Sequence record: NC_061451.1
Direction: 5' to 3' (one strand)
DNA: 64,000 nt
The notes beneath the pieces are model-generated. The model had not been told where the DNA came from. It did not search any database and was given only the letters and a program-made list of their open reading frames with translations. Made by a program: the position numbers and the translations under genes. Below, one piece after another: positions 1 to 64,000 of the stretch (its first letter is position 1; every line of letters starts with the position of its first letter).

Positions 1-452
1 AGATCACTGATTTTAACTACAGGCGATTGTTGCAATTCAGCCTGAGTAGGATTGCGTACACCACCACCAATAACAAGACCGTTGTACGTCGGGTTTAGGG
101 ACGCACCAAGCGGCATTGCATCAACGCCTTGCGTGAAGAAGCGATAGTCCAGCGTCTTCTTGCGAGGTACGGTGAAGATACGAGAAGCTGAATGAACCAG
201 CATCCAGTTGTCACCGTCTTTGTAATAGACGACTACAGGCTGGGTTGTTGTCTCATCAACAGTGATAGTTGCCTTGAGCGATACTGCATACACAGAACCA
301 GTAGGCGTAATGTCAATCTGAGATGTGTTGTTGCTAAACGTACCACCAGCAACACGAAACGTCAGGACGTCGGTATGACCAGAAATCGTTACGCTATCTG
401 ACCACGTAACTGGACCGCTGGCTTGCTCGACTACAGGAATCAATTCAGCCAT
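1..452 (-). CDS. Hypothetical (probable virion) protein, runs off the window edge
   Basis: ATG at 452 with RBS GAGGA; frame open to position 1 (MAELIPVVEQASGPVTWSDSVTISGHTD...); absent from the ORF track because there is no stop in the window. Confidence 0.75.
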   Translation of the reverse strand, partial: MAELIPVVEQASGPVTWSDSVTISGHTDVLTFRVAGGTFSNNTSQIDITPTGSVYAVSLKATITVDETTTQPVVVYYKDGDNWMLVHSASRIFTVPRKKTLDYRFFTQGVDAMPLGASLNPTYNGLVIGGGVRNPTQAELQQSPVVKISD

Positions 453-477
453 TGCTTTTCCTCACGATGTAGAAACT

Positions 478-500
478 AAAAAGGGCGGCCGAAGCCACCC
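478..500 (-). terminator. Intrinsic terminator with cUUCGg loop
   Basis: Minus strand GGGTGGC-TTCG-GCCGCCC-TTTTT just after the stop of 515..1687. Confidence 0.85.
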
Positions 501-514
501 TGTGAGGAATAGGC

Positions 515-1687
515 TTAGGCGCCTGAAGTTGGAGCTGGGTCTGCCGCTTTGTAGCCACGCAGGAAGAAGACACGCATACCGGTGTTGTTCGGACTGTTAG
601 CAGTCAGAGCTTTATAGGTACGCTTCTTCGGCGTAGTGCCATCGCTTTCCATCTCGTTGTACACCTGCACGTCGAGGTCGGTACCGTTCGATACAACGTC
701 AGCAGACGCGTAACCAACAATATCCATCTCGTACGGGTAGCTGTAGCGCTGCGTGTTGAAGCCTGCAGGCAGACGGAAGTCGAAGTGGTTATCCTCAGAG
801 AATGGAACCATCTGATACGGGTTGATAACCGCAGAGCAGTCAGCACTGTGCAGATGCGCAGGAGCTGGAGCAGTCGGCGCATTCACGTCAGACTCACGCA
901 CGGTAAAGCGCATAAGCTGGTACGAACCTGGGCTGTACGTGATAGGACGCACTTCGGTGTTGTTGTCCGCAGCGCCGCCACCGTTAACGGTGAACATACA
1001 GAACAGAGGAGCTTTACCATCGACAACCACAGTACCATCACTGTTGATAGCACGCTGAACAACGAACCATGCAGCACGGCAGCCATCAGAGTCATGGCCT
1101 TCTGCCTGAATGTGAACAGCGAAGCCGTGCTCAGTCAGAGAGATGTGGTAAGTGAACGGCGTAGCTTCCGGGTCAGCGAAGATCAGACTGTCTGGGTTAG
1201 TCTGAGTTGGCGTGGTAACGTTCTGTGGGAACGCCATAGTGCCGCTGTAGTAAACGCTGTTTTGGTTAGCGCCAGCAATGCCGCGATGCCAGAAGCATAC
1301 TTCGGTATCACCAGTTGCACCCTGAGTACCAGTGAAGCGAGCACCAATCTGACCTGAATACTCAGGCATAGAGTTGGAGGTGGTGCCAGTAGTGCCAGTC
1401 TTAGACACAGTGCCAGTGTCAGAGATCTGAGTAGGCGAAGCAACATAAAGCTGCGTGCGCTTATCAGTTCCCTTCATGGCAACACGCCATTTCTGCGTAG
1501 CAGCCAGCGGGTCAATGGTATCAGTCGCTTCAATTACGAAGGACGACAGGTCGGTAGAAGGCACAGTGGCCGCTGCCGTACCGTTGAAGCTAATCAGCTT
1601 AAAGCCATTGGCCAACAAATCATTCAGAATGTCTTTCCACATCTTCAGGTTGTTGGTGTAGCCTGATTTAACAATCAGTTTGTTCAT
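515..1687 (-). CDS. Putative virion fibre/structural protein, paralog of 1706..2692
   Basis: 390 aa, Thr/Gly-rich; shares blocks with its neighbour (DPL...QKW, EG.D..G...WFVVQR, PLF..FS..GGG, INP.Q, N..GMR). Confidence 0.65.
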   Translation of the reverse strand: MNKLIVKSGYTNNLKMWKDILNDLLANGFKLISFNGTAAATVPSTDLSSFVIEATDTIDPLAATQKWRVAMKGTDKRTQLYVASPTQISDTGTVSKTGTTGTTSNSMPEYSGQIGARFTGTQGATGDTEVCFWHRGIAGANQNSVYYSGTMAFPQNVTTPTQTNPDSLIFADPEATPFTYHISLTEHGFAVHIQAEGHDSDGCRAAWFVVQRAINSDGTVVVDGKAPLFCMFTVNGGGAADNNTEVRPITYSPGSYQLMRFTVRESDVNAPTAPAPAHLHSADCSAVINPYQMVPFSEDNHFDFRLPAGFNTQRYSYPYEMDIVGYASADVVSNGTDLDVQVYNEMESDGTTPKKRTYKALTANSPNNTGMRVFFLRGYKAADPAPTSGA

Positions 1688-1705
1688 GTTTCAAATCCCC
1701 TAAGA

Positions 1706-2692
1706 TTAAGCTGAATCGCCGGCAGCAACAGGAAGCATCAGACGCATACCACGGTTGTCTTTACCGTTAGCGTTCATACCCTGATACACGGTCTTATCAG
1801 CAGCTTTCAGCGGGTTCAGTTGTACCTGAGAGCCAGAAGACAGCACGTCGGCAGAGGTGTAGCCCAGCATGTCCAGTGTAGCGAAGTACACGTAACGCTG
1901 AGTGTTGATCATCTGCGGGAACAGCACGATAGCGCGGTTACCTTCGGCAATCATAACCTGTTGCATTGGGTTGATGATTGGGCCGCAGTCAGCGCTTGCC
2001 TGTACAGCAGACACAGGAACTGTAGCAGCATAGATGCCGTTCTCGATAACAACGTAGCGCTGAATAGATTCAGGCTTCAATGTATCAGGGTCACCAGCCA
2101 GACCGCCGCCACATGAGAACACAGCGAACAACGGACTCTGGTCACCAGGCTTAGTGTCACCTTCCTGAACGCCGCGCTGAACAACGAACCACGAGAACGC
2201 AGTACCGGTGTTGTCGAAGCCTTCTGCATTCACATGCAATGCTACGCCGTGGTCAGTAACAACCAGATCGTAGGTCAGTGGGTAAGCGGTAATATCAGCG
2301 GCCGCATCCATCTTCCAGTCAGCAATCTGATCGATGAAGAAGCTGGTCAGCAAACCAGACTTAGCCATACGACCGACCTGAACTGTAGCAGAACGCATAG
2401 CAGCAGTGTAGTCTTCGGCATCAACCTGAAGATCAGGCAGGACGTTGACCGACATCTGTTTGTTTGCGTTATCAGCGGTCAGGATGATGCCCCATTTCTG
2501 AGAGGCATACAGCGGGTCTACTGAGGCACTAGCCAGCAGATAGAACGACTTGCCGGTAGGGGTGACAGTAGTGCCAGCCTTACCATCGACAGCGACCAGG
2601 GCAAAGCCTGACGTGATCAATTTAGCAACCAAGTCACGGGTCAGTGCTTCCAGACCGATGAGCTTAGTCACATTAGTGTGTTGAATTGCCAT
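1706..2692 (-). CDS. Putative virion fibre/structural protein, paralog of 515..1687
   Basis: 328 aa; aligns by eye with its neighbour over its full length. Confidence 0.65.
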   Translation of the reverse strand: MAIQHTNVTKLIGLEALTRDLVAKLITSGFALVAVDGKAGTTVTPTGKSFYLLASASVDPLYASQKWGIILTADNANKQMSVNVLPDLQVDAEDYTAAMRSATVQVGRMAKSGLLTSFFIDQIADWKMDAAADITAYPLTYDLVVTDHGVALHVNAEGFDNTGTAFSWFVVQRGVQEGDTKPGDQSPLFAVFSCGGGLAGDPDTLKPESIQRYVVIENGIYAATVPVSAVQASADCGPIINPMQQVMIAEGNRAIVLFPQMINTQRYVYFATLDMLGYTSADVLSSGSQVQLNPLKAADKTVYQGMNANGKDNRGMRLMLPVAAGDSA

Positions 2693-2699
2693 ATGTCAA

Positions 2700-3485
2700 T
2701 CACTCCAATACAAGATAGGTGACAGTGAGTTTAGGTTTTGCAGGGGACGTGCCGATATTCTTCATCCGCCACGAAACAACGTTGGTGTTATCTCGGTTAG
2801 CCAAGAAGCTATAACGACGCAGCTTTTTCAAGACAGGGTTACCGTCAGCATCCTCGTCGTAGAATACGCCATCATCTACCAAGAAATTAGCAGTAGAGCG
2901 GAATAAATACGGGTTTCTGTCAGAACGATCAGAGGATTCGAACGCAGATAACTCAATGTCGATAGCATTTGTCTCCACGCGTATGAGCATACACGATTTG
3001 TTCATCGTCAGGTCGAAGTCAAGTTGTTGGCCAGGCGTTAGATACGCACCAGCTTCGAACTCAACAGTTTTACGCACGCCCTGGTTTTCGTTGCCGCTCA
3101 TATCAACCCACATCATCGTACCGTTAGCACCAGAGGTGAGGGTCATACCCGCATACTCAGGTTCAGGCACTTGCTTATTGGGGTCGATACCAACAACAGT
3201 TAAACCAGTTTCATCTACAGCGGTTACGAACGGAGCATCAAAACGATAGTTCGATCCTCCGAATTTCGCTTCCTCCCATGTTACGTTGTCTGTACCAAGT
3301 TGATACATCTTCTTGGTCTCTGTGACGTAACACAACATCCCAGGCTTTTTATTACCTACAGACATTGCGTTACGATCAGCAAGAGTTGGCAGACAGCGCA
3401 TACCCCCTCGAAGATATTTGTCCTCGAGGAGATATGGGAGAGCTGTAGATGCAGGCACCAAGAACGAAGTCATGTTGACCGGCAT
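2700..3485 (-). CDS. Putative tail-fibre-associated structural protein
   Basis: N-terminal GGMRCLPTLADRNAM...GMLCYV...YQL module typical of phage fibre/adaptor proteins; lies in a fibre operon. Confidence 0.55.
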   Translation of the reverse strand: MPVNMTSFLVPASTALPYLLEDKYLRGGMRCLPTLADRNAMSVGNKKPGMLCYVTETKKMYQLGTDNVTWEEAKFGGSNYRFDAPFVTAVDETGLTVVGIDPNKQVPEPEYAGMTLTSGANGTMMWVDMSGNENQGVRKTVEFEAGAYLTPGQQLDFDLTMNKSCMLIRVETNAIDIELSAFESSDRSDRNPYLFRSTANFLVDDGVFYDEDADGNPVLKKLRRYSFLANRDNTNVVSWRMKNIGTSPAKPKLTVTYLVLE

Positions 3486-3497
3486 CTACTTTCTCCT

Positions 3498-6400
3498 TTA
3501 CGCAGTACCTGAGCCTGGGGTAGAAGAACCATAGGTCAGTTTGAACGTATACGCCAGATTATCAAACGGGAAGTCGTTGCGGTAAACAACATAGTCCACG
3601 CCGTTAATCTGAACTTCCGCAGGACCTGCAAAGTTGAAGTCGTCAAACTCCAACGCGCCATCCCATGAACCAGCAAAGCCCTGTGCAGACTCCACGAAGT
3701 AACCGTAACCCAGAGACTTAGGCCACGCAACGTAGAAGAACACGTTGTTGCTACTTGTACTGGTGTTAGCAGGGCACGTCAGCGTCTGTTGACCGCTAAG
3801 CGTCAGCGCATTTTGCAGACCAGAAACGAACTGTGCATCATAGTTCGTAACAGAGGTCACCTTAGTGCGATAGCCGAAGCGAGCACCCAGGTCAGCAACC
3901 TGCTCTTTCTTCAACGTCACATCTTTGGTTGCAGTCTTGCTCACACCGTTTTTGGTGTAAACCAGAGTGATTGTGACAACAGCATCAGCAGTCACTTTGT
4001 CAGACTTGAGCAAGCCGCCTACAACGCTCAGGCCAGTAGCAGTACCAGACTTAACAGCAACAGACCATACGCTACCACTATCAGCGGTTACGTCAGGCGT
4101 GGTGCCATCAGACATAGTAGCAGTACCAGTGTACTGAGTGTTCACGCCGCCGATGATTGAATCACTACCAGTGATAGTAACTGAATCAGGTGTTGCAGGA
4201 GCAGGCGTGTTCGTTACAGTCAGGTTCGCAGTTTGCGCTTGGCTGTTATACGAAGCAGTACCAACGATGATCGTCTGTTGCGCGGACGTCACAGTGTTAC
4301 CAACGATCTTATCCGTGCCGTTAAACGTAAACGCAGTAGAGCTACCGCTTGAACGGCTAACAACAGGAGTCAGGTCAACCGTGCTACCGCCAGAAAGAGT
4401 CAGACGCAGAACATAAGTGCCGGTCTCACCTTTGTTGACAGCAGTTGGACCCACCAGCTCGCGCTTAGTGATAGTCTCAGCTTGGTTGATAATCTGAATC
4501 GTTTTCTCTGGGGTGTATGCCGTACCATCAACAGTGACGTTAGCAGCACGTAGCGTTGCAGTTTGGTTCTGGCTGATCGTGTTCGCAGGAACATTAACTT
4601 TCGTGCGACTTGCGGTCGTGCCAGACAGCAACTGAGCATACGCAGCACCCTGAGGCAGTGTCCACGTTGGGTTAGTAGCGGTGTATTCTACCACAGTGCC
4701 AGACAGACGAGTCACACGCACATAATATTCACCAGCAGTACCACCCTCAGTGATCGAGTCAGGACCCACAATGTCTACAGTGCTTACGGTGTCAGTCGGA
4801 CCAGTTACAGTGAAGCTAACAGTACCAGTCTTCGTCACGCCACCAACAGTTGCAGTAACGTTGATGGTGAACGTCAGACTTCCGTAGAACCCGTTAAGAG
4901 CTTTCGTGGTACGAATGCGCCAGCCAGTTGTTCCACCAGCAACGATCTCGAAATACTGAGCAGTCGCAGCAGGCAAGGTGTAGCTGAGTTCCGCACTTGT
5001 GCCTTCACGCGTAGAGTTATCGCTGAACGTCAGAGTGCTATGCAGGTCCTTCGCAGTCTGTGCAGCATCGTTGAATGCATACGCAGGCGTAGGAGCAGCA
5101 GGCTGAACCGACAGCAGACTGATAACAACCACGTTCTTGATCAACACGGATTTCTGTGCAGTCAAGCCACCAGCAGTCGCACGAATCAATGCAGTGCTAT
5201 CCTGAGTTACTTCGCCAGCAGTCAACACACCCGTTTGAGCGATTGATGCGAATGCGCTACCCTGAATAACAGACCACGTAGGTGAGGCCACCTGAACTTC
5301 ACTTCCATCACTGTAGATTGACCATGCAGTGTATGGGCTGGTGGAGTTCTCGTTCATCTGATCTGCGCCACGCACTTCCAGACTAACAACAGTCGGTGGA
5401 TTACCAACGATTGATACAGGCAGCGTTGCAGTCTTCGTAATACCGTTTTCAGTATACGAGGCGTAGATGGTCACGCTGGACGTAGCAACAGGAACAGCAC
5501 CAACAGTCAACGTTGAGTTATCGAATGTAGCGTACTGGTTAGTCGCTTGCAGACGGAACTCATTCGGGCTAACTGTTTCGGTATGACCATCAGAGTAAGT
5601 AGCGAGCACGGTGTAACCCGTCTGCGTCTTTTCTTGCACTGACGATGGACCGATAATCTGAATCTTCGTCAGGTCAACTACAGGCACCACGTTAACGACA
5701 GTCAGATTGAGCGTAGCGTTGACCGTGTGCGTACCTTCTTTGTAAGAAGCGGACAGCACGACAGGAACGTCAGCAGTCACAGTACCAGCAGTAACGGTCT
5801 TGTTGACGATGGTCACAATATCCAGACGGTCAGCAGTAAACGTCAGAGGGTCAACGGTACGCGTGTGACCATCAGAGTAAGTTGCGAGGAACGTGTAGTT
5901 CGCGCTCTCACCGCTGCGAATCGTGTTCGCACCCTGAATCGCCAGAGCAGTAACGAAGATTTCTTCTGCTTCATGGATGATTGTGATAGGCTTGGTGCCT
6001 GTAATCGTCTGCGAGCCTGACGTGTAACTTGCATTCAGAGTAACAGCGCGATCTTGTGCTGTCTCTTTGCGTGCAGTAACGACATTGGCATCGATAGCGG
6101 TGTAGGTAGCAGGAGAAGCTGTGAATGAATTGGCTGTTACCATTTCAGTGTCACCGTTCGACCAAGTTACCTTGAACGTGTACGAGGCAGAAGCCTGCGA
6201 CGCGATGGTATCTTGTCCGAGAATCTCCAGCTTAGTCATCACCTGCGCCTTGACTGTTACGTCTTTGGTTGCTGTGAAGTCTACGCCGTTATAGGTGTAC
6301 GTTGCAGTCAGAGTAGAAACGGTATCAGTCGCAACTTTCTGCGCGGTACCCACCAGACCAACAAGCGACAGCACATCCGTTTTAGATGAGGTGAAGTTGT

Positions 6401-7511
6401 TAGGCTGGACAGTTGCAACAGCGCCTGACTTATAGCGAGCAGTCACGCTATAGGTTTCTTTCTGCTTGTACAACAGGCTGTTAGAACCAATGATGGCGAT
6501 AGATACCAGCTCATCATTTGGGATGAATGCGTTCTTGATCAGCAGGTCGTAAGTAGCTGTTACTGTATTACCGTACACAGGGTCAATCTTGGTCGCAGTC
6601 ACTTTGAGAACTACGTCAGCAGACAAATCAGGCGCGGTAACAGTACCGTCTTCTGAGATAGTCACACCGATAACGTTCTCTTGAATCGTCCACACAACAC
6701 CAGTAGGATTGTGCTCGATACGGTCAGACCATTCAGCGTCGATAGCCAGCTTAACACTAGAGTTATCTGACATGTACGAAGCTGAACCAGGCAGGCTGAT
6801 ACGCAGATTCATTAAGTGAGGAGATTCCCACTCAACGTTATCTGATACAGGCTTAATCCACTTACCAATGTATTTGTTCGCATTGGCTGGGTCCTGATCA
6901 ACGATTGCCAGAACATAACCAGGCTGCGGCTGATTCGAAGAAGCTACCTCAACAAACGCTGAGGAGTTCAGACGAATCATCGTGCGAGGATAGTCTGGGT
7001 GATCGTGATTGGTCGGATAACGTGGGTCTGACATACGTGGGTCAGAGCCAGATACCGCAATCGGGTCTTCTGCATCAGCAGGGTCCGTCTTCGTCTGTAC
7101 ACTACCGATACGATTCGTAGTAGCGTGAGGGATTTCGAGATCCCCTTCTTCGATGCCCAGGTCACCAGCATTCTCCACAACGCGTCGGAAGAACTGCTTA
7201 GAGTTGAACAGCGAAGCGTAGTCAGGAACGGACACCCAAGAACCACGGTGGTTGCCGTCAGACACATGGCTGGTGCGGCGCAGCACATACTGATACTGTG
7301 GGCTGCCTGAGTTAGCATCAATCCAAATCAGATTGTATGGCTTCTCAGAGAATGACGGCTCTGTCAGAGACACTACAACTTGATACACATCGGTCTGATC
7401 GTTCGCATTAGGACGAAACAGGAACGTGATTGGGTTGCGTGGAGTCAGGCCGCGAGTACGGGCCAAAGCGATGTACTGCTTGGCGAATCCGTCAATGGTG
7501 GTCACACTCAT
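3498..7511 (-). CDS. Large Ig-like repeat virion protein (about 10 Ig-like domains)
   Basis: 1337 aa; ~95-100 aa repeats with pattern L.I.G...I......Y...A.YSDG; N- and C-terminal domains shared with neighbouring genes. Confidence 0.85.
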   Translation of the reverse strand: MSVTTIDGFAKQYIALARTRGLTPRNPITFLFRPNANDQTDVYQVVVSLTEPSFSEKPYNLIWIDANSGSPQYQYVLRRTSHVSDGNHRGSWVSVPDYASLFNSKQFFRRVVENAGDLGIEEGDLEIPHATTNRIGSVQTKTDPADAEDPIAVSGSDPRMSDPRYPTNHDHPDYPRTMIRLNSSAFVEVASSNQPQPGYVLAIVDQDPANANKYIGKWIKPVSDNVEWESPHLMNLRISLPGSASYMSDNSSVKLAIDAEWSDRIEHNPTGVVWTIQENVIGVTISEDGTVTAPDLSADVVLKVTATKIDPVYGNTVTATYDLLIKNAFIPNDELVSIAIIGSNSLLYKQKETYSVTARYKSGAVATVQPNNFTSSKTDVLSLVGLVGTAQKVATDTVSTLTATYTYNGVDFTATKDVTVKAQVMTKLEILGQDTIASQASASYTFKVTWSNGDTEMVTANSFTASPATYTAIDANVVTARKETAQDRAVTLNASYTSGSQTITGTKPITIIHEAEEIFVTALAIQGANTIRSGESANYTFLATYSDGHTRTVDPLTFTADRLDIVTIVNKTVTAGTVTADVPVVLSASYKEGTHTVNATLNLTVVNVVPVVDLTKIQIIGPSSVQEKTQTGYTVLATYSDGHTETVSPNEFRLQATNQYATFDNSTLTVGAVPVATSSVTIYASYTENGITKTATLPVSIVGNPPTVVSLEVRGADQMNENSTSPYTAWSIYSDGSEVQVASPTWSVIQGSAFASIAQTGVLTAGEVTQDSTALIRATAGGLTAQKSVLIKNVVVISLLSVQPAAPTPAYAFNDAAQTAKDLHSTLTFSDNSTREGTSAELSYTLPAATAQYFEIVAGGTTGWRIRTTKALNGFYGSLTFTINVTATVGGVTKTGTVSFTVTGPTDTVSTVDIVGPDSITEGGTAGEYYVRVTRLSGTVVEYTATNPTWTLPQGAAYAQLLSGTTASRTKVNVPANTISQNQTATLRAANVTVDGTAYTPEKTIQIINQAETITKRELVGPTAVNKGETGTYVLRLTLSGGSTVDLTPVVSRSSGSSTAFTFNGTDKIVGNTVTSAQQTIIVGTASYNSQAQTANLTVTNTPAPATPDSVTITGSDSIIGGVNTQYTGTATMSDGTTPDVTADSGSVWSVAVKSGTATGLSVVGGLLKSDKVTADAVVTITLVYTKNGVSKTATKDVTLKKEQVADLGARFGYRTKVTSVTNYDAQFVSGLQNALTLSGQQTLTCPANTSTSSNNVFFYVAWPKSLGYGYFVESAQGFAGSWDGALEFDDFNFAGPAEVQINGVDYVVYRNDFPFDNLAYTFKLTYGSSTPGSGTA

Positions 7512-8140
7512 GCTTTTTTCTCCAGAATATCGGTCGCAAGCAATTGACCATATGAAGCCTTAACTGTCGAATCAGCAACAAACGTAGAACCATTCTGACC
7601 GACGGTAGCATCCATGTTGACTTTATCCTGCACGGTCTTCACTTCGACCAGAGGCTTCTCTGGGTGCATCTCATCATGAGGCAGAGGTGTACGCTTGTCA
7701 GTATTGCGTGGGTCAGAGACAGCAACAAACGTTGGACGACCAACAGAAGCAGGCTCAGTTGTGAGACGAGCAATACCATACTCATCCACAGCAGCATTAG
7801 GAATATCTGCGCCGCCTTCAAGGTCAGCCGGATCGTAATACTGCGGTGCCCAGAACGAGTTGAAGTTCTTCACTTCTTCCCACGTGTTCTGATAACCACC
7901 AGACGGTTGCTTGTTCTTACGCGCAATGAACTTGCGGTAGAAGGCGCTGTTAACATCCATGCACAGCCAGACGACATTCATCGGCAACACAACGCCAACA
8001 GGCTCTTGCGAGGCAACAATGTGCGTGCAGCTAATGTTGAGTGTTGGGTTAATCTGACGCACGATTTGGTCTTTCGTCGTATCGTCAGCGAAACCAGTAA
8101 CGGCCAACAGAGCAGCGGCCAGATCATTCAGTGTAGTCAT
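7508..8140 (-). CDS. Virion protein sharing the N-terminal domain of the Ig-repeat protein
   Basis: Probable start ATG 8140 (GGAG RBS; MTTLNDL...); WLCMD..S..YR and DPRNTDKRTPLPHDEMHPEKP match WID..S and DPRMSDPRYPTNHDHPDYP in 3498..7511. Confidence 0.75.
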   Translation of the reverse strand: MTTLNDLAAALLAVTGFADDTTKDQIVRQINPTLNISCTHIVASQEPVGVVLPMNVVWLCMDVNSAFYRKFIARKNKQPSGGYQNTWEEVKNFNSFWAPQYYDPADLEGGADIPNAAVDEYGIARLTTEPASVGRPTFVAVSDPRNTDKRTPLPHDEMHPEKPLVEVKTVQDKVNMDATVGQNGSTFVADSTVKASYGQLLATDILEKKA

Positions 8141-8150
8141 AACCGCTCCA

Positions 8151-8789
8151 TTAGTTGGAAGGTGAGGCGAGTTCGGACTCACGCACTTTACGCCATTGAA
8201 GCGTGTTGTCTTCAAGCACCATAATCTGGTTAACTTGAGGTACGTTCTGGTCCTTAATCGGAACAAACTCTTCGCCGTAGCTACCGTTGATACTGATCAT
8301 GGTGGCAGGCTTCTCGGGGTGCGTGTGATCTTTCGGGTCACGGTTATTCGTCAGTGTTTCATCACCTTCGAGGATAACACGAGATTCAGCTTCTGGATAA
8401 GACAGATAGCCGACACCGCGAGTAAGAGAAGTGGCCAGAGGAGGCAGCGACTGGTTAATGACTTTGAGATCATCTGGGTCATATTGCTGGTCAGTCATTG
8501 CATCTTCATAGAAGTACAGCTGGGTCCATACGTCTTTGTACGGATCGATTGGGTCTTTCACTGTACGCTTGAAAGCAGTACGGAAAGTGGAAGACTCTGG
8601 GTCCAAGTCAATCCAGATACCATTGACAGGCAGGACCACATAACGCGGAATCGCATACGAGCAGTAGAACAACAGACCTAACTGCGAACCGTCTTTGGGT
8701 AGACGAAACATGATTGGGTTTTTGTTCTGCTGGTGGATATTCGTAAGCAACTCAACGTTACTGATGAACTGTTCAAGTTTCAGTTCCAT
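8151..8789 (-). CDS. Virion protein, third member of the same N-terminal-domain family
   Basis: 212 aa; IWIDLDPESSTFR and RDPKDHTHPEKP motifs. Confidence 0.75.
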   Translation of the reverse strand: MELKLEQFISNVELLTNIHQQNKNPIMFRLPKDGSQLGLLFYCSYAIPRYVVLPVNGIWIDLDPESSTFRTAFKRTVKDPIDPYKDVWTQLYFYEDAMTDQQYDPDDLKVINQSLPPLATSLTRGVGYLSYPEAESRVILEGDETLTNNRDPKDHTHPEKPATMISINGSYGEEFVPIKDQNVPQVNQIMVLEDNTLQWRKVRESELASPSN

Positions 8790-8821
8790 TGTGTTCTCCG
8801 TGTAACCATAAGCGGTGATTA

Positions 8822-8829
8822 AAATTATA
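8822..8829 (-). promoter_or_regulatory. Putative late promoter (TAATTT class)
   Basis: TATAATTT 33 nt upstream of ATG 8789; overlaps the upstream stop codon. Confidence 0.4.
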
Positions 8830-9511
8830 CAGGGTCGCCGGACTTGTTGCTGGTACTGCCGTATTTAATACGGAATACATAATCGAGGCTGTCGAATGGG
8901 AAGTCGTTACGATAAACGACATAATCATAACCGCCTAAAGATACTTCGGCTGCGCCTTCAAAGTTGAAGTCGTCGAACTCCATTGCACCATCCCACGAGC
9001 CTGTAAAGCCTTGTGCTGTCTCTTGGAAGAACCCATACATGAGACGCTTAGGCCAAGCAACGTAGAAGAAGCGTTTGTTGTCAGACGTCGATTCATCTGG
9101 AGGGCACGTAATGAGCTGGTCGCCTGTCTCTGTGAGAGTAGCGAGCGTAAGCGATCGGAAGAATGCGTCATCGTAATCGGTAAGTGACATAACTTTGTCA
9201 TGAATACCGAAGCGAGGGCCGTACTCACCGCTGAACGGAACGGAGACATGCACTGTGTTTGAGACACGCAGTGGCGTATCTGTATTGCCATACACCTTAG
9301 CAGTCAATCGATGTTCGCCTGTATCAAGCGTCAGGTCCGGTGCGAGTAGCCGAGAAGCGCCCGAACTTGTGTACAGGACCTTACCGTTCTGATCTTCGAT
9401 TGTTGTTTTGGTGACGCCCGTAGTGTTGTCATTAGAAATGGTTGACTGCATAGAGTACGCACGAGGGAGCGCAATATAATCCATGCTGTTACCAACGGCC
9501 AAAATGAACAT
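8825..9511 (-). CDS. Virion protein whose C-terminal domain duplicates the C-terminus of the Ig-repeat protein
   Basis: FFYVAWPK...YG.F.E.AQGF.GSWDGA.EFDDFNF.G.AEV...G.DYVVYRNDFPFD.L.Y.F in both proteins. Confidence 0.8.
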   Translation of the reverse strand: MFILAVGNSMDYIALPRAYSMQSTISNDNTTGVTKTTIEDQNGKVLYTSSGASRLLAPDLTLDTGEHRLTAKVYGNTDTPLRVSNTVHVSVPFSGEYGPRFGIHDKVMSLTDYDDAFFRSLTLATLTETGDQLITCPPDESTSDNKRFFYVAWPKRLMYGFFQETAQGFTGSWDGAMEFDDFNFEGAAEVSLGGYDYVVYRNDFPFDSLDYVFRIKYGSTSNKSGDPV

Positions 9512-9527
9512 ATGACCTCACAATACG

Positions 9528-9550
9528 AAAAAGGAGGACCGAAGCCCTCC
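9528..9550 (-). terminator. Intrinsic terminator with UUCG loop
   Basis: GGAGGGC-TTCG-GTCCTCC-TTTTT after the tail sheath stop. Confidence 0.85.
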
Positions 9551-9557
9551 CTTATGA

Positions 9558-11234
9558 TTACAGACTCAGACTGGTGGAGGTGCTGCCTGATGGGTTGATG
9601 TTGAAACGATAGATCAGACGCTTAGTGGTACGCGTCGGGTCAAGAACAATATCCAGAATCAGGTCGCCATTAGCGATTGTCTGATTGGTGTTGTTCGTAT
9701 CGTCACACACAACTTGATAGCCACGAGAACCAGAGCTACCACCACGCAAGCCACGAGCCAGTTTGATCTCTTCGAGGAACTTCTCGACCATCGCTTTAAG
9801 CTGCTCACGCAACACGTTATCGTTGGGATCAAACAGGCCAGTACGCGCTGAACGAGAACACACTTCAAGCACATAGCCAACCATACGCTGAATCTGAATC
9901 TGCTGGAAGGCAGAACTCTGATTGTACAGCGTACTCGCTTCCCACACTGCAAAGCCACCGCCACTAATATCAGGCAGCTTGCGGATGTAGTTGACCTGCT
10001 CACGGGTCAGCGCATCACGGTCGTCCTGATCATACTTCTGAGTAAGAGCAAGAATGTTCAGTGGACTTGATGCAGTGATACCAGCAGGTGCGAACCAGCT
10101 ACCGCGATTGTTATCAGTGTACGCGAACACAGCACAGATCTGACCAACACAAGCCACCAGCAAGTAGCGACCAGTGTCTTCGTCGAAGATCTTAATGTCA
10201 GGTGTATACAGTGCCATATTGGTATCGTTCAGGTTCAGCGTCTGGCGGCGATAACGAATCGCTTTAGATACTGACTGCTCCGAAGTAGGAATACCACAGA
10301 TAACAAAGCAGTTGATGTGGGCAGCAGCGGCAGCTTTCATGCCACGATGCACGATGTAGTCCTGGATAGGGCTAAGCAGCAACGTAACGCGAATCTCTTC
10401 AGGGTCACCGAAGTAATCCTGATAAGCAGCAGCCAGCTGGTCGGAGGTAACAGTATCACCGTCAGCACCACCTTTGAAGAAGATGAAGTCTGAGCCGAAG
10501 AAACTGATATCCGTAGTGAAGTACGGGTTACGGATGAAACGATAGTTGGAGCTTTCGTTTTCCATAACTGTATCAAGGCGGTACTGACGATCAAACTCAT
10601 CGGAGTAATCGTACAGGCTTGCCTGATAGCTGTTTACAGGGTTAGACCCGTTGATGTAGTTCTCGTACTCGTCGATGTAGAACAGTTTGCTGTTATACTT
10701 CGTACGGTCGTCAAACGCAGACAGGCCTTTAGGCACGGCAGAACGAATCTGGAGCGCCATGTTGTTGTTCCAGTCACCTGGGTTTTCCAGACAGATGTAG
10801 CCGATGATGTTATCATTCAGCGGGTCAGTCGGCAGGAAGCCCAATTGAGCTGGGTCGTCAACGCCAACAACGTTACCGTCTGCGTCAGTGTATGGAGTTA
10901 CACGAACAACAGGCTGCAATGCAGTTGGGTCGTCAACAGTCAGCACACCAACAGCATACTTGGCGTTCTTAGTGATACGCACATAGGTAAGCTGGTTGGT
11001 TTGCTCTGAAACAGGAAGAGCCAGATACAGGCCTAGACCGTATTTTGGATCTTTGGAACCGAAAGTGTTTTTCAACACGTCTTTACTGCGAACAGAAACA
11101 CGCTGGTTAACAGGGCCACGAGAAGCCTGTCCAACGATGCCTACTACTGCTGTAGATAAAGACGTTGCACCAACGGAGAGATCCTTGACACCAGTGTAGA
11201 CACCAGCAGAGGGATGCGTTGAGTTAACGGGCAT
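9558..11234 (-). CDS. Contractile tail sheath protein
   Basis: 558 aa; N-terminal PGVY-like (SAGVYT) and GQASRGP; C-terminal WFAPAG, VNYIR, VCDDTNNT..TIA.G.L, typical of sheath C-terminal domains. Confidence 0.92.
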   Translation of the reverse strand: MPVNSTHPSAGVYTGVKDLSVGATSLSTAVVGIVGQASRGPVNQRVSVRSKDVLKNTFGSKDPKYGLGLYLALPVSEQTNQLTYVRITKNAKYAVGVLTVDDPTALQPVVRVTPYTDADGNVVGVDDPAQLGFLPTDPLNDNIIGYICLENPGDWNNNMALQIRSAVPKGLSAFDDRTKYNSKLFYIDEYENYINGSNPVNSYQASLYDYSDEFDRQYRLDTVMENESSNYRFIRNPYFTTDISFFGSDFIFFKGGADGDTVTSDQLAAAYQDYFGDPEEIRVTLLLSPIQDYIVHRGMKAAAAAHINCFVICGIPTSEQSVSKAIRYRRQTLNLNDTNMALYTPDIKIFDEDTGRYLLVACVGQICAVFAYTDNNRGSWFAPAGITASSPLNILALTQKYDQDDRDALTREQVNYIRKLPDISGGGFAVWEASTLYNQSSAFQQIQIQRMVGYVLEVCSRSARTGLFDPNDNVLREQLKAMVEKFLEEIKLARGLRGGSSGSRGYQVVCDDTNNTNQTIANGDLILDIVLDPTRTTKRLIYRFNINPSGSTSTSLSL

Positions 11235-11260
11235 GATTTATCTCCTTTTAAGACTGGTAG

Positions 11261-11268
11261 AAATTATC
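11261..11268 (-). promoter_or_regulatory. Putative late promoter (GATAATTT)
   Basis: 27 nt upstream of the sheath ATG; the same motif recurs before other structural genes. Confidence 0.55.
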
Positions 11269-11288
11269 GTCAATTAGGAGATAAATGC

Positions 11289-11314
11289 AAAAAGGGCAGC
11301 CGAAGCCACCCTTT
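11289..11314 (-). terminator. Intrinsic terminator with UUCG loop
   Basis: GGGTGGC-TTCG-GCTGCCC-TTTTT. Confidence 0.85.
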
Positions 11315-11317
11315 AGG

Positions 11318-12397
11318 TTAACATGCACAGCTTGCTTGTTCGTGATCGAATTTGACATTCAGATCAATGGTCGGATAAGCAGCCACAAACTCTTCCAGAC
11401 TTACGTTAAAGCCTGCGGCATTCGCATGACCATCACCGCCATGCAGACGCGCTGTATGTTTCGCAGAACCCGACTCAGCACCTGTTTTGAAATAACCACT
11501 ACGCACTGAAATATACACACGGTCTTTGTTCTCACCGCCGAGACGCGGCATAATAACTGTGTGGAAGCGATTGTGGTTTTCGTAGACGTAGGCAGCGAGT
11601 TGAGAACCGATACCACGACCAGCAGGAACAACAACGTGAGGTCCGTGACAGATCTCATTAGCTTCTGAGAAGAACGCGTGTTCATTCAAATGCTCTTGGA
11701 ACTTCTGCTCACGGTTTTCAGCACGTTTCTGGCCCAGAGTAATGATCTGCTCAATGTCACCGTGAACCAGAACATCGATAGCACGTTCAACAGTGCTTGG
11801 CGTGCTCACGTACAACACACCGTGCGGTTCCACCTTCTTAAACGTTTCCGGTGCGTGACCGTCGTAGAAGAAGAACGCACGTTTGTTCTGGCGCTGCCAC
11901 GTATCGTAATCAGACACCAACTGAGCCATGCGAATGACGTTGTTAGCGCTACGACCAGATAGCGACTGGAAGCGAGAGATATGATGGAAGTAGGCAAGCA
12001 GTGCACCACTACCACCAGCAGTGAAAGTAAGCTGTAGAGGCTGTGCACCAATGCGGCGACACTCTTCGGCATACAGTTCATGCGAACGGCAGTTGTGGTG
12101 GTCAAGCACAACAAAGTTGGCTTGATAGCGCTGCGTCAACACAGCCATCTGGCGTTCGGTCAATGAGAAGTCAACGATGATGATCTCTTTGTACAGAGCG
12201 TCAACGTCTTTGTCTGATTGTCGAACTCCTACCATGTCTTCGATAGCTGTACCATCAGCAAGAGCAATAGGTGCATTGTCTTTTGCGTAATGGGCAGGCA
12301 GGTAATGGATGTCGTCAGTCGAACGCGCTAGTGCGGTGATGGCTGCTGCGAAAGAACCATCCGCACATCCTTGATGATAAATCACAAGTGTAGTCAT
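11318..12397 (-). CDS. DHH/DHHA1-family phosphoesterase
   Basis: YH..CADG, IVDFS, LDHH, D.DTW and C-terminal GGDGHANAAGF. Confidence 0.9.
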   Translation of the reverse strand: MTTLVIYHQGCADGSFAAAITALARSTDDIHYLPAHYAKDNAPIALADGTAIEDMVGVRQSDKDVDALYKEIIIVDFSLTERQMAVLTQRYQANFVVLDHHNCRSHELYAEECRRIGAQPLQLTFTAGGSGALLAYFHHISRFQSLSGRSANNVIRMAQLVSDYDTWQRQNKRAFFFYDGHAPETFKKVEPHGVLYVSTPSTVERAIDVLVHGDIEQIITLGQKRAENREQKFQEHLNEHAFFSEANEICHGPHVVVPAGRGIGSQLAAYVYENHNRFHTVIMPRLGGENKDRVYISVRSGYFKTGAESGSAKHTARLHGGDGHANAAGFNVSLEEFVAAYPTIDLNVKFDHEQASCAC

Positions 12398-12400
12398 TGC

Positions 12401-13246
12401 TTATGCCCAATGAGTAAAGGAAGATTGTTCAGGCGGGTTGGTGATTTTGTTCACCATTTCCTGAAGGCCCGCAATTGTTGCGTCTAAGCCCATCTGGTAC
12501 TGCTTATGTGCAGTATCAAGACCGTACCGCATTGCCACACAGTACAACTGCCATTCGTCAGAGGACTGGAGCATGGCAATCTTTTTGCGGTAAGCATCAC
12601 GCTTCTGGCGAGCACGCAACAGACGCTGCATCAAATTAAGATTTGAGACAATTCCAGTCAGCTTCTCTAACAACTGCTCCAGACCTTCGAGGTCATCAAC
12701 CATCAACTTGAGTTTAGCATCAAGGAAGATTGCTTGACGCTCCGCGCGTTGATCTACGGAGAGATTGCGGCAGCGGTCTGGATGAGTCAGCTTAGCGATC
12801 TTGCGATAGACCTGCTTGCATTTGATTTGCAGTAGTGTCGCTTCGACTTCACCTGCATTCATACCATCTCTGGTAGCTTCGTCGTCATCTTCTACGACAA
12901 AGTTTTCTTCCATCTCTTTGCGCAGTTCTTCCGCAGCCAGCTTGTCTTCCAGATCATCTGATTCATCCAGATTGATTTGGTGCGCTTCAAGGATAGCAGT
13001 CAGACGGTTTACTTCCGCGATACGATCACGGTTAAACTCGTTCAGCTTGTTGATGCAGTTCGTGCAGCGGTCGCGGTCAGCAGTGAAGCGAAGTTCAAGA
13101 GCATCGGCTTCGGCCTTGACGTCTTCGAGAGTTTCGTCAGCTTCTGCCTGTTCGAATGCCTGTTGATCTTCGTACTCTGCCAGCTCAGTAGAACCGTGAA
13201 CAATCAGGCCGTGTTCAGCCACAACAACCAGTTCAGTTCCTGTCAT
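12401..13246 (-). CDS. Coiled-coil protein with a DnaJ-type J-domain
   Basis: YRKIAKLTHPDR (HPD motif); likely start ATG 13246 in an ATGA overlap with the upstream stop. Confidence 0.75.
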   Translation of the reverse strand: MTGTELVVVAEHGLIVHGSTELAEYEDQQAFEQAEADETLEDVKAEADALELRFTADRDRCTNCINKLNEFNRDRIAEVNRLTAILEAHQINLDESDDLEDKLAAEELRKEMEENFVVEDDDEATRDGMNAGEVEATLLQIKCKQVYRKIAKLTHPDRCRNLSVDQRAERQAIFLDAKLKLMVDDLEGLEQLLEKLTGIVSNLNLMQRLLRARQKRDAYRKKIAMLQSSDEWQLYCVAMRYGLDTAHKQYQMGLDATIAGLQEMVNKITNPPEQSSFTHWA

Positions 13247-13437
13247 GGGCGAGTAAGCTCCGAGATAGGTTTGGCTAAGAGTTCTGTAATGCGTGCCGGG
13301 CACTCAGGGTTACGCTTCAAGTTCTTGTGCAACCACTGCAAGTTACCGCCTGACGCAGATACTTCGCTACGGAACGCAGGAAGTTTCAGTACAGCGCCGT
13401 GCTTGTTCAGCAACGCATTCAGTTCTTTCAGTAACAT
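13243..13437 (-). CDS. Hypothetical protein (64 aa)
   Basis: AAGGA RBS; ATGA coupling to the next gene. Confidence 0.7.
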   Translation of the reverse strand: MLLKELNALLNKHGAVLKLPAFRSEVSASGGNLQWLHKNLKRNPECPARITELLAKPISELTRP

Positions 13438-13446
13438 CGTTTATCC

Positions 13447-14079
13447 TTAAAGAGATGAGGTCATTAAATCGAGAAGGTTTGAGACTACATGAGCAGGACC
13501 AATTGAGATACCCGCTTGCACGGGCAGATGAACACGACGAGTAAACAACTCCATCGGGTCTGGGCCACCGCCAGTCACTACGATACGAGGTATCTTTGGA
13601 AACATCTCAAGGATATCACGCAGTCTTTCAATTTTATAGCTGGTGCTGTCTATCGTCACGTTCGATATGATCAGCATTGACGGTCGCTTGCTTTTGAGTT
13701 GTTCATAGTCGAAGCGATCACCATACAGCGTAACCCAACGCGGCTTCAAGGCTGTTGTCTCTGAATCTTCAACAGCCGCATGGAAGATAGATAACGCCGC
13801 CATCTTCGCACGGTAGTCTGACGGGAAGCTACTGATAACCGTGATGCGTGGGTCAAGGCCAAACGGACTTTCAATCATCTTTGCAAGATGCGTCATCTGC
13901 TTGGTCTTTGAAAAAATCTTGCCTTTAAAGTAAGGCGACATTGGCTTAAAATCTTGTGAGGCTTCGACCACATCGAATGTCTCACGTTTGCCGAAAAGAA
14001 GCTGAGGGTCAACTCCCAGCGTCTGCATCTGCTTTGCTACTGCGGGTTCAAAGTCAAAAGTTAACACAATACCCTCCAT
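13447..14079 (-). CDS. Degenerate DnaC/IstB-like AAA+ protein (putative helicase loader)
   Basis: Strand/helix pattern MLIISNV..DST.YKIERLRDILE..PKIPRIVVT resembles DnaC; Walker A and B are not canonical. Confidence 0.45.
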   Translation of the reverse strand: MEGIVLTFDFEPAVAKQMQTLGVDPQLLFGKRETFDVVEASQDFKPMSPYFKGKIFSKTKQMTHLAKMIESPFGLDPRITVISSFPSDYRAKMAALSIFHAAVEDSETTALKPRWVTLYGDRFDYEQLKSKRPSMLIISNVTIDSTSYKIERLRDILEMFPKIPRIVVTGGGPDPMELFTRRVHLPVQAGISIGPAHVVSNLLDLMTSSL

Positions 14080-14095
14080 TGTTCTTATCGGGTAT

Positions 14096-14452
14096 TTACA
14101 GTTTCTGCGGCACACGCTGCCATACGGCGAACTTCACGTTCAATGCGCATTCTTCAAGCTCAGCCTCACGTCTAGGCTCGTACTTAGGTGCGTATTGCTG
14201 TAGGTGCACAGGACGCTCTACTGAGGCAAGACTGAATACACGTATCGGGTTCGTCACCTGAGAGTACGAATAGTCTTCAATGATAACGAGATTTTCGATG
14301 CGGAGAACACCAGAAACTTCAAACACTTCAGGCAAGGTGCTGGGTTCGATTACTGTCCCCATAACCTTTTCTTGATAGTCAACAAGTGCCTTAATTAAAG
14401 CACGACCAACACTAGTAGACAGTGTAAGATTATACTCTGTGCGGAATTCCAT
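14096..14452 (-). CDS. Hypothetical protein
   Basis: 118 aa; GAGGAG RBS; packed in an operon. Confidence 0.75.
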   Translation of the reverse strand: MEFRTEYNLTLSTSVGRALIKALVDYQEKVMGTVIEPSTLPEVFEVSGVLRIENLVIIEDYSYSQVTNPIRVFSLASVERPVHLQQYAPKYEPRREAELEECALNVKFAVWQRVPQKL

Positions 14453-14468
14453 GGTGTTCTCCTCAGTA

Positions 14469-14849
14469 TTACATCAGCGCCAGAGTCGGGTCGACGTAGG
14501 TGTATTGAAACACTACGTTCCAGCCCGATGGCGTGTTTCTGTTTGGGTGATAGCGATAGCCATACACCATGATAATGCCTTTCACTTTGTCTGGGTCTTC
14601 GAGAGTAGGATTGTATTCAACGTAAGACGGTTCCAGTTTGAGTGCGTCGGCGATATTGATTGCCCAGTCGTCTAAGTCGTAAGGACTGTCCGGCACTGGC
14701 CATGAATACGAATACTTAGGCCAGTGCTCAGCCTGCATATCGGTATCTTTTGAAATCCAATCCAGATGGCGGTAACCCATACGAAGGGCGACAGCATGAA
14801 TCAGGCCTCGGTTGTTCATGTAGCTTTGAAGCTGCTTGACAGTAAGCAT
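14469..14849 (-). CDS. Hypothetical protein
   Basis: 126 aa; GGAG RBS. Confidence 0.75.
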   Translation of the reverse strand: MLTVKQLQSYMNNRGLIHAVALRMGYRHLDWISKDTDMQAEHWPKYSYSWPVPDSPYDLDDWAINIADALKLEPSYVEYNPTLEDPDKVKGIIMVYGYRYHPNRNTPSGWNVVFQYTYVDPTLALM

Positions 14850-14867
14850 GGAAGTTCTCCATCAGGT

Positions 14868-14895
14868 AAAAGACAACAGGCACCGAAGTGCCCGT
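14868..14895 (-). terminator. Intrinsic terminator with UUCG loop
   Basis: GGCAC-TTCG-GTGCC followed by TGTTGTCTTTT. Confidence 0.65.
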
Positions 14896-14920
14896 CAGAA
14901 TCTCAGCGAGATGGCTTAAA

Positions 14921-15391
14921 TTACTTACTAAGTCCGCGCAGCAGGATAGTTGCTGTTTTAACGAATTGCTTGCGCTTATCGTCAGGCAGTTTGGCATACT
15001 CACGCAGCAGGTCCTGCACTTCTTTTTCGTTCCCGACGTAACTATCAGTACCGCGATCACCTTCGATACCATCAATGCCTTTCAGCACATTGGTCTTAGT
15101 GACACGCATCTTGAAGGTAGCGCGAACAACATCACAGGCACGCGTCCTATCAGGAGTGGTGCTGATAGTGGAAATGTCGTAGATTGCCTGCACAGAAAAA
15201 CCTTCAGGATAAGCAGCGAACACTTCTGCCAGATCGATATGAGCCATGTTATTAGGAGCTGGAATTTTAGCTTCCATACTAACAGTGAACGTCTCGCCGT
15301 CTTCGGTACTGTTGTTACCATCGAAGGCGATTTTACCATCCTGTCGCATAGTGTATGCAATCAGTTGATACAGTGGATCAACTAAACTCAT
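14921..15391 (-). CDS. Hypothetical protein
   Basis: 156 aa; translationally coupled to the helicase. Confidence 0.75.
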   Translation of the reverse strand: MSLVDPLYQLIAYTMRQDGKIAFDGNNSTEDGETFTVSMEAKIPAPNNMAHIDLAEVFAAYPEGFSVQAIYDISTISTTPDRTRACDVVRATFKMRVTKTNVLKGIDGIEGDRGTDSYVGNEKEVQDLLREYAKLPDDKRKQFVKTATILLRGLSK

Positions 15392-16992
15392 CAGAATCTC
15401 CTCATGCCCAAGTTGGACGGTTGTCCTTTAACAGGGGCTTCTGGTTCAAAAAAGTCAGGCAGTTCAGCATCGAGCGCTTCTCCTCTCGATATGACTCCCA
15501 TCCAGTTACGCAGTTTCTTCGGCGTGCGTTTGGCTTTCGCATAACCAAACTTCCAACAGAACTTCAATACACCCCGCGCGAAGCCCATCGACTTCTCCAT
15601 CTTAGGATCGATGAAGACACGAATCACAGGCGTGCGCTTGTTATCCATCGGCGTAAGAATACGACACGACTCCTGTTTCCAGTTCGGTTCGTTGTTCATC
15701 GGCATGATGTAATACAACGTATCCCAACGAGGAACGTTCAGGCCGCGCTGCATCAGCTTACGCATACCTACCACACAACGAATCTTACCAGCACGCGCAT
15801 CATCGATAATCGGCTTACGGCGCTTCGCTTCTTTAGCTCCGCCTAAGAACACAGCCGCCACTTCTTCCATGTAGTGTTCGTTGATACGCTGCACAAGCCG
15901 TCGTGCCTGATCGGTAAAGTTGATTGGGATAGCAAGAGAGCGACCCGCATCAAGATCTCGAATAATCCACTCAAAGATCTTATCGTTACGATCAGGGTGG
16001 TTGGCAAGGAACTTACAGAAGTTCGTCCAACCCGCTTTGCCTGTGAACTTGTTGTTGCTTTGCACCTTCTTCGACGTTTTATGAATCGTCACTTTAGGCA
16101 CAAGCTCCTCAACAAACGCTTCGGCAATCACAGGACCGAAGATTGATTCAATCAAATAGTGACGACCGTCTTTACGCTTCGGCGTTGCTGTCAGACCAAA
16201 TCGATACTTCATTTTAAGAGACGCCAGCACACGGCTGTAACAGCTTGCGTTACCAGCATGGCACTCATCGACAAACAGCGTACCGTAGTTCTCGTTCAAC
16301 AACTTGAGTCGCTTCTTCGAGTTCTTACTGTCGCTAATCAATGACTGATAGGTCACCAGAATGATCTGGAAGTTCTTATAGTCATCGAGTGTCTTTGGAA
16401 AACCATACAACTTCTTGCCGTACTTTTCTTCAAGCTCAGGCAAGTTCGTCATCTGCTGGATAGTCTCTAAGAAACCATCAAGGAAGTCTTTCTGGTCAGC
16501 CATGATAACTGTACGGAAACCCGAATGACATGCACCCGCAGTACCGATAACAGTCTTACCAGAACGTGGAGGTGCTTTGAACACACCACACAGTTCATCG
16601 AACATATCCGCGAACGGTTGCTCTTGGTACTCACGCAGCTTACCTGTGAACTTCACTTTATAATCGTACGGCACACGACTCGTACCGTTAACGAACTTCA
16701 CCTCGCTCAGACTAAGACCAGCAGTCTTTTCGAAGCGGTGCATCTCACCGTACGGGATCGAAACGTAGCGCTTACCCTTAATCTCAGAGTATTTGGCAAG
16801 GACGGTAATATCAATCAGGCCACCACGAGAACACGAACGGCATTCTTCTGATGGTCGAATTGAACGAAACTCACAGCCCTTACACGCAGCATTATCGAAC
16901 TCGTAGTGAGTCATCTTCTTTATGATGTTATCGGCATCAACGGCCTTAACAGGAATGTGCAGACGACTATCGACCAGTACTTTTGCGGTCAC
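15391..16992 (-). CDS. Superfamily 2 DExH helicase (UvsW-like) with N-terminal Cys cluster
   Basis: LREYQ Q-motif, APPRSGKT Walker A, VDECH, GLTATPKR, RGLNVP; CKGC...CRSC. Confidence 0.9.
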   Translation of the reverse strand: MTAKVLVDSRLHIPVKAVDADNIIKKMTHYEFDNAACKGCEFRSIRPSEECRSCSRGGLIDITVLAKYSEIKGKRYVSIPYGEMHRFEKTAGLSLSEVKFVNGTSRVPYDYKVKFTGKLREYQEQPFADMFDELCGVFKAPPRSGKTVIGTAGACHSGFRTVIMADQKDFLDGFLETIQQMTNLPELEEKYGKKLYGFPKTLDDYKNFQIILVTYQSLISDSKNSKKRLKLLNENYGTLFVDECHAGNASCYSRVLASLKMKYRFGLTATPKRKDGRHYLIESIFGPVIAEAFVEELVPKVTIHKTSKKVQSNNKFTGKAGWTNFCKFLANHPDRNDKIFEWIIRDLDAGRSLAIPINFTDQARRLVQRINEHYMEEVAAVFLGGAKEAKRRKPIIDDARAGKIRCVVGMRKLMQRGLNVPRWDTLYYIMPMNNEPNWKQESCRILTPMDNKRTPVIRVFIDPKMEKSMGFARGVLKFCWKFGYAKAKRTPKKLRNWMGVISRGEALDAELPDFFEPEAPVKGQPSNLGMRRF

Positions 16993-16994
16993 AT

Positions 16995-17543
16995 CTATTT
17001 CCTTGAGTTCGGTAGACCGTACTCACGCTGATTGATGATGTTCAGAGTATCGACAAGCGCACGATAAGCAAACCCGCACTTGTCAATGTCCTTGATATAG
17101 AGGTCAAGCTCTGCGACCACCGTTTCGAGATTATCAGCGTAGCGGTAGTATTCCACCATTACGTTTCTGACACAGCGCTCACGTTCTTTCGCAGCACCTA
17201 CGGCTTTCAAGTCTTTGGCATACGTAACCGAAGCATAATCTTGAAAACGTTCCAGCATATCATTTAACAGTTTTGAGGCTGAATGAATGGTGGTCAGTAT
17301 CTCGGTCATGCGGCTACGATAAGCCTGGTCTTGAATTATCGACTCAGCCACTTTGCTTAGCGCGTTAGTATCAGAGATATTCAACGTTCTGATCTTACGC
17401 ATCTTAAACAGTTTGCGAGCTTCTTCTTGGTACTCAGCCAGAGGCAACTGGAACAAGTCGTTGGTTTTGAAAATGTCGCGGACTTTTTTGTAGCGCTTAT
17501 CGTCCTTAATCTTTAGGCGAATGCGTTTTAGATCGTCCATCAA
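16995..17543 (-). CDS. Helical protein, possibly a UvsY-like recombination mediator
   Basis: 182 aa, all-alpha, next to the UvsW-like helicase; assignment mainly from context. Confidence 0.4.
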   Translation of the reverse strand: MMDDLKRIRLKIKDDKRYKKVRDIFKTNDLFQLPLAEYQEEARKLFKMRKIRTLNISDTNALSKVAESIIQDQAYRSRMTEILTTIHSASKLLNDMLERFQDYASVTYAKDLKAVGAAKERERCVRNVMVEYYRYADNLETVVAELDLYIKDIDKCGFAYRALVDTLNIINQREYGLPNSRK

Positions 17544-17974
17544 TCACCTTTATCAGTAACGAGCAGCGGACTTTCAGGTGTCTTGTGCGGCATAGCAAAG
17601 AAGCTGCCGTGATCATCACGATACACGAGCAAGCCACCAGACGGACCTTCAGTCGGGCATGTAAAGTTAAACAAACGTTCAAGCGGAGGCATGTAGCCTA
17701 CAGACACAGCATTGAACGTACACCACTTGGCAGATACTTCAATCAGTGAACCGACAACTGTTTCAGCGAGGCGCAGATACGATTGACGGAAGTGATAGCT
17801 GTGCTCGATTGGAGACGCGCTATCAATCACTAACTCATTGCCGTACACTGCTTTATAGATCAGGCAGAAGCGACGGCGACCACGAGGTGCATTCGGTATT
17901 TCATACAGCACATCATGTATGATGGAAGAAACGTCCCCAACGAGAACGTTTCTTTTGACAGCAAGGCTGATCAT
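17540..17974 (-). CDS. Hypothetical protein
   Basis: 144 aa; overlapping start/stop with both neighbours. Confidence 0.7.
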   Translation of the reverse strand: MISLAVKRNVLVGDVSSIIHDVLYEIPNAPRGRRRFCLIYKAVYGNELVIDSASPIEHSYHFRQSYLRLAETVVGSLIEVSAKWCTFNAVSVGYMPPLERLFNFTCPTEGPSGGLLVYRDDHGSFFAMPHKTPESPLLVTDKGD

Positions 17975-19149
17975 TGAGGCAGATAACCGAAGTACAACAG
18001 GCTGTGCGTGTCGAACTTGTAGTTAAGGCTGAACGCCGTTAACTTGTTGATGTTCGCACCGTGGAAACCCATCGCGTGTTTTTCTTCGCGTCCGATAGAC
18101 TTCAACAGCTCACGCATGATACGCAGATCGAGGTGCGTGCTCAGTTCGCGTTCAACAGGCTTGGCCAGTGACATACTGTCCTGCACGTTACCTGCATCAG
18201 TACCAAACTTGAACTTGATCTCTTTCTTCTTCAAGATGATCTTTGCACTGGTGTTACCCTTCTTCTCAATCAACGTCGAGATGTTGGTGAACGGTGCAGA
18301 CAGGTCACCTTTGACAACAACGCCAATCAACGGCTTGCCGAGTTGCACCAGCATGTTATCCATGTAACGGTAATCTTCATCACTTGCCTGAATCGGAGGC
18401 AGCGTCAAAACGAATGAATCAGACTCAGCAGCAAACGAACTACTGTCAACGTGGAACGTTACCTTCTCTTCACCACAGAAGCGGTAAACGAGGTCGAACA
18501 TCGCACCTGTCAGACTGAAACGGAACGGCTCTGCTTTCTTTTTCAGATCGCAAGTATAACGAGAAGACGTCCAGTGACCCGGACTTTGAATCTTCATCGA
18601 TTTACCATCACACACAACACGACAGATAATGGTCTGGTTAGTGATCGTATCTTTCATGCTAGTCAGACGCACACCCTGAGTCATTGCGTCGATTACTTCA
18701 CGCGACATAGGATGACCGCCGGAGATGTGGTGCTTGAGACCCTGCTCAACCATCGGGATCTGTTCGTCAGACAGAGGACGGATTTTGAAATCAGCTTTGT
18801 ACTTACCGTTCTGCTCTGCGATAGCAACTTGCTTACCATCAAACGTCAAGGTCAATTCTTTACGCTTGGTGATCAGACCGTTCAGGCTGTTCGGGTCGAT
18901 GTTGAACACCGTATCAGTGTCAGCAGTTGCGCCAGGTACCTGATAAGCAACGAACGTATCAGGTGTACGGCCCAGAACGAAAACATCCGACTTGTAGGTT
19001 ACGATCAGATGGATGTGCGTCAGCTTATCATCTGATTCAGAGAAACGAGTAACGCTATCAACACGCTTTAAAATGTCAGACAACAACGTGCCTGTAAGCG
19101 TAATGTTGCAGGACTTTGATGGTTTTTTAGGAAGTCGGCAGGTCTTCAT
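17971..19149 (-). CDS. Sliding clamp, DNA polymerase III beta-like
   Basis: 392 aa with three ~125-aa alpha/beta repeats like DnaN; near the polymerase; DnaX is present in the same window. Confidence 0.55.
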   Translation of the reverse strand: MKTCRLPKKPSKSCNITLTGTLLSDILKRVDSVTRFSESDDKLTHIHLIVTYKSDVFVLGRTPDTFVAYQVPGATADTDTVFNIDPNSLNGLITKRKELTLTFDGKQVAIAEQNGKYKADFKIRPLSDEQIPMVEQGLKHHISGGHPMSREVIDAMTQGVRLTSMKDTITNQTIICRVVCDGKSMKIQSPGHWTSSRYTCDLKKKAEPFRFSLTGAMFDLVYRFCGEEKVTFHVDSSSFAAESDSFVLTLPPIQASDEDYRYMDNMLVQLGKPLIGVVVKGDLSAPFTNISTLIEKKGNTSAKIILKKKEIKFKFGTDAGNVQDSMSLAKPVERELSTHLDLRIMRELLKSIGREEKHAMGFHGANINKLTAFSLNYKFDTHSLLYFGYLPQ

Positions 19150-19411
19150 TTTTGTCCTCTAAAACAAATTGGAGAATACCCTCAATGTTTACAGCTTTCA
19201 GTTGCTGTCCTGTCTGCATCAACAGACCATTGAGCACGCCGAGTAAATCAGCGCTGTGGCAATTGGGTGCAATCTGATGAACGAAAATATCGTCAGGGAT
19301 ATCACCAGGATTAAGCTGCCAAGCAGTACGCAAGGCAGCTCCCATGAATGACGGTCGTTCCACCAGTTGCTTGTTCAGAAACGAACAAACATCTTCGGCG
19401 CTCAACATCAT
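19127..19411 (-). CDS. Hypothetical protein
   Basis: 94 aa; coupled to the polymerase stop. Confidence 0.7.
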   Translation of the reverse strand: MMLSAEDVCSFLNKQLVERPSFMGAALRTAWQLNPGDIPDDIFVHQIAPNCHSADLLGVLNGLLMQTGQQLKAVNIEGILQFVLEDKNEDLPTS

Positions 19412-22400
19412 TTCTTCGTAATCCTCTTGACTGCGTTCTTGAGGAGACTGCGGCTGATTTTGATTTTCTTCTTCGCATCACCAGCAGCTGCGGCAGCTTT
19501 CTTAGCCTTCTCTTCGGCTTCGTATGCTTCCCACTGCTTGATGTTCTTCGGAAGTTCTTTCTTCCACAGATCAATGTTCTTCTGATCTTTCTTGGTCAGA
19601 GGATTCACTTTGCCCATAGAACGAATCTTGATGCCATTAGCCCACAGTTGCTTCTGCATCCACGTGGACATGAGATGGTACTGGTCTTCCATGATGCTAT
19701 CAAGTTTCTTATCGACGTCGAGATCAGCTTCGCCCAACTCATCACGCTTCTGCTCAAGGCCAGCACGAATATGCTTCCTGAGTTGTTCGTAAGAGAAGTC
19801 CCAGCCTTCAACATCTTTCTCTGATGCACCGATCTCAAAGTCGATCTCAGGGACAGATGTGAACTCAAACCCTGGATGACGTTTCTGTACAAGTTCGACC
19901 ACTGCACTTGTCATGGCACGCTCAATCATATCAAGCGCGAGGAAAATCCAATCGTAGTGACAGTCAACGGTCAAGGAGTCATGCACCGATACGTTCATAT
20001 CAAAGTCAGGATAGACACCGTTTGCTTTCCAGTACTCAAACTTCATGCGGTCCAGAATACGAATCGCACTCATCATCAAGTCAGAACCAAAGCCCTGAAC
20101 GGGACTGTTTACCGCACGACGGTTACATGCTGCATGAACCATGTTCGCGTCTTTGTGCGACTCAGGTAACATGAAGCCCCACAGGTAACGACGACGACCA
20201 ACAGGCGATTCAACGAAGAAGTTCTGATGAGCAAAACTCTGAATCTTATCAAACCACTTCAAGCCAACAGGGAAGCGTTTAAGGAACTTGCCTTTGATCT
20301 CTTCGATCTCACCAACTTCACGTCCAGTTGACTTCGCAAGACCTTTGTTACCCTGCTGGTAGATCAGTCCGAAGATTACTGTCTTAACCGCGTTACGTAC
20401 GGACTTTGTTACGTCCATTACGTTTGGAATACCGAAGAAGTATGCGGCGTTAATCTTATGCACGTCACCTTCTGCTTCTACGCGGTGCTTAATCCACGGG
20501 TCAGGCACGGTACGATAACGATGACGCAACTCACGACCTTGTTCGAATACGTCTGCTACACCTTGGTCACCCGAGATGATTGACCAACCTCTAACTTCGT
20601 GCGCCGAGTAGTCGACCTTGATTAACAGGCGATTCTTACGCGCAATCAGAATACGTTTGATCAACTTACCCATCTCGCTACGACTCGGAACCTGTTGCAA
20701 GTTCGGGTCAGATGCAGATGTACGACCTGTCACAACTTTTAGATAGCTGTACGTTGGTCGAATCGAACGGTCATGCTTGAAGTCCTCACTCTCGCCCCAC
20801 AGCTTCAACAGGCTGTTAACGTAGGCGTTCTTGAGTTTGTACGCTTTACCTAACTTGGTATACAGCGAGACAAGAGGAAGTTCTTTGTACGCCTCTTGGA
20901 AGTCTTTATCGAGCTTCGCAGACTTCTTACCGTTATCACGGAGTTGCTCGCCTTCCTTGAGAGGTTTCAGGCGCATCACATCGATGAACAGGATTTGCTT
21001 ATGCTCCTGCTTCGACATATCGAACTTCGTGACCTCGACTTTGCCCATAAGACCCATCTTAGGAACATTGTCGTCTCTGCATATCACGGCGTTCGCTGCT
21101 TTAACTTCAGGACTCGACATGAACTCGCGTTCAACGTTTCGAATCTCTTCATTGATTGGACTGTTTGGCAAGTTGAGCTTAAACAGGTAATCAATGTCGG
21201 CACCAGCGCCTGTTGTCTCCAAGACACTGAACGCATGAATCTGGTCGGAGATTTGCTCACCCACCAGCGACTCATACTTCGTGTACTTGCTATCGACGCC
21301 ACGCTTAATCTGCGACAGATAGATACGGAACGGAACGATAACGTCAAGGCCCGCATACTCCTGTACAGCTTCGTCAAGGTCAGAGTCGGCGATTGTCGCA
21401 CGCATCTCTTTACCAAACGATACTTCGTGATAAACAGTCGTACCGTACTGCATTGCAAGGTTGGCTAAGTTGTAGTAACCTTGGCCAGTAACGGTCAACA
21501 GCGATTTCGCGTTTTCATCGTTACCAAACTCACCCGCTTGAATATCCCAGACGTCAGCGCAATAACTACGAATGCCAAAGTTGGAACGCATTACGTTCAG
21601 GTCAAACTTCGCATTCGTATAGATCTGAACCTTGTTGTCGTTGTCTTCGAAGTAGTCACGGAACATATCACTAATTCGACGCAACTCTTTACCGCTGAAC
21701 GGACTGTCTCTGTGATAGATTGGAATCACATAGGCTGTCTCACCGTCGCACGACAACTGCACGGTCTGAATCTTGTTTTTGATTCGATTCAGGTTCTCGG
21801 TTTCGGTATCGACTGCGACCAGCTTAGCACGCTTCATCTTTTTCAAGATCTTCTCAAGCTGCTTAACTTTGGTCACATACACCAGCTTCCAGTTGCGATC
21901 TTTACCGCAGGTCACTGGCTTGATCGCATAGCGCATACCCTTGTTGAGCCACGGCAACATCCAACGTGCCATGTAACCCAGAGTATACGACGATGCGTTT
22001 ATCACAGCAGGGTTCAGGACTGTGTGATAACTGACGTTCGGCAGATGAATGAAGCTATGCTTCTTGCCATCGTGCTTGAGCTTGGTGGGTATCTCAACTC
22101 CGTACCAGTGCTCATAGTGTTCTTTTGAATACTGAATCCTTTCATTGTTGAGCGCCTTGAACGGAGCTTTACCAAAAGTCAGAACGTAGTCTGGCTTGTA
22201 GTCAACAATCAGATCACGAATACGATCAGCGAATGCTTGGTCAGCATCTTCCTTGTACTGCTCAGACTTATCATACGTCTTGAACATGTTGTAGCTAACA
22301 ACGAGGAAGTTCCAATCGTCTAACGTGGTCTTTGTCGGGAACACGTCTTCGAGATACTGAATCTGATTCAAGAACAAATCGCCTTCTGTGCTGCTAAAGA

Positions 22401-22572
22401 TCTTACCATTACGCAGGTCTTCAGTTGGCATGTGATCGAGGACAAGTAGTGCTTTACCGCCTTTGGCGCTTTTACTAACGCCTTTTAAAATACGAACCCC
22501 GTCATAAGTCTGCACGTCGGCAAACTGTTCAGGTGGATCGAAGTCAAGAGCAACGTGCTTGATTTTCACCAT
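19408..22572 (-). CDS. polA: Family A DNA polymerase with 3'-5' exonuclease and N-terminal UDG-like domain
   Basis: ExoI VDTET, ExoII NAKFD, ExoIII YAGLD; TGRTSASDPNLQQVP; motif A DYSAHEVR, motif B R..VK..IFGLIY, motif C VHDS. Confidence 0.95.
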   Translation of the reverse strand: MVKIKHVALDFDPPEQFADVQTYDGVRILKGVSKSAKGGKALLVLDHMPTEDLRNGKIFSSTEGDLFLNQIQYLEDVFPTKTTLDDWNFLVVSYNMFKTYDKSEQYKEDADQAFADRIRDLIVDYKPDYVLTFGKAPFKALNNERIQYSKEHYEHWYGVEIPTKLKHDGKKHSFIHLPNVSYHTVLNPAVINASSYTLGYMARWMLPWLNKGMRYAIKPVTCGKDRNWKLVYVTKVKQLEKILKKMKRAKLVAVDTETENLNRIKNKIQTVQLSCDGETAYVIPIYHRDSPFSGKELRRISDMFRDYFEDNDNKVQIYTNAKFDLNVMRSNFGIRSYCADVWDIQAGEFGNDENAKSLLTVTGQGYYNLANLAMQYGTTVYHEVSFGKEMRATIADSDLDEAVQEYAGLDVIVPFRIYLSQIKRGVDSKYTKYESLVGEQISDQIHAFSVLETTGAGADIDYLFKLNLPNSPINEEIRNVEREFMSSPEVKAANAVICRDDNVPKMGLMGKVEVTKFDMSKQEHKQILFIDVMRLKPLKEGEQLRDNGKKSAKLDKDFQEAYKELPLVSLYTKLGKAYKLKNAYVNSLLKLWGESEDFKHDRSIRPTYSYLKVVTGRTSASDPNLQQVPSRSEMGKLIKRILIARKNRLLIKVDYSAHEVRGWSIISGDQGVADVFEQGRELRHRYRTVPDPWIKHRVEAEGDVHKINAAYFFGIPNVMDVTKSVRNAVKTVIFGLIYQQGNKGLAKSTGREVGEIEEIKGKFLKRFPVGLKWFDKIQSFAHQNFFVESPVGRRRYLWGFMLPESHKDANMVHAACNRRAVNSPVQGFGSDLMMSAIRILDRMKFEYWKANGVYPDFDMNVSVHDSLTVDCHYDWIFLALDMIERAMTSAVVELVQKRHPGFEFTSVPEIDFEIGASEKDVEGWDFSYEQLRKHIRAGLEQKRDELGEADLDVDKKLDSIMEDQYHLMSTWMQKQLWANGIKIRSMGKVNPLTKKDQKNIDLWKKELPKNIKQWEAYEAEEKAKKAAAAAGDAKKKIKISRSLLKNAVKRITKK

Positions 22573-22612
22573 CTAGTCCTATCAGAGTGTGTAACACAAT
22601 ATGATGGCTGTT

Positions 22613-22620
22613 ATTTACAG
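22613..22620 (-). promoter_or_regulatory. Putative middle promoter (CTGTAAAT class)
   Basis: Intergenic, 41 nt upstream of the polymerase ATG; recurs before other DNA-metabolism genes. Confidence 0.55.
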
Positions 22621-22633
22621 ATTTAGAAACGAG

Positions 22634-22657
22634 AAAGGGCAGCCGAAGCCACCCTTT
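22634..22657 (-). terminator. Intrinsic terminator with UUCG loop
   Basis: GGGTGGC-TTCG-GCTGCCC-TTT. Confidence 0.85.
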
Positions 22658-22663
22658 GTGTTT

Positions 22664-23911
22664 TTATTTACATGCTTTGATTGCATCAGTGATAAGGTAC
22701 TGCATGTTAAGCAGAGTAGGCTTGTTCACAGATTTAGCTCCAGTGAACTTGCCGCCCATCGTCTGAGCGGTGATCTCCCAATCATTGATATCGCCATCAA
22801 AGGCAGAGAACGGAGCCTGAATAGCGACCGTCTTGCACTTGTGATCTTCGATAGTCGCTTCATAGTACCAGTCCGGGCCTTGGCCCATACCATCGGTATG
22901 AACTGCGCGGAACTTGTATTTGCCACCTGTAGCACGCGTCAATTGATCTGCGATTTTGTTGTGTTGCGCCTGCGTGAACTTTTCAAACTTAGCAGGGGTA
23001 ACTTGCGCAAAGGCAATGTCGCCGCCCAATGGCTGGACAGGTGGGAACAGAACATATGGACCCTTCTTAGCTGCACCGCCTTTACCGTCCGTGCTTTGCA
23101 CGCCAGCAACGAATGCAGCGAACGCCTTGTCGAAGTCGTTGAACGTACCCAGCTGCTTAGCTTTGCGATTGTCTGGATGACCGTGAACTACTTCTTCAAT
23201 GTGCTCACCGAACTTCACGCTAGCCACAGTGAATCTACCTTTGCCTATGAGATCCTTATAGGAGAATTTCATGTCAGCGCTTTCACCGAAAATGATAGCA
23301 GTGTTCGGTCCGTCTGGCGACGGTGCATAGAAGTAGAAGGAGTCACTTGAGCCATCATCGGCCATGCCCCCGATAGCGGAGCCAGGAACTTTCTTCAATC
23401 CCGAGAACTTAGCAATACGCTTACCTGACAATACGTCATCGCCATCATCAGGCTCAAACAGAGTTTGGAATTGTTCCATCGTGTGAACGACTACGCCGGA
23501 AGCAGCAGAGCCAGCAGCCTTGCCCGACTTAGCATTAGTAGCAGCTACACCACGCTTGGTCGTAGCAGCAACAGCATTACCCGCAGCAGGTTTGATTTTG
23601 ATCGCACGCAGAGCATTGATGGTAGCCACCAGCGTCTTCGCCTTGTACAAGTTACGCACAGCGGTGACGAGGGTTTTACCAGCAGCTTTCTTGGCGAGGC
23701 TCTGAGTAGCATCTTCGTCTTTCAGCAGCTCAAGCAGCGTAGACAACTTAGACGTGTCTAGCTCTTTGATCTTAACCAGCTCTTCCAGACGTTTGGTAAT
23801 CACAGCAGCGTTCTTACCAAACAGGATAGCGGCGTTAGCCAGCTGCGGCTTAGTCGCAGATTCAGACTTAACCGTCTGCTCTTTATCGAAATTCAATTTA
23901 ATCAGTGACAT
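22664..23911 (-). CDS. Lys/Ala-rich putative internal head protein
   Basis: 415 aa; N-terminus MSLIKLNFD...VKSESA resembles 42356..43477 and 43488..44489. Confidence 0.6.
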   Translation of the reverse strand: MSLIKLNFDKEQTVKSESATKPQLANAAILFGKNAAVITKRLEELVKIKELDTSKLSTLLELLKDEDATQSLAKKAAGKTLVTAVRNLYKAKTLVATINALRAIKIKPAAGNAVAATTKRGVAATNAKSGKAAGSAASGVVVHTMEQFQTLFEPDDGDDVLSGKRIAKFSGLKKVPGSAIGGMADDGSSDSFYFYAPSPDGPNTAIIFGESADMKFSYKDLIGKGRFTVASVKFGEHIEEVVHGHPDNRKAKQLGTFNDFDKAFAAFVAGVQSTDGKGGAAKKGPYVLFPPVQPLGGDIAFAQVTPAKFEKFTQAQHNKIADQLTRATGGKYKFRAVHTDGMGQGPDWYYEATIEDHKCKTVAIQAPFSAFDGDINDWEITAQTMGGKFTGAKSVNKPTLLNMQYLITDAIKACK

Positions 23912-23920
23912 GTTAAGTCC

Positions 23921-24472
23921 TTACTTGCGGTTTTTAGTCCAGTTAGAGTTCTGAGGTTTCTTTTCGCTTTGTGGCGAAGTGTTTTCCTCGTTAATCTCCT
24001 CCTCGTCCTCATCTTCGTCCTCGACGACAGGCTCAGCAGCAGGCGCGGCTTCGATCTTAGTCACTTCGAGAATTTGAGAGGGCAGTGGATTCTGATTTAC
24101 AGATGAAGCGACAGCAGCAGGTTCGCTTACTGTAGGCTCTACAGCAGCAGTCGCACCTACAACATGTTCGTGGACGATCTGCTTAGTCAGCAACGCGCCT
24201 TTCTCAGCGAGAATCTGATCAGCACGTTCTTGGTCCCACTTAACCCACAGGATATCGAGACCCTTGTGTGCGTACATGAAACCCTGAGGCAGCTTACCAC
24301 GGCCGTTGAATGGCAGACCGTTAGAAGGAACGCCAGGCTCGAACTCGTCCATCAGTTCCCACTTGCGCTTAGCCGTGATACACTTCGGCCCCCACACGCC
24401 ATCACATGCACCATCATACAGATCGAGCATGGTCATGATGACTTGGAGCTTCTGATAGAATTTATTCAGCAT
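23921..24472 (-). CDS. Protein with PG_binding_1-like N-terminus and acidic tail
   Basis: KLQ.IM..LDLYDGACDGVWGPKC..A..KW matches the LQ..L...G.Y.G..DG..GP.T..A pattern. Confidence 0.55.
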   Translation of the reverse strand: MLNKFYQKLQVIMTMLDLYDGACDGVWGPKCITAKRKWELMDEFEPGVPSNGLPFNGRGKLPQGFMYAHKGLDILWVKWDQERADQILAEKGALLTKQIVHEHVVGATAAVEPTVSEPAAVASSVNQNPLPSQILEVTKIEAAPAAEPVVEDEDEDEEEINEENTSPQSEKKPQNSNWTKNRK

Positions 24473-24734
24473 CTTTCTTTTTCTCCGGACGAGGGACGTC
24501 TTTGCCGATGATACGTTTGAACAAACGCAGAGCCATAACAGCTTCGGTTTGAGCCATGCGAGATTGCTGCTGGAACTGCATCGGATTTTCTTTCATCCAA
24601 TCAACTACACGCTGCAACTCACGCGCATTAATCAGCTTTTGGGCCAGCTTACCTTGAAGGTACACACGAACACCAGTAGTGGTGATCTTCGCTGCACTGG
24701 TGCTCTCTGCCAAATTGATCACAATCTTAGTCAT
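24462..24734 (-). CDS. Small hypothetical protein with the shared N-terminal signal
   Basis: MTKIVINLAESTSAAK. Confidence 0.7.
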   Translation of the reverse strand: MTKIVINLAESTSAAKITTTGVRVYLQGKLAQKLINARELQRVVDWMKENPMQFQQQSRMAQTEAVMALRLFKRIIGKDVPRPEKKKDAE

Positions 24735-24746
24735 TATCTTTTCCTT

Positions 24747-24770
24747 AAAAGAAAGGGGCCGAAGCCCCTT
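24747..24770 (-). terminator. Intrinsic terminator with UUCG loop
   Basis: AAGGGGC-TTCG-GCCCCTT-TCTTTT. Confidence 0.8.
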
Positions 24771-24773
24771 ATC

Positions 24774-27700
24774 TTACACTGACTTGTCTTTCGACGCAGT
24801 GAGTTTCAGTTTGGTCAATGCAGCCAGACACTGTTTCATGTTCGGGATGCTGTAGCCAGCTTTCTGAATACGGTTGATACGCGCTTTCGCACCAGCAACG
24901 TTCTTCACGAAACTAATCCACATACCAGACGACAGGCTGAACGTACCGAACTTACGAGTGTTCGGGATTTTCGTTCCCACGAAGCGTTTCACTTTCGGGT
25001 TAGTCGCAAGGTCGAACATGATGCGCAGACGATCTTCCATCACCATCGGATATGCTTTGATGTGCTTAACATCTTTCGCAGAGGTATGACGAATCTGGAA
25101 GAACTGTTTCAACTGCGACTGCGCCTTAACAGCCAGCTGGTAGTTGAAGCTCAGCTTAGGCGTAGACTCATCGAAGAAGTCCTGAACGAACTCCAGACGG
25201 CGAGAGGACGGACCGTCAAAGTCCAGCTTCTTAGCCTCGATGAAGTCCAAGAACTTCTCAAAGTCAGAGTAGTACGCGCAGTCGATATACACGTAATCCC
25301 CGAACTCGGTGAACTCGAAGTCCTTGAGCGCTTTCGCATCTGGGTCGGTCGCATCAGCATACAGAGCAACGAAGCCGTTGTACACAGTAGGCGTCAGCTC
25401 CAGAGACATATCGGTACCGTCGTCCAGTGTAACAGCAGTACCACGAACAGCCTTGCGCACTTTGTTGTCCAGCGGAGGAAGTTCAGCAGCCTTACGACGA
25501 CGAACACGGGCAGCTGCCTGCTCTACGCCTTCGTTGATTGGCTTACCTTCTTCTTTGTTCGCTTTACGTTGAGTAACGCGGGCGTTCTTACGCTCTTGAG
25601 CCTCAACTTTCTTCTCGGTTGCTTTCGAGTCGGCAGTTTGAGTCTCATCGGTCACGGTGTCTTCGACTTCAACGCGCTTGGCTTCTGCCTCAACACGCTT
25701 GCGGTCTTTAGCTGTCGCCCACGGCTTACGCACTTCAAAGAAGCGTTTCAGATCAGCAGGGGATACCTTACCAGCGTAATGCACTTTGTTCGCAGGCACA
25801 GTAACGATTTCCTCGCCACCAGCAAGACGAACACGCACGGTACTGATAGGGCTGTCCGCACGCAGCTTACCGTCAGCAGTACGAACCGTAACGCTCACGA
25901 TGATACCGTTACCGAACTCAGTCACAACAGGTGCACGGTTCAGCGCGTCTTTCACGTTCTCGCCACTTGAGAAGTTCTGGTTGCGTGCCCAATCAAGCAG
26001 ACGCTCCAGTCCCCAGTTATGACGGTCTGGGATCTTCTGGTTAGCAACGATAGGTACCTGCTCCATGATACGGAAGTCACGCAGAGCCGGAGTAGCAGGC
26101 AGCGGCTGCATTGCTGCAATCGTTGTCTTACGCATCTCTTGGAACTCTTGCGCTTCAATATCGTTCAGGTCACGCTTGGCCAGGAAGTACGGCTTAAAGT
26201 CTTCCATCGTGTTGTTATCGATCAACAGACTTGCATTCATCTTGATTGGAGCAAGCTGATACTGGTCGAGTTTCTCGTAACGCTGGTTACCTTTCTCGTC
26301 GAAACGAGTTTTCTCCAGCGTCTTCCACATCAGACGTGCAACCTTACCTACTTCAAGAGTCTTGTTCGTCATCACCCAATCGATGAACACGGCTTCGCGT
26401 TTCATATCGCCTGGCTTACCGTTCTCATCAAGCACGGCAGCAGCAACATCAGGACGGAAGATACGCGCAGTAGACTGATCGTATGTACCCGGCGACCACG
26501 GTGTGTCACAGCGAATGATACGACTACCCATCTGCATGTTGTGGCCTTCACTGATTGCCTGTTCGTTAGCAATCAGAATCTGCACACGGTCATCGGTCTT
26601 GAACGCGTCAAGGTTGGCCTCTTTGTTCTGGCCTAACTTACCGACTTCACCGTGATACACAACAGCGACCTTCTTATAGTTCTCAGGCAGAGAGTTATAG
26701 ATTGCGTTTGCAGCACGCGTGTAGCGAGTGAACACAATCAACTTGCCCTGAACCTCTGGTTTCCAGTAGTCCGGGTCTTCCGGAGGTGGAACCATTGAAG
26801 GTGGCAGTGTTTGACGCTGGAACTCTTCGGACTGTTTACGCGCCAGATACTTCTGACCCTGATAGACAGCCATATCAAGTTCACGAGGAGTAACGCCCTG
26901 CGTCCAGTTAAAGATTTGTTGCTCTTTGACCAGCGGGTCACGTTCAGGCTGCACTTCAAAGTGCTTGCGAATACGCTCGATGATGGTCAGGACTTTAGCA
27001 GAGACGAACTTGGTGACGCCCGCGTTTTCAAACGTCAGACGAGCAACGTCATCACCCATCGGGTCGGTCAGCATCATCTCCATGCGCTGGAAGTACATGT
27101 TGAGGTCAGCGTTACCTGCGAGCAATGCGCCCAGGTCATCACCTTCTTCAATATCATCTTCGTCAATGTCGTCAGAGGCAGTAGCTTCTGCACCATCCTC
27201 TTCGTCATCTTCACCAGCAGATGCAGCACGGCGTTTGGCGTTGTTAGCAGCTTCCTGCAACTTCTCCAACACCTGAGCATACATCGCGTTATACACCTCT
27301 TGGTGCAGCGATGAGTTAGGCACAGTCGGGTCATCAATCTCAACCTGAATGAAGGTATCGATTGGGTTCGGCAACATGAACGCCCAGTTCTTACGCTTGA
27401 ACGAGATGAACGCCGTGTGGTTAGACATACGCGAGTGAGCACGACGAATCATTTCAATGTCGTCTTTCGCGCCGTCGTATGCAACGTCGAGAGAGTCACC
27501 GAACATCGCAGGCGTCATCAGTGCAGCCTGACCAACAATGTCACGCACGCGGTCAGTTACCAGAGTACCAGTAGCGATACGCGCATAGCGAACAGATGGT
27601 GCGGTGAATACTGCTTTGGTGTTGAAGTGCACCTGAGAGCCTGACTGGCCTCCAGAGAAGTTCTTAACCTTATGCGACTCATCCAGCATAACGTAGCTGA

Positions 27701-30608
27701 AATTGAAGCGGTTAACGAACTCAACAGCACCACGTACGCGAACACGCACGCCACCAATGTCAACGTTGAACGTACCAGTCTGCAAGAAGCTCAGGCCAAC
27801 GATGAAGAGGGTGTTCTGGGGAGCCTGCTTAATCACGTCGTACATACGGTCTTCACCCCAGGAGTTCACGGTGTCAGACGTAATAGGTACGGCGTTCCAA
27901 CCATCAGCAATCTTGTGCAAGTCATCACACCAGTTCGATACGAGGTTGGTAGGGCAGATGATCAGAGGACGAATGTTCTCTTCACCCAGGTCATTCAGCT
28001 CCTGAATGGTAGCAGCAATATCGGACAGACCAATGATTGTCTTACCACCGCCAGGCGCGATAAAGACTGTAGCGTAACGCGGACGGCGGCGCAGTGTTTT
28101 GTGCGCTTCTACCTGATGTGGTAAGAGTGCAGCACCAGCTTTGAGTCCAGGAATACGAATGTCTTCAATCGTGATACCCTGATCAGGCTTAAGGCGTTCA
28201 ATCTCAGTTTCCGCAGATTCGAAGATCTCCAGAGACTTAGGAATGACCGCGCTGTACATCTTGGAGAACGGCAGAATGATTTGCTGCAAACGTTCTGCGC
28301 CTGGCGCTTCGTCGCTTTCAACCAGAGAGCTAAACAGCTTCTTACGATCAGCATTGCCGATAGCAGCAGCCAGCTCACGATACAGCGCACCACCGAAGTA
28401 GTTGTTCAGTCGCGCCATGTCGCTGATTTTGGCAGTCTGACCCATCACAAAGTAATGCGTGTGATTAGGCAGAGACTCCATAGCACCAGCAATGTCACCG
28501 CTCATCTCAGTAACGGTAGTCGCTACCATGTTCGAGCCGCGCAGGCCAGACGCATCGTTGAGCACGCGTAGCATGATACGCATAGCAATCAGACCAGAAT
28601 CACCCTGAGCCAGAGTAAAGTCATTCTCAATCAGACCCGCGTACAGGTTGTTGTCGAGAGAGCTTTCGGTCAGTGACGCGTTCTCTGCATCCATACCGAT
28701 TGCAGCACGCGCTTGCTTGATCAGCGTAGGCAGATCAGGCACCAGCTTGTGGTTGAATGCGAAAGAATACGCAGCCACAGTCTGTGCGATGATGCTAACA
28801 AGGCCATCAACTTCCGAGTCTTCGGTAGTCGTGAACACGATGGTCTTATCGTTGACGCTATCGATCAGTTTGCCCTTCGCAGCTTCCAGTTTAGCCGCCT
28901 GCAACAGCAGGTCATTAGCAACACGATACGAGGTCATGTTACCGCTAGACTGGTTGCTCATGATGTTGCGGATAACGTTCGACGCTGAGCGGAAGTTAGG
29001 CGTTTCGCCAGGCTCTGCAAAGTCGTAACCAAGCATATCAGCAACGTCTAACGAGTTAGGCGCTTTCATACCGACAGTACGGGTTTCGTTAACCGACAGG
29101 CCACCACCGTTCGAGGTGTTAACCACCAGCGCGAAGTCTGGGTCGACGCCGATACACACGTTGCTGAATCGCGTTAACGATTTGGCTTCCGCCTGCATCG
29201 AGTTATCGAAATCGAGGTTGCCGTTCTGAATAGCGAAGATGTTGGTACGCAGCGTCTGGTGTTCAGTAGACAGCGGTACGCCTTTCGCAAACAGATGTTC
29301 CAGCACGCGGTTCAATTCGGTTTCGTAGTTGCGCACCATCTCAACGTCAATGTCTTCACGGCGCGGCAACACAGACAGCGTACCGTTAGGCATGATGGTC
29401 AGATCGTTCTCATCTGCCACAACATCATGGACAGCGTAGCCGAACTTCTCACGCAGTTGTTTGAGCGCAGGCAGACCAGTAGCAGAGGTAACGTAACGTG
29501 GGATACGCGCAGCACGCGTGATACCAGTACGAGTAGAACCACTGATACGGAAGTAATAGCTCGTCCAGCCCTGGAACCAACGATACAGACACATGGTCTG
29601 AGTGTCAGCACCCTGAGAGATGTACTCAACCATCTCTTTGCTCAGGTTAACAATCAGGCCGCCTTCTGCGCGAATGTCGGTAGCAATTGCTACTTCGTTG
29701 AACTCCAGCGGATAGTCGTGGCTGATCTTCATCGCTTCGAGTTTGCGATCAATCATCTGCTTGCCTGGGATAGAGCGCAGGCCCAGAGTCATGAAGTCGC
29801 CGAGCGCATCAACAACGTCTTTGTCCAGATTACGGAACAGGTTGATATCCAGATTGTGCATCTTCGGGTGAACACCACGAAGCGCCGCGTTGTAGATAGA
29901 CCAGTCTTTGCCGAGAGGGATACGAACAACTTTGGTCTGGAACACGTTGGCGTTGGTACGCGCTTCACCGAAGATATCCTTGTACAGGGTCTTCGCGGCG
30001 TTGATAGCTGCCTGAGCAATATCAGAGCTATACACCTGAATGTTCATCTGCTCAAAGTTAGAGTCGTTATCGACACGAGGACGATCACTACCCTGACTGT
30101 TCGTAACGTTGAAGTTACCCGCACCAGCAGCTGGAGACTGCGGGCATGGCGTGCCTGACATGATAATGTCTTTGCCGCCTGGGTACACGGTACTGTTTTC
30201 GATGATAGCGCCTGAGGTATTACTCAAGTTCTCCGCTAACGCCGTTTTGATTTCACGCGACAGCTTACCGCTGTTCAGCAGCACCTGAATCTTGTTCGTG
30301 GACATGTCCACATATTGCTGCACACGCTTGGTGAACTCTTCTGGCGCTACTTCCAGAATGTCTTCGAACTCAGCACCATTACGGATGATGTAGTTGAGCA
30401 AGTCGAATGCTGCATAGATACGGGCGACAGTTGACGCAGAGAACACGGCCAGTGTTTCATAGTGACGGCGTGCTTTGCCTGTCACGTACATCTTGGACAT
30501 GAGCTGCTCGGAGCCGAACGGTACAGGTTTTACCGCCAGCGCCTGATTAAAGCTATCAGCAATTTGCTGGGTCGCTGTGGCGGAGGTACTGATAATCTGA
30601 TTCATCAT
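24774..30608 (-). CDS. Giant SWI2/SNF2-family ATPase/helicase (1944 aa)
   Basis: LLPHQ, APGGGKT, LIICP.NL..NW, LDESH, ATGT, VFTRY, EGHNMQ, WSPGTYDQSTARIFR; ~820-aa uncharacterised N-terminus. Confidence 0.88.
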   Translation of the reverse strand: MMNQIISTSATATQQIADSFNQALAVKPVPFGSEQLMSKMYVTGKARRHYETLAVFSASTVARIYAAFDLLNYIIRNGAEFEDILEVAPEEFTKRVQQYVDMSTNKIQVLLNSGKLSREIKTALAENLSNTSGAIIENSTVYPGGKDIIMSGTPCPQSPAAGAGNFNVTNSQGSDRPRVDNDSNFEQMNIQVYSSDIAQAAINAAKTLYKDIFGEARTNANVFQTKVVRIPLGKDWSIYNAALRGVHPKMHNLDINLFRNLDKDVVDALGDFMTLGLRSIPGKQMIDRKLEAMKISHDYPLEFNEVAIATDIRAEGGLIVNLSKEMVEYISQGADTQTMCLYRWFQGWTSYYFRISGSTRTGITRAARIPRYVTSATGLPALKQLREKFGYAVHDVVADENDLTIMPNGTLSVLPRREDIDVEMVRNYETELNRVLEHLFAKGVPLSTEHQTLRTNIFAIQNGNLDFDNSMQAEAKSLTRFSNVCIGVDPDFALVVNTSNGGGLSVNETRTVGMKAPNSLDVADMLGYDFAEPGETPNFRSASNVIRNIMSNQSSGNMTSYRVANDLLLQAAKLEAAKGKLIDSVNDKTIVFTTTEDSEVDGLVSIIAQTVAAYSFAFNHKLVPDLPTLIKQARAAIGMDAENASLTESSLDNNLYAGLIENDFTLAQGDSGLIAMRIMLRVLNDASGLRGSNMVATTVTEMSGDIAGAMESLPNHTHYFVMGQTAKISDMARLNNYFGGALYRELAAAIGNADRKKLFSSLVESDEAPGAERLQQIILPFSKMYSAVIPKSLEIFESAETEIERLKPDQGITIEDIRIPGLKAGAALLPHQVEAHKTLRRRPRYATVFIAPGGGKTIIGLSDIAATIQELNDLGEENIRPLIICPTNLVSNWCDDLHKIADGWNAVPITSDTVNSWGEDRMYDVIKQAPQNTLFIVGLSFLQTGTFNVDIGGVRVRVRGAVEFVNRFNFSYVMLDESHKVKNFSGGQSGSQVHFNTKAVFTAPSVRYARIATGTLVTDRVRDIVGQAALMTPAMFGDSLDVAYDGAKDDIEMIRRAHSRMSNHTAFISFKRKNWAFMLPNPIDTFIQVEIDDPTVPNSSLHQEVYNAMYAQVLEKLQEAANNAKRRAASAGEDDEEDGAEATASDDIDEDDIEEGDDLGALLAGNADLNMYFQRMEMMLTDPMGDDVARLTFENAGVTKFVSAKVLTIIERIRKHFEVQPERDPLVKEQQIFNWTQGVTPRELDMAVYQGQKYLARKQSEEFQRQTLPPSMVPPPEDPDYWKPEVQGKLIVFTRYTRAANAIYNSLPENYKKVAVVYHGEVGKLGQNKEANLDAFKTDDRVQILIANEQAISEGHNMQMGSRIIRCDTPWSPGTYDQSTARIFRPDVAAAVLDENGKPGDMKREAVFIDWVMTNKTLEVGKVARLMWKTLEKTRFDEKGNQRYEKLDQYQLAPIKMNASLLIDNNTMEDFKPYFLAKRDLNDIEAQEFQEMRKTTIAAMQPLPATPALRDFRIMEQVPIVANQKIPDRHNWGLERLLDWARNQNFSSGENVKDALNRAPVVTEFGNGIIVSVTVRTADGKLRADSPISTVRVRLAGGEEIVTVPANKVHYAGKVSPADLKRFFEVRKPWATAKDRKRVEAEAKRVEVEDTVTDETQTADSKATEKKVEAQERKNARVTQRKANKEEGKPINEGVEQAAARVRRRKAAELPPLDNKVRKAVRGTAVTLDDGTDMSLELTPTVYNGFVALYADATDPDAKALKDFEFTEFGDYVYIDCAYYSDFEKFLDFIEAKKLDFDGPSSRRLEFVQDFFDESTPKLSFNYQLAVKAQSQLKQFFQIRHTSAKDVKHIKAYPMVMEDRLRIMFDLATNPKVKRFVGTKIPNTRKFGTFSLSSGMWISFVKNVAGAKARINRIQKAGYSIPNMKQCLAALTKLKLTASKDKSV

Positions 30609-31102
30609 TCACCCAGTTTAGTGTAGTTGTCAATCACTGACTGCCACAAAGCAGGCACCTGAAGGCGACGATCAGCAGCAATGTCCGAGAGAGTCATTGC
30701 CAATGCGTATGCACGCAGAGGTTTGAGTCCTTCAAACTTATCACGAGTGAACACCGAACCTAATTGCTCGTTGGTCAGTTCGTTATACTGCTCGCGGTAT
30801 TCTGCACGATACTTAACGTAGTTACCGTCATCAACAGGAGTGGTGTCAGGCGCGGACTGTGCGAATTGAATCGTCTTAGCCATAGCATCCATCAACAGCA
30901 GAAGGTCTGCTTGATCGTATGGCGAAATGTCAGGCACGCCAGCTTTACCCAAAAGGTCCACAACTGATTGCGGCAATTGGATAGGCTCACGCGAATCTGA
31001 CACGGACTGCATAATCCCTTGAGCTGCACCAGCGTAGCGTTTATCACTACCAGCCAGTTCAGCCAAGAGAGAAACGAGTCGTGCGTTAATCTCTAAACTC
31101 AC
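30605..31102 (-). CDS. Hypothetical protein
   Basis: 165 aa; GTG start with AGGAG RBS. Confidence 0.75.
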   Translation of the reverse strand: MSLEINARLVSLLAELAGSDKRYAGAAQGIMQSVSDSREPIQLPQSVVDLLGKAGVPDISPYDQADLLLLMDAMAKTIQFAQSAPDTTPVDDGNYVKYRAEYREQYNELTNEQLGSVFTRDKFEGLKPLRAYALAMTLSDIAADRRLQVPALWQSVIDNYTKLGE

Positions 31103-31112
31103 GGTGATTCTC

Positions 31113-31895
31113 CTAAGTAAAAATGCTCTTGACCAAACTGTTGAGTTTCTTCTCTACGGCGGTGCGCTTGTGAGAAGTCAAAAAACAGCACAGTCTGCGA
31201 GACTGTAAGTGCAACGCAAAAGCATTACCCTTAACGCGCATACAGCTAATCCCCAGGTCCAGATTCCATGGATGCCACTGACGTGGTAATAACATGGCTT
31301 GCTGAATCGCCGGATAAGTGTCCGTAACAACAGGCGAAGGGGACTTTGCAAGTTTCTGAGTCAAATTATCAGTCTTGAACAAAGCCTTAGGCTGTTTGTT
31401 AGAAAACCAGTAAGGAACCTGTCTGTGGAGTATCTCACCCACTTTCGGGATTCCTGTGCGATTAGTCTGCGGCACGTATACCAAGTATATATCAACTGTC
31501 GTGTTAATGCAATTGGCTACGCGATTAAAATCGCTGGTGGTTCGTGAGTGTACCTCAGCAAGACGAAACTTGCTATTGAACTCAATACGTTGCAGCCAGC
31601 GTTTCAGATCTGTCTGTTGCAGTTTAAGCAGCGCACGCGCACTATCGATTGAATGACGAGTGACACGCGGCACAGGACGAATCAAATACTTTGTGCTGGT
31701 GCGAGACAGAGAAGACAGGAAGCCATCAACAACACGTTCCATGCCAAGAGGCTGTGGCAGCGAGTTGAACAAATCTACCGCTGTTTGTGTTGAGATGTAC
31801 GATCCCCAAGCATCAAGATACTCAGGGTCTACACAATCAGGGAAGTTCCGCAGATCGAGACCGACAGCAGAACCATAGGCTTTCAAACGACTCAC
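31113..31895 (-). CDS. Hypothetical protein
   Basis: 260 aa; GTGA overlap with the HNH gene stop. Confidence 0.7.
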   Translation of the reverse strand: MSRLKAYGSAVGLDLRNFPDCVDPEYLDAWGSYISTQTAVDLFNSLPQPLGMERVVDGFLSSLSRTSTKYLIRPVPRVTRHSIDSARALLKLQQTDLKRWLQRIEFNSKFRLAEVHSRTTSDFNRVANCINTTVDIYLVYVPQTNRTGIPKVGEILHRQVPYWFSNKQPKALFKTDNLTQKLAKSPSPVVTDTYPAIQQAMLLPRQWHPWNLDLGISCMRVKGNAFALHLQSRRLCCFLTSHKRTAVEKKLNSLVKSIFT

Positions 31896-32257
31896 CGTCT
31901 ACCTCCATGAAGCAACTTCGAACCTCTTCGGTTCGCTGAGCCTATCTGGTTATTATCACAATCATGGCACAGCAGCTCCAGATTGTGTTTGAGATTGCTT
32001 CCACCACGTGAGTGGGGAACTTTGTGGTTAAGAATCAGTTGTGGTGTACGCTTACCGCAACGTTCGCACGCTTGACCACGCTCATCGATGATCTGCATTT
32101 TGAATGCGTGCCACTCTGAACGGTCCATACGAACATGCGTACCAGCACGCGCACGCTCCATGCCTGAAACACCAGCAAGGCGTTGAGTAGTAGACAGGCT
32201 ACGACCCCGACCGCCATTCTGTCTTGCAGCGATACCGCCACGCGCTCTATATACCAT
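31892..32257 (-). CDS. HNH endonuclease (possibly packaging-associated)
   Basis: CERC...LNHKVPHSRGGSNLKHNLELLCHDC. Confidence 0.88.
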   Translation of the reverse strand: MVYRARGGIAARQNGGRGRSLSTTQRLAGVSGMERARAGTHVRMDRSEWHAFKMQIIDERGQACERCGKRTPQLILNHKVPHSRGGSNLKHNLELLCHDCDNNQIGSANRRGSKLLHGGRR

Positions 32258-32290
32258 GAGAACCTCCTACAGTTTATTTTACAGTTGTTT

Positions 32291-33112
32291 TTATGCTGAG
32301 GAGCTGAATATCTCAACTGTTTTATTCAAGCCCGCCTGGTACGCCATCTCAATGTCTTTGGCAGCGTTACGGATAATCTGCGTAACAGCAGCATCGGCTT
32401 TGGCGATCTCTTCGATAGCGAGGTTCTTTTTGTTCCACGCTTTGATCAGATGGTTAACACCAACAAGAATCGTACCAGCAGACTCTGCAAATGGACCCAT
32501 AACTTCGGCATTAAGGATTTCAGCAAGCTGGGAAACGTCACGCAACGCACGAAGGTCAGCAATGATTTCACGCATCTGATTGTATAGCTGCATCAGCGCA
32601 TAAATGTCACGGCTTTGTTTCTTGTCGCGGTAGTTCTCCTCACAGATACGAGCCATAGACTGACACTGACCAAACATTGTCATGTACTCGGCGATCTGTT
32701 CATTCTCTTGCTTGATAACGTCAGGTACTTCGGACAGCACTTCCATCAGTTCGCCTTCTAAGGCAACGAGGTCAGTACCACCCATAGACTTGACTTTCTT
32801 TTTCTTCTTCGCCTCTTTGATTGTCTCAACGGCGTTAGTTTTCTTCTTCTTTTTCTTCGCTTTCTTTTCTTCTTTCACGGCCAATGCTTTCTGTGTGGCC
32901 GCAATATCCGCATACATCTCATCGGCATCAATGCGCGTAGGCATAATGTCTTTCGAGCTATCGGATTTCTTTTTCTTTTTAACCTTCACGCCTTTGCTAA
33001 CTGTCTTAGCTTTCTTGACGGAAGTCTTTGCCTTCACCGTAGCCTTCTTTTTCTTCTTGACAGGAAGAGGCTGAGCGTGTGAGCCAATGTCGTCCAAGCT
33101 TATGGCTGGCAT
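32291..33112 (-). CDS. Hypothetical protein with poly-Lys N-terminal half and helical C-terminus
   Basis: 273 aa; several KKKKK runs. Confidence 0.75.
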   Translation of the reverse strand: MPAISLDDIGSHAQPLPVKKKKKATVKAKTSVKKAKTVSKGVKVKKKKKSDSSKDIMPTRIDADEMYADIAATQKALAVKEEKKAKKKKKKTNAVETIKEAKKKKKVKSMGGTDLVALEGELMEVLSEVPDVIKQENEQIAEYMTMFGQCQSMARICEENYRDKKQSRDIYALMQLYNQMREIIADLRALRDVSQLAEILNAEVMGPFAESAGTILVGVNHLIKAWNKKNLAIEEIAKADAAVTQIIRNAAKDIEMAYQAGLNKTVEIFSSSA

Positions 33113-33134
33113 AGTGAAATCCTCTGAGGAAATG

Positions 33135-33162
33135 AAAAAGGGAACCCTGTTAGGCTCCCTTT
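33135..33162 (-). terminator. Intrinsic terminator
   Basis: AAAGGGAGCC-TAACA-GGGTTCCCTTTTT. Confidence 0.7.
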
Positions 33163-33170
33163 AGGGTTTG

Positions 33171-33977
33171 TTAGAAGCTGTGTGCGCGAATACGATCAGC
33201 CAGAAGCGAGAAGTATTCAGGGCTGTAGCGATACACCTTAGCATAGTAGTCGAGCAGCTTAGGCACATCAACACCAGCAGCGGCAGACACGCTATCCAGC
33301 GCAGGGAACTGGCGCTCGTCAAGCTCATCGCTCGGCAGCACAGCCACCATTGAAGCTGAGGTGATTTGCTCGTTGTTACCTTCGAAGTCAACAACAAGGA
33401 AGCTGTTGTCGTCAGTAACACGCGCAGCAACGAAGCCAACGGTCAACGCACCAGACGCAGACACGAAGCTAATCATGTCACCACCCTGAGCACCAGCACG
33501 GTCAGCAGCATTAGCAGACAGAGCCTGGGCAACTTCTGGCAGACGTGCGTTCAGGTTGAAAGCAGCAGCGCCAGACACAGAACGAATCATATCGATCAGG
33601 TCGGCGTTATCGTTTGCTTCTGACTGGCGCACCAGAACATCTTCACCGCTTTCAGATTTGCGAACAGCCCACATGCGCTCTTGTTTGTCCATATACATGT
33701 TCTTGGACAGAGCCTGGAACTCATCGCCCATCTGAGCAACAGGAACGATATCCTGCATGCGGGTCAGAATGGTACGAACGAAGCTGGAGGTTTTACCCTG
33801 CTCAATCATCGAGGTCGCACCCTGAACAGGCATGAACTCGCGATCACAGGAAGCGCTCACGATAGCACCGAAGTTATCGGTAATATCTTCGTTTGGGGTA
33901 TGTGTAACTTGCACGATGGCCACACTCTGAGTGTCGTTGAGCTGGTCAATCTGCTTGATGAAAGCGTCCATTGTCAT
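33171..33977 (-). CDS. Putative virion structural protein
   Basis: Likely start ATG 33977 after CAGGAG; has its own TAATTT motif and terminator. Confidence 0.6.
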   Translation of the reverse strand: MTMDAFIKQIDQLNDTQSVAIVQVTHTPNEDITDNFGAIVSASCDREFMPVQGATSMIEQGKTSSFVRTILTRMQDIVPVAQMGDEFQALSKNMYMDKQERMWAVRKSESGEDVLVRQSEANDNADLIDMIRSVSGAAAFNLNARLPEVAQALSANAADRAGAQGGDMISFVSASGALTVGFVAARVTDDNSFLVVDFEGNNEQITSASMVAVLPSDELDERQFPALDSVSAAAGVDVPKLLDYYAKVYRYSPEYFSLLADRIRAHSF

Positions 33978-34002
33978 CTCCTGGGATATGTTTGACAATA
34001 TG

Positions 34003-34010
34003 AAATTAGT
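34003..34010 (-). promoter_or_regulatory. Putative late promoter (ACTAATTT)
   Basis: 26 nt upstream of ATG 33977. Confidence 0.55.
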
Positions 34011-34020
34011 ATTTCGAGGG

Positions 34021-35217
34021 TTACCTGGTCACGCTGTAACGCGCATTTACCCAGATACTTCGGTTACCAACAGTTGCCCACTTGGTAGTAGGAGCGTTTG
34101 TGATGCCGAGCTTGCCGAGAGAACGCGCGCCATCGATAGCACCAGAACCCTGAGAACCATCACCATCGTTGATACCAGCTTTCGACAGTTTGTTCTTCAA
34201 GTTGGTGACAGGACCTTGTATCTGTGTTTCGATTCTGCCCAAAGCAGCTTCGATAGCAGGGGTGCGGTCCATATTGAGGTTGACTACTTGCCCAGTGAAG
34301 TCAAAGGCCATACTGCCCTCTGCTTGCAACTGAGCGGCGAGCGCATAGTAACACGCACACGTTAGCCAACCATCAAGTATTGTACCTTGCATGTTCGTAC
34401 CACTAAAGCCCGTAACACGAGGGCCTACCATGTTGAACAGCGCAAGGCCACGATAGAGATAACCAATCAGATCAGCCTGAGTGTATTCCAACTCAGGTAT
34501 CACGTTAAATGCACGCGCTTTGTTTATATGGTCTTCGACAAAGGAAGCAGCGAGCAACACTTGAGGAGTGATTACCCACAGCTTATACGTGTACATCTTG
34601 GTTGTCTTACGTGTCGCAGAAGTGTGTGAGGCGATAAGCGAGATAGGTTCGAGGCGACGAGTCGCTACCCATACAGGCACTTTGAACACGCAGGTATCGG
34701 CGCGGTTCACAATCATCTTAACACCTGCATCGCTGGAACTAATGTCCGTCGCAATGATTTGGTTGTTGAGAGATAACTGGAAGCGCAGCTTATCGCCACG
34801 AGTATCAAAATGAAAAGGCAACGTTAGCTCAAACGTTTCTTCATCGCCAAACAAACACACAATGTCTGTTACACGGTTTTCAGTCAGAGGCTCAACGGTC
34901 AGTTCTTGGCGCGACTGCACGAGTCCCTCTTCGGACTCATATCGCCATGAGACAGTCAGACGTTTAGCGTCCGTAAGCCCCATGTTAGGAACTGCAAGGT
35001 CTGCGGTCCAATAGCCAGGCACTTCACCTGTCGTGGCAACCACTTGAGCAAGCACAGAACGATCTGAGGGATCGATGAGCGTTACCACAGGCCCCATGTC
35101 GTCTGACTGAGGATAAATCGGTTCGTCTAGGTCGTTGAAGAAACCTTCCTCAATGACCAATACGTTACCTTCAACAGTGCGCATATCAACCTGCCTTAGT
35201 GAGTCCCAGGTACTCAA
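34021..35217 (-). CDS. Putative head-tail connector/neck protein with Ig-like N-terminal region
   Basis: 398 aa; beta-rich N-terminus and helical adaptor-like C-terminus; call is tentative. Confidence 0.4.
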   Translation of the reverse strand: MSTWDSLRQVDMRTVEGNVLVIEEGFFNDLDEPIYPQSDDMGPVVTLIDPSDRSVLAQVVATTGEVPGYWTADLAVPNMGLTDAKRLTVSWRYESEEGLVQSRQELTVEPLTENRVTDIVCLFGDEETFELTLPFHFDTRGDKLRFQLSLNNQIIATDISSSDAGVKMIVNRADTCVFKVPVWVATRRLEPISLIASHTSATRKTTKMYTYKLWVITPQVLLAASFVEDHINKARAFNVIPELEYTQADLIGYLYRGLALFNMVGPRVTGFSGTNMQGTILDGWLTCACYYALAAQLQAEGSMAFDFTGQVVNLNMDRTPAIEAALGRIETQIQGPVTNLKNKLSKAGINDGDGSQGSGAIDGARSLGKLGITNAPTTKWATVGNRSIWVNARYSVTR

Positions 35218-36292
35218 TTAAATTGCGTAGCTGGTCATTGAACCCACCGGATATAAGCGCTCTCGCCATATTCAAGTGATTCGAAGAAACTGCACGCACA
35301 ACCTTAGCCTGATACTCTGGAACGTTTTGCATGTTCTGAGTCAGGTTGTAGAAATAGCTGCGCACAAAGTTAGTTCGCTCCACATTGCTCGCTTCCATAT
35401 CAGACGTATCTTGCGTCGGAGTAAGAAGCATATACAGGGCAGCAAGCAGTTCAGGAGTCGGGTCAACAATCTGCGATGCGATAGCGGCACTAAGTTTCAT
35501 CATGCCTTTCGCAACGAAGTCCGCGACAGTTTTGTCGATATACTCGGTGCCAGACTTGCCTACGTTCGGAAGGTACAGTTTCGGCAGAATGTACATGCAG
35601 AAGTAAAGAGGGAAGTCTTTACGCATAACGTCCGAGATAAGCATCTCTGAATAGTCTTTCCAGATGTTCACGTTGTAGTGCCATTCATCGTACGGCACAG
35701 TGCGCATCAGGTTAGACACACTCAGGTCGAGCACCTGATTGGCTGTCGTAGCCAAGTCGATGTAGTTTGCAGCAGGCGAAAGGGACGCACTCGAAACCAA
35801 TTGAACGTAGTTACGAGTCACAGCACCAACAGTGTTATAAATAACATTGAGGAACTCAAGTCCGTTGCCGTTAAGCGCGAACAACACAGAGCGAGGTAGA
35901 CCGACAGTCAGGTATTCGTTATTGTCAGCTACACCCCATAAACGCCAATAGCGCCCACGACCAAGCTGCGTCAGAGGTTGAGGCAGCACGCGGTTGGGGC
36001 GCGGCTTGAGGCAAAACGTGAAGCAGATACCGCTGTCAATCATGATCACTGAATCATCGGGACGATTCGAGTAACCCATCGACATTTGATTGTCGGTACT
36101 GAATACGTTAACCAGAGTGAAGTTCAGAGCTTTGGTGAAAGGCATCTGAGCTTCAATTATCTGGGAGATGACTTGGCGCAAGATAGTGTCAAGCACATAA
36201 GGAGAAGCACTTCGCATTTGTTGCGGTCGATACTGACCACCGAAAGTGCTTTCCTTGAATGTGCGATCTACCTTGTAGTGGGTCATTGCCAT
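35186..36292 (-). CDS. Hypothetical (probable structural) protein
   Basis: 368 aa in a co-directional late block. Confidence 0.7.
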   Translation of the reverse strand: MAMTHYKVDRTFKESTFGGQYRPQQMRSASPYVLDTILRQVISQIIEAQMPFTKALNFTLVNVFSTDNQMSMGYSNRPDDSVIMIDSGICFTFCLKPRPNRVLPQPLTQLGRGRYWRLWGVADNNEYLTVGLPRSVLFALNGNGLEFLNVIYNTVGAVTRNYVQLVSSASLSPAANYIDLATTANQVLDLSVSNLMRTVPYDEWHYNVNIWKDYSEMLISDVMRKDFPLYFCMYILPKLYLPNVGKSGTEYIDKTVADFVAKGMMKLSAAIASQIVDPTPELLAALYMLLTPTQDTSDMEASNVERTNFVRSYFYNLTQNMQNVPEYQAKVVRAVSSNHLNMARALISGGFNDQLRNLIEYLGLTKAG

Positions 36293-37581
36293 TACTTGAC
36301 CGACTGTTTAAGCAGACGCTTCTGTTGAGGACTCAGACCCATAACGTCGGAGATTTGATCAATCTTCGCCAGAGTCAGAACGCCTTTAGCAGTACCGCTA
36401 GAACCAGTCAGGCTGATCTTAACGAACTCACGTCCTTCACGACCTGTGACCAGCTGGTGGATAAGAGTGTTCTTACCGCTACGGCCTGCACGCAATGCGC
36501 TGCTTGCCATGCCCAGAATCTCGGTAACAGCTTCGCGCTTCTCAGAAGGAGACAGGCCAGGAACGAGACGCACATAAAGGCTGTCGTTCTGCACACGCAC
36601 GGAGTCGAAGATTTCTTTGTTACGACCACGAACGGTATGCTGGCGTTGACCCAACTGAGTCATGTTACGCAGGTCATCAGTCGAACGATTGATAGGCTTA
36701 CGTTCGCTGTAGTTCAGGAATCCATCCAGAGCCATCAGCTGGTTGATAGCACGCTTCATTTCAGGAGCGGTTTCAATCAGACGGCCAAGTGGGAACGAGT
36801 TAGGAACTTTCTCATCCACCAGCGAGGTGATGTAGTTTTCACTCAGACCAGTAGCCACTGCAATCTTGGTAGAGACTACGATAGCATAGGTCGGATAGTG
36901 CAGGCCGTCAGAGTTCACGAAGTTATCGATGAACACATAGGTCTGGAAGATGATTGGGTCAGTACCCTGCGCGATGAAAGTACGTGTACGAATCTTAGAG
37001 TAATCTTCTTTACTCAGAATCTTCGACAGGTAGTTAGCGATGGTAGCAGCCAACTTGGTGTGTTCTTTCGGTGCGCCGTTCTTAACGTCAATGCTCATCA
37101 AACGCACCAGCTGGGTCTGCTGGTCTTTGGCCTGATTGATAACACTAAGCAGTGACTTGGAAGCGCCTGTCTGATCTTTGAAGGCACTGAACGTTTTGCT
37201 ATTCAGAATCTGATAAGCAACGGACAACTCGCCGATAGCCTGAGACAACTGACTGACCTGAGCGTTATATTTAGCTTTGTTCTGGACGTCAGAAATATCA
37301 ATCTTCGACAAGTCGATCACTTGGTTCAGATCGATTGACTTGGCCTGTTTACCTTTGATTGAGCCTTCCAGATCAGAAAGTTCAATCGCTTTAGGGCTGG
37401 CGCTAACAGACAGCAGCTTCTTAGGAATGGTTACAGAAGTAGCAAGAGAGATAACGTTTTCAAGTACCTTCTTGAACTCTTTAGCAGTACGTGCATTACG
37501 CAACGCCACCATGTTCCCAGAGCCGTAATCAACGGATGCGCTGATGCTGCTAACTTCATTGTTTTTGGCAGTCTTAGCCAT
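36292..37581 (-). CDS. Putative virion/head protein
   Basis: Likely start ATG 37581 (GAGGA RBS); SSISA and LSVSA motifs near the N-terminus; GCTAATTT upstream at 37620-37627. Confidence 0.6.
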   Translation of the reverse strand: MAKTAKNNEVSSISASVDYGSGNMVALRNARTAKEFKKVLENVISLATSVTIPKKLLSVSASPKAIELSDLEGSIKGKQAKSIDLNQVIDLSKIDISDVQNKAKYNAQVSQLSQAIGELSVAYQILNSKTFSAFKDQTGASKSLLSVINQAKDQQTQLVRLMSIDVKNGAPKEHTKLAATIANYLSKILSKEDYSKIRTRTFIAQGTDPIIFQTYVFIDNFVNSDGLHYPTYAIVVSTKIAVATGLSENYITSLVDEKVPNSFPLGRLIETAPEMKRAINQLMALDGFLNYSERKPINRSTDDLRNMTQLGQRQHTVRGRNKEIFDSVRVQNDSLYVRLVPGLSPSEKREAVTEILGMASSALRAGRSGKNTLIHQLVTGREGREFVKISLTGSSGTAKGVLTLAKIDQISDVMGLSPQQKRLLKQSVK

Positions 37582-37693
37582 GATTATCCTCGGCTGGGGC
37601 AATTGTTCGAATCGAGTAAAAATTAGCGACAAGGAGCTGTTTATTTCTGATCTTAGCGCAGGAAGACTTTACAAATTTTTGACTGAGAATGAC

Positions 37694-37721
37694 AAAAGGG
37701 CCACCCGAAGGCAGCCCTTTT
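37694..37721 (-). terminator. Intrinsic terminator with UUCG loop
   Basis: GGGCTGCC-TTCG-GGTGGCCC-TTTT. Confidence 0.85.
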
Positions 37722-37753
37722 GTTTTCGCATCTGTGTAGCTGACCGAAGTCAA

Positions 37754-38419
37754 TTAAACAGTTACTTTACCTTTTGCTTTAGTCTTGGCAGCTTTCTTAG
37801 CGCCAGTCTTCTGAGCAGCGGTACCTTTGTGGTGAACAGCTTTAGCAGTAGTCTGCTTGCCACCTTTCAGACGCGGTAACGGCTTAAGGGTAGGCTTCTT
37901 CAGGGTAACTGCCTTCGGCGCCACTTTCGGAGTCACGATCTTACCGGCCTTGATGGTCGGCTTGTTCGCTTTACGCGCGGCCAGACGAGCTTTCTGTTTC
38001 GCGATCAGGTTGCTGTAACCAGCTTTCTGTTTCGCGGCCAGGTTGCTACGTGCAACTTTCTGACGGGCCAGCAGCAGTTTACGCACACGGCTCTGAGAAG
38101 CTTGGGTAGCTTTCAGACCTTTGGCGTATTTAGCCTGGCGCTCTTTCAGACGCTGCTCAATGCTTTTGCCTTTGGCGCGAGCTTTGGTTTTACGCAGGTG
38201 GGTAGCACGTTCACCGTCGAACTTTTTCTCAGCAGCGGTTTTCTTCGCAGCAGGCTTTTTAGCCGCAGCTTTTTTCGCTGTTGGAGTTTTGGTGCCAGCA
38301 GTTTTAGGCTTACGTGCAGTGGTTTTCTTCGCAGCAGGTTTTTTAGCAGCGGTTTTCTTGGCTTTAGATCCACCTTTAACCGGGTCGGTAGGTGAAGTCA
38401 GTTTGCGTTTTACGGCCAT
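37754..38419 (-). CDS. Histone H1-like Lys/Ala-rich DNA-binding protein
   Basis: KKTAAKKPAAKK repeats; extremely basic; monocistronic between ACTAATTT (38486-38493) and a terminator. Confidence 0.75.
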   Translation of the reverse strand: MAVKRKLTSPTDPVKGGSKAKKTAAKKPAAKKTTARKPKTAGTKTPTAKKAAAKKPAAKKTAAEKKFDGERATHLRKTKARAKGKSIEQRLKERQAKYAKGLKATQASQSRVRKLLLARQKVARSNLAAKQKAGYSNLIAKQKARLAARKANKPTIKAGKIVTPKVAPKAVTLKKPTLKPLPRLKGGKQTTAKAVHHKGTAAQKTGAKKAAKTKAKGKVTV

Positions 38420-38534
38420 GATTATATCCTCAAGTTACAATGAAACTTCGTCCTATGGACATTAAGTTTTGAAATCAGCAAGTAAAAATTAGTATAATCC
38501 CCGTAGGAATAAACAGGAAATTTCCTAAACATTT

Positions 38535-39614
38535 TTACTGTACTGTATATCCGATTTCAGACAACACCGCGTCCAATTCTTTCCGTGCTCGCACACGCAA
38601 AGACTTTTTAATTCCCGATGCCTTAAGGTAATCCTTTAGGCCATCACGTGGGTCGATATCCGCAAGCGCCAACTCACTAACATCAACTGTATCTATATTA
38701 TCGAGATCGACACGTTTATTCGTGGAATTTATTTGGGAAATGTTAGGCACGCGTGTGCGTATGTCTGCTGGGATAGAGACTTCTTCTTTCACTATAACTC
38801 GATAACGAATAGCAGAGTTGGCTTCGAGACGCGACCAATCCTTTTGAGTTTCAATCAATACTGTTTCCAGTCTAAAGCCAGGCTTGCTGTCAACAAACTT
38901 CTGCTTGACCACCAGCTCTTTGTTCTTGTACTGCGCCTTGAAGTGAATGAAACCTTTAGGCAGGGACTCGCCGAATGTCTTTTGATACGGTGCACCGCAG
39001 TACGTGAAGCGTTTCTTCTCCAGCACTTGATGCAAATGGATGTGCCCACTGATCGTGTAGTCGCGTGGGTCAACCTTAATGTCGTGCTTAGCTTTGAGAG
39101 GACGACCGTTATCGCCCAGCGCACCAACAGCTTCAACGTGACAGAAGTTAAGACACGGCTTCTTGTGCTTGATGCTTTCCTTTGCAGGGTGCGGCAGGAA
39201 GTTAACAACGATGCCGTCAATCTCAACCTGTTCTGGTCTGAGGTAGATGTGCAGCGACTTGAGGAACGACCACTCACAGAATGTTTTAATCAGGTCCATG
39301 CTGGTGGTTGTCATGTCCGCCCAGTCATGGTTGCCGCCACAGTAATGACTTTCAATGATACCGTCATACTTGAGGAAGTGCTGCATCAATCTGCGCTTAG
39401 TCTCATCGTCCATGCGGAACTTATCAGTAATGTCGCCTGGGATAAAGATGTGTTTGATGCCGTGCTCAAGGGCATACTGGTAGATGCGATCAATTGTTTC
39501 GAGTTGACGGTCAACGTGATCTTGTGGGAAGTGATTCGATAAACCTTCCAAGTGCCAGTCAGCGGTTGCAAGTGCTTCAATGAACGCAGTGGCGATCTTA
39601 CTCTTTTTCATCAT
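38535..39614 (-). CDS. sbcD: SbcD/Mre11-like metallophosphoesterase nuclease
   Basis: ADWHL, PGDITD, GGNHD, FCH, SGHIH motifs. Confidence 0.9.
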   Translation of the reverse strand: MMKKSKIATAFIEALATADWHLEGLSNHFPQDHVDRQLETIDRIYQYALEHGIKHIFIPGDITDKFRMDDETKRRLMQHFLKYDGIIESHYCGGNHDWADMTTTSMDLIKTFCEWSFLKSLHIYLRPEQVEIDGIVVNFLPHPAKESIKHKKPCLNFCHVEAVGALGDNGRPLKAKHDIKVDPRDYTISGHIHLHQVLEKKRFTYCGAPYQKTFGESLPKGFIHFKAQYKNKELVVKQKFVDSKPGFRLETVLIETQKDWSRLEANSAIRYRVIVKEEVSIPADIRTRVPNISQINSTNKRVDLDNIDTVDVSELALADIDPRDGLKDYLKASGIKKSLRVRARKELDAVLSEIGYTVQ

Positions 39615-39641
39615 TCTGTTCCATACGTTTTAGTGTAAGCT

Positions 39642-39649
39642 ATTTACAG
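39642..39649 (-). promoter_or_regulatory. Putative middle promoter (CTGTAAAT)
   Basis: 28 nt upstream of the sbcD ATG, immediately after a terminator hairpin. Confidence 0.55.
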
Positions 39650-39652
39650 AAT

Positions 39653-39673
39653 AAAGGGCAGCCGAAGCCGCCC
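39653..39673 (-). terminator. Intrinsic terminator with UUCG loop
   Basis: GGGCGGC-TTCG-GCTGCCC-TTT; a second hairpin at 39711-39733. Confidence 0.75.
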
Positions 39674-39735
39674 AATGTTGGTCAGATGATAAAAATTATT
39701 GTACAAATAGAAAACGCCCCGTTAGGAGCGTTTGC

Positions 39736-40506
39736 CTATAGATCAGTATAGGAGCGAGTGAAGTACGACTGTACCATAGGCCGAGTACCTGCAATCAAGT
39801 TTTGACCGAAGAATATATCGTCAGCACTGAATCGAAACAGTCGATTGTTAAACACGCATTCATACTTGAAGGGATTTCGTGGCGTATCGTTTTCTGTCGT
39901 GTCCAAATACAGAATCATGTCGGAATCATCATAGCTGGTGTAGCTGTATGATGAGGCATTGATAGTCATAGACTCACAGCGAATGTAACGGAAGGTGGGC
40001 GGGTTATCCACGAAGTTATAGGTGTCTAGTTCGACCTTACCTACTCGCGCAACACGAAAACTATTATTGGCATCCGTTACCATCAATGCGCTAATAGTCA
40101 GAGAAGGCGACTGGGCCCCTGTACGAACATGCGTGCGCCCGTAAAACATCCGACTGCGTAACGTTGTATCGTTAGAAAAGAAAATTGTATTGCACGGAGT
40201 CCATGCAAGCGCAGTCACCTCTTGACCTAGAGAACAACCTCCAGCCAGAGTAGTGCCCGTGTGGATGTTGCTTGCGTTAGGCGTAGCAGTGTATGCCCAC
40301 TTTAGGTTTGACGCAAAGCGCTTGGACGCGGCCACACCACTAACAGTATTAGCCTGACCATTTATGCCAAGCGTGAACAGCGATTTGTTTACGACGTCTA
40401 ACGGCGAAGCCACGTTGTCAAGCAGTGAGGTCTGATCGTCAAACGCAAACACTTGAGGACACAGCTTGTCGAATATACCGTAATTGGTTAGATGATATTG
40501 CATCAT
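39736..40506 (-). CDS. Hypothetical protein
   Basis: 256 aa, Ser/Thr/Asn-rich, beta-rich. Confidence 0.7.
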   Translation of the reverse strand: MMQYHLTNYGIFDKLCPQVFAFDDQTSLLDNVASPLDVVNKSLFTLGINGQANTVSGVAASKRFASNLKWAYTATPNASNIHTGTTLAGGCSLGQEVTALAWTPCNTIFFSNDTTLRSRMFYGRTHVRTGAQSPSLTISALMVTDANNSFRVARVGKVELDTYNFVDNPPTFRYIRCESMTINASSYSYTSYDDSDMILYLDTTENDTPRNPFKYECVFNNRLFRFSADDIFFGQNLIAGTRPMVQSYFTRSYTDL

Positions 40507-41015
40507 GACCTCTCTTTAAATCTCAGCCAGTCATTCCACCAGTAATCAACAGGAATGGATTTGCGTAGCGCATAGTCAATGCAGTTCTGAGTTCCTGAAG
40601 GAGCACCACAGCACAATGATGCAAGTCTGTCTGTGTTATCTACCATGAAGTGATTGCGCTTGTTCAACGCGAACCCTACATTGCCGTCCATGTGAAGCAC
40701 ATCTTCTTTCGAGCTGACTATGTGGACTTCGTGGCTTTTGTTCAGCAGCACATCGAGATCCCAAACGCTCTCAGTAGGCCAGCGTTCATTGAAGCCTAAA
40801 TAAGGAATGCAAGACACGATGCGGTGACCCTGAGCAAGACCAGCAGCAGCGACAGCTTGGTCGAAGCCTAACGCACAGCCTACCCAGAGCTCCACATCTG
40901 TGTCTATCTTTAACAACTGACGATGGGCGAACTTATAGAGGCGTTGCTTTGCCTCAGAACCGTACCCACCTAAATACTGTGGACGGTGACCAGTGAATGA
41001 AAGTTTCATGATCAC
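40503..41015 (-). CDS. YspA-like SLOG-superfamily protein (DUF1273-like)
   Basis: SFTGHRP, GCALGFDQ, IPY.G..ERWP, RNHFMVD, SGT.NC..YA. Confidence 0.82.
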   Translation of the reverse strand: MIMKLSFTGHRPQYLGGYGSEAKQRLYKFAHRQLLKIDTDVELWVGCALGFDQAVAAAGLAQGHRIVSCIPYLGFNERWPTESVWDLDVLLNKSHEVHIVSSKEDVLHMDGNVGFALNKRNHFMVDNTDRLASLCCGAPSGTQNCIDYALRKSIPVDYWWNDWLRFKERS

Positions 41016-41018
41016 TAT

Positions 41019-41843
41019 TTACAGTTGTATTGTGGCTCTACTGCGTATCGAAAGTGAAGGCTTTGTGCCCGGTGCTACAGGCAAATTGATCTGATCGCTT
41101 ACTACCAGTTCGTCTTTGAGTTTGACGATCACCTTTAGTGCTGGAGAGTACATGATGCCCAAGTCCAGTATAGGCTTTTCGTCCTCAGGCACGAAATTGC
41201 CTGTCAGCCAAGAGATGCAGTTAGAGTTTATCAGAGCGGCACGTCCACCGTAGCCAGGACGTTCGTGGCCGTAAGAGGCTTGACCTCGCATGATAAGCAG
41301 CTCAGGCAGAACTGGACCAAATGAATATTTGGGATTGTCGTAGCGATAGGTTTCGTAAGAGGCAGTGTTGCCTAGCGTGTATATGTCAGGGCCTGTGATA
41401 GTATTCATTCGAGCAACGAATGTGTAGGAGTAACCGCCACCATATGCGCCATAGCAACCGAACATAGGCATAGACATTGCAACTGTTGAGTCACGCGCAA
41501 CCTCAGGAAAAACAGTAGCCAAAGAGTTTGTGTTTTGGTGAGCTACACCCATAACAGTATCTGCACCAACGTTATACGAACCTATCACAGGGTTCGTTAT
41601 CATGTCACTGAATTTTGTTCGGCGGGTATTGAACATGAAATTGGTCATATAGTAGTTGTTGCCTAGTTGGCCTACAACGCCATTGACGAATGTTCTGCCT
41701 GCAATGCCTCGTGCTTTGGGCGTCAGTGCAACTATCTGATCAGGTGACTCTATCTCATCGATGTTGATTGCATCGCGTGAGTCAAACATTACCAGCTCAC
41801 CAAATTGTTCGAATGTAGTATTTGCTTGCGCTAGATATAGCAT
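41019..41843 (-). CDS. Hypothetical protein
   Basis: 274 aa; AAGGA RBS. Confidence 0.7.
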   Translation of the reverse strand: MLYLAQANTTFEQFGELVMFDSRDAINIDEIESPDQIVALTPKARGIAGRTFVNGVVGQLGNNYYMTNFMFNTRRTKFSDMITNPVIGSYNVGADTVMGVAHQNTNSLATVFPEVARDSTVAMSMPMFGCYGAYGGGYSYTFVARMNTITGPDIYTLGNTASYETYRYDNPKYSFGPVLPELLIMRGQASYGHERPGYGGRAALINSNCISWLTGNFVPEDEKPILDLGIMYSPALKVIVKLKDELVVSDQINLPVAPGTKPSLSIRSRATIQL

Positions 41844-41943
41844 ACAAAATTCCTTAGAGGCAGGTCAGAGCAAACGTGGAACGCTTACTTGCTGAACTTT
41901 GGAGGGAGTTAGGCACAGAGCACTTCCATGTGCTCACCTACTG

Positions 41944-42309
41944 TTACGCGATGACTGTGATCTCGTGGTCTTTAGACGCCCACACTTTCTCACGGATGTT
42001 ACGAGGCATAACGATGCAACCGTTAGACGCTGTGCCTGGTGCTTTGATGCTATCGCCATGCATCTGGAAAGACGCACGACCAAACATCTCATTGTCCTTG
42101 TGCGGCACTAAGTCCATAATGTACGGACCAGTCTTCTGGCTAGTGCGTGGAGGGCTGCACGTATAAGTACCCTGGGGCAATGGGCCTTCATTCTTGACTG
42201 CTTGCGACTGAGGGTCATTCTTGTGAGCACCCAGACCAGCATAACCACGAGCCACCAGCTGGTGGTTGGCGTCAAACAATTCGCCTGTACTCTGTTTATA
42301 AGTCCACAT
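41944..42309 (-). CDS. Tlde1/DUF2778-like L,D-transpeptidase-fold peptidoglycan enzyme
   Basis: W.Y.QSTG, GYAG.G...NDP, GPLP.G.Y, GR..F.MHGD.....G.ASNGCI (His...Cys catalytic motif). Confidence 0.82.
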   Translation of the reverse strand: MWTYKQSTGELFDANHQLVARGYAGLGAHKNDPQSQAVKNEGPLPQGTYTCSPPRTSQKTGPYIMDLVPHKDNEMFGRASFQMHGDSIKAPGTASNGCIVMPRNIREKVWASKDHEITVIA

Positions 42310-42330
42310 AAGATTCTCCTGAGAAATGAG

Positions 42331-42351
42331 AAAGCCCCAATTAAGGGGCTT
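42331..42351 (-). terminator. Hairpin terminator
   Basis: AAGCCCC-TTAATT-GGGGCTTT. Confidence 0.7.
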
Positions 42352-42355
42352 GTGA

Positions 42356-43477
42356 TTAATGCCAAGAATTTTGAGCAGCCATGCGGTCTACTTTCTTAAA
42401 CTTCTGCAATTTCTTGATCGATGTTTCAAGAGCTTTGCGGGCGCTTGCGTAAGGTGCACCTGGATTAGAGCCACCGCCATTGCCACCGAAGTTAGCATAA
42501 CTATTCCATTTGCCTGTCTTACTATCCTTGCTCATACGGTAGCTTGCTGTGCCGAGTTTGTACTCAATGCTGTTCGCTTTAACCACGAACTTACCTTTCG
42601 ACACGCCACCTTTCTCGATCAAGTTCTTAACGATGTTCTTGACTTCTTTCGAAGCTGGCCAGTGGTCATGAGCTTGGATAGTTACCTTGGTACCCGGTAC
42701 TTTCTTAGTGCTATAACTGTCGAGAACAGTTTTACCAAGCATTGGCTTATCTTTAGACGGATCGCCAGCCATTGCGTCATCTAAAGAACTGGCTTTGGGC
42801 TTACCCAGAAGTTTTTCTGCACGATCAGCTTTGATTGCACGTTTCTTCTCTGGTGAATAAGCACCGCCGCCTACAAGATCTTTACGCTTCTTAGTAGAGG
42901 CTTTCGCAACAGGAGCTTTCTTCGCTGCTTTGGTCACAGTCTTACTACCCAGCGCATCGAACTTAGCAGAAGCCAGGAACTTAGGCTTGAACTGACCGCG
43001 CTTGCCAGTAACGCCGAACTCGTTCAGCTTGGCAGTACGCAATGCAGCTAATACCTTAGGAGCTTTTTCAGTAATGCCCTGAAGAGAAGTTGAGGTCAGT
43101 CCCATCTTCAAGCCAGACAGTCCGTGCTTACGCGCATAAGACGCAGACTCTTTCAGATGCAGCTTGGCTTCTTTGAGTGCGGCGCTGCCTTTAGCTTTAT
43201 AGTCAGCAGCTTTGGCAGAAGCGCGAGATTTTGCATCACCGGTCAGCGTTTTGACTTTAGCGCGGGCCTTGCTCCACGCATCGATGTTACGCGCAGCACT
43301 AACGCCAGCAGTCTTAGCTTTCTTCAAATGACCGAGGATGGTCGTCAGTTCTGCTTTCTTCTCTGAGTTAATAACCAGAGTAGCAACGCCATTCACCTTA
43401 GCGATTTTGTAGCTAGGCTTTTTAGCAGCAGACTCAGACACAACGTGATCTGCAAGATTGATTTTAATGAGTGACAT
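42356..43477 (-). CDS. Lys/Ala-rich putative internal head protein
   Basis: MSLIKINLADHVVSESAAKK; N-terminal domain paralogous to 43488..44489. Confidence 0.65.
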   Translation of the reverse strand: MSLIKINLADHVVSESAAKKPSYKIAKVNGVATLVINSEKKAELTTILGHLKKAKTAGVSAARNIDAWSKARAKVKTLTGDAKSRASAKAADYKAKGSAALKEAKLHLKESASYARKHGLSGLKMGLTSTSLQGITEKAPKVLAALRTAKLNEFGVTGKRGQFKPKFLASAKFDALGSKTVTKAAKKAPVAKASTKKRKDLVGGGAYSPEKKRAIKADRAEKLLGKPKASSLDDAMAGDPSKDKPMLGKTVLDSYSTKKVPGTKVTIQAHDHWPASKEVKNIVKNLIEKGGVSKGKFVVKANSIEYKLGTASYRMSKDSKTGKWNSYANFGGNGGGSNPGAPYASARKALETSIKKLQKFKKVDRMAAQNSWH

Positions 43478-43487
43478 AGAGATGACC

Positions 43488-44489
43488 TTATGCGTTGTAT
43501 TGAGTCAATGGCCGTGGCTTACGCTTCGGCAAACGTTTTGTTTTTATACCAGCAGCTTTATCTGAGGCGCGTTTATCTTCGCGTGCAGAGATGCCAACTG
43601 TTTGTGACAGGTAGCTGGTCAATGAAGCCTTAGACAAGGTTTCTTTGCGCTTGCCTGAGTCAACAACATATGAATTGCCCGAAGCGTGCGTGATCTTGAG
43701 CTTGAGCTTACCATTATCATAATGGATGTTGCCGTCAGCATCACCGTACAGTTTGGCAGACGCAGCTTTTTCCTGATACTTCTCCAGCTTGTCGATAATG
43801 CTACGCAGAGCGCTACTGCTTTTGTAGATATTGTTCAGATGCTTCTTACCTTCGTCCACTTTAGGCGCGGCAGCTTTCTTCGTCACAGGCTTTGTAACTA
43901 AACGCTTGGTAGTTTTCACAGCAGGTGCTTTACCCGAAGCTGCGATCTTCTCACCAATCTTATCGAACTTATCACCAGTAGCATATCGAGGCTTCAAAGG
44001 TACTGTGCGATGTGCACCGTCTTTTGCACGGAAACTATCAGGCTTCGCTTTACTGATCTTGCCTAACGTATAGGTCGGGTCAGTTTGTGTGATATACGAC
44101 GCTTTGATGGACAGGTCGAGCGCACTCAAGCCAGCTTTCTTCAAAAGATCAGCAGCAGCTTTAGCAAGTGCTTTGGCTTCTGTTACACCGTGCTTGATAG
44201 CTGCTTTGTTATCACTAATCTTTTCACGAATAGGCGCTTTCTTTGCAGGGGTCTGAGCCTGACTTAGCTTGAGTTTCAATTTCTCAGTAGCAACACCAAG
44301 CTTTGCCGCAGACACACCGAGAGTTTTGGCCTTCTTGAGATTAGCAACGGCCTTCGTAACAGCGGACTTGTGTTTGCTGTCAATTACGAGGGCCTGTGCA
44401 CCGCCGATAGGAACGAGATGATAAGCTGGCTTGGCTTTGGCCGATTCAGATACTGCAAACTCCGCCAAATTGATTTTGATAAGTGACAT
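43488..44489 (-). CDS. Lys/Ala-rich putative internal head protein
   Basis: MSLIKINLAEFAVSESAKAK; shares KP.Y...LVI.S..K...LKKAK..GVSAA with its neighbour. Confidence 0.65.
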   Translation of the reverse strand: MSLIKINLAEFAVSESAKAKPAYHLVPIGGAQALVIDSKHKSAVTKAVANLKKAKTLGVSAAKLGVATEKLKLKLSQAQTPAKKAPIREKISDNKAAIKHGVTEAKALAKAAADLLKKAGLSALDLSIKASYITQTDPTYTLGKISKAKPDSFRAKDGAHRTVPLKPRYATGDKFDKIGEKIAASGKAPAVKTTKRLVTKPVTKKAAAPKVDEGKKHLNNIYKSSSALRSIIDKLEKYQEKAASAKLYGDADGNIHYDNGKLKLKITHASGNSYVVDSGKRKETLSKASLTSYLSQTVGISAREDKRASDKAAGIKTKRLPKRKPRPLTQYNA

Positions 44490-44498
44490 AGCTGTTCC

Positions 44499-45095
44499 TT
44501 AGACTCTGCCGGTCATAGTAAATTCTTTGCCCGCAGAGTAATCTCCTAAGGCCGCATAAAGAGAATCACGCAACATCTTCTGAATGATATCCGAGTTATA
44601 CGCGGACGCGTCGCGGAAAGCGACTTCAACAGTTTCAGTGCGTGGGTTGATTACAGCATAACGTAGAGGAGCAATCTCCTGAGCGTCACACCACAGATCG
44701 ACAACGTGCTGTAGTCCAGGCGTCATCTGAATTTTGAAATCAGACAGCAGGAACACAGCACTTTGAATTGGCGGCGGAGCAGACTGAGAGACAACAGCAT
44801 TGTCTCCAAGTTTCTCCATAGCCATAGACGCATTGTACACTGAGGAGAATTTCGTTTTCAGTGCAGAGGTCTGTACTACCTTATAGCTATTCGATGAAAT
44901 GCCCTGACGGCGCAGCTTGGCGATACGCACAACGTAATCACCAGAATCGTCTGAGGCAAATGCAACGTAAGCGTAGCTCACGAAGCCAGGCTCCTCACTA
45001 AGCAGCTTGTGGTCGAGGGCACGAACACCCAAGACAGCACTAAGTGCCTGTAGGCCCATCTGAACTTCGCGGGACAGAGACACGTACATTTCCAT
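44499..45095 (-). CDS. Hypothetical protein with the shared N-terminal signal
   Basis: Likely start MEMYVSLSR at 45095; the longer track ORF overlaps the lysin. Confidence 0.6.
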   Translation of the reverse strand: MEMYVSLSREVQMGLQALSAVLGVRALDHKLLSEEPGFVSYAYVAFASDDSGDYVVRIAKLRRQGISSNSYKVVQTSALKTKFSSVYNASMAMEKLGDNAVVSQSAPPPIQSAVFLLSDFKIQMTPGLQHVVDLWCDAQEIAPLRYAVINPRTETVEVAFRDASAYNSDIIQKMLRDSLYAALGDYSAGKEFTMTGRV

Positions 45096-45102
45096 TAGCG
45101 AA

Positions 45103-45672
45103 TTATTTAACCCCCACGTGTTTAGCCAGATTGATAACGCGAGTAACCCAACCATACACGTTCTCTTCTTGGTCTTCTGACTTCTTCGCCAGATTAAGCA
45201 AGAATGCTTTACGCATGGAGTTGAAGCTATCTGTAAGTACAGAAATGTCACGCACCTTAGCGTACAGGCCTAAGGTCGATAACGTTTTAGGTCCGATGTT
45301 TGGTGCAGGCACAAAATCGGGATACAACTTCTGGCGATTGTTGAATACGTTCAGCAAGCCTTGAAGCTCCAGCGCAGCAGTACCCGCACCTGAGTTGACT
45401 GCATAGTCAAACACATAGATGGCGAGTTCTTCGCTGTACTTGGCAATGTCATCGCACTTGCACAAGTCCCAATAGTTCTTGGCATAGATCGCTTCTGCGG
45501 TTTCACGAGGCAATACTTTCATATCACCCTGATAACCATAAGCGCGAGCGACTGGCTGAGTGATACCCCAGCGAGTGGGGCCGCCACGGTCAGCAGCGCG
45601 ATTTGTGTAACGTTCGCCACCTTCTCTGTCGATAAGCTCTGAGGTAGCGCGAATAGCTAATTGACTAGGCAT
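45103..45672 (-). CDS. Glycoside hydrolase family 108 lysozyme (endolysin) with C-terminal PG-binding region
   Basis: REGG...ADRGGPTRWGIT, Y...YWD, FD.AVNSG, GW..R; start ATG 45672 with AAAGG RBS and GATAATTT at 45701-45708. Confidence 0.9.
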   Translation of the reverse strand: MPSQLAIRATSELIDREGGERYTNRAADRGGPTRWGITQPVARAYGYQGDMKVLPRETAEAIYAKNYWDLCKCDDIAKYSEELAIYVFDYAVNSGAGTAALELQGLLNVFNNRQKLYPDFVPAPNIGPKTLSTLGLYAKVRDISVLTDSFNSMRKAFLLNLAKKSEDQEENVYGWVTRVINLAKHVGVK

Positions 45673-45720
45673 GATATTTACCTTTACGAAGTGTACGAGA
45701 AAATTATCATAGGGAACGAC

Positions 45721-45740
45721 AAAAGGGGCCGAAGCCCCTT
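45721..45740 (-). terminator. Intrinsic terminator with UUCG loop
   Basis: AAGGGGC-TTCG-GCCCCTTTT. Confidence 0.8.
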
Positions 45741-46078
45741 CAGAATAGCCATCTAATTGAATAGCAGAACAAGCCTGACCAAAAACCAATATGAGCGCAG
45801 TATGCGTGTTGCATGAAACGTGATTGCACATACGGCTTTAGGAAGCAATCATACAGCGCACCATACATACCACCGAGTGCTGCGAACACTAGCATCGTAC
45901 AGGCAAGCTGCATCTGAGGCATATCTACGACAAAGATACCAACAAGGACGATCAGCACTTCAACGATTACCAGATGATAGATGTTCAGCGGTTTGGTGAA
46001 GCCTCCGCACACAAGAGGTCTGAGGTCAGCAGACGCAACCATCAAAAACAGGATTAGAAATTGATAGTCGATTGACAT
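45740..46078 (-). CDS. Small multi-pass membrane protein
   Basis: 112 aa with 3-4 hydrophobic segments. Confidence 0.65.
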   Translation of the reverse strand: MSIDYQFLILFLMVASADLRPLVCGGFTKPLNIYHLVIVEVLIVLVGIFVVDMPQMQLACTMLVFAALGGMYGALYDCFLKPYVQSRFMQHAYCAHIGFWSGLFCYSIRWLF

Positions 46079-46383
46079 GCGTGATCGACCTCATCGGTTG
46101 TGATGCGTTGTTGACGTCTGGCCTTGAGGGCGACTTGTGCCATCATACCGTTCTTGACCATTTGCTGCAACTCTTCCTCAGTCAGTGCGCTCATTGCCTG
46201 TTTGATATGACTAAGGTTAGCGAGGTCGCGAGGGTCGAAGTGGTCAGAATGTTTGTGGACGACAGCACTGCCAAGACGACCAACATCCATTCCTGCACAA
46301 CGATGCCAGACTTCATCCGCATCAGGGTCAGTCTGCACAAGCAGCGTGCCGTGACGCTCAACGTCATGAATGTTACGACTCAT
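46054..46383 (-). CDS. Hypothetical protein
   Basis: Likely start MSRNIHD at 46383 after GGGAG. Confidence 0.65.
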   Translation of the reverse strand: MSRNIHDVERHGTLLVQTDPDADEVWHRCAGMDVGRLGSAVVHKHSDHFDPRDLANLSHIKQAMSALTEEELQQMVKNGMMAQVALKARRQQRITTDEVDHACQSTINF

Positions 46384-46384
46384 A

Positions 46385-47098
46385 TCAAACTCCCTGATTA
46401 GCAACGTAGGTGTCGGTGATGTTCGCAGTCTTCTCAACGTTACCGCGAATGTAACCTATCTCAAACACCTGCACATTATGTTTGACCACAGCTTCACCGT
46501 CAGTCTCACACGCACCGCTATGAATGTCCAAGAAAGCCTGACACAATCGGTCAGTAACAGGCTTAGCTAAGATCTTCATCAGCGTATGCTTCTGGACAGC
46601 AGTCATCTTGATCGGCAGTGCATCAATCTCACGCTCGATAGACTTGCGCCCGCCACCGTACACCCAACGACAAATAGTGTTAGTGATTGGCTTCTGGTGC
46701 GTCTTGCTCGGCAGCTTATAGATGAATGTCATCAGGCTATAGAACAAGCTGCCATCGACTGCGCGTTTCTTCAAGTCATCAAGATAAGCACCGACAGGTG
46801 ACAGCTTACCTTTCTGAGGAACTAATTGGTCGAGCTTGAGATCAACATCAAGCCCGTATCGGTTAAGCACCTCAGAGTGACCGAACACAAAGACGATGTG
46901 CTCTGGCAGATCACGAATCGCAATCGCGTTGCGACTGTAATCACGCGAGCCTACAATGAAAATGTATTTGCGGTATTTCTTCGCTGGATTTAAGAACCCA
47001 TTGGACGGCACAAAGGTGACGCGCTGTGCTTCACCTTTCTTTTTAAGCCACCCCATCACCTGCTCTGGGCTCTGTCGCGTTACTGCAATTACTGGCAT
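46385..47098 (-). CDS. Hypothetical protein
   Basis: 237 aa; coupled to the sbcC stop. Confidence 0.75.
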   Translation of the reverse strand: MPVIAVTRQSPEQVMGWLKKKGEAQRVTFVPSNGFLNPAKKYRKYIFIVGSRDYSRNAIAIRDLPEHIVFVFGHSEVLNRYGLDVDLKLDQLVPQKGKLSPVGAYLDDLKKRAVDGSLFYSLMTFIYKLPSKTHQKPITNTICRWVYGGGRKSIEREIDALPIKMTAVQKHTLMKILAKPVTDRLCQAFLDIHSGACETDGEAVVKHNVQVFEIGYIRGNVEKTANITDTYVANQGV

Positions 47099-49419
47099 CA
47101 GATCACCTTACGACTAAGAGACGACACACCAGACTTCTTAGTGACCGTCCACTGATTGTTAGAGAAGTGCTCAACATCGTTTGGAGTTATCCAGTAGATG
47201 TTAGGAATGATCTGCTTGAGAATCGGCAGGAAGTTGTTGACGATGTGACTGCTCACAGCAGGACTGCAACTGTTGTCCGGCTCATCAAGAACGATGAAGT
47301 TGGTGCGACGGTTAGCCGGAATGAACGGCATGATCGCTACAGCAAACAGCAATCTAAAACAGTTCGTCTCTGCACCACTCATGATACCAATGTCCGTAGT
47401 CTTCTTAGAGATCATACGAGTCACGGTAGCACCAACACCCTGCTTGGTCGTGAACAAATCAAAGTGCATCGGTTCAGGGAACACAAGCGAGGAGTATTCG
47501 TTCAGCTTCTTCTCAATCTGTTTCAAACGACCTTCGACGGCTTTCAGTTTCAGCGCGTTGTTCGAGTATGCTTTGTATAGCACCTCAAACACTTTGCGCT
47601 TATCGATCAGAGGCTGCAAGTCCGCGAGCTTGCCACGAAGTTCCTTGAGAGTCTCCTCGTAGTGCTCATGCTCTTGGATGCGCATCTTGATCTTCTGGGC
47701 CTTGTGCTCTTTCTTATCAATGTCGTCTGTCAGCTTCTCAACTTCCTGAGTAACCTTCTTGAACTCGGCATCAAGCAGATAGAAGTCGTTGGAAGGTTTG
47801 CCTACAGCTTTGAGCGCACCAAGCAATTCACGCAACGTCTCAAGGTCTTCGATGCGACCCTCAATGACTTTACGTTTCTTCTTCGGCTTCTCAATCTTCT
47901 TCGGCTTCTTCAATGAATCGAGGCGAGTGTTGAGCTTGTCATACTTCTTGGCAGACTCAAACTGCTCTTCCATTTTATCCAACAGCTTACCGACCTTCTT
48001 CATACGAGCTTGAAGTTCTTCACGGTCGAGCTTCGGCTTCTTGACCTTGTTGTCCTTGAGAGCCTGGAGTTCAGCAGACAACGCATAGTAGTCCAGAGCT
48101 TCGATGCAGTCATCAACAGTAGCCCGTGCACGGGTTGCCGCTTTAGCCATCGACTTCATATCAACATCCTGAGAACACGTAGGGCACTTTGTACCTTCAA
48201 CATGTTCGGACAGATGCTCAAATGCTTTTACGATTGCTCGCGCTTCTGCTCGCGCATCACGAGCTTCTTCCTCAGTTCGTTTAGGACTTTTGAGCTTAGA
48301 TAGCCGCTTTTCCAATTGTTTGACTGAGGACTGCCATGCTCGGTATTCTTCTTGCTGGCCATCAATCTCCTCCAGGAGCTGTTCGATTTCTTCCTCTTCG
48401 GCCACCAGCTTGCGATGCTTCTTGCTTGCGGCTTTGCTATCAAAGTCCGAGCAATCGCCGAGTTCTTCAAGTTGCTTGTGCAGCTTTTTCAGATCTGCCT
48501 TATACTCTTCCAGCAGTTCCTCATACTCGGCGTACATGTCGTGCAGTGCAAGGTCGGAGCGGAGTTTCTTTAGCTCCTGTTTGGGATCATCTGACTCAAT
48601 GCCAAGCGTGTCGAGTTGATGTTTAATCTTCTCATACTTCTTGGCAGTGTTACGTTCGGTACTTACTTCAACCAGACGCTCGGACAAGTTGTTACGCTTG
48701 GCCTTGAGCTTGTCGATCATGCTGATAATACTTTTCAGCGTGTTCTTTTCTTCTGCATGGATGTCCAGCGCGTTTTGTTTACGCTGCATAACGTCCAGCA
48801 TATCGGCCAGGCCTTTAGATTCTGTCTCGGCATCTTTTGCCAGATCAAGTTTCTTCTTGAGCGCTGCGCGAATGTTATCGAACACATCGAGGTTGAACAA
48901 GCTGGTCAGGTACTTGAGACGATCAGCAGGAGCAGCACGCTGGAACGGATGAGAGATCTGCGACTGGATGTAGCAGTAGCTGTAGAACTCATCTTTAGAC
49001 AGAGGCCAGTGCTTCTGTACCCAAGAGCGTGCAACGTCCTGACGACCAACCTTCTGGTCTTCGCCGTTGTAGAATACCTGATACTTGGTAGACGACTGCA
49101 CGACACGAACGATGCCACCAAGCGGTGACTTCCATGACAGGTCAATCGAGCTACCCTTGCCGAGCATGTTACCCTTGTCTTTCTTTTTCATCGCAAGGGG
49201 ATCAGCTTCATACAGCAAGGTAGGTATTGCAGCGAACAGCATACTCTTACCTACGCCGTTCGTGTTTTCCTTAACGTCTGGACTATCGAGGTTCTTCCCG
49301 CAGATTGTTGCGAAGCCCTCTTTGTCAAGGCCATCAATGTCGAGTTCCTTGTATACGCCAACGTCGCGCAAGTGAATCTCTTTCAGGCCAATACCGTGTT
49401 GCTGTTTTACTTTCGCCAT
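47098..49419 (-). CDS. sbcC: SbcC/Rad50-like ABC-ATPase with coiled coils and zinc hook
   Basis: NGVGKS Walker A, YIQSQ Q-loop, CPTC hook, MSGAE signature, IVLDEP Walker B. Confidence 0.9.
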   Translation of the reverse strand: MAKVKQQHGIGLKEIHLRDVGVYKELDIDGLDKEGFATICGKNLDSPDVKENTNGVGKSMLFAAIPTLLYEADPLAMKKKDKGNMLGKGSSIDLSWKSPLGGIVRVVQSSTKYQVFYNGEDQKVGRQDVARSWVQKHWPLSKDEFYSYCYIQSQISHPFQRAAPADRLKYLTSLFNLDVFDNIRAALKKKLDLAKDAETESKGLADMLDVMQRKQNALDIHAEEKNTLKSIISMIDKLKAKRNNLSERLVEVSTERNTAKKYEKIKHQLDTLGIESDDPKQELKKLRSDLALHDMYAEYEELLEEYKADLKKLHKQLEELGDCSDFDSKAASKKHRKLVAEEEEIEQLLEEIDGQQEEYRAWQSSVKQLEKRLSKLKSPKRTEEEARDARAEARAIVKAFEHLSEHVEGTKCPTCSQDVDMKSMAKAATRARATVDDCIEALDYYALSAELQALKDNKVKKPKLDREELQARMKKVGKLLDKMEEQFESAKKYDKLNTRLDSLKKPKKIEKPKKKRKVIEGRIEDLETLRELLGALKAVGKPSNDFYLLDAEFKKVTQEVEKLTDDIDKKEHKAQKIKMRIQEHEHYEETLKELRGKLADLQPLIDKRKVFEVLYKAYSNNALKLKAVEGRLKQIEKKLNEYSSLVFPEPMHFDLFTTKQGVGATVTRMISKKTTDIGIMSGAETNCFRLLFAVAIMPFIPANRRTNFIVLDEPDNSCSPAVSSHIVNNFLPILKQIIPNIYWITPNDVEHFSNNQWTVTKKSGVSSLSRKVI

Positions 49420-49613
49420 TAGATATACTCGAAGGCTTCTTCCTGAATCAAACCTTTACCGTGAGTCTGCTCGAAGATTTCGATTTCATCATCGGTGTAA
49501 GGCTCAGCAGATTCTGCGATTACGTGATACGCAATGCTTTCATCGCGGTTGGCCAGATGCTCAGGCTTTACGATACGCCACACTGGAACTTGAATTGGTT
49601 CGCGATCAATCAT
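49419..49613 (-). CDS. Small acidic hypothetical protein
   Basis: MIDREP start at 49613 overlapping the upstream stop. Confidence 0.6.
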   Translation of the reverse strand: MIDREPIQVPVWRIVKPEHLANRDESIAYHVIAESAEPYTDDEIEIFEQTHGKGLIQEEAFEYI

Positions 49614-49822
49614 TGGTAAACAGTCTCCGTTACTACCCACATGTCAGGGTCATTATACTTTTGACGCAGTTCTTGGAGAGCTTCGTCGGAAAGAGGTTGG
49701 CTGGTGGTGCAGACGCATTGAGCAACGACCTCCGGCTTAGAAGTAACAGGGTTAATGTCGTGATCGTGACGCATCACGTTCCACTGTTGCTTAGGGGTCA
49801 TTGAAATATAAAGGTGTTCCAT
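49610..49822 (-). CDS. Small hypothetical protein
   Basis: 63-70 aa; CTGTAAAT at 49861-49868 upstream. Confidence 0.6.
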   Translation of the reverse strand: MEHLYISMTPKQQWNVMRHDHDINPVTSKPEVVAQCVCTTSQPLSDEALQELRQKYNDPDMWVVTETVYQ

Positions 49823-49892
49823 AGCGCTTGCCTATGTGTAGTGTATTGTTGATGGACGTTATTTACAGTATTTGAGGCATACAGACAAAAAG

Positions 49893-49917
49893 AAGGGCCA
49901 CCATCTAGGCAGCCCTT
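49893..49917 (-). terminator. Hairpin terminator
   Basis: AAGGGCTGCC-TAGAT-GGTGGCCCTT-CTTTTT. Confidence 0.75.
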
Positions 49918-49924
49918 GCATGTC

Positions 49925-50371
49925 TTAATATCTACGAGGCTTCTTAGGCTTCTTGATCGTAGACTTAGGACGCTTGATAGCCCGCAGTGCTTTGCGTGCT
50001 TCCACAATTTGTTTGGCTACAGTGGAACGACGAGCTTTGACCTGGTCTGTATCTTGGTCAGTGCCTTTCAGCTTATCGAGTCTGTTCCATTCTTGCACCA
50101 GACGATCAACAACACCAGCACGACCTACGCGTTGCTGGTTGATGCGCACAATGTCCTGATGAGTCTTCACGGAGTTTTGTGCGTCTTTCTGTTTAGCACG
50201 CGCAGATGCAACGTGGTCAGAGTTACCCTCAGCAGACTTCTCGTTAAGCTGCTTACGTCTAAGTGCCAGACGGCGTTGCGCTTGCTTGAGTTCGTCTTTG
50301 GAGTTCTCCAGTTGCGTCTGCATGTCTTCAAGAGGACTTGAGCGTGCGCTCAGACTAACGAGAAGTTCCAT
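49925..50371 (-). CDS. Basic coiled-coil protein with the shared N-terminal signal
   Basis: Start MELLVSLSAR at 50371 with GAGGA RBS. Confidence 0.7.
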   Translation of the reverse strand: MELLVSLSARSSPLEDMQTQLENSKDELKQAQRRLALRRKQLNEKSAEGNSDHVASARAKQKDAQNSVKTHQDIVRINQQRVGRAGVVDRLVQEWNRLDKLKGTDQDTDQVKARRSTVAKQIVEARKALRAIKRPKSTIKKPKKPRRY

Positions 50372-50378
50372 AAGTTCC

Positions 50379-50930
50379 TCACACAGGCTGTATGGTAATG
50401 ATCTGGACGCCTTGTTCATTACGCGACTTGAGAATGCGGAAGCGGAAGTCTATTGGATAAATCCATTCGAGTTCATCCATAAGACCATCAAGAATCATCT
50501 CACGTTCTTCTTCGTCACCACCGAATTCTTTATCAAGATCAGCAGCCATGATAAGATTGTACGTGCGTTGCCAATAGTTGAAGGCTTTGTTCTTTGGCCC
50601 AGGAAGAATCTCCAGCATCGTATCTGTCTTGCCTGCCTTTGCAAAACCTTTAGCAGTAGCGAAGTCTTGACTGAACGACAGGTACTTGTTGATCATCACG
50701 AAAGGATTCTTAGCCTGCTTAAACAGAGCCATGAGTTCTTTTTCGTACAGACCACGATACAGAGGCATCTCAGGACGTTCGGGATATTTAGCGATCAGAT
50801 CATCAAGCGCAGGGCTGGAGCGATTAGCGTCAATCACATGCCCTTTATCGTGGAGCATCGTCCACATAATGTCTTGCTGTCTGTCTGTGTAGGCAGGTAT
50901 CTTAGCACTGAGGCTAACCATAAGTTCCAT
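50379..50930 (-). CDS. R-S-E clade ADP-ribosyltransferase (Alt/ModA/Vip2-like catalytic domain)
   Basis: PLYRGL (Arg), YLSFS (S-x-S), DELEWIYP (E-x-E), C-terminal F.I....I.I strands; N-terminus MELMVSLSA. Confidence 0.78.
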   Translation of the reverse strand: MELMVSLSAKIPAYTDRQQDIMWTMLHDKGHVIDANRSSPALDDLIAKYPERPEMPLYRGLYEKELMALFKQAKNPFVMINKYLSFSQDFATAKGFAKAGKTDTMLEILPGPKNKAFNYWQRTYNLIMAADLDKEFGGDEEEREMILDGLMDELEWIYPIDFRFRILKSRNEQGVQIITIQPV

Positions 50931-50946
50931 GCATGTTCCTTAAAAG

Positions 50947-50969
50947 AAAAGGCGGACCGAAGCCCGCCT
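50947..50969 (-). terminator. Intrinsic terminator with UUCG loop
   Basis: AGGCGGGC-TTCG-GTCCGCCT-TTTCTTTT. Confidence 0.8.
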
Positions 50970-51058
50970 CTGAGTAATGTGCGCTATGCACTCGACGGTT
51001 AAGTCTCCTGCTATTGTTTTACCTCGTTGCAGTAAACGAGGAGATAAGGATCACCTCC

Positions 51059-51595
51059 TCAGACGGTACCTAATACTTCAAGCACATCTTCGTCGTCCAC
51101 ACTTGCAGACCACGAACGCATAACAGAAGCATTGCCTCGATTGCCTGTCAGCATTGATTTAACTGCTGGTGTGGCTTCGATTTCGGCATAGTGTTCCAAG
51201 AGAGCTTTGTCATCTTTGAACCACATAATGGAGTTACCATCCTTAGGGACGATCAAGAATTGGGTAGGCTTCTGGGTGACGTTTAACGTCAGGTAGTAAT
51301 CACCAGCACCTTTAGGAGTCAGCATCGGCATTGGCTTCATCGCATACATGAAGTCCTTAGCGTGCATGAGTTTCTGATCGCCGAGCAACCAGATTGCGCC
51401 TTCTTCGCCTTGACGCACAGCAGACAAATCGCCTTTACGTGTTGCAATCGTTCCGAATACATCTTTATCGAAACGTGACAGACCGAAGATCAGCGAGGCG
51501 AGACGCTTCAGGTCCGGGGTCGTGCATGGACTGTTGATCACAGCCATACCCTCAGACCCAAGTGTGAATTTAGAGAGTGAAATAAAGAGTTCCAT
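51059..51595 (-). CDS. Hypothetical protein with the shared N-terminal signal
   Basis: MELFISLSK at 51595 (alternative start 51607); ACTAATTT at 51630-51637. Confidence 0.7.
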   Translation of the reverse strand: MELFISLSKFTLGSEGMAVINSPCTTPDLKRLASLIFGLSRFDKDVFGTIATRKGDLSAVRQGEEGAIWLLGDQKLMHAKDFMYAMKPMPMLTPKGAGDYYLTLNVTQKPTQFLIVPKDGNSIMWFKDDKALLEHYAEIEATPAVKSMLTGNRGNASVMRSWSASVDDEDVLEVLGTV

Positions 51596-51660
51596 CGTAA
51601 CGTCCATACCGTCTTATGAATGTATGGTAAAATTAGTGTTCCTTAAGACATTTCTGAAAT

Positions 51661-51690
51661 AAAAAAGGGCGACCCTTAGGCCACCCTTTT
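51661..51690 (-). terminator. Hairpin terminator after dnaX
   Basis: AAAAGGGTGGCC-TAA-GGGTCGCCCTTTTTT. Confidence 0.75.
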
Positions 51691-51705
51691 GTTAGTTATT
51701 TACCA

Positions 51706-52989
51706 CTACTTCTTCTTCTTTTTCTTTTTCTTCTTGGGCTTTTCGTCTTCGTCGTCATCTTCGACTTCGTTACCCAATTTCACAGACAGTTTGCCTTCAT
51801 AAATGTCGGCCATCAGACTGAGGATAGTTGATTCCAACATAATGTCAGCAGGCACGGAGGTACTGTTGAATGCTACCTCTGCTTCTGCCAGTGCTTTCTG
51901 CAAATAGATCAGGCAAACAAGATTGACCTTAATCTTCTCTTGCTTAACCATATTCAGGAACATCTTGAGTCCAGCAGACTGCCACTTGTTTGTGTCAGAG
52001 TAATGACCAAGCGCACCGTGAAGTATCCAGCGTGCTTTCGCTACGATTGCTCGTGGGTTGTTTGCTTCACGCAGGAACTGAATGACGCCGATAAGGTCCA
52101 TCGCAATGAACGCACCGATAGTCTGAACTGCTTTGCCTTCCATTTCGATTTCAGGATCGGCCGCTGCAAGTTCTGCCACCAGCTTCTTATCAAACGCTTC
52201 ACCACCTTTAACTGACGCAAAGATGTTTTGCATCATCGTGATTGCGCCACGCATCTGACCACCAGCATACTCTGCTACTTGGTGCAGTGCGGATTCGGCT
52301 TTATCACGCGCTTTGTCTTTCTTCGGCATGATGCCAAGCGTGTCTGCAATCTCGGACAGTCGCTTCGCAATGATGTCGGTAGGAATCGGCCTGATAGGAA
52401 GTTGTGTCATACGACTGATCATCGTATCTTTCATCTTCTCAGGGTTCGTGGTCACAAAGATGAACACGACATGAGCTGGTGGTTCTTCAATGATCTTGAG
52501 GAACTTCGATTCGGCTGCGCTCGACATAAGGTGCGCTTCATCGAGAATGAACACACGGCGCTTGAACGTAGCCGCCAGTGGTGCTGAGTCAACGATACGC
52601 TGTGAGCCTTCAACTTTACCAGAGTCGCTACCCATATCGAACTCTTGCACGTCAGGGTGCTGGCCGTTATTGTACACCATGCGACACGAGGCACACTTAC
52701 CACACGCGCTAAACGAATCACAGTTGATGTACTTTGCGACGAGACGCGCAAACGTTGTTTTACCACTACCCAGATGGCCTGTAATGATCATCGTTGATGG
52801 AACTGTTTTCGACTTCTGCCAACCGTTCATGATCTTAACGATGTGGTCTTGACCTACATAGTCTTCGATGCGTTTCGGTCGAAACTGAGCGGCAAAGTTT
52901 ACCGTAGTCAGTTCAGTAGAAGATTCGGACTTGGAACTATCTGAACCAAAGTCGCGTTTCTTCTTCTTTTTCTTTTCTTCTTTCGCCAT
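51706..52989 (-). CDS. dnaX: Clamp loader, DNA polymerase III gamma/tau-like AAA+ subunit
   Basis: FRPK...VGQ, GHLGSGKTT, C..(C)GKC.SC zinc module, LDEAHLM, KIIEEPP, ISR arginine finger, G.MR sensor 2. Confidence 0.93.
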   Translation of the reverse strand: MAKEEKKKKKKRDFGSDSSKSESSTELTTVNFAAQFRPKRIEDYVGQDHIVKIMNGWQKSKTVPSTMIITGHLGSGKTTFARLVAKYINCDSFSACGKCASCRMVYNNGQHPDVQEFDMGSDSGKVEGSQRIVDSAPLAATFKRRVFILDEAHLMSSAAESKFLKIIEEPPAHVVFIFVTTNPEKMKDTMISRMTQLPIRPIPTDIIAKRLSEIADTLGIMPKKDKARDKAESALHQVAEYAGGQMRGAITMMQNIFASVKGGEAFDKKLVAELAAADPEIEMEGKAVQTIGAFIAMDLIGVIQFLREANNPRAIVAKARWILHGALGHYSDTNKWQSAGLKMFLNMVKQEKIKVNLVCLIYLQKALAEAEVAFNSTSVPADIMLESTILSLMADIYEGKLSVKLGNEVEDDDEDEKPKKKKKKKKK

Positions 52990-53026
52990 GATGCTATTGC
53001 CCTTTAGTTTGATGCTTACTGTCGAT

Positions 53027-53034
53027 ATTTACAG
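53027..53034 (-). promoter_or_regulatory. Putative middle promoter (CTGTAAAT)
   Basis: 38 nt upstream of the dnaX ATG. Confidence 0.55.
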
Positions 53035-53130
53035 ATTTTAGACAAAAAGAAAGGACCACATCCAAAATGGAGGGTCCTTAAAAAGTCTATCTCTGGTATG
53101 GGACAGCTATCACTAGTGGCAACAGGTGAT

Positions 53131-53340
53131 TCATGCAAAGCTCATCTCCCAGCGGGGCGTCACGCGGGAAAAGAGTTTAAATTCTTCAGGTGGGTTAGAC
53201 TTGATTTCGTTGATGGCTGCTTCAACGTCATCGTAATCGTGAAGTCCAGCTTGTACGGTCTGCGTAACGAACGTACCATCTGAATTGATCAAGTCAGCGA
53301 CGACTCGATAACTTGGGCGACTCTGTTGCATCCTAAACAT
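53131..53340 (-). CDS. Small hypothetical protein
   Basis: 69 aa; CAGGAG RBS; CTGTAAAC at 53381-53388. Confidence 0.7.
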   Translation of the reverse strand: MFRMQQSRPSYRVVADLINSDGTFVTQTVQAGLHDYDDVEAAINEIKSNPPEEFKLFSRVTPRWEMSFA

Positions 53341-53419
53341 AACATCTCCTGAATATTAAACCTCAACGTTCTTGAATTATGTTTACAGATTGCTTCGGTC
53401 CGTCCTTGCGATTTAAAGT

Positions 53420-53785
53420 CAGAATAGTCTTAAACTCCAATAAGCTCTTGTTAGAACGTATTGGAGTCCACCCTGTCAGATGACGGTCATTCAGGGCTTT
53501 CTCCCCGCACACTTATATAGCGCCGTGCGGCAGGCTGCGCTCGCGAGGTCTTATGTTTTCCACAGCAGGTGGTCCAGGAGGTAGCGTCCTCTGAAAAGAT
53601 ACCCGCCGCACAACAGCCTCGCTATCGGCCAATCAGCGATACGCGGTGTTACGCTGAATCGACCTAAGTGACTCTGGCCGAGTCGTGTACAAAAAAGAGT
53701 TCGGTCCCAATCAAAAAGATGGCGAAAAAGAAAGGGACCGAACAAAAGGCACTCAGCGCAAACTCCTTATGCACTGTTTTTGTAC
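53420..53785 (-). ncRNA. Candidate structured non-coding RNA (unknown family)
   Basis: No credible ORF; at least nine predicted helices; ACTAATTT motif at 53792-53799; ends in a 9-bp hairpin followed by TTT. Confidence 0.45.
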
Positions 53786-53825
53786 TTGGGAAAATTAGTG
53801 ACATTCCCTTTTATTCAGAAAATTC

Positions 53826-54404
53826 TTAGTCGATGGTTAATTGCATCTGACGCAGAGTTTTGAGAAAATGTCTGCGTTGGAAAGACTCGATACGGTACGG
53901 ATGATCGATATGTTTGTTCCAGCCCTGATTAAATAGCATAATGTTGTCGGGCAATTTCTCAGCACCATTCCACTTCGGTTTATCATCTACAAGCAGGTAA
54001 TTGCCTGCACCATGAACCGAATCAAGGAACGCAATTTTATCAGGGTAAATCAGTGGACTAATCACATGGAAGTGATCTATCACGTGGAGAAGTCCGCGCA
54101 TCGCTAGGCGCGAGTAACGAGTTCCAAGTTCGTGATAGCCACGATGAGTGCAAACACCAACAGAGTAACCTTGCTGCACAAGATACTCCAACGTGCCCTT
54201 TGCATACTGACGCATACGCGCATCGAGCATGAACGTCGGACTGTTCAGTATCTCACTGAAATGAATACCGCCATTCTCAGGCGTAATGTATTCACCTTCA
54301 CCGATAGTAACTCCTTTGGCAGCAAGTTTCTTACGCATCACAGGGTGAGTCTCAAAAAACGTATCATCCAAATCGAAAAAGATTTTCTTTAGCTTTTGCA
54401 TCAA
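53826..54404 (-). CDS. HAD-superfamily 5'(3')-deoxyribonucleotidase-like protein
   Basis: FFDLDDTF (DxDxT), CTHRG, K, LVDDKP. Confidence 0.8.
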   Translation of the reverse strand: MMQKLKKIFFDLDDTFFETHPVMRKKLAAKGVTIGEGEYITPENGGIHFSEILNSPTFMLDARMRQYAKGTLEYLVQQGYSVGVCTHRGYHELGTRYSRLAMRGLLHVIDHFHVISPLIYPDKIAFLDSVHGAGNYLLVDDKPKWNGAEKLPDNIMLFNQGWNKHIDHPYRIESFQRRHFLKTLRQMQLTID

Positions 54405-54736
54405 TGCCTCGTGCTGTTAAAGAGCATGGGAATATCGTTGATGTGTCCGAGATTGAGAAGTAGGTCTGTGTGTAGCAGGCGCATCTCATCCGCGTTGCAA
54501 ATGACAATGACTTCTTGCAGTGGGTCAATTAAGAATCGAGGCACCTCAAGCAATTCGACGGTCATACCGTCATCAAGCTCATCAACAAGGTGCGCACCCT
54601 CCATCCATGTTCTACCTTCAGCATCATCTTTCAAATGACCGATAAAGTATTCGTCATCCAGCGCTACCATCATTAGCGTCAGGTGATCAGTTTCTAGATC
54701 ATCAAATTCAAAATGAAAGTCATCGTCGTTGCACAT
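54401..54736 (-). CDS. Acidic hypothetical protein
   Basis: 111 aa, Asp/Glu-rich. Confidence 0.7.
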   Translation of the reverse strand: MCNDDDFHFEFDDLETDHLTLMMVALDDEYFIGHLKDDAEGRTWMEGAHLVDELDDGMTVELLEVPRFLIDPLQEVIVICNADEMRLLHTDLLLNLGHINDIPMLFNSTRH

Positions 54737-54738
54737 GG

Positions 54739-55329
54739 CTATGCCCTCAGGTCAACCAATATAGATCCGCTTAGGTCACGCAGCATCTCTCTACCAAGAG
54801 GCGTGTACATGATTTGATGCACAGCAATACGTTCGAGGAACTGCTTGCTGGAATGTACATCGTGTCCTGTACGCTTTCGAACAAACTCTATGATCGAGGG
54901 AGCAGGTTGAATGAGGAACGTCAGTATCTCCGCATCGTGGAGAACACTACCCATGTCAGTGATTGGCTTTAGCTCAGTCTCCTGATCAAGGATATATCGG
55001 ATAACGCGTTCCTCGTTACCAGTTTTAGGATTATGCTTAAAGAAGGTGCGAGCAGATTCAACCATAAGTTTGAAATCATACTCGTCATCCGCAGTAGGCA
55101 TTCTGAGAAAGAGAGCAGCAAGCAACAAATTTATTTCCACCTGCGGACCACGTTCAATGTTGAGCATCGCGTGTGCGGTGAGCACTACATCAAGCGCATA
55201 GTCACGGGTATACAGAGGATGAGAGGCTACTGTTCTGTCAAAATAGTCAAGGGCTGTGCGAAGTCCGTGACGAGATAACAGGTGCTCTGCCTTAACACGA
55301 GCTAGGCGTTGCACCCTAGTCTTCTCCAC
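54739..55329 (-). CDS. Possible inactive HD-domain protein
   Basis: PLYTRDYALDVV...LLLAALFLRM...LHDAEIL parallels PYHN..H..DV...LLAALFHD...DADL with the His/Asp ligands lost. Confidence 0.4.
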   Translation of the reverse strand: MEKTRVQRLARVKAEHLLSRHGLRTALDYFDRTVASHPLYTRDYALDVVLTAHAMLNIERGPQVEINLLLAALFLRMPTADDEYDFKLMVESARTFFKHNPKTGNEERVIRYILDQETELKPITDMGSVLHDAEILTFLIQPAPSIIEFVRKRTGHDVHSSKQFLERIAVHQIMYTPLGREMLRDLSGSILVDLRA

Positions 55330-56290
55330 CGATCTCTTTGAGGCTGTTCTTGATTGCTTTGCGCAGCGTCTTGCCTACGTCAATGCCATCAACATGTTTT
55401 GCGAACACATGCGCAAACAGCGTCGTCGGATTTTTCATGATTGCTTTATCGAGGTCAGGACGACCCTCAGCGATTTGCATTTCGCCAGGCCACAGTTCAG
55501 CAACGGCGGAGCTATCGTTAGCGGCGATAAGCTCAAGCTCGCGGACTGAAATCGAGTTCTGGCGAGCAATCGTTCGGAAGATGAGATCAACGAACGGCAG
55601 GAGATCTTCTGACACAACGTTCTTCACGTCTTTGGCATCGCCAGCACGTTGGAAGTCTTCCATGAGATCTGTCAGGACTTTCTTGTCGATCTTATGCACG
55701 TTGCGCAGTTTGTTGAACAACACCATCCAGCGAACTTTACGCTTGGAACTAATCAGGTGCGTCCACACACTTTCGCCGAGAGCAATCAGCAAACGATTGT
55801 ACACGTCAACTGAAACTGACTCACGGCTAACGAACACGGTCAGCTCATCATGCCACTCGTCTTTCTTAAACTTAGAACGGAACGAGTGTGTCTTGGAGCC
55901 TGACTGCTGGACAAAGTTGATGCGCTTGCAACGGCGCAGTGCTTCATGCAGCTTGTACTTCTCGATCACTTTCGGGAGTCGCTTCACTCCCTTACGACAC
56001 GCTTTGGCGCAATCGGTTTCACGACCGTAGAGCGCAAGAGAAGGAAGGCCAGACATTACAGCGAGGCTCGCGTAAGGTCGGACGGTAACTCCACAAACAG
56101 ACATGCCGGGTTCCGGGTCTTTGCCCAGTACGGCAAGAACATCGCCTGCTTTAGGACTGAACTTAATTGACTCTGGGTCAGGAGTACCGAGTGTTGCAGC
56201 CAGAAGGCCGACGGTCTTGCCTGTCGCCAGAACCAAATGATTTTTGTTGCCCTGCCTCACGACAAGGTAATCTTGCTCACTATGTTTCAT
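55316..56290 (-). CDS. Possible inactive zincin-like metallopeptidase-domain protein
   Basis: LLIALGESVW versus canonical LLHELGH.VW; NPTTLFAHVFA versus N..E.FAE.FA. Confidence 0.4.
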   Translation of the reverse strand: MKHSEQDYLVVRQGNKNHLVLATGKTVGLLAATLGTPDPESIKFSPKAGDVLAVLGKDPEPGMSVCGVTVRPYASLAVMSGLPSLALYGRETDCAKACRKGVKRLPKVIEKYKLHEALRRCKRINFVQQSGSKTHSFRSKFKKDEWHDELTVFVSRESVSVDVYNRLLIALGESVWTHLISSKRKVRWMVLFNKLRNVHKIDKKVLTDLMEDFQRAGDAKDVKNVVSEDLLPFVDLIFRTIARQNSISVRELELIAANDSSAVAELWPGEMQIAEGRPDLDKAIMKNPTTLFAHVFAKHVDGIDVGKTLRKAIKNSLKEIGGED

Positions 56291-56301
56291 AACAACCCTA
56301 G

Positions 56302-56814
56302 TTAACGAGGAATGTAATCAGAGACGTTAGCTTCCTTAGCGTCTGCTGTACGGTGGCGCATCAGGCGACTTGTTGTATCTGCTGGTGGAAAGCAGACAAT
56401 AGGCTTGACGACCATGACTGTCAGTTGTTGAGGCCACATGTCGTGATCGATCATACGCGAGGCAATAATATGTGCGGCGCGTTCTGCATCTTCACGCAAA
56501 TGGTCAAACTCCAACAGCAACACCTGAGGCTTTTGATCAATCTCGTTAACAGCGTGATCAAGTTCCATCAGGTTCGTAGCAACATAGCTTCGGCAAGGCA
56601 GTGTTCCAGAGTAATCACGCGGTCCGATATAGACAACGTTCTCTGGGTCAACATCATCGATTGCATTGCAGATGAAATCAGGGACGAACTTGCCCAAGTC
56701 CCCTTCCAGTGCGACAAAAGACATATCAAAAGGATCGTGCCTCATAACGGTCATGACAGCACGTCCATAGCCAGACAGATAGTTCATCAGTCTGTATACG
56801 AGATCACTATGCAC
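56302..56814 (-). CDS. Hypothetical alpha/beta protein
   Basis: 170 aa; GAGG RBS; VLLLEFD is a Walker-B-like strand, but there is no Walker A. Confidence 0.65.
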   Translation of the reverse strand: MHSDLVYRLMNYLSGYGRAVMTVMRHDPFDMSFVALEGDLGKFVPDFICNAIDDVDPENVVYIGPRDYSGTLPCRSYVATNLMELDHAVNEIDQKPQVLLLEFDHLREDAERAAHIIASRMIDHDMWPQQLTVMVVKPIVCFPPADTTSRLMRHRTADAKEANVSDYIPR

Positions 56815-56825
56815 GTTAACCTCTT

Positions 56826-56981
56826 TTAGAATGCGGGGGTGTAGGTGTATTTGCGCTTCTTCAACTTCGCTGCCGCGTTTTCACGGTCTAAGTCGTCGAA
56901 GATACCTACCCGTCGGTGGTAACGAAATTTCGGATGAACGGAAATATGTTTGACGATAGCACTTACGGGTTCGGTAGGCAT
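56826..56981 (-). CDS. Small basic protein (51 aa), not on the ORF track
   Basis: GAGGTGA RBS, then MPTEPVSAIVKHISVHPKFRYHRRVGIFDDLDRENAAAKLKKRKYTYTPAF; fills the gap exactly. Confidence 0.7.
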   Translation of the reverse strand: MPTEPVSAIVKHISVHPKFRYHRRVGIFDDLDRENAAAKLKKRKYTYTPAF

Positions 56982-56992
56982 ATATCACCTCG

Positions 56993-58009
56993 TTACTTGT
57001 ACTGTCCCGTCACAACAAAGACGAGAGAATCAGGTTTCTTCCGTCCGTTAACAATGAGATACTTGAACGGACGTGTGGGTTCAAGCTGGCCTTCGACCAC
57101 TTGAGTGATTGCAATATCTTTGACTTCACCAAATGTCAGAGCGTTGTCCATCTGATCAAAGGAGAAGGCATTTGAAAGCGAAACAGAGTTGTGAGACTCT
57201 ACCGTAATACCTTCAGGCTTCTTGGATGCACTACGTTTCGAGTCCAGCCACTTCTGCCAATCGAACATCGCATGGTTCATTGAACGAGAGACGAGCGAAC
57301 GGGGCACTTTCCCTTTCAACGATTTGCGAAACTCGGTCACAACTTCCGACACAGGAGGACCAGCATTAACGCGACGACGATCTTTCAGAATCGTGCGCAT
57401 CTTATCAGACCAGTAGTTGTAGGCATCAACTCGAATCTGAATGTATTCTTCAAGGCGCTGAGCCTGTTCGAGGGTACACTCAATTTCGAACGTCACCTGA
57501 CTTCCACGTTCTGTGCCGTTGTGTTTGATAGCAGCTTTCTCTGCTTTCGTTTCGCTGATCAGTTTTTCTTTTACACACGCCGCCCATGCATATGCAAATG
57601 TGAGACGCATGTCAGGATAACGGTTCATCACCTGCACGCGTGTTTGAAGCAACAACGGAATGGCATAGCCCAGATGACAACGACGATCAATAAAGGCAGA
57701 ACGGAGTTCACCAATATCTTTGTCCAGCTCGTTGAGGTCATTGAACAAATAACCCGAGTCACGGTACGACTGAGAAATGTGGTTACCTTCACGAAGTACA
57801 TCGTCGATGGTCAAACCTTTTTCAACGATGCTGTTGTATGCTTCTTCCAAAGTAACATCAGGCCAAGTGCGATAACCTGTTTGGTCTAAAGTAAGATGAC
57901 GGAAGCAATACAATTCATACATGTGCAAAAAGTCCGCGAATGGCAGACTTTTGGGATATACGAATTTTTTAATCACCTTCTTCGGTTTGATAACTGCTTT
58001 CTTGATCAT
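56993..58009 (-). CDS. Protein with unknown N-terminal domain fused to a TnpB-like REC/WED region lacking RuvC
   Basis: Residues ~171-338 follow the TnpB N-terminal pattern (F.I..T.EQ...L.......YNYW...; see findings). Confidence 0.55.
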   Translation of the reverse strand: MIKKAVIKPKKVIKKFVYPKSLPFADFLHMYELYCFRHLTLDQTGYRTWPDVTLEEAYNSIVEKGLTIDDVLREGNHISQSYRDSGYLFNDLNELDKDIGELRSAFIDRRCHLGYAIPLLLQTRVQVMNRYPDMRLTFAYAWAACVKEKLISETKAEKAAIKHNGTERGSQVTFEIECTLEQAQRLEEYIQIRVDAYNYWSDKMRTILKDRRRVNAGPPVSEVVTEFRKSLKGKVPRSLVSRSMNHAMFDWQKWLDSKRSASKKPEGITVESHNSVSLSNAFSFDQMDNALTFGEVKDIAITQVVEGQLEPTRPFKYLIVNGRKKPDSLVFVVTGQYK

Positions 58010-59699
58010 TGCGTTCTCGCTGGAGTTTGGCGGCTATTTTGAGATATTCTCTATTTACAGTTTCTGGGTCTGTAGCGAACCCTCTCTTAGTGAACAGGTT
58101 ACGCTTGACCTTACCCATGCTATAGCCGTTATCCCAGAGTTTCATGAATATCAGACAGTTTAACGTCGGGTCCATGAATGGTTTTTCTTTCAGAGCAACG
58201 TCACCAGAATACTTGGTCAGCAGGATAGCGCCGTCGAACTCTGCGCTACACCACTCGGACTCAGCTAAGACCTTGAGCAGGTTGTAATTCTCCATACCCT
58301 GAATCAAATGACTAAGGATGGTATACTGGTCACGCTTATACCGAGCAACGGGAACTCGATGCGAACACCCCGAAGCATTTTTGAAGAAGTGATCTGTCGT
58401 GCGAGAATAAGAGGCGTTCTTAATTCTCAGGCACAACTCCTCAACGACAAGAGATGCAGGCTCGAACATAGCCTTCCACTTACCCCAGATTCGGGTGGCA
58501 TAGTTCTTGATTTCTTCCTCTGTCATTTTATACTTCTTGCCTACGTTTTGTACCTTAGTGTCAGATACAAGTTGACGGAAAATATCCGTCATCATAGCGC
58601 CGGGATCTTCTTTCTCCGAAGAGGTATCAAACGTCTGTTTGAAATACCTCTGATTACTCCACCCGCTATATATGCCGCCATAGTTCAAAGTCTTGGACGT
58701 GCCCCTCGTGATCTTTAGCGTCTTGGCCACGTAGTCATGATCAAGATGTTCAAGCATCGGACATTCGAGGCCGTACTCCGACATGAGGTCTAGCAGCAAA
58801 ACAATCTGGGCGTTCGGCATATCAAAGTTGCGACCATAAGAGTGATCGAAACATAGCAGCTTAACAATCTTCGGCAGTGCAGCCGCGGTACCGAATAGAC
58901 GACTACCAACATGGTTCATCGAATACTCGTCGTAGAACTCCACTAGCCTATCATTCGGGTTATCGTTGACAAGACGCAACCCAAAGCGGCAAATCTTCTT
59001 CAGGAAAGAATCAAGGCGCATGTGCAAACCGTAACGTCGGTTAGTACGAGCGTTCTCCTTAATGTCCAAGAAGCGGTCCAAATAAAATCTATAGGGACGC
59101 TGATTAGCCTGAGCACGATTGATAAGTTCAATCACTTCCCTGTTCTTGCTTTTGTGGTAGATAAAGTTATGAGGGCGTCTAAACGGCTTCGCCTTCACTT
59201 CTTTTTCAAAAGCGGCAGCAACCAAGTCATCCTGTGACTGAAAAATCGCCCTGCGACGATTTGGCTTCAACAAATTGTACATGGGCTCCTCAAGAGCACA
59301 TAAATCTGCTAAAGTTTGGGCCAGAACGGTATTGAGCGAATACTTACGGGCGATCCCCTTAATGTAATCAAAGCGGGTTTTGTTCACCTTACGGTCCAAC
59401 CAGGCACGAACACCGTCATTTTTCTGACGAACCATCGCATAACGCATCTTTTCATGAGCCCGCATGTAACTATAGGTCACTACGGTTTCATTATAGACGT
59501 TTCGTTTTTCCATCATGCGGGATTTATCGATCAAATGGATGAAAAACCACGCCAAACTTTCGTAAAACTTATCCGATTTAGCGTTCTTCGGCTTGGGGCA
59601 CGAATAAATCATGTCCCAGAAGAACTGATGAAAGGATTTAGGTACCGCGCCCACCCATCCTGGGGGCACAGCTTTCTTCCCGTACACGGGTTTGGCCAT
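57969..59699 (-). CDS. Divergent family-A-fold polymerase (TV-Pol-like), possible primase or replication initiator
   Basis: GSRLF, FDMPNAQ (motif A Asp), SKTLNYGGIYSG (motif B), L.H.IQG.E, EFDG (motif C Asp); wHTH-like N-terminal FDYIKGIARKYSL. Confidence 0.6.
   Translation of the reverse strand: MAKPVYGKKAVPPGWVGAVPKSFHQFFWDMIYSCPKPKNAKSDKFYESLAWFFIHLIDKSRMMEKRNVYNETVVTYSYMRAHEKMRYAMVRQKNDGVRAWLDRKVNKTRFDYIKGIARKYSLNTVLAQTLADLCALEEPMYNLLKPNRRRAIFQSQDDLVAAAFEKEVKAKPFRRPHNFIYHKSKNREVIELINRAQANQRPYRFYLDRFLDIKENARTNRRYGLHMRLDSFLKKICRFGLRLVNDNPNDRLVEFYDEYSMNHVGSRLFGTAAALPKIVKLLCFDHSYGRNFDMPNAQIVLLLDLMSEYGLECPMLEHLDHDYVAKTLKITRGTSKTLNYGGIYSGWSNQRYFKQTFDTSSEKEDPGAMMTDIFRQLVSDTKVQNVGKKYKMTEEEIKNYATRIWGKWKAMFEPASLVVEELCLRIKNASYSRTTDHFFKNASGCSHRVPVARYKRDQYTILSHLIQGMENYNLLKVLAESEWCSAEFDGAILLTKYSGDVALKEKPFMDPTLNCLIFMKLWDNGYSMGKVKRNLFTKRGFATDPETVNREYLKIAAKLQRERNDQESSYQTEEGD
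58053..58060 (-). promoter_or_regulatory. Putative middle promoter (CTGTAAAT)
   Basis: 44 nt upstream of ATG 58009, inside the end of the upstream gene. Confidence 0.5.
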
Positions 59700-60041
59700 C
59701 TTGGAACCTCAAAAAGCTCGTTCTCTTGGCTGATCTTTACAGAATCCTGCTTGTTCTACGTCAGAGACTCAAATTCTATCAGATAGTTGATTAGGTTAGG
59801 TAGATTAGGTATGGCATAGCATCTTATGCAGCATGAGCGCACTATATTCACACGGAATACAGCCTTCTCTCCCGAATCCCTAGCGCCTAGACGCATATCC
59901 CTCACCCATAGACATACCGTAGGGGTCGAAAACGCGAAAACCGCTTTAGCATGGTTATTTGGTGCCAATTCAGCGGAATTGATTTCTAAGCGCACTTTGA
60001 GACTATTCTTATTGCCGTAGGTCGATTCTGTAGGAAAGTGG

Positions 60042-60701
60042 TTATTTTTTGCGCGAAATTTGCTGATTCAGTTTTTTGCCGATCTGCGTCAAAACGCGCT
60101 CAACGGTCTCTCCGTCACGCTCACCGATAGCCATAGCGAGCCTTTCGCCCTGTTCACGCGATAGCTCAGGCATAATCAGCTTGAGCATCTTTGATCGCGC
60201 CTTTGCAGACTTTGATTTGCCTTTTGACAGCGATTGCGTTTCCATTTCGGCAGCAACACGGCTCATTGTGCGCTGCACGCGACGATCTGCGAATATATCA
60301 CCGAAGATATTGCCAAACAGGTCTTGGAACGAGCGTCCGCCACCAAATATCTCGTCCTTAGTGAAGCGCACTTCCTTTCCTAGCGCATTACGCTTAACGC
60401 TGTGCGTGCTTTCCACTTCGTTTTGGACGCGTGCACCTTCGATGAAGTTCTCATCAGGCCGTGATTTCTTACCTTCAGCACCGGGCTTAGTGACGCCGTT
60501 ACGCAGCTCAGCACGCCCCTCAACAGCCGCATCAGGGTCAAACATGTCATCAGTGTTGACGCTCTGATTAGGGTCAAAGGGAATCTTGTCTGTCAGCTTG
60601 TTTTCATCTGGCCACGAACGAGGGATATCCGACGCAGGTTGAGGGCTATTCGTCATATCACCGTTCTTCTCGCTGTTCAGACTCACATAAATCTTGGTCA
60701 T
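60042..60701 (-). CDS. Putative virion protein with the shared N-terminal signal
   Basis: MTKIYVSLNSE; AGGAG RBS. Confidence 0.65.
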   Translation of the reverse strand: MTKIYVSLNSEKNGDMTNSPQPASDIPRSWPDENKLTDKIPFDPNQSVNTDDMFDPDAAVEGRAELRNGVTKPGAEGKKSRPDENFIEGARVQNEVESTHSVKRNALGKEVRFTKDEIFGGGRSFQDLFGNIFGDIFADRRVQRTMSRVAAEMETQSLSKGKSKSAKARSKMLKLIMPELSREQGERLAMAIGERDGETVERVLTQIGKKLNQQISRKK

Positions 60702-60710
60702 TTGTTTCTC

Positions 60711-61817
60711 CTAGAGAATTTTAAAGCCCTTGAAAATGTTATACGCGTATTCTTTGCGCTGCACGGCACGGGTGGTGCACACCCATTCCCATTGATCGTT
60801 CTTTGCTGTGCGCTTCTTCGGCGCTTCCATCACTTTCAGCACATAGTTTTTGAAAGGCAGAACCAGCAGATCTTCAGGCTCAAGCGGACCGCAACGCGCA
60901 GGCAGAACAACTGTCAGGTTACCTACAGTCAGTTCCTGATCGTAATCCAGCACGTTTGCTTCTTCGCTGATATTGCCTTTGACGTAAGGCACGCCCAGAT
61001 CGAATATCATTGTGGCATGTGTGAAAGCCTCAACGCCACCGATTCTGATCGTTACGTTCTTGCCACGAAACTTATCCAGCGTTTCCGCTTTCAACTCGAC
61101 CGCTACGCCGTTCAGCATCAGCATAGGACGTGGGAAAGCAGGAAGCACTTTCTCATTCAATCTGACCGAATAAGTCGCCTGCGTAAAGTATTTTGGAATA
61201 AGCTGATCGAACTCAACGAAGCCGTCTTTGCGTACCTGACGGAACGTTGAAGGGCTGGTGGACTGATCGTATGTGTAGCCTTCAATGCGTAGCGCATGGT
61301 GCTGCATCATAACGTTGTACACGAAGCCTGTGCTAATGAATCCAGGCACAATGCCTTGACGAAAGCACACAGCACAGTTGGCGTTGTTACCGCCATCCCA
61401 TTTGACGCTCATCTCTTCTTCGGTGTCGCCCATGAGGTCTGCTGCGCTCAGCGTTGCGTTTTCGCCTTCGTCGAGGTCATCAAGGCTAACCGTTTGACGT
61501 CCACCACCAAACATGCCTTTCGACACAGTGTTCAGCTTGACGTTGCCCTGAGTGCCGAGGCTTGAACGGCCAACGCTTTTCATTCCACCCAAGTTGGAAT
61601 CAAAGTCGTCGTTGACTGTTTTGTTGCAACTGCACGTCAGACCGAATTTTGCTTTCTTGAATATGATAATGTCCGTAGCGTCAACAGCTAATGCCTGTTC
61701 TACCTTGGACTTGACCACTTCCTGAATGGAGTCGAGGCGCTGCTGCACTCGCTTTGTCTCGTAGGTCTTGTGGCGATCATATTTATTACGGGGTTTGCCA
61801 CGTTCAATCCAGCTCAT
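60711..61817 (-). CDS. Putative virion structural protein with Cys pairs
   Basis: 368 aa; CSC and CAVC pairs; AATAATTT at 61840-61847. Confidence 0.6.
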   Translation of the reverse strand: MSWIERGKPRNKYDRHKTYETKRVQQRLDSIQEVVKSKVEQALAVDATDIIIFKKAKFGLTCSCNKTVNDDFDSNLGGMKSVGRSSLGTQGNVKLNTVSKGMFGGGRQTVSLDDLDEGENATLSAADLMGDTEEEMSVKWDGGNNANCAVCFRQGIVPGFISTGFVYNVMMQHHALRIEGYTYDQSTSPSTFRQVRKDGFVEFDQLIPKYFTQATYSVRLNEKVLPAFPRPMLMLNGVAVELKAETLDKFRGKNVTIRIGGVEAFTHATMIFDLGVPYVKGNISEEANVLDYDQELTVGNLTVVLPARCGPLEPEDLLVLPFKNYVLKVMEAPKKRTAKNDQWEWVCTTRAVQRKEYAYNIFKGFKIL

Positions 61818-61915
61818 ATTAATCTCCTTTGTTGCTCTGAAATTATTGTGCTGTTTCCGTGCCTTTCACATCAAAAATATTTATTTAGTAGCACAATGAA
61901 AATACGGAGTTTCAT

Positions 61916-62464
61916 ATGCGCGTTCTTTCAGGCGACCCGGGTAAGGTTAACTTCGCGCTGTCTGTCCAGGAGTTCAAGGACAAACGCATTACTGTTATAG
62001 GCACGCGGATGTTCCGCAGTCCTATTCAGAACCTGCATTACGATATGCGTCAGCCCACAAAAGAGTTTCTTGCCGAGCTTGAGCTAATATGGAAACTCTA
62101 CGGACCGTTCGATGCCATGTGCTTTGAGCGCTTCCAGTCTCGTGGTCTTGGCGGCAACACCATTGAAGCTATCAGCCTCATGCTCGGTGTCATATCGTTC
62201 TTTGCGTTGAAGAAGAAATGCCCTCTTGATTTAATCACTGCTAGTCAGTGGAAAAATGCTTTCAACCGCAGCATGGACCTTAAAGGCTATTATGCGGAAT
62301 ACAATCTGACGTCAAAGAAAAGCCAAAAAGCAATTCATGAATTTGATGCGAGCCTTATTGGCGTCTATACCTTTTATCGTCATTCAGAAATCAAACCGTT
62401 TGCAGGCTTCAATCGTATCATCGATGCGTATGTTCCACGATTCCTGGAAGCACCTGTTCTTTGA
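61916..62464 (+). CDS. ruvC: RuvC-like Holliday junction resolvase
   Basis: LSGDPG..NFA (Asp1), CFERFQ (Glu), ITASQWK, HEFDA (Asp). Confidence 0.82.
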   Translation: MRVLSGDPGKVNFALSVQEFKDKRITVIGTRMFRSPIQNLHYDMRQPTKEFLAELELIWKLYGPFDAMCFERFQSRGLGGNTIEAISLMLGVISFFALKKKCPLDLITASQWKNAFNRSMDLKGYYAEYNLTSKKSQKAIHEFDASLIGVYTFYRHSEIKPFAGFNRIIDAYVPRFLEAPVL

Positions 62465-62473
62465 GGAAATGAA

Positions 62474-62809
62474 ATGAACATTGAACTTGAAACCCGTGTA
62501 ATGAACATGCTGGCAGGCATTAGCCGTCATCTGGTTAAGCTTGGTAAAGGTGATGTGGCTGCCTACCAAGATCGTTTCTTCTACGAGCATTCATTCAGTA
62601 CGCTGAACAAAGAAGACGACGAGACCGATGTGGTCGCTGTGTTGCGCGAAAAGATTGTGGCAGAACTTGCCGTGCGCGACATTGCACTGACCGAAGATTA
62701 TCAGCCTGTGCTTACCTACAGACCGATGATTTTGCATCCGACAAACGAAGGTGAGTTCGTGTCGATCGTGGTTGGTTTCCCACTCGACGCACCAGTGGTC
62801 CTGCCATAA
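62474..62809 (+). CDS. Hypothetical protein
   Basis: 111 aa; GAGGA RBS. Confidence 0.75.
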   Translation: MNIELETRVMNMLAGISRHLVKLGKGDVAAYQDRFFYEHSFSTLNKEDDETDVVAVLREKIVAELAVRDIALTEDYQPVLTYRPMILHPTNEGEFVSIVVGFPLDAPVVLP

Positions 62810-62812
62810 ATT

Positions 62813-62820
62813 CTGTAAAT
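62813..62820 (+). promoter_or_regulatory. Putative middle promoter (CTGTAAAT) on the plus strand
   Basis: 34 nt upstream of ATG 62854; orientation flips together with the genes. Confidence 0.55.
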
Positions 62821-62853
62821 GATCTTACTTGGTTAACCTGTAGGATATTTGCG

Positions 62854-63513
62854 ATGGCGAAGTCAGTGAAAGAACGAAAAGCGGTTACGAAGATCGCTAA
62901 AACAAAGAAGGGAAAAATTCCTATTCGCATTATCGAGGACACGCGCCCAATAATCATTTGCCCCGAGATGGAAGACAAACCTCGTCCGTTTCGTTTTCGC
63001 GGTCAGTGCCCGATAACAACCTGCCAGTATTGCACACGCGAAACTGCAACTGGCTGCATGTCGTTAGATCGTAAAGAGTCTTCCGACCGTTCTATCTCTA
63101 ACCGCGAGATTGCGTACTATAAGCGTAGCCTCTTTCCTGAACTTAAAGAGATGGATCAGAAACAGTTGGACACGACTGTTCGACGGGCACAGACTCGTAC
63201 CCGTACTGCTATCTGTCTCAATATGTTTATTGCCTCCGTTGATGATTCTGATTCTGATCGTTCATTTCAGTACGTGAAGGGCAGACACCCGTCAGTGGAC
63301 AATGTGCATAACTACATGGTTCAAACCTTTACCGACTACAGACCTTGGATGCTTGCCTATCTTGATGATGAGCAGCGCTTCGAAGAACTGGTCGGTAAGA
63401 TAGCAAATTCTGAATTTAATTTAGGTACAGCCTTGCGTCTTACGCCTCGTAAGTATCAGGTGTTCTGCAAAGCTCTAAACGACCTTAAACAATCTGGAGA
63501 AACCAATGAGTGA
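62854..63513 (+). CDS. Hypothetical protein with Cys cluster
   Basis: 219 aa; CPITTCQYC...GC. Confidence 0.7.
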   Translation: MAKSVKERKAVTKIAKTKKGKIPIRIIEDTRPIIICPEMEDKPRPFRFRGQCPITTCQYCTRETATGCMSLDRKESSDRSISNREIAYYKRSLFPELKEMDQKQLDTTVRRAQTRTRTAICLNMFIASVDDSDSDRSFQYVKGRHPSVDNVHNYMVQTFTDYRPWMLAYLDDEQRFEELVGKIANSEFNLGTALRLTPRKYQVFCKALNDLKQSGETNE

Positions 63514-64000
63514 TAACTTCATTACTCTTGAGCAATATCGCGCGATGATCGAACGCAACATCCTGACCGAACCCGCGATGTTAGTCAAGAACCAGACTCA
63601 GCCGCTTGGGCGAATCATCTTCCAAGCGCTGGGCGACAACATGCAGATGAAGGACATCATTGTTCCTGACTCTCGCAACGCGATTGACCTGACGCAGCAA
63701 GCGCCGCTGTCTAACCTGCTGGCCAGCTCGCAACTCAAGTCGCTGATTCAGCTTCGCCGTCTGGTAATCTTGAATCCGGATGATATGCCTGCACCAGAGC
63801 AAGGCATTAAGAAGCCTACTCTGTCGCAAGAGCCCGTTGCTGGCGCTACCTCGATCGATGGTACTACGATTCCAAACGCGACTGTTATCGTTGAGCAAAA
63901 CGGTAACGTCTGGACTGGTACTTCGAACGGTAGCGGTGCTTTCACTGTTGACGTGTCCGGACTTGCAGAAGGTCCATTCAGCGTAACAGTTACAGCCGAC
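63506..64000 (+). CDS. Ig-like-domain virion protein (partial)
   Basis: ATG 63506 with GGAG RBS; open to the window edge; GTTIPNATVIV...WTGTSNGSGAFTV is an Ig-like motif. Confidence 0.7.
   Translation, partial: MSDNFITLEQYRAMIERNILTEPAMLVKNQTQPLGRIIFQALGDNMQMKDIIVPDSRNAIDLTQQAPLSNLLASSQLKSLIQLRRLVILNPDDMPAPEQGIKKPTLSQEPVAGATSIDGTTIPNATVIVEQNGNVWTGTSNGSGAFTVDVSGLAEGPFSVTVTAD

What the first reader, a model, noticed from the sequence alone, without database searches (positions are those of the whole stretch)
56993..58009. Domesticated TnpB fragment: REC/WED lobes without RuvC, fused to a novel N-terminal domain
Seen: residues ~171-338 (about nt 57499-56993) read VTFEIECTLEQAQRLEEYIQIRVDAYNYWSDKMRTILKD...KVPRSLVSRSMNHAMFDWQKWL...SVSL...NALTFGEVKDIAI...FKYLIVN...SLVFVVTGQYK-stop. 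From my recollection of IS200/IS605 TnpB, this follows the N-terminal half (F..RLYP...Q..L.......R.VYN.....; V....LQ.....L..A..NFF; ...LKLPKLG.V; ..VTV.....Y..S...E), including the 15-residue Q-to-YN spacing. The ORF stops where RuvC-I would begin, has its own CTGTAAAT motif, carries a ~170-aa unknown N-terminal domain, and no TnpA or IS ends are evident. Established: REC/WED bind the guide scaffold and TAM, and nuclease-dead TnpB derivatives (TldR) act as RNA-guided regulators but keep a dead RuvC fold. Inference: a new exaptation, either an RNA-guided or TAM-reading DNA-targeting module delivering an unknown effector, or a decoy that sequesters host TnpB/Cas12 guides.
Basis: partly seen in the sequence, partly recalled or inferred. 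Interest (0 to 1): 0.8.

Follow-up and report, generated by a model that had tools for sequence, protein, structure and literature searches.

The report
Phage TnpB-like lobe beside odd polymerase
A jumbo Erwinia phage has a conserved protein whose back half is the DNA-recognition lobe of the RNA-guided nuclease TnpB with no nuclease part, encoded next to a very unusual second DNA-polymerase-like enzyme, a combination I found described nowhere.

Summary
ORF 56993-58009(-) is gp219 of Erwinia jumbo phage pEa_SNUABM_7. It is intact, conserved over its full length in Erwinia and Dickeya jumbo phages, and under strong purifying selection (dN/dS 0.11; C-half 0.05).

An AF2 model (pLDDT 80) gives residues 171-338 as one strand, then helices, then six strands. 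The 31 best PDB matches are all TnpB/Cas12f/Cas12k/Fanzor. Profile comparison aligns residues 171-336 with TnpB residues 6-164, stopping before RuvC-I. No RuvC, zinc-finger, TnpA or IS trace is present.

No guide-RNA candidate was found: the next gene starts 12 nt after the stop, and the nearby structured RNA also occurs in phages that lack the gene. The decoy idea has no evidence.

The overlapping upstream gene gp220 is an unannotated, very divergent family-A-type polymerase without an exonuclease domain. It accompanies the WED/REC protein in four phage genera. The phage's normal replicase is gp179, elsewhere in the window. Both genes carry a promoter-like box that also precedes replication genes.

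Best model (inferred, about 0.4): gp219 is the DNA-recognising, duplex-opening partner of gp220. It is a new architecture among TnpB derivatives.

The parts
56993..58009 (-). gp219 (MPK74_gp219), 338 aa: N-terminal helical domain plus a TnpB-type WED/REC lobe. No RuvC and no TNB.
   Evidence: ORF; annotation; full-length homologues; dN/dS 0.106; AF2 model.
57509..58009 (-). N-terminal domain, residues 1-167. All helical (helices between residues 24 and 162). No match in any library. The conserved I-P-L-L and Y-x-W motifs are shared with the distant members P0019 and P0030. Candidate docking domain (inferred).
   Evidence: Secondary structure; invariant columns; hhalign to P0019 covers residues 99-160 as well; no Pfam, PHROG, NCBIfam or PADLOC hit; dN/dS 0.175.
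57479..57499 (-). WED strand beta-1 (residues 171-177, motif F-E-I-E-C). It aligns with the first strand of TnpB.
   Evidence: E175, E177 and C178 are invariant in A2.
57242..57472 (-). REC-like helical insertion (residues 180-256; helices 180-207, 221-230, 237-256). The first helix carries the PF12323-type Q...YN motif (Q182, Y197, N198).
   Evidence: The equivalent helix of P0019 reaches the PF12323 cutoff, PADLOC Cas12f/Cas12u models and NCBIfam guided_TnpB. In P0030 it is again the best Pfam match.
56999..57187 (-). WED strands beta-2 to beta-7 (residues 275-337). With beta-1 they make seven strands, as in the TnpB WED barrel. The protein ends here, at the WED/RuvC boundary.
   Evidence: This half is basic, pI 9.0-9.8 in most members. 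dN/dS of residues 171-338 is 0.048.
58053..58060 (-). CTGTAAAT promoter-like box 44 nt upstream of the gp219 ATG, inside the gp220 coding sequence.
   Evidence: ACTGTAAATA(G/T) is conserved 43-52 nt upstream of the start in pEa_SNUABM_21, _35 and _5, L030, Yoloswag, JA11, JA29 and L012.
57969..59699 (-). gp220 (MPK74_gp220), 576 aa, phrog_30690. Divergent family-A (Pol I / single-subunit RNAP) type polymerase without an exonuclease domain. Its last 41 nt overlap the gp219 start.
   Evidence: AF2 pLDDT 77, pTM 0.74. Foldseek PDB ranks 1-40 are all family-A DNA polymerases or mitochondrial RNA polymerases, best E 3.6e-3, probability 1.0. Invariant residues. Weak Pol gamma motif B match. Not recognised by Pfam. 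dN/dS 0.11.
58806..58835 (-). gp220 residues 289-298 (G-x-N-x-D-M...Q): candidate motif A. A strand ends in invariant D293 and is followed by a helix.
   Evidence: Invariant columns; strand 290-293 and helix 297-308. Assignment to motif A is by eye.
58662..58706 (-). gp220 residues 332-346: candidate motif B (O-helix) with invariant K336 and near-invariant Y340. The pattern K-x-x-N-Y-G-x-x-Y resembles the PolA pattern K-x-x-N-F-G-x-x-Y.
   Evidence: The only PDB sequence hits of the profile are Pol gamma motif B, E 0.16, not significant.
58227..58247 (-). gp220 residues 485-491 (S-x-E-x-D-G-A): candidate motif C. A beta-hairpin with invariant D489 at the turn.
   Evidence: strands 483-487 and 490-493. 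Assignment by eye.
59735..59742 (-). CTGTAAAG box 35 nt upstream of the gp220 ATG. It is the only element of the 342-nt upstream gap that is shared across the clade.
19408..22572 (-). Context: gp179, the canonical replicase (3'-5' exonuclease plus family-A polymerase), preceded by the same CTGTAAAT box. It shows that gp220 is a second polymerase.
   Evidence: Pfam DNA_pol_A E 9e-53 and DNA_pol_A_exo1 E 3.8e-15; box at 22613-22620.

Best explanation
gp219 is a domesticated REC lobe of a TnpB-like protein. It keeps the WED beta-barrel with the REC helices inserted between beta-1 and beta-2. The whole nuclease lobe (RuvC plus TNB) was lost at the domain boundary, and an about 170-residue helical domain was gained at the N-terminus. 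I put this structural and evolutionary part at about 0.85-0.9.

The mechanistic part is inferred; the 0.4 below is for the whole chain of inference. gp219 works without a guide RNA as the nucleic-acid-recognition partner of the adjacent gp220, a minimal, exonuclease-less family-A-type polymerase. The basic WED/REC cleft is the part of TnpB that reads the TAM duplex and starts DNA unwinding. Here it would bind a short DNA motif or a duplex junction and open it. The N-terminal domain would dock to gp220, so that synthesis starts at defined places. This is comparable to the separate specificity or melting factors of other minimal Pol I-type enzymes. Both genes sit behind the promoter-like box that also precedes the replicase, the clamp loader and other replication genes, so the pair probably acts in phage DNA metabolism. 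Whether gp220 makes DNA or RNA is open.
For: Fold and homology:
-.
- Transitive sequence links through P0019, which is related to the family at E 2e-6 and 95.8% hhalign probability. P0019 matches PF12323 at its cutoff, Cas12f/Cas12u models and guided_TnpB.
- P0030's best Pfam match is also PF12323.
- Clean truncation: the alignment ends at InsQ 164, before D183, and no RuvC/TNB remnant exists in the window.

Functional gene:
- dN/dS 0.106, C-half 0.048.
- Full-length conservation down to 27% identity.

No guide RNA needed or available:
-.
- The TAM cleft is made by WED and REC only, while the RNA surfaces need RuvC (PMC10097598).
- The C-half is basic.

Link to gp220:
- The genes overlap by 41 nt.
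- The same gene order is seen in Snuvirus, Rivsvirus, Yoloswagvirus and Salmondvirus and in two deep metagenomic lineages.
- Close gp220 homologues occur in exactly the 16 Erwinia phage records that hold gp219 homologues.
- The two genes are exchanged together as a cassette.

gp220 is a second polymerase:
- PolA-type fold with invariant acidic and basic residues in a motif A/B/C-like arrangement.
- The canonical replicase is gp179.

Shared promoter-like box with replication genes.
Against: - No physical interaction has been shown or even modelled (no co-folding was possible).
- gp219 has its own conserved promoter-like box, so it can be expressed apart from gp220.
- Between pEa_SNUABM_7 and _21, gp219 differs at 16 nt but gp220 at 447 nt, so the two genes recombine independently at shallow depth.
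- Alexandravirus phages and the pEa_SNUABM_34 group have a Pol-like gene with unrelated small partners and no detectable WED/REC protein. The partner is therefore replaceable.
- gp220's polymerase assignment rests on a modest Foldseek E-value (3.6e-3) and on motifs read by eye. Pfam, the PDB sequence profile and hhalign against the phage's own PolA do not confirm it.
- hhalign probability for the TnpB link is 67%, not above 90%.
- The direction of evolution (from TnpB rather than towards it) is an argument from abundance, not a test.
Confidence: 0.4

Rival explanations
1. Stand-alone sequence-specific DNA-binding protein. The REC lobe reads a short duplex motif and acts as a transcription or replication regulator of the phage or the host. 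It is independent of gp220, and the adjacency reflects only a shared genomic module.
For: It has its own conserved promoter-like box. It recombines independently of gp220. The Pol-like gene exists without it in Alexandravirus and the pEa_SNUABM_34 group. The TAM cleft is complete in WED plus REC. The C-half is basic.
Against: The gene always lies directly downstream of the Pol-like gene, in six lineages including two very distant ones. It is never found elsewhere. The conserved N-terminal domain has no role in this model.
Confidence: 0.22
2. RNA-guided DNA-binding module. gp219 binds a phage- or host-encoded guide RNA and targets complementary DNA, like TldR or Cas12k, delivering its N-terminal domain or gp220.
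For: All characterised relatives of this fold are RNA-guided. A strongly structured, conserved non-coding element lies 3 kb away. WED contributes part of the omegaRNA-binding surface in TnpB.
Against: - No room for a 3' guide: the next gene starts 12 nt after the stop.
- No Rfam hit.
- The upstream gap is not conserved.
- The structured element is 99.6% identical in a phage without gp219.
- The omegaRNA scaffold and the heteroduplex channel need RuvC surfaces that are absent.
- Every known exapted TnpB listed in the 2023 census keeps the RuvC fold.
Confidence: 0.12
3. Independent origin. The WED/REC-like fold of gp219 is an old phage DNA-binding module that resembles the TnpB REC lobe, or is ancestral to it, rather than being a truncated TnpB.
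For: Sequence similarity is very low: about 8-14% identity in the structural alignments and hhalign probability 67%. gp219 itself matches no TnpB model. WED is an OB-type barrel, which is a common fold.
Against: The match covers the whole composite topology (beta-1, inserted helical bundle, six further strands) co-linearly and end to end. The best hits in two structure libraries are exclusively TnpB-superfamily proteins. Conserved Q and N positions of PF12323 are shared. Four libraries give a TnpB/Cas12 N-terminus as the best match for P0019. TnpB is widespread in phages, with 630 records, whereas this family has 7 clusters among 1.84 billion representatives.
Confidence: 0.08
4. Anti-defence decoy. 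The RuvC-less lobe soaks up guide RNAs of host TnpB or Cas12 enzymes.
For: Only the fold, plus the fact that the cassette is variable between near-identical phages, as anti-defence loci often are.
Against: No evidence of RNA binding. Half of the RNA-binding surface is missing. The gene is conserved at one locus across phages of two host genera, next to a polymerase and behind a box shared with replication genes. There is no PADLOC or anti-defence-like signal. From my own knowledge, not tested here, Erwinia amylovora carries type I CRISPR systems, not type V.
Confidence: 0.03
5. Decaying remnant of an IS200/IS605 insertion.
For: Absent from the five closest relatives. TnpB genes are common in phages.
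Against: dN/dS is 0.11, and 0.05 in the TnpB-like half. The gene is intact and full length in four genera. It sits at a fixed syntenic position. There are no RuvC, TNB or TnpA traces. Where it is absent it is replaced by another module, not eroded.
Confidence: 0.01

Closest known systems
TnpB of IS200/IS605 (ISDra2 TnpB, PDB 8h1j/8exa/8ex9; E. coli InsQ)
   Same: The REC lobe. It has a seven-stranded WED barrel with a helical REC domain inserted between beta-1 and beta-2. It also shares the PF12323-type first helix with the same Q...N spacing. The match is co-linear over TnpB residues about 6-164.
   Different: No RuvC, no TNB zinc finger, no C-terminal domain. No omegaRNA locus, no TnpA, no IS ends. 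It sits at a fixed phage locus and has an extra 170-residue N-terminal domain. Sequence identity is about 10%.
TldR (TnpB-like nuclease-dead repressors) and other inactivated TnpB/Cas12 exaptations (Cas12k, Cas12m, sigma-factor-associated dCas12f)
   Same: An immobilised TnpB derivative that has lost cleavage and is linked to a partner gene. In function it is a DNA-targeting module serving another activity.
   Different: Those proteins keep the whole bilobed fold, with a mutated RuvC, and keep a guide RNA encoded next to the gene. Here the nuclease lobe is deleted outright and no guide was found. The partner is a polymerase, not a sigma factor, transposase or flagellin locus.
PrimPol-TnpB operons of Deinococcus (Altae-Tran et al. 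2023, PMC10691335)
   Same: A TnpB-family protein genetically linked to a nucleic-acid polymerase.
   Different: There the TnpB is full length and predicted to be active, and the polymerase is an archaeo-eukaryotic primase-type PrimPol. Here only the REC lobe remains, and the polymerase has a Pol I-type fold.
Family-A polymerases and single-subunit RNA polymerases with separate specificity or accessory factors (functional analogy from my own knowledge: mitochondrial RNAP with TFB2M/Mtf1, phage N4 RNAP II with gp2, Pol gamma with its accessory subunit)
   Same: gp220 has the Pol I-type palm and fingers fold with candidate motifs A, B and C. It is a minimal catalytic subunit that plausibly needs a separate DNA-recognition or melting factor.
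   Different: gp220 is unrecognisable to the Pfam DNA_pol_A and RNA_pol models. It has no exonuclease or promoter-binding domain. None of those known accessory factors has a WED/REC fold. The analogy is not tested.

Membership tests
TnpB / IS200-IS605 OrfB RNA-guided endonuclease | REC lobe: WED beta-barrel (OB type) with the REC helical domain inserted between beta-1 and beta-2 | tested here: met
   AF2 topology E171-177, helices 180-256, six strands 275-337. Foldseek PDB ranks 1-31 are all TnpB/Cas12/Fanzor, with TM 0.64 on the WED+REC-only chain 8ex9_A. BFVD. hhalign E 5.3e-5. Domain definition from PMC10097598.
TnpB / IS200-IS605 OrfB RNA-guided endonuclease | N-terminal PF12323 (HTH_OrfB_IS605) sequence signature | tested here: inconclusive
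   gp219 and its close relatives give no Pfam hit at E<=1. The distant members do: P0019 scores 21.1 bits against a cutoff of 21, and P0030 has E 0.018. Q182 and N198 align with the invariant Q17 and N33.
TnpB / IS200-IS605 OrfB RNA-guided endonuclease | RuvC domain (RNase H fold) with the D-E-D catalytic triad (PF01385) | tested here: not met
   The protein ends at the WED/RuvC boundary. No PF01385 hit. No RuvC-like segment in any frame of the window by tblastn or profile search.
TnpB / IS200-IS605 OrfB RNA-guided endonuclease | TNB zinc-finger domain (PF07282) | tested here: not met
   Absent from the ORF and from the window. The control InsQ shows it at E 2.4e-23.
TnpB / IS200-IS605 OrfB RNA-guided endonuclease | omegaRNA encoded at or after the 3' end of the gene | tested here: not met
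   The next ORF starts 12 nt after the stop. No Rfam match. An RNA overlapping coding sequence cannot be excluded without transcript data.
TnpB / IS200-IS605 OrfB RNA-guided endonuclease | Residence in a mobile IS element (TnpA, left and right ends, multiple copies) | tested here: not met
   Single copy at one syntenic position in four phage genera. No transposase is annotated in the parts of the genome that I read, which exclude 50-124 kb.
TldR (nuclease-dead TnpB-derived repressors) | Full bilobed TnpB fold with an inactivated RuvC, plus an adjacent guide RNA | tested here: not met
   No nuclease lobe at all and no guide candidate. Description of the class from PMC10691335.
Family-A (Pol I-type) polymerase superfamily, for the partner gp220 | Palm, fingers and thumb right-hand fold of Pol I type | tested here: met
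   AF2 pLDDT 77, pTM 0.74. Foldseek PDB ranks 1-40 are all family-A DNA polymerases or mitochondrial RNA polymerases, best E 3.6e-3, probability 1.0.
Family-A (Pol I-type) polymerase superfamily, for the partner gp220 | Catalytic motifs A (Asp), B (Lys...Tyr on the O-helix) and C (Asp at a hairpin turn) | tested here: inconclusive
   Invariant D293, K336, Y340 and D489 lie on matching secondary-structure elements. The profile's only PDB sequence hits are Pol gamma motif B, at E 0.16. The residue-to-motif assignment is by eye and was not superposed.
Family-A (Pol I-type) polymerase superfamily, for the partner gp220 | Recognition by the sequence models PF00476 (DNA_pol_A) or PF00940 (RNA_pol) | tested here: not met
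   No hit for seven family members at E<=5. hhalign against the phage's own PolA gp179 found nothing. gp179 itself scores E 9e-53.
Family-A (Pol I-type) polymerase superfamily, for the partner gp220 | Template-directed nucleotide polymerisation; DNA or RNA product | not testable with these tools
   Needs a biochemical assay.

The most novel reading that the evidence does not exclude
gp219 and gp220 form a site-directed polymerase. A TnpB-derived REC lobe reads a short DNA motif (or, less likely, uses a guide RNA that I did not detect), wedges the duplex open and loads a minimal Pol I-type enzyme so that synthesis starts at chosen sites. That would be the first natural coupling of the TnpB/Cas12 targeting lobe to a polymerase. 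It would also be the first TnpB derivative that has discarded the whole nuclease lobe.
Probability: 0.3. Interest if true: 0.85.

Novelty: new variant of a known kind. Interest (0 to 1): 0.7.

Why it matters
TnpB is the ancestor of all Cas12 enzymes. Its known domestications (Cas12, Cas12k, Cas12m, TldR, the sigma-factor-associated forms, Fanzor) all keep the bilobed protein and its guide RNA.

A derivative that keeps only the DNA-recognition lobe, is under strong purifying selection and is tied to a polymerase would show that the lobe can work as a free-standing module. That adds a new route of exaptation.

It would also give a natural, about 170-residue, possibly guide-free DNA-motif reader. 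That is of interest to people who design compact DNA-targeting tools.

It also exposes an unannotated, extremely divergent second Pol I-type polymerase that is a core gene of a whole clade of jumbo phages of plant pathogens. Its role (priming, repair, specialised transcription or something else) is unknown and can now be tested.

Tried and rejected
- Direct library scans of gp219 (Pfam, PHROGs, NCBIfam, PADLOC) found nothing.
- phmmer and a family profile against PDB sequences gave only chance hits, EzrA at E 0.014 and CusC.
- hhalign of the family against the single TnpB InsQ gave probability 0.06%. A 10-sequence TnpB profile was needed.
- A plain TnpB HMM and tblastn against the whole window found neither gp219 nor any RuvC/TNB remnant.
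- The 342-nt gap upstream of gp220, tested as a guide-RNA locus, is not conserved beyond the promoter-like box.
- The structured 53.4-53.8 kb element, tested as gp219's partner RNA, is present unchanged in a phage without gp219.
- The small proteins of the alternative cassettes (172 and 174 aa in pEa_SNUABM_34, 208 aa in L014), tested as cryptic halves of gp219, show no relation by BLASTP or hhalign.
- gp220 against Pfam at E<=5 and against the phage's own PolA by hhalign gave nothing.
- CTGTAAAT as the sequence read by gp219: rejected, because the box is kept in phages that lack gp219.
- Literature searches for a RuvC-less TnpB lobe or a TnpB-PolA pairing found none.
- Not done for lack of quota: a fold search of the N-terminal domain alone, co-folding of the two proteins, and structure prediction of the alternative-cassette proteins.
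Full report
**What the window is.** The 5 kb around the finding is 100% identical to Erwinia phage pEa_SNUABM_7 (NC_061451, 265,635 bp, genus Snuvirus). Window position equals record position minus 124,000. The phage belongs to the 'hairy' jumbo myoviruses of Erwinia and Dickeya (Yoloswag, Y3, AD1, the JA phages; PMC6143709).

**The observation.** ORF 56993..58009(-) exists, is 338 aa and is annotated as hypothetical protein gp219. No library recognises it directly:
- Pfam to E = 1, PHROGs, NCBIfam and PADLOC.
- PDB sequences by phmmer and by family profile.

Homologues cover essentially the whole length (residues about 21-338). They occur in Snuvirus, Rivsvirus (pEa_SNUABM_5, 33% identity), Yoloswagvirus (28%) and the Dickeya Salmondvirus phages JA11, JA13, JA29 and JA33 (27-29%). 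An exhaustive profile search of 1.84 billion cluster representatives found only seven clusters, so the family is tiny and clade-restricted.

It is a working gene. Against an 82%-identical metagenomic relative, dN/dS is 0.106 overall, 0.175 for residues 1-170 and 0.048 for residues 171-338.

**The TnpB resemblance.** An AlphaFold2 model made without templates from an 11-sequence alignment has mean pLDDT 80, with blocks of 81-92 across the C-half. Its elements are:
- a helical N-terminal domain (helices between residues 24 and 162);
- one strand at 171-177;
- helices at 180-207, 221-230 and 237-256;
- six strands between 275 and 337.

The published ISDra2 TnpB REC lobe has the same layout: a seven-stranded WED barrel (residues 1-12 and 117-176) with the REC helices (13-116) inserted between beta-1 and beta-2 (PMC10097598).

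Structure searches agree.
- In Foldseek against the PDB, ranks 1-31 are exclusively TnpB, Cas12f, Cas12k, Cas12n, Cas12m, Fanzor2 and TranC. The best is 8h1j_A at E 8e-4 and probability 1.00. The 166-residue chain 8ex9_A, which shows only WED plus REC, gives a target-normalised TM-score of 0.64.
- Against predicted viral structures, after the protein's own family, the named hits among ranks 4-26 are TnpB/Fanzor 'transposases' or endonucleases of giant viruses and phages.

For a sequence-level test I built a TnpB profile from E. coli InsQ and nine phage TnpBs.
- hhalign of the 18-member gp219 family against it gives E 5.3e-5, probability 67% and 152 aligned columns. gp219 residues 171-336 align co-linearly with InsQ residues 6-164. 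The alignment stops about 20 residues before the RuvC-I aspartate (InsQ D183, invariant in the profile).
- The most distant family member, P0019 (533 aa), is tied to the family by E 2e-6 and by hhalign probability 95.8%. P0019 itself reaches the Pfam cutoff for PF12323 (21.1 bits against 21). It also matches PADLOC Cas12f and Cas12-U models (E 5e-4 to 4e-3), NCBIfam guided_TnpB (E 2.7e-4) and my TnpB profile (E 1.2e-4). All of these matches fall on the equivalent N-terminal stretch.
- A second distant member, P0030, again has PF12323 as its best Pfam match.

I conclude that the C-half is homologous to the TnpB REC lobe, with about 0.85-0.9 confidence.

**What is missing.**
- The protein ends at the WED/RuvC boundary.
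- A TnpB profile and ten TnpB proteins searched against all six frames of the window give only noise: best E 0.04 over ten tblastn queries, and E 2.3 for the profile. There is no eroded RuvC or zinc finger downstream.
- The next genes (51 and 170 aa) are kept in relatives that lack gp219.
- No transposase is annotated in the parts of the genome that I read, which exclude 50-124 kb.
- The gene is single-copy at one syntenic site in four genera.

This is a clean, old truncation, not a decaying insertion.

**Guide RNA.** I found no candidate.
- The following ORF begins 12 nt after the stop codon.
- Rfam finds nothing at gathering thresholds in the window, and nothing meaningful at E <= 1 between 53.0 and 60.2 kb. 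There are no tRNA or tmRNA genes.
- The 342-nt gap upstream of gp220 is not conserved beyond a short box.
But it is 99.6% identical in pEa_SNUABM_34, which has no gp219, so it does not travel with the gene.
- In TnpB the TAM duplex sits in a cleft made by WED and REC alone. The omegaRNA scaffold is held by WED plus RuvC, and the heteroduplex channel is formed with RuvC.

What gp219 retains is therefore the complete duplex-motif reader and only half of each RNA-related surface. The C-half is basic in nearly all members, with pI 9.0-9.8.

**The neighbour.** The upstream gene gp220 (57969..59699, minus strand, 576 aa, phrog_30690, function unknown) overlaps the gp219 start by 41 nt.
- Its AF2 model has pLDDT 77 and pTM 0.74.
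- Its best 40 PDB matches are all family-A DNA polymerases (Taq and Aquifex Pol I, Pol theta, Pol nu, Bst, T7 DNAP, DpoZ) or mitochondrial single-subunit RNA polymerases. The best E is 3.6e-3 and probabilities go up to 1.0.
- Residues invariant across an alignment that goes down to 18% identity sit where the catalytic motifs would be. D293 ends a strand that is followed by a helix. K336 and Y340 lie on a helix, in a K-x-x-N-Y-G-x-x-Y pattern. D489 sits at the turn of a hairpin.
- The profile's only, non-significant, PDB sequence hits are to motif B of Pol gamma.
- Pfam does not recognise any member, and hhalign against the phage's own PolA finds nothing. So this assignment rests on fold and geometry, and the motif mapping is by eye.
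- The phage's ordinary replicase is gp179 (19408-22572, minus strand), with DNA_pol_A at E 9e-53 plus a 3'-5' exonuclease domain. gp220 is therefore a second polymerase, and it has no exonuclease domain.

**Linkage of the two genes.**
- The order 'Pol-like gene, then WED/REC protein' holds in pEa_SNUABM_7, _14, _21, _35, _28, _5, Yoloswag, JA11 and JA29.
- It also holds in two deep metagenomic lineages. There two small genes intervene and the WED/REC protein has a longer N-terminus (L014 and L031).
- In the phage collection, gp220 homologues of at least 36% identity occur in exactly the 16 Erwinia records that hold gp219 homologues.
- The Pol-like gene is a core gene of the clade, but its accessory genes come in two types. 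Alexandravirus phages (AD1, pEa_SNUABM_1) have a 21-23%-identical polymerase followed by three small unrelated proteins. So do five Snuvirus isolates whose flanks are 98.5% identical to the window (pEa_SNUABM_34, _45, _46, _25, _13). None of these has a detectable WED/REC protein.
- The pair therefore behaves as an exchangeable cassette.
- At shallow depth the two genes also recombine apart. Between pEa_SNUABM_7 and _21, gp219 differs at 16 nt and gp220 at 447 nt.

**Regulation.**
- CTGTAAAT occurs 9 times in the window against 2.25 expected, and 8 copies are on the minus strand.
- Seven copies lie 27-44 nt upstream of start codons, several just after terminator-like hairpins. They precede gp170, the replicase gp179, gp193, gp207, the clamp loader gp211, gp219 and gp225.
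- gp220 has CTGTAAAG 35 nt before its ATG, and that box is the only conserved element of its upstream gap in all relatives.
- The box upstream of gp219 is conserved 43-52 nt before the start in nine relatives. It is embedded in gp220 coding sequence in the Erwinia phages and is intergenic in the Dickeya phages.
- The phage encodes a sigma factor (gp244), and no RNA polymerase is annotated. Related phages are described as relying on phage sigma factors (PMC7412058).
- I read the box as a promoter element shared with replication genes. This is an inference.

**Most likely mechanism.**
- Shown: a REC-lobe fold, the loss of the nuclease lobe, purifying selection, genetic linkage to a Pol I-type protein, and a shared promoter-like box.
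- Inferred: gp219 binds DNA through the WED/REC cleft without a guide and opens or marks a site. Its N-terminal domain contacts gp220. The pair carries out site-specific synthesis in phage DNA metabolism, such as priming, specialised repair, or transcription of a few sites.
- I give this whole chain about 0.4.
- The main rival (about 0.2) is that gp219 is a free-standing DNA-binding regulator. An RNA-guided role (about 0.1) is not excluded but lacks any support. The decoy and the remnant ideas are very unlikely.

**Comparison with what is known.** The 2023 census of TnpB and Cas12 lists many exaptations. They include the sigma-factor, flagellin/TldR, DppD and RHH/MazE associations, and PrimPol with an active TnpB. 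All of them are full-length proteins with an intact or mutated RuvC, and usually a 3' guide region (PMC10691335). My literature searches found no REC-lobe-only derivative and no TnpB-PolA pairing. gp219 fails the membership test for TnpB and for TldR: no RuvC, no TNB, no guide, no IS. I therefore file it as a new architectural variant derived from that superfamily, not as a member.

**Limits.**
- Foldseek E-values are modest, and their weight comes from the uniformity of the hit lists.
- The hhalign probability is 67%.
- No co-fold, no separate fold search of the N-terminal domain, and no models of the alternative-cassette proteins could be run within the quotas.
- No experiment bears on binding or catalysis.

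Noticed in passing
window 53341-53825 (- strand): A 485-nt non-coding gap between the HAD-like gene gp213 and the gp212/clamp-loader genes. It folds far better than shuffles (z = -5.4). It contains a terminator hairpin, an about 300-nt GC-rich core with a hairpin that is invariant in four divergent phages and a neighbouring stem with compensatory changes, and then a CTGTAAAC box. No Rfam family matches. It is a candidate phage non-coding RNA, independent of the gp219 cassette.
   Followed up: partly
window 14094, 22613, 24095, 39642, 41017, 49861, 53027, 58053 (- strand), 62813 (+ strand); CTGTAAAG at 59735-59742 (- strand): The CTGTAAAT box is enriched fourfold. It mostly lies 27-44 nt upstream of start codons, often after terminator-like hairpins, and it precedes the replicase, the clamp loader and other replication-region genes. 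It is conserved across Erwinia and Dickeya phage genera. It is probably a promoter element, perhaps for the phage sigma factor gp244.
   Followed up: partly
window about 56996-60040, against L002 (pEa_SNUABM_34) 9995-13051: Cassette exchange between phages whose flanks are 98.5% identical. gp219 plus gp220 are replaced by an Alexandravirus-type module, a 534-aa polymerase-like protein at 23% identity plus small unrelated proteins. A second breakpoint lies at the gp220/gp219 junction between pEa_SNUABM_7 and _21, with 447 against 16 nt differences.
   Followed up: yes
window 19408-22572 (- strand): gp179 is annotated 'hypothetical protein' in RefSeq but is the canonical replicase, with a 3'-5' exonuclease domain plus DNA_pol_A at E 9e-53. 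Meanwhile the 206-aa gp170 (13447-14067) is labelled 'DNA polymerase' and has no Pfam hit.
   Followed up: partly
window 57969-59699 (- strand): The C-terminal tail of gp220 (T-V-N-x-E-Y-L-K-I) is conserved in the Erwinia phages at least partly because it encodes the promoter-like box of the next gene. It is an example of a regulatory element constraining coding sequence.
   Followed up: partly
L032 (Dickeya phage AD1) 3468-4520: The AD1 polymerase-like gene is annotated as 350 aa, whereas its pEa_SNUABM_1 counterpart is 538 aa and a gap of about 970 nt precedes the AD1 gene. This may be a wrong start call or a truncation in AD1.
   Followed up: no
window 47098-49419 (- strand); NC_061451 248992-252003 (outside the window): Two large ORFs, gp205 (773 aa) and gp330 (1003 aa), have no Pfam match at all.
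   Followed up: no
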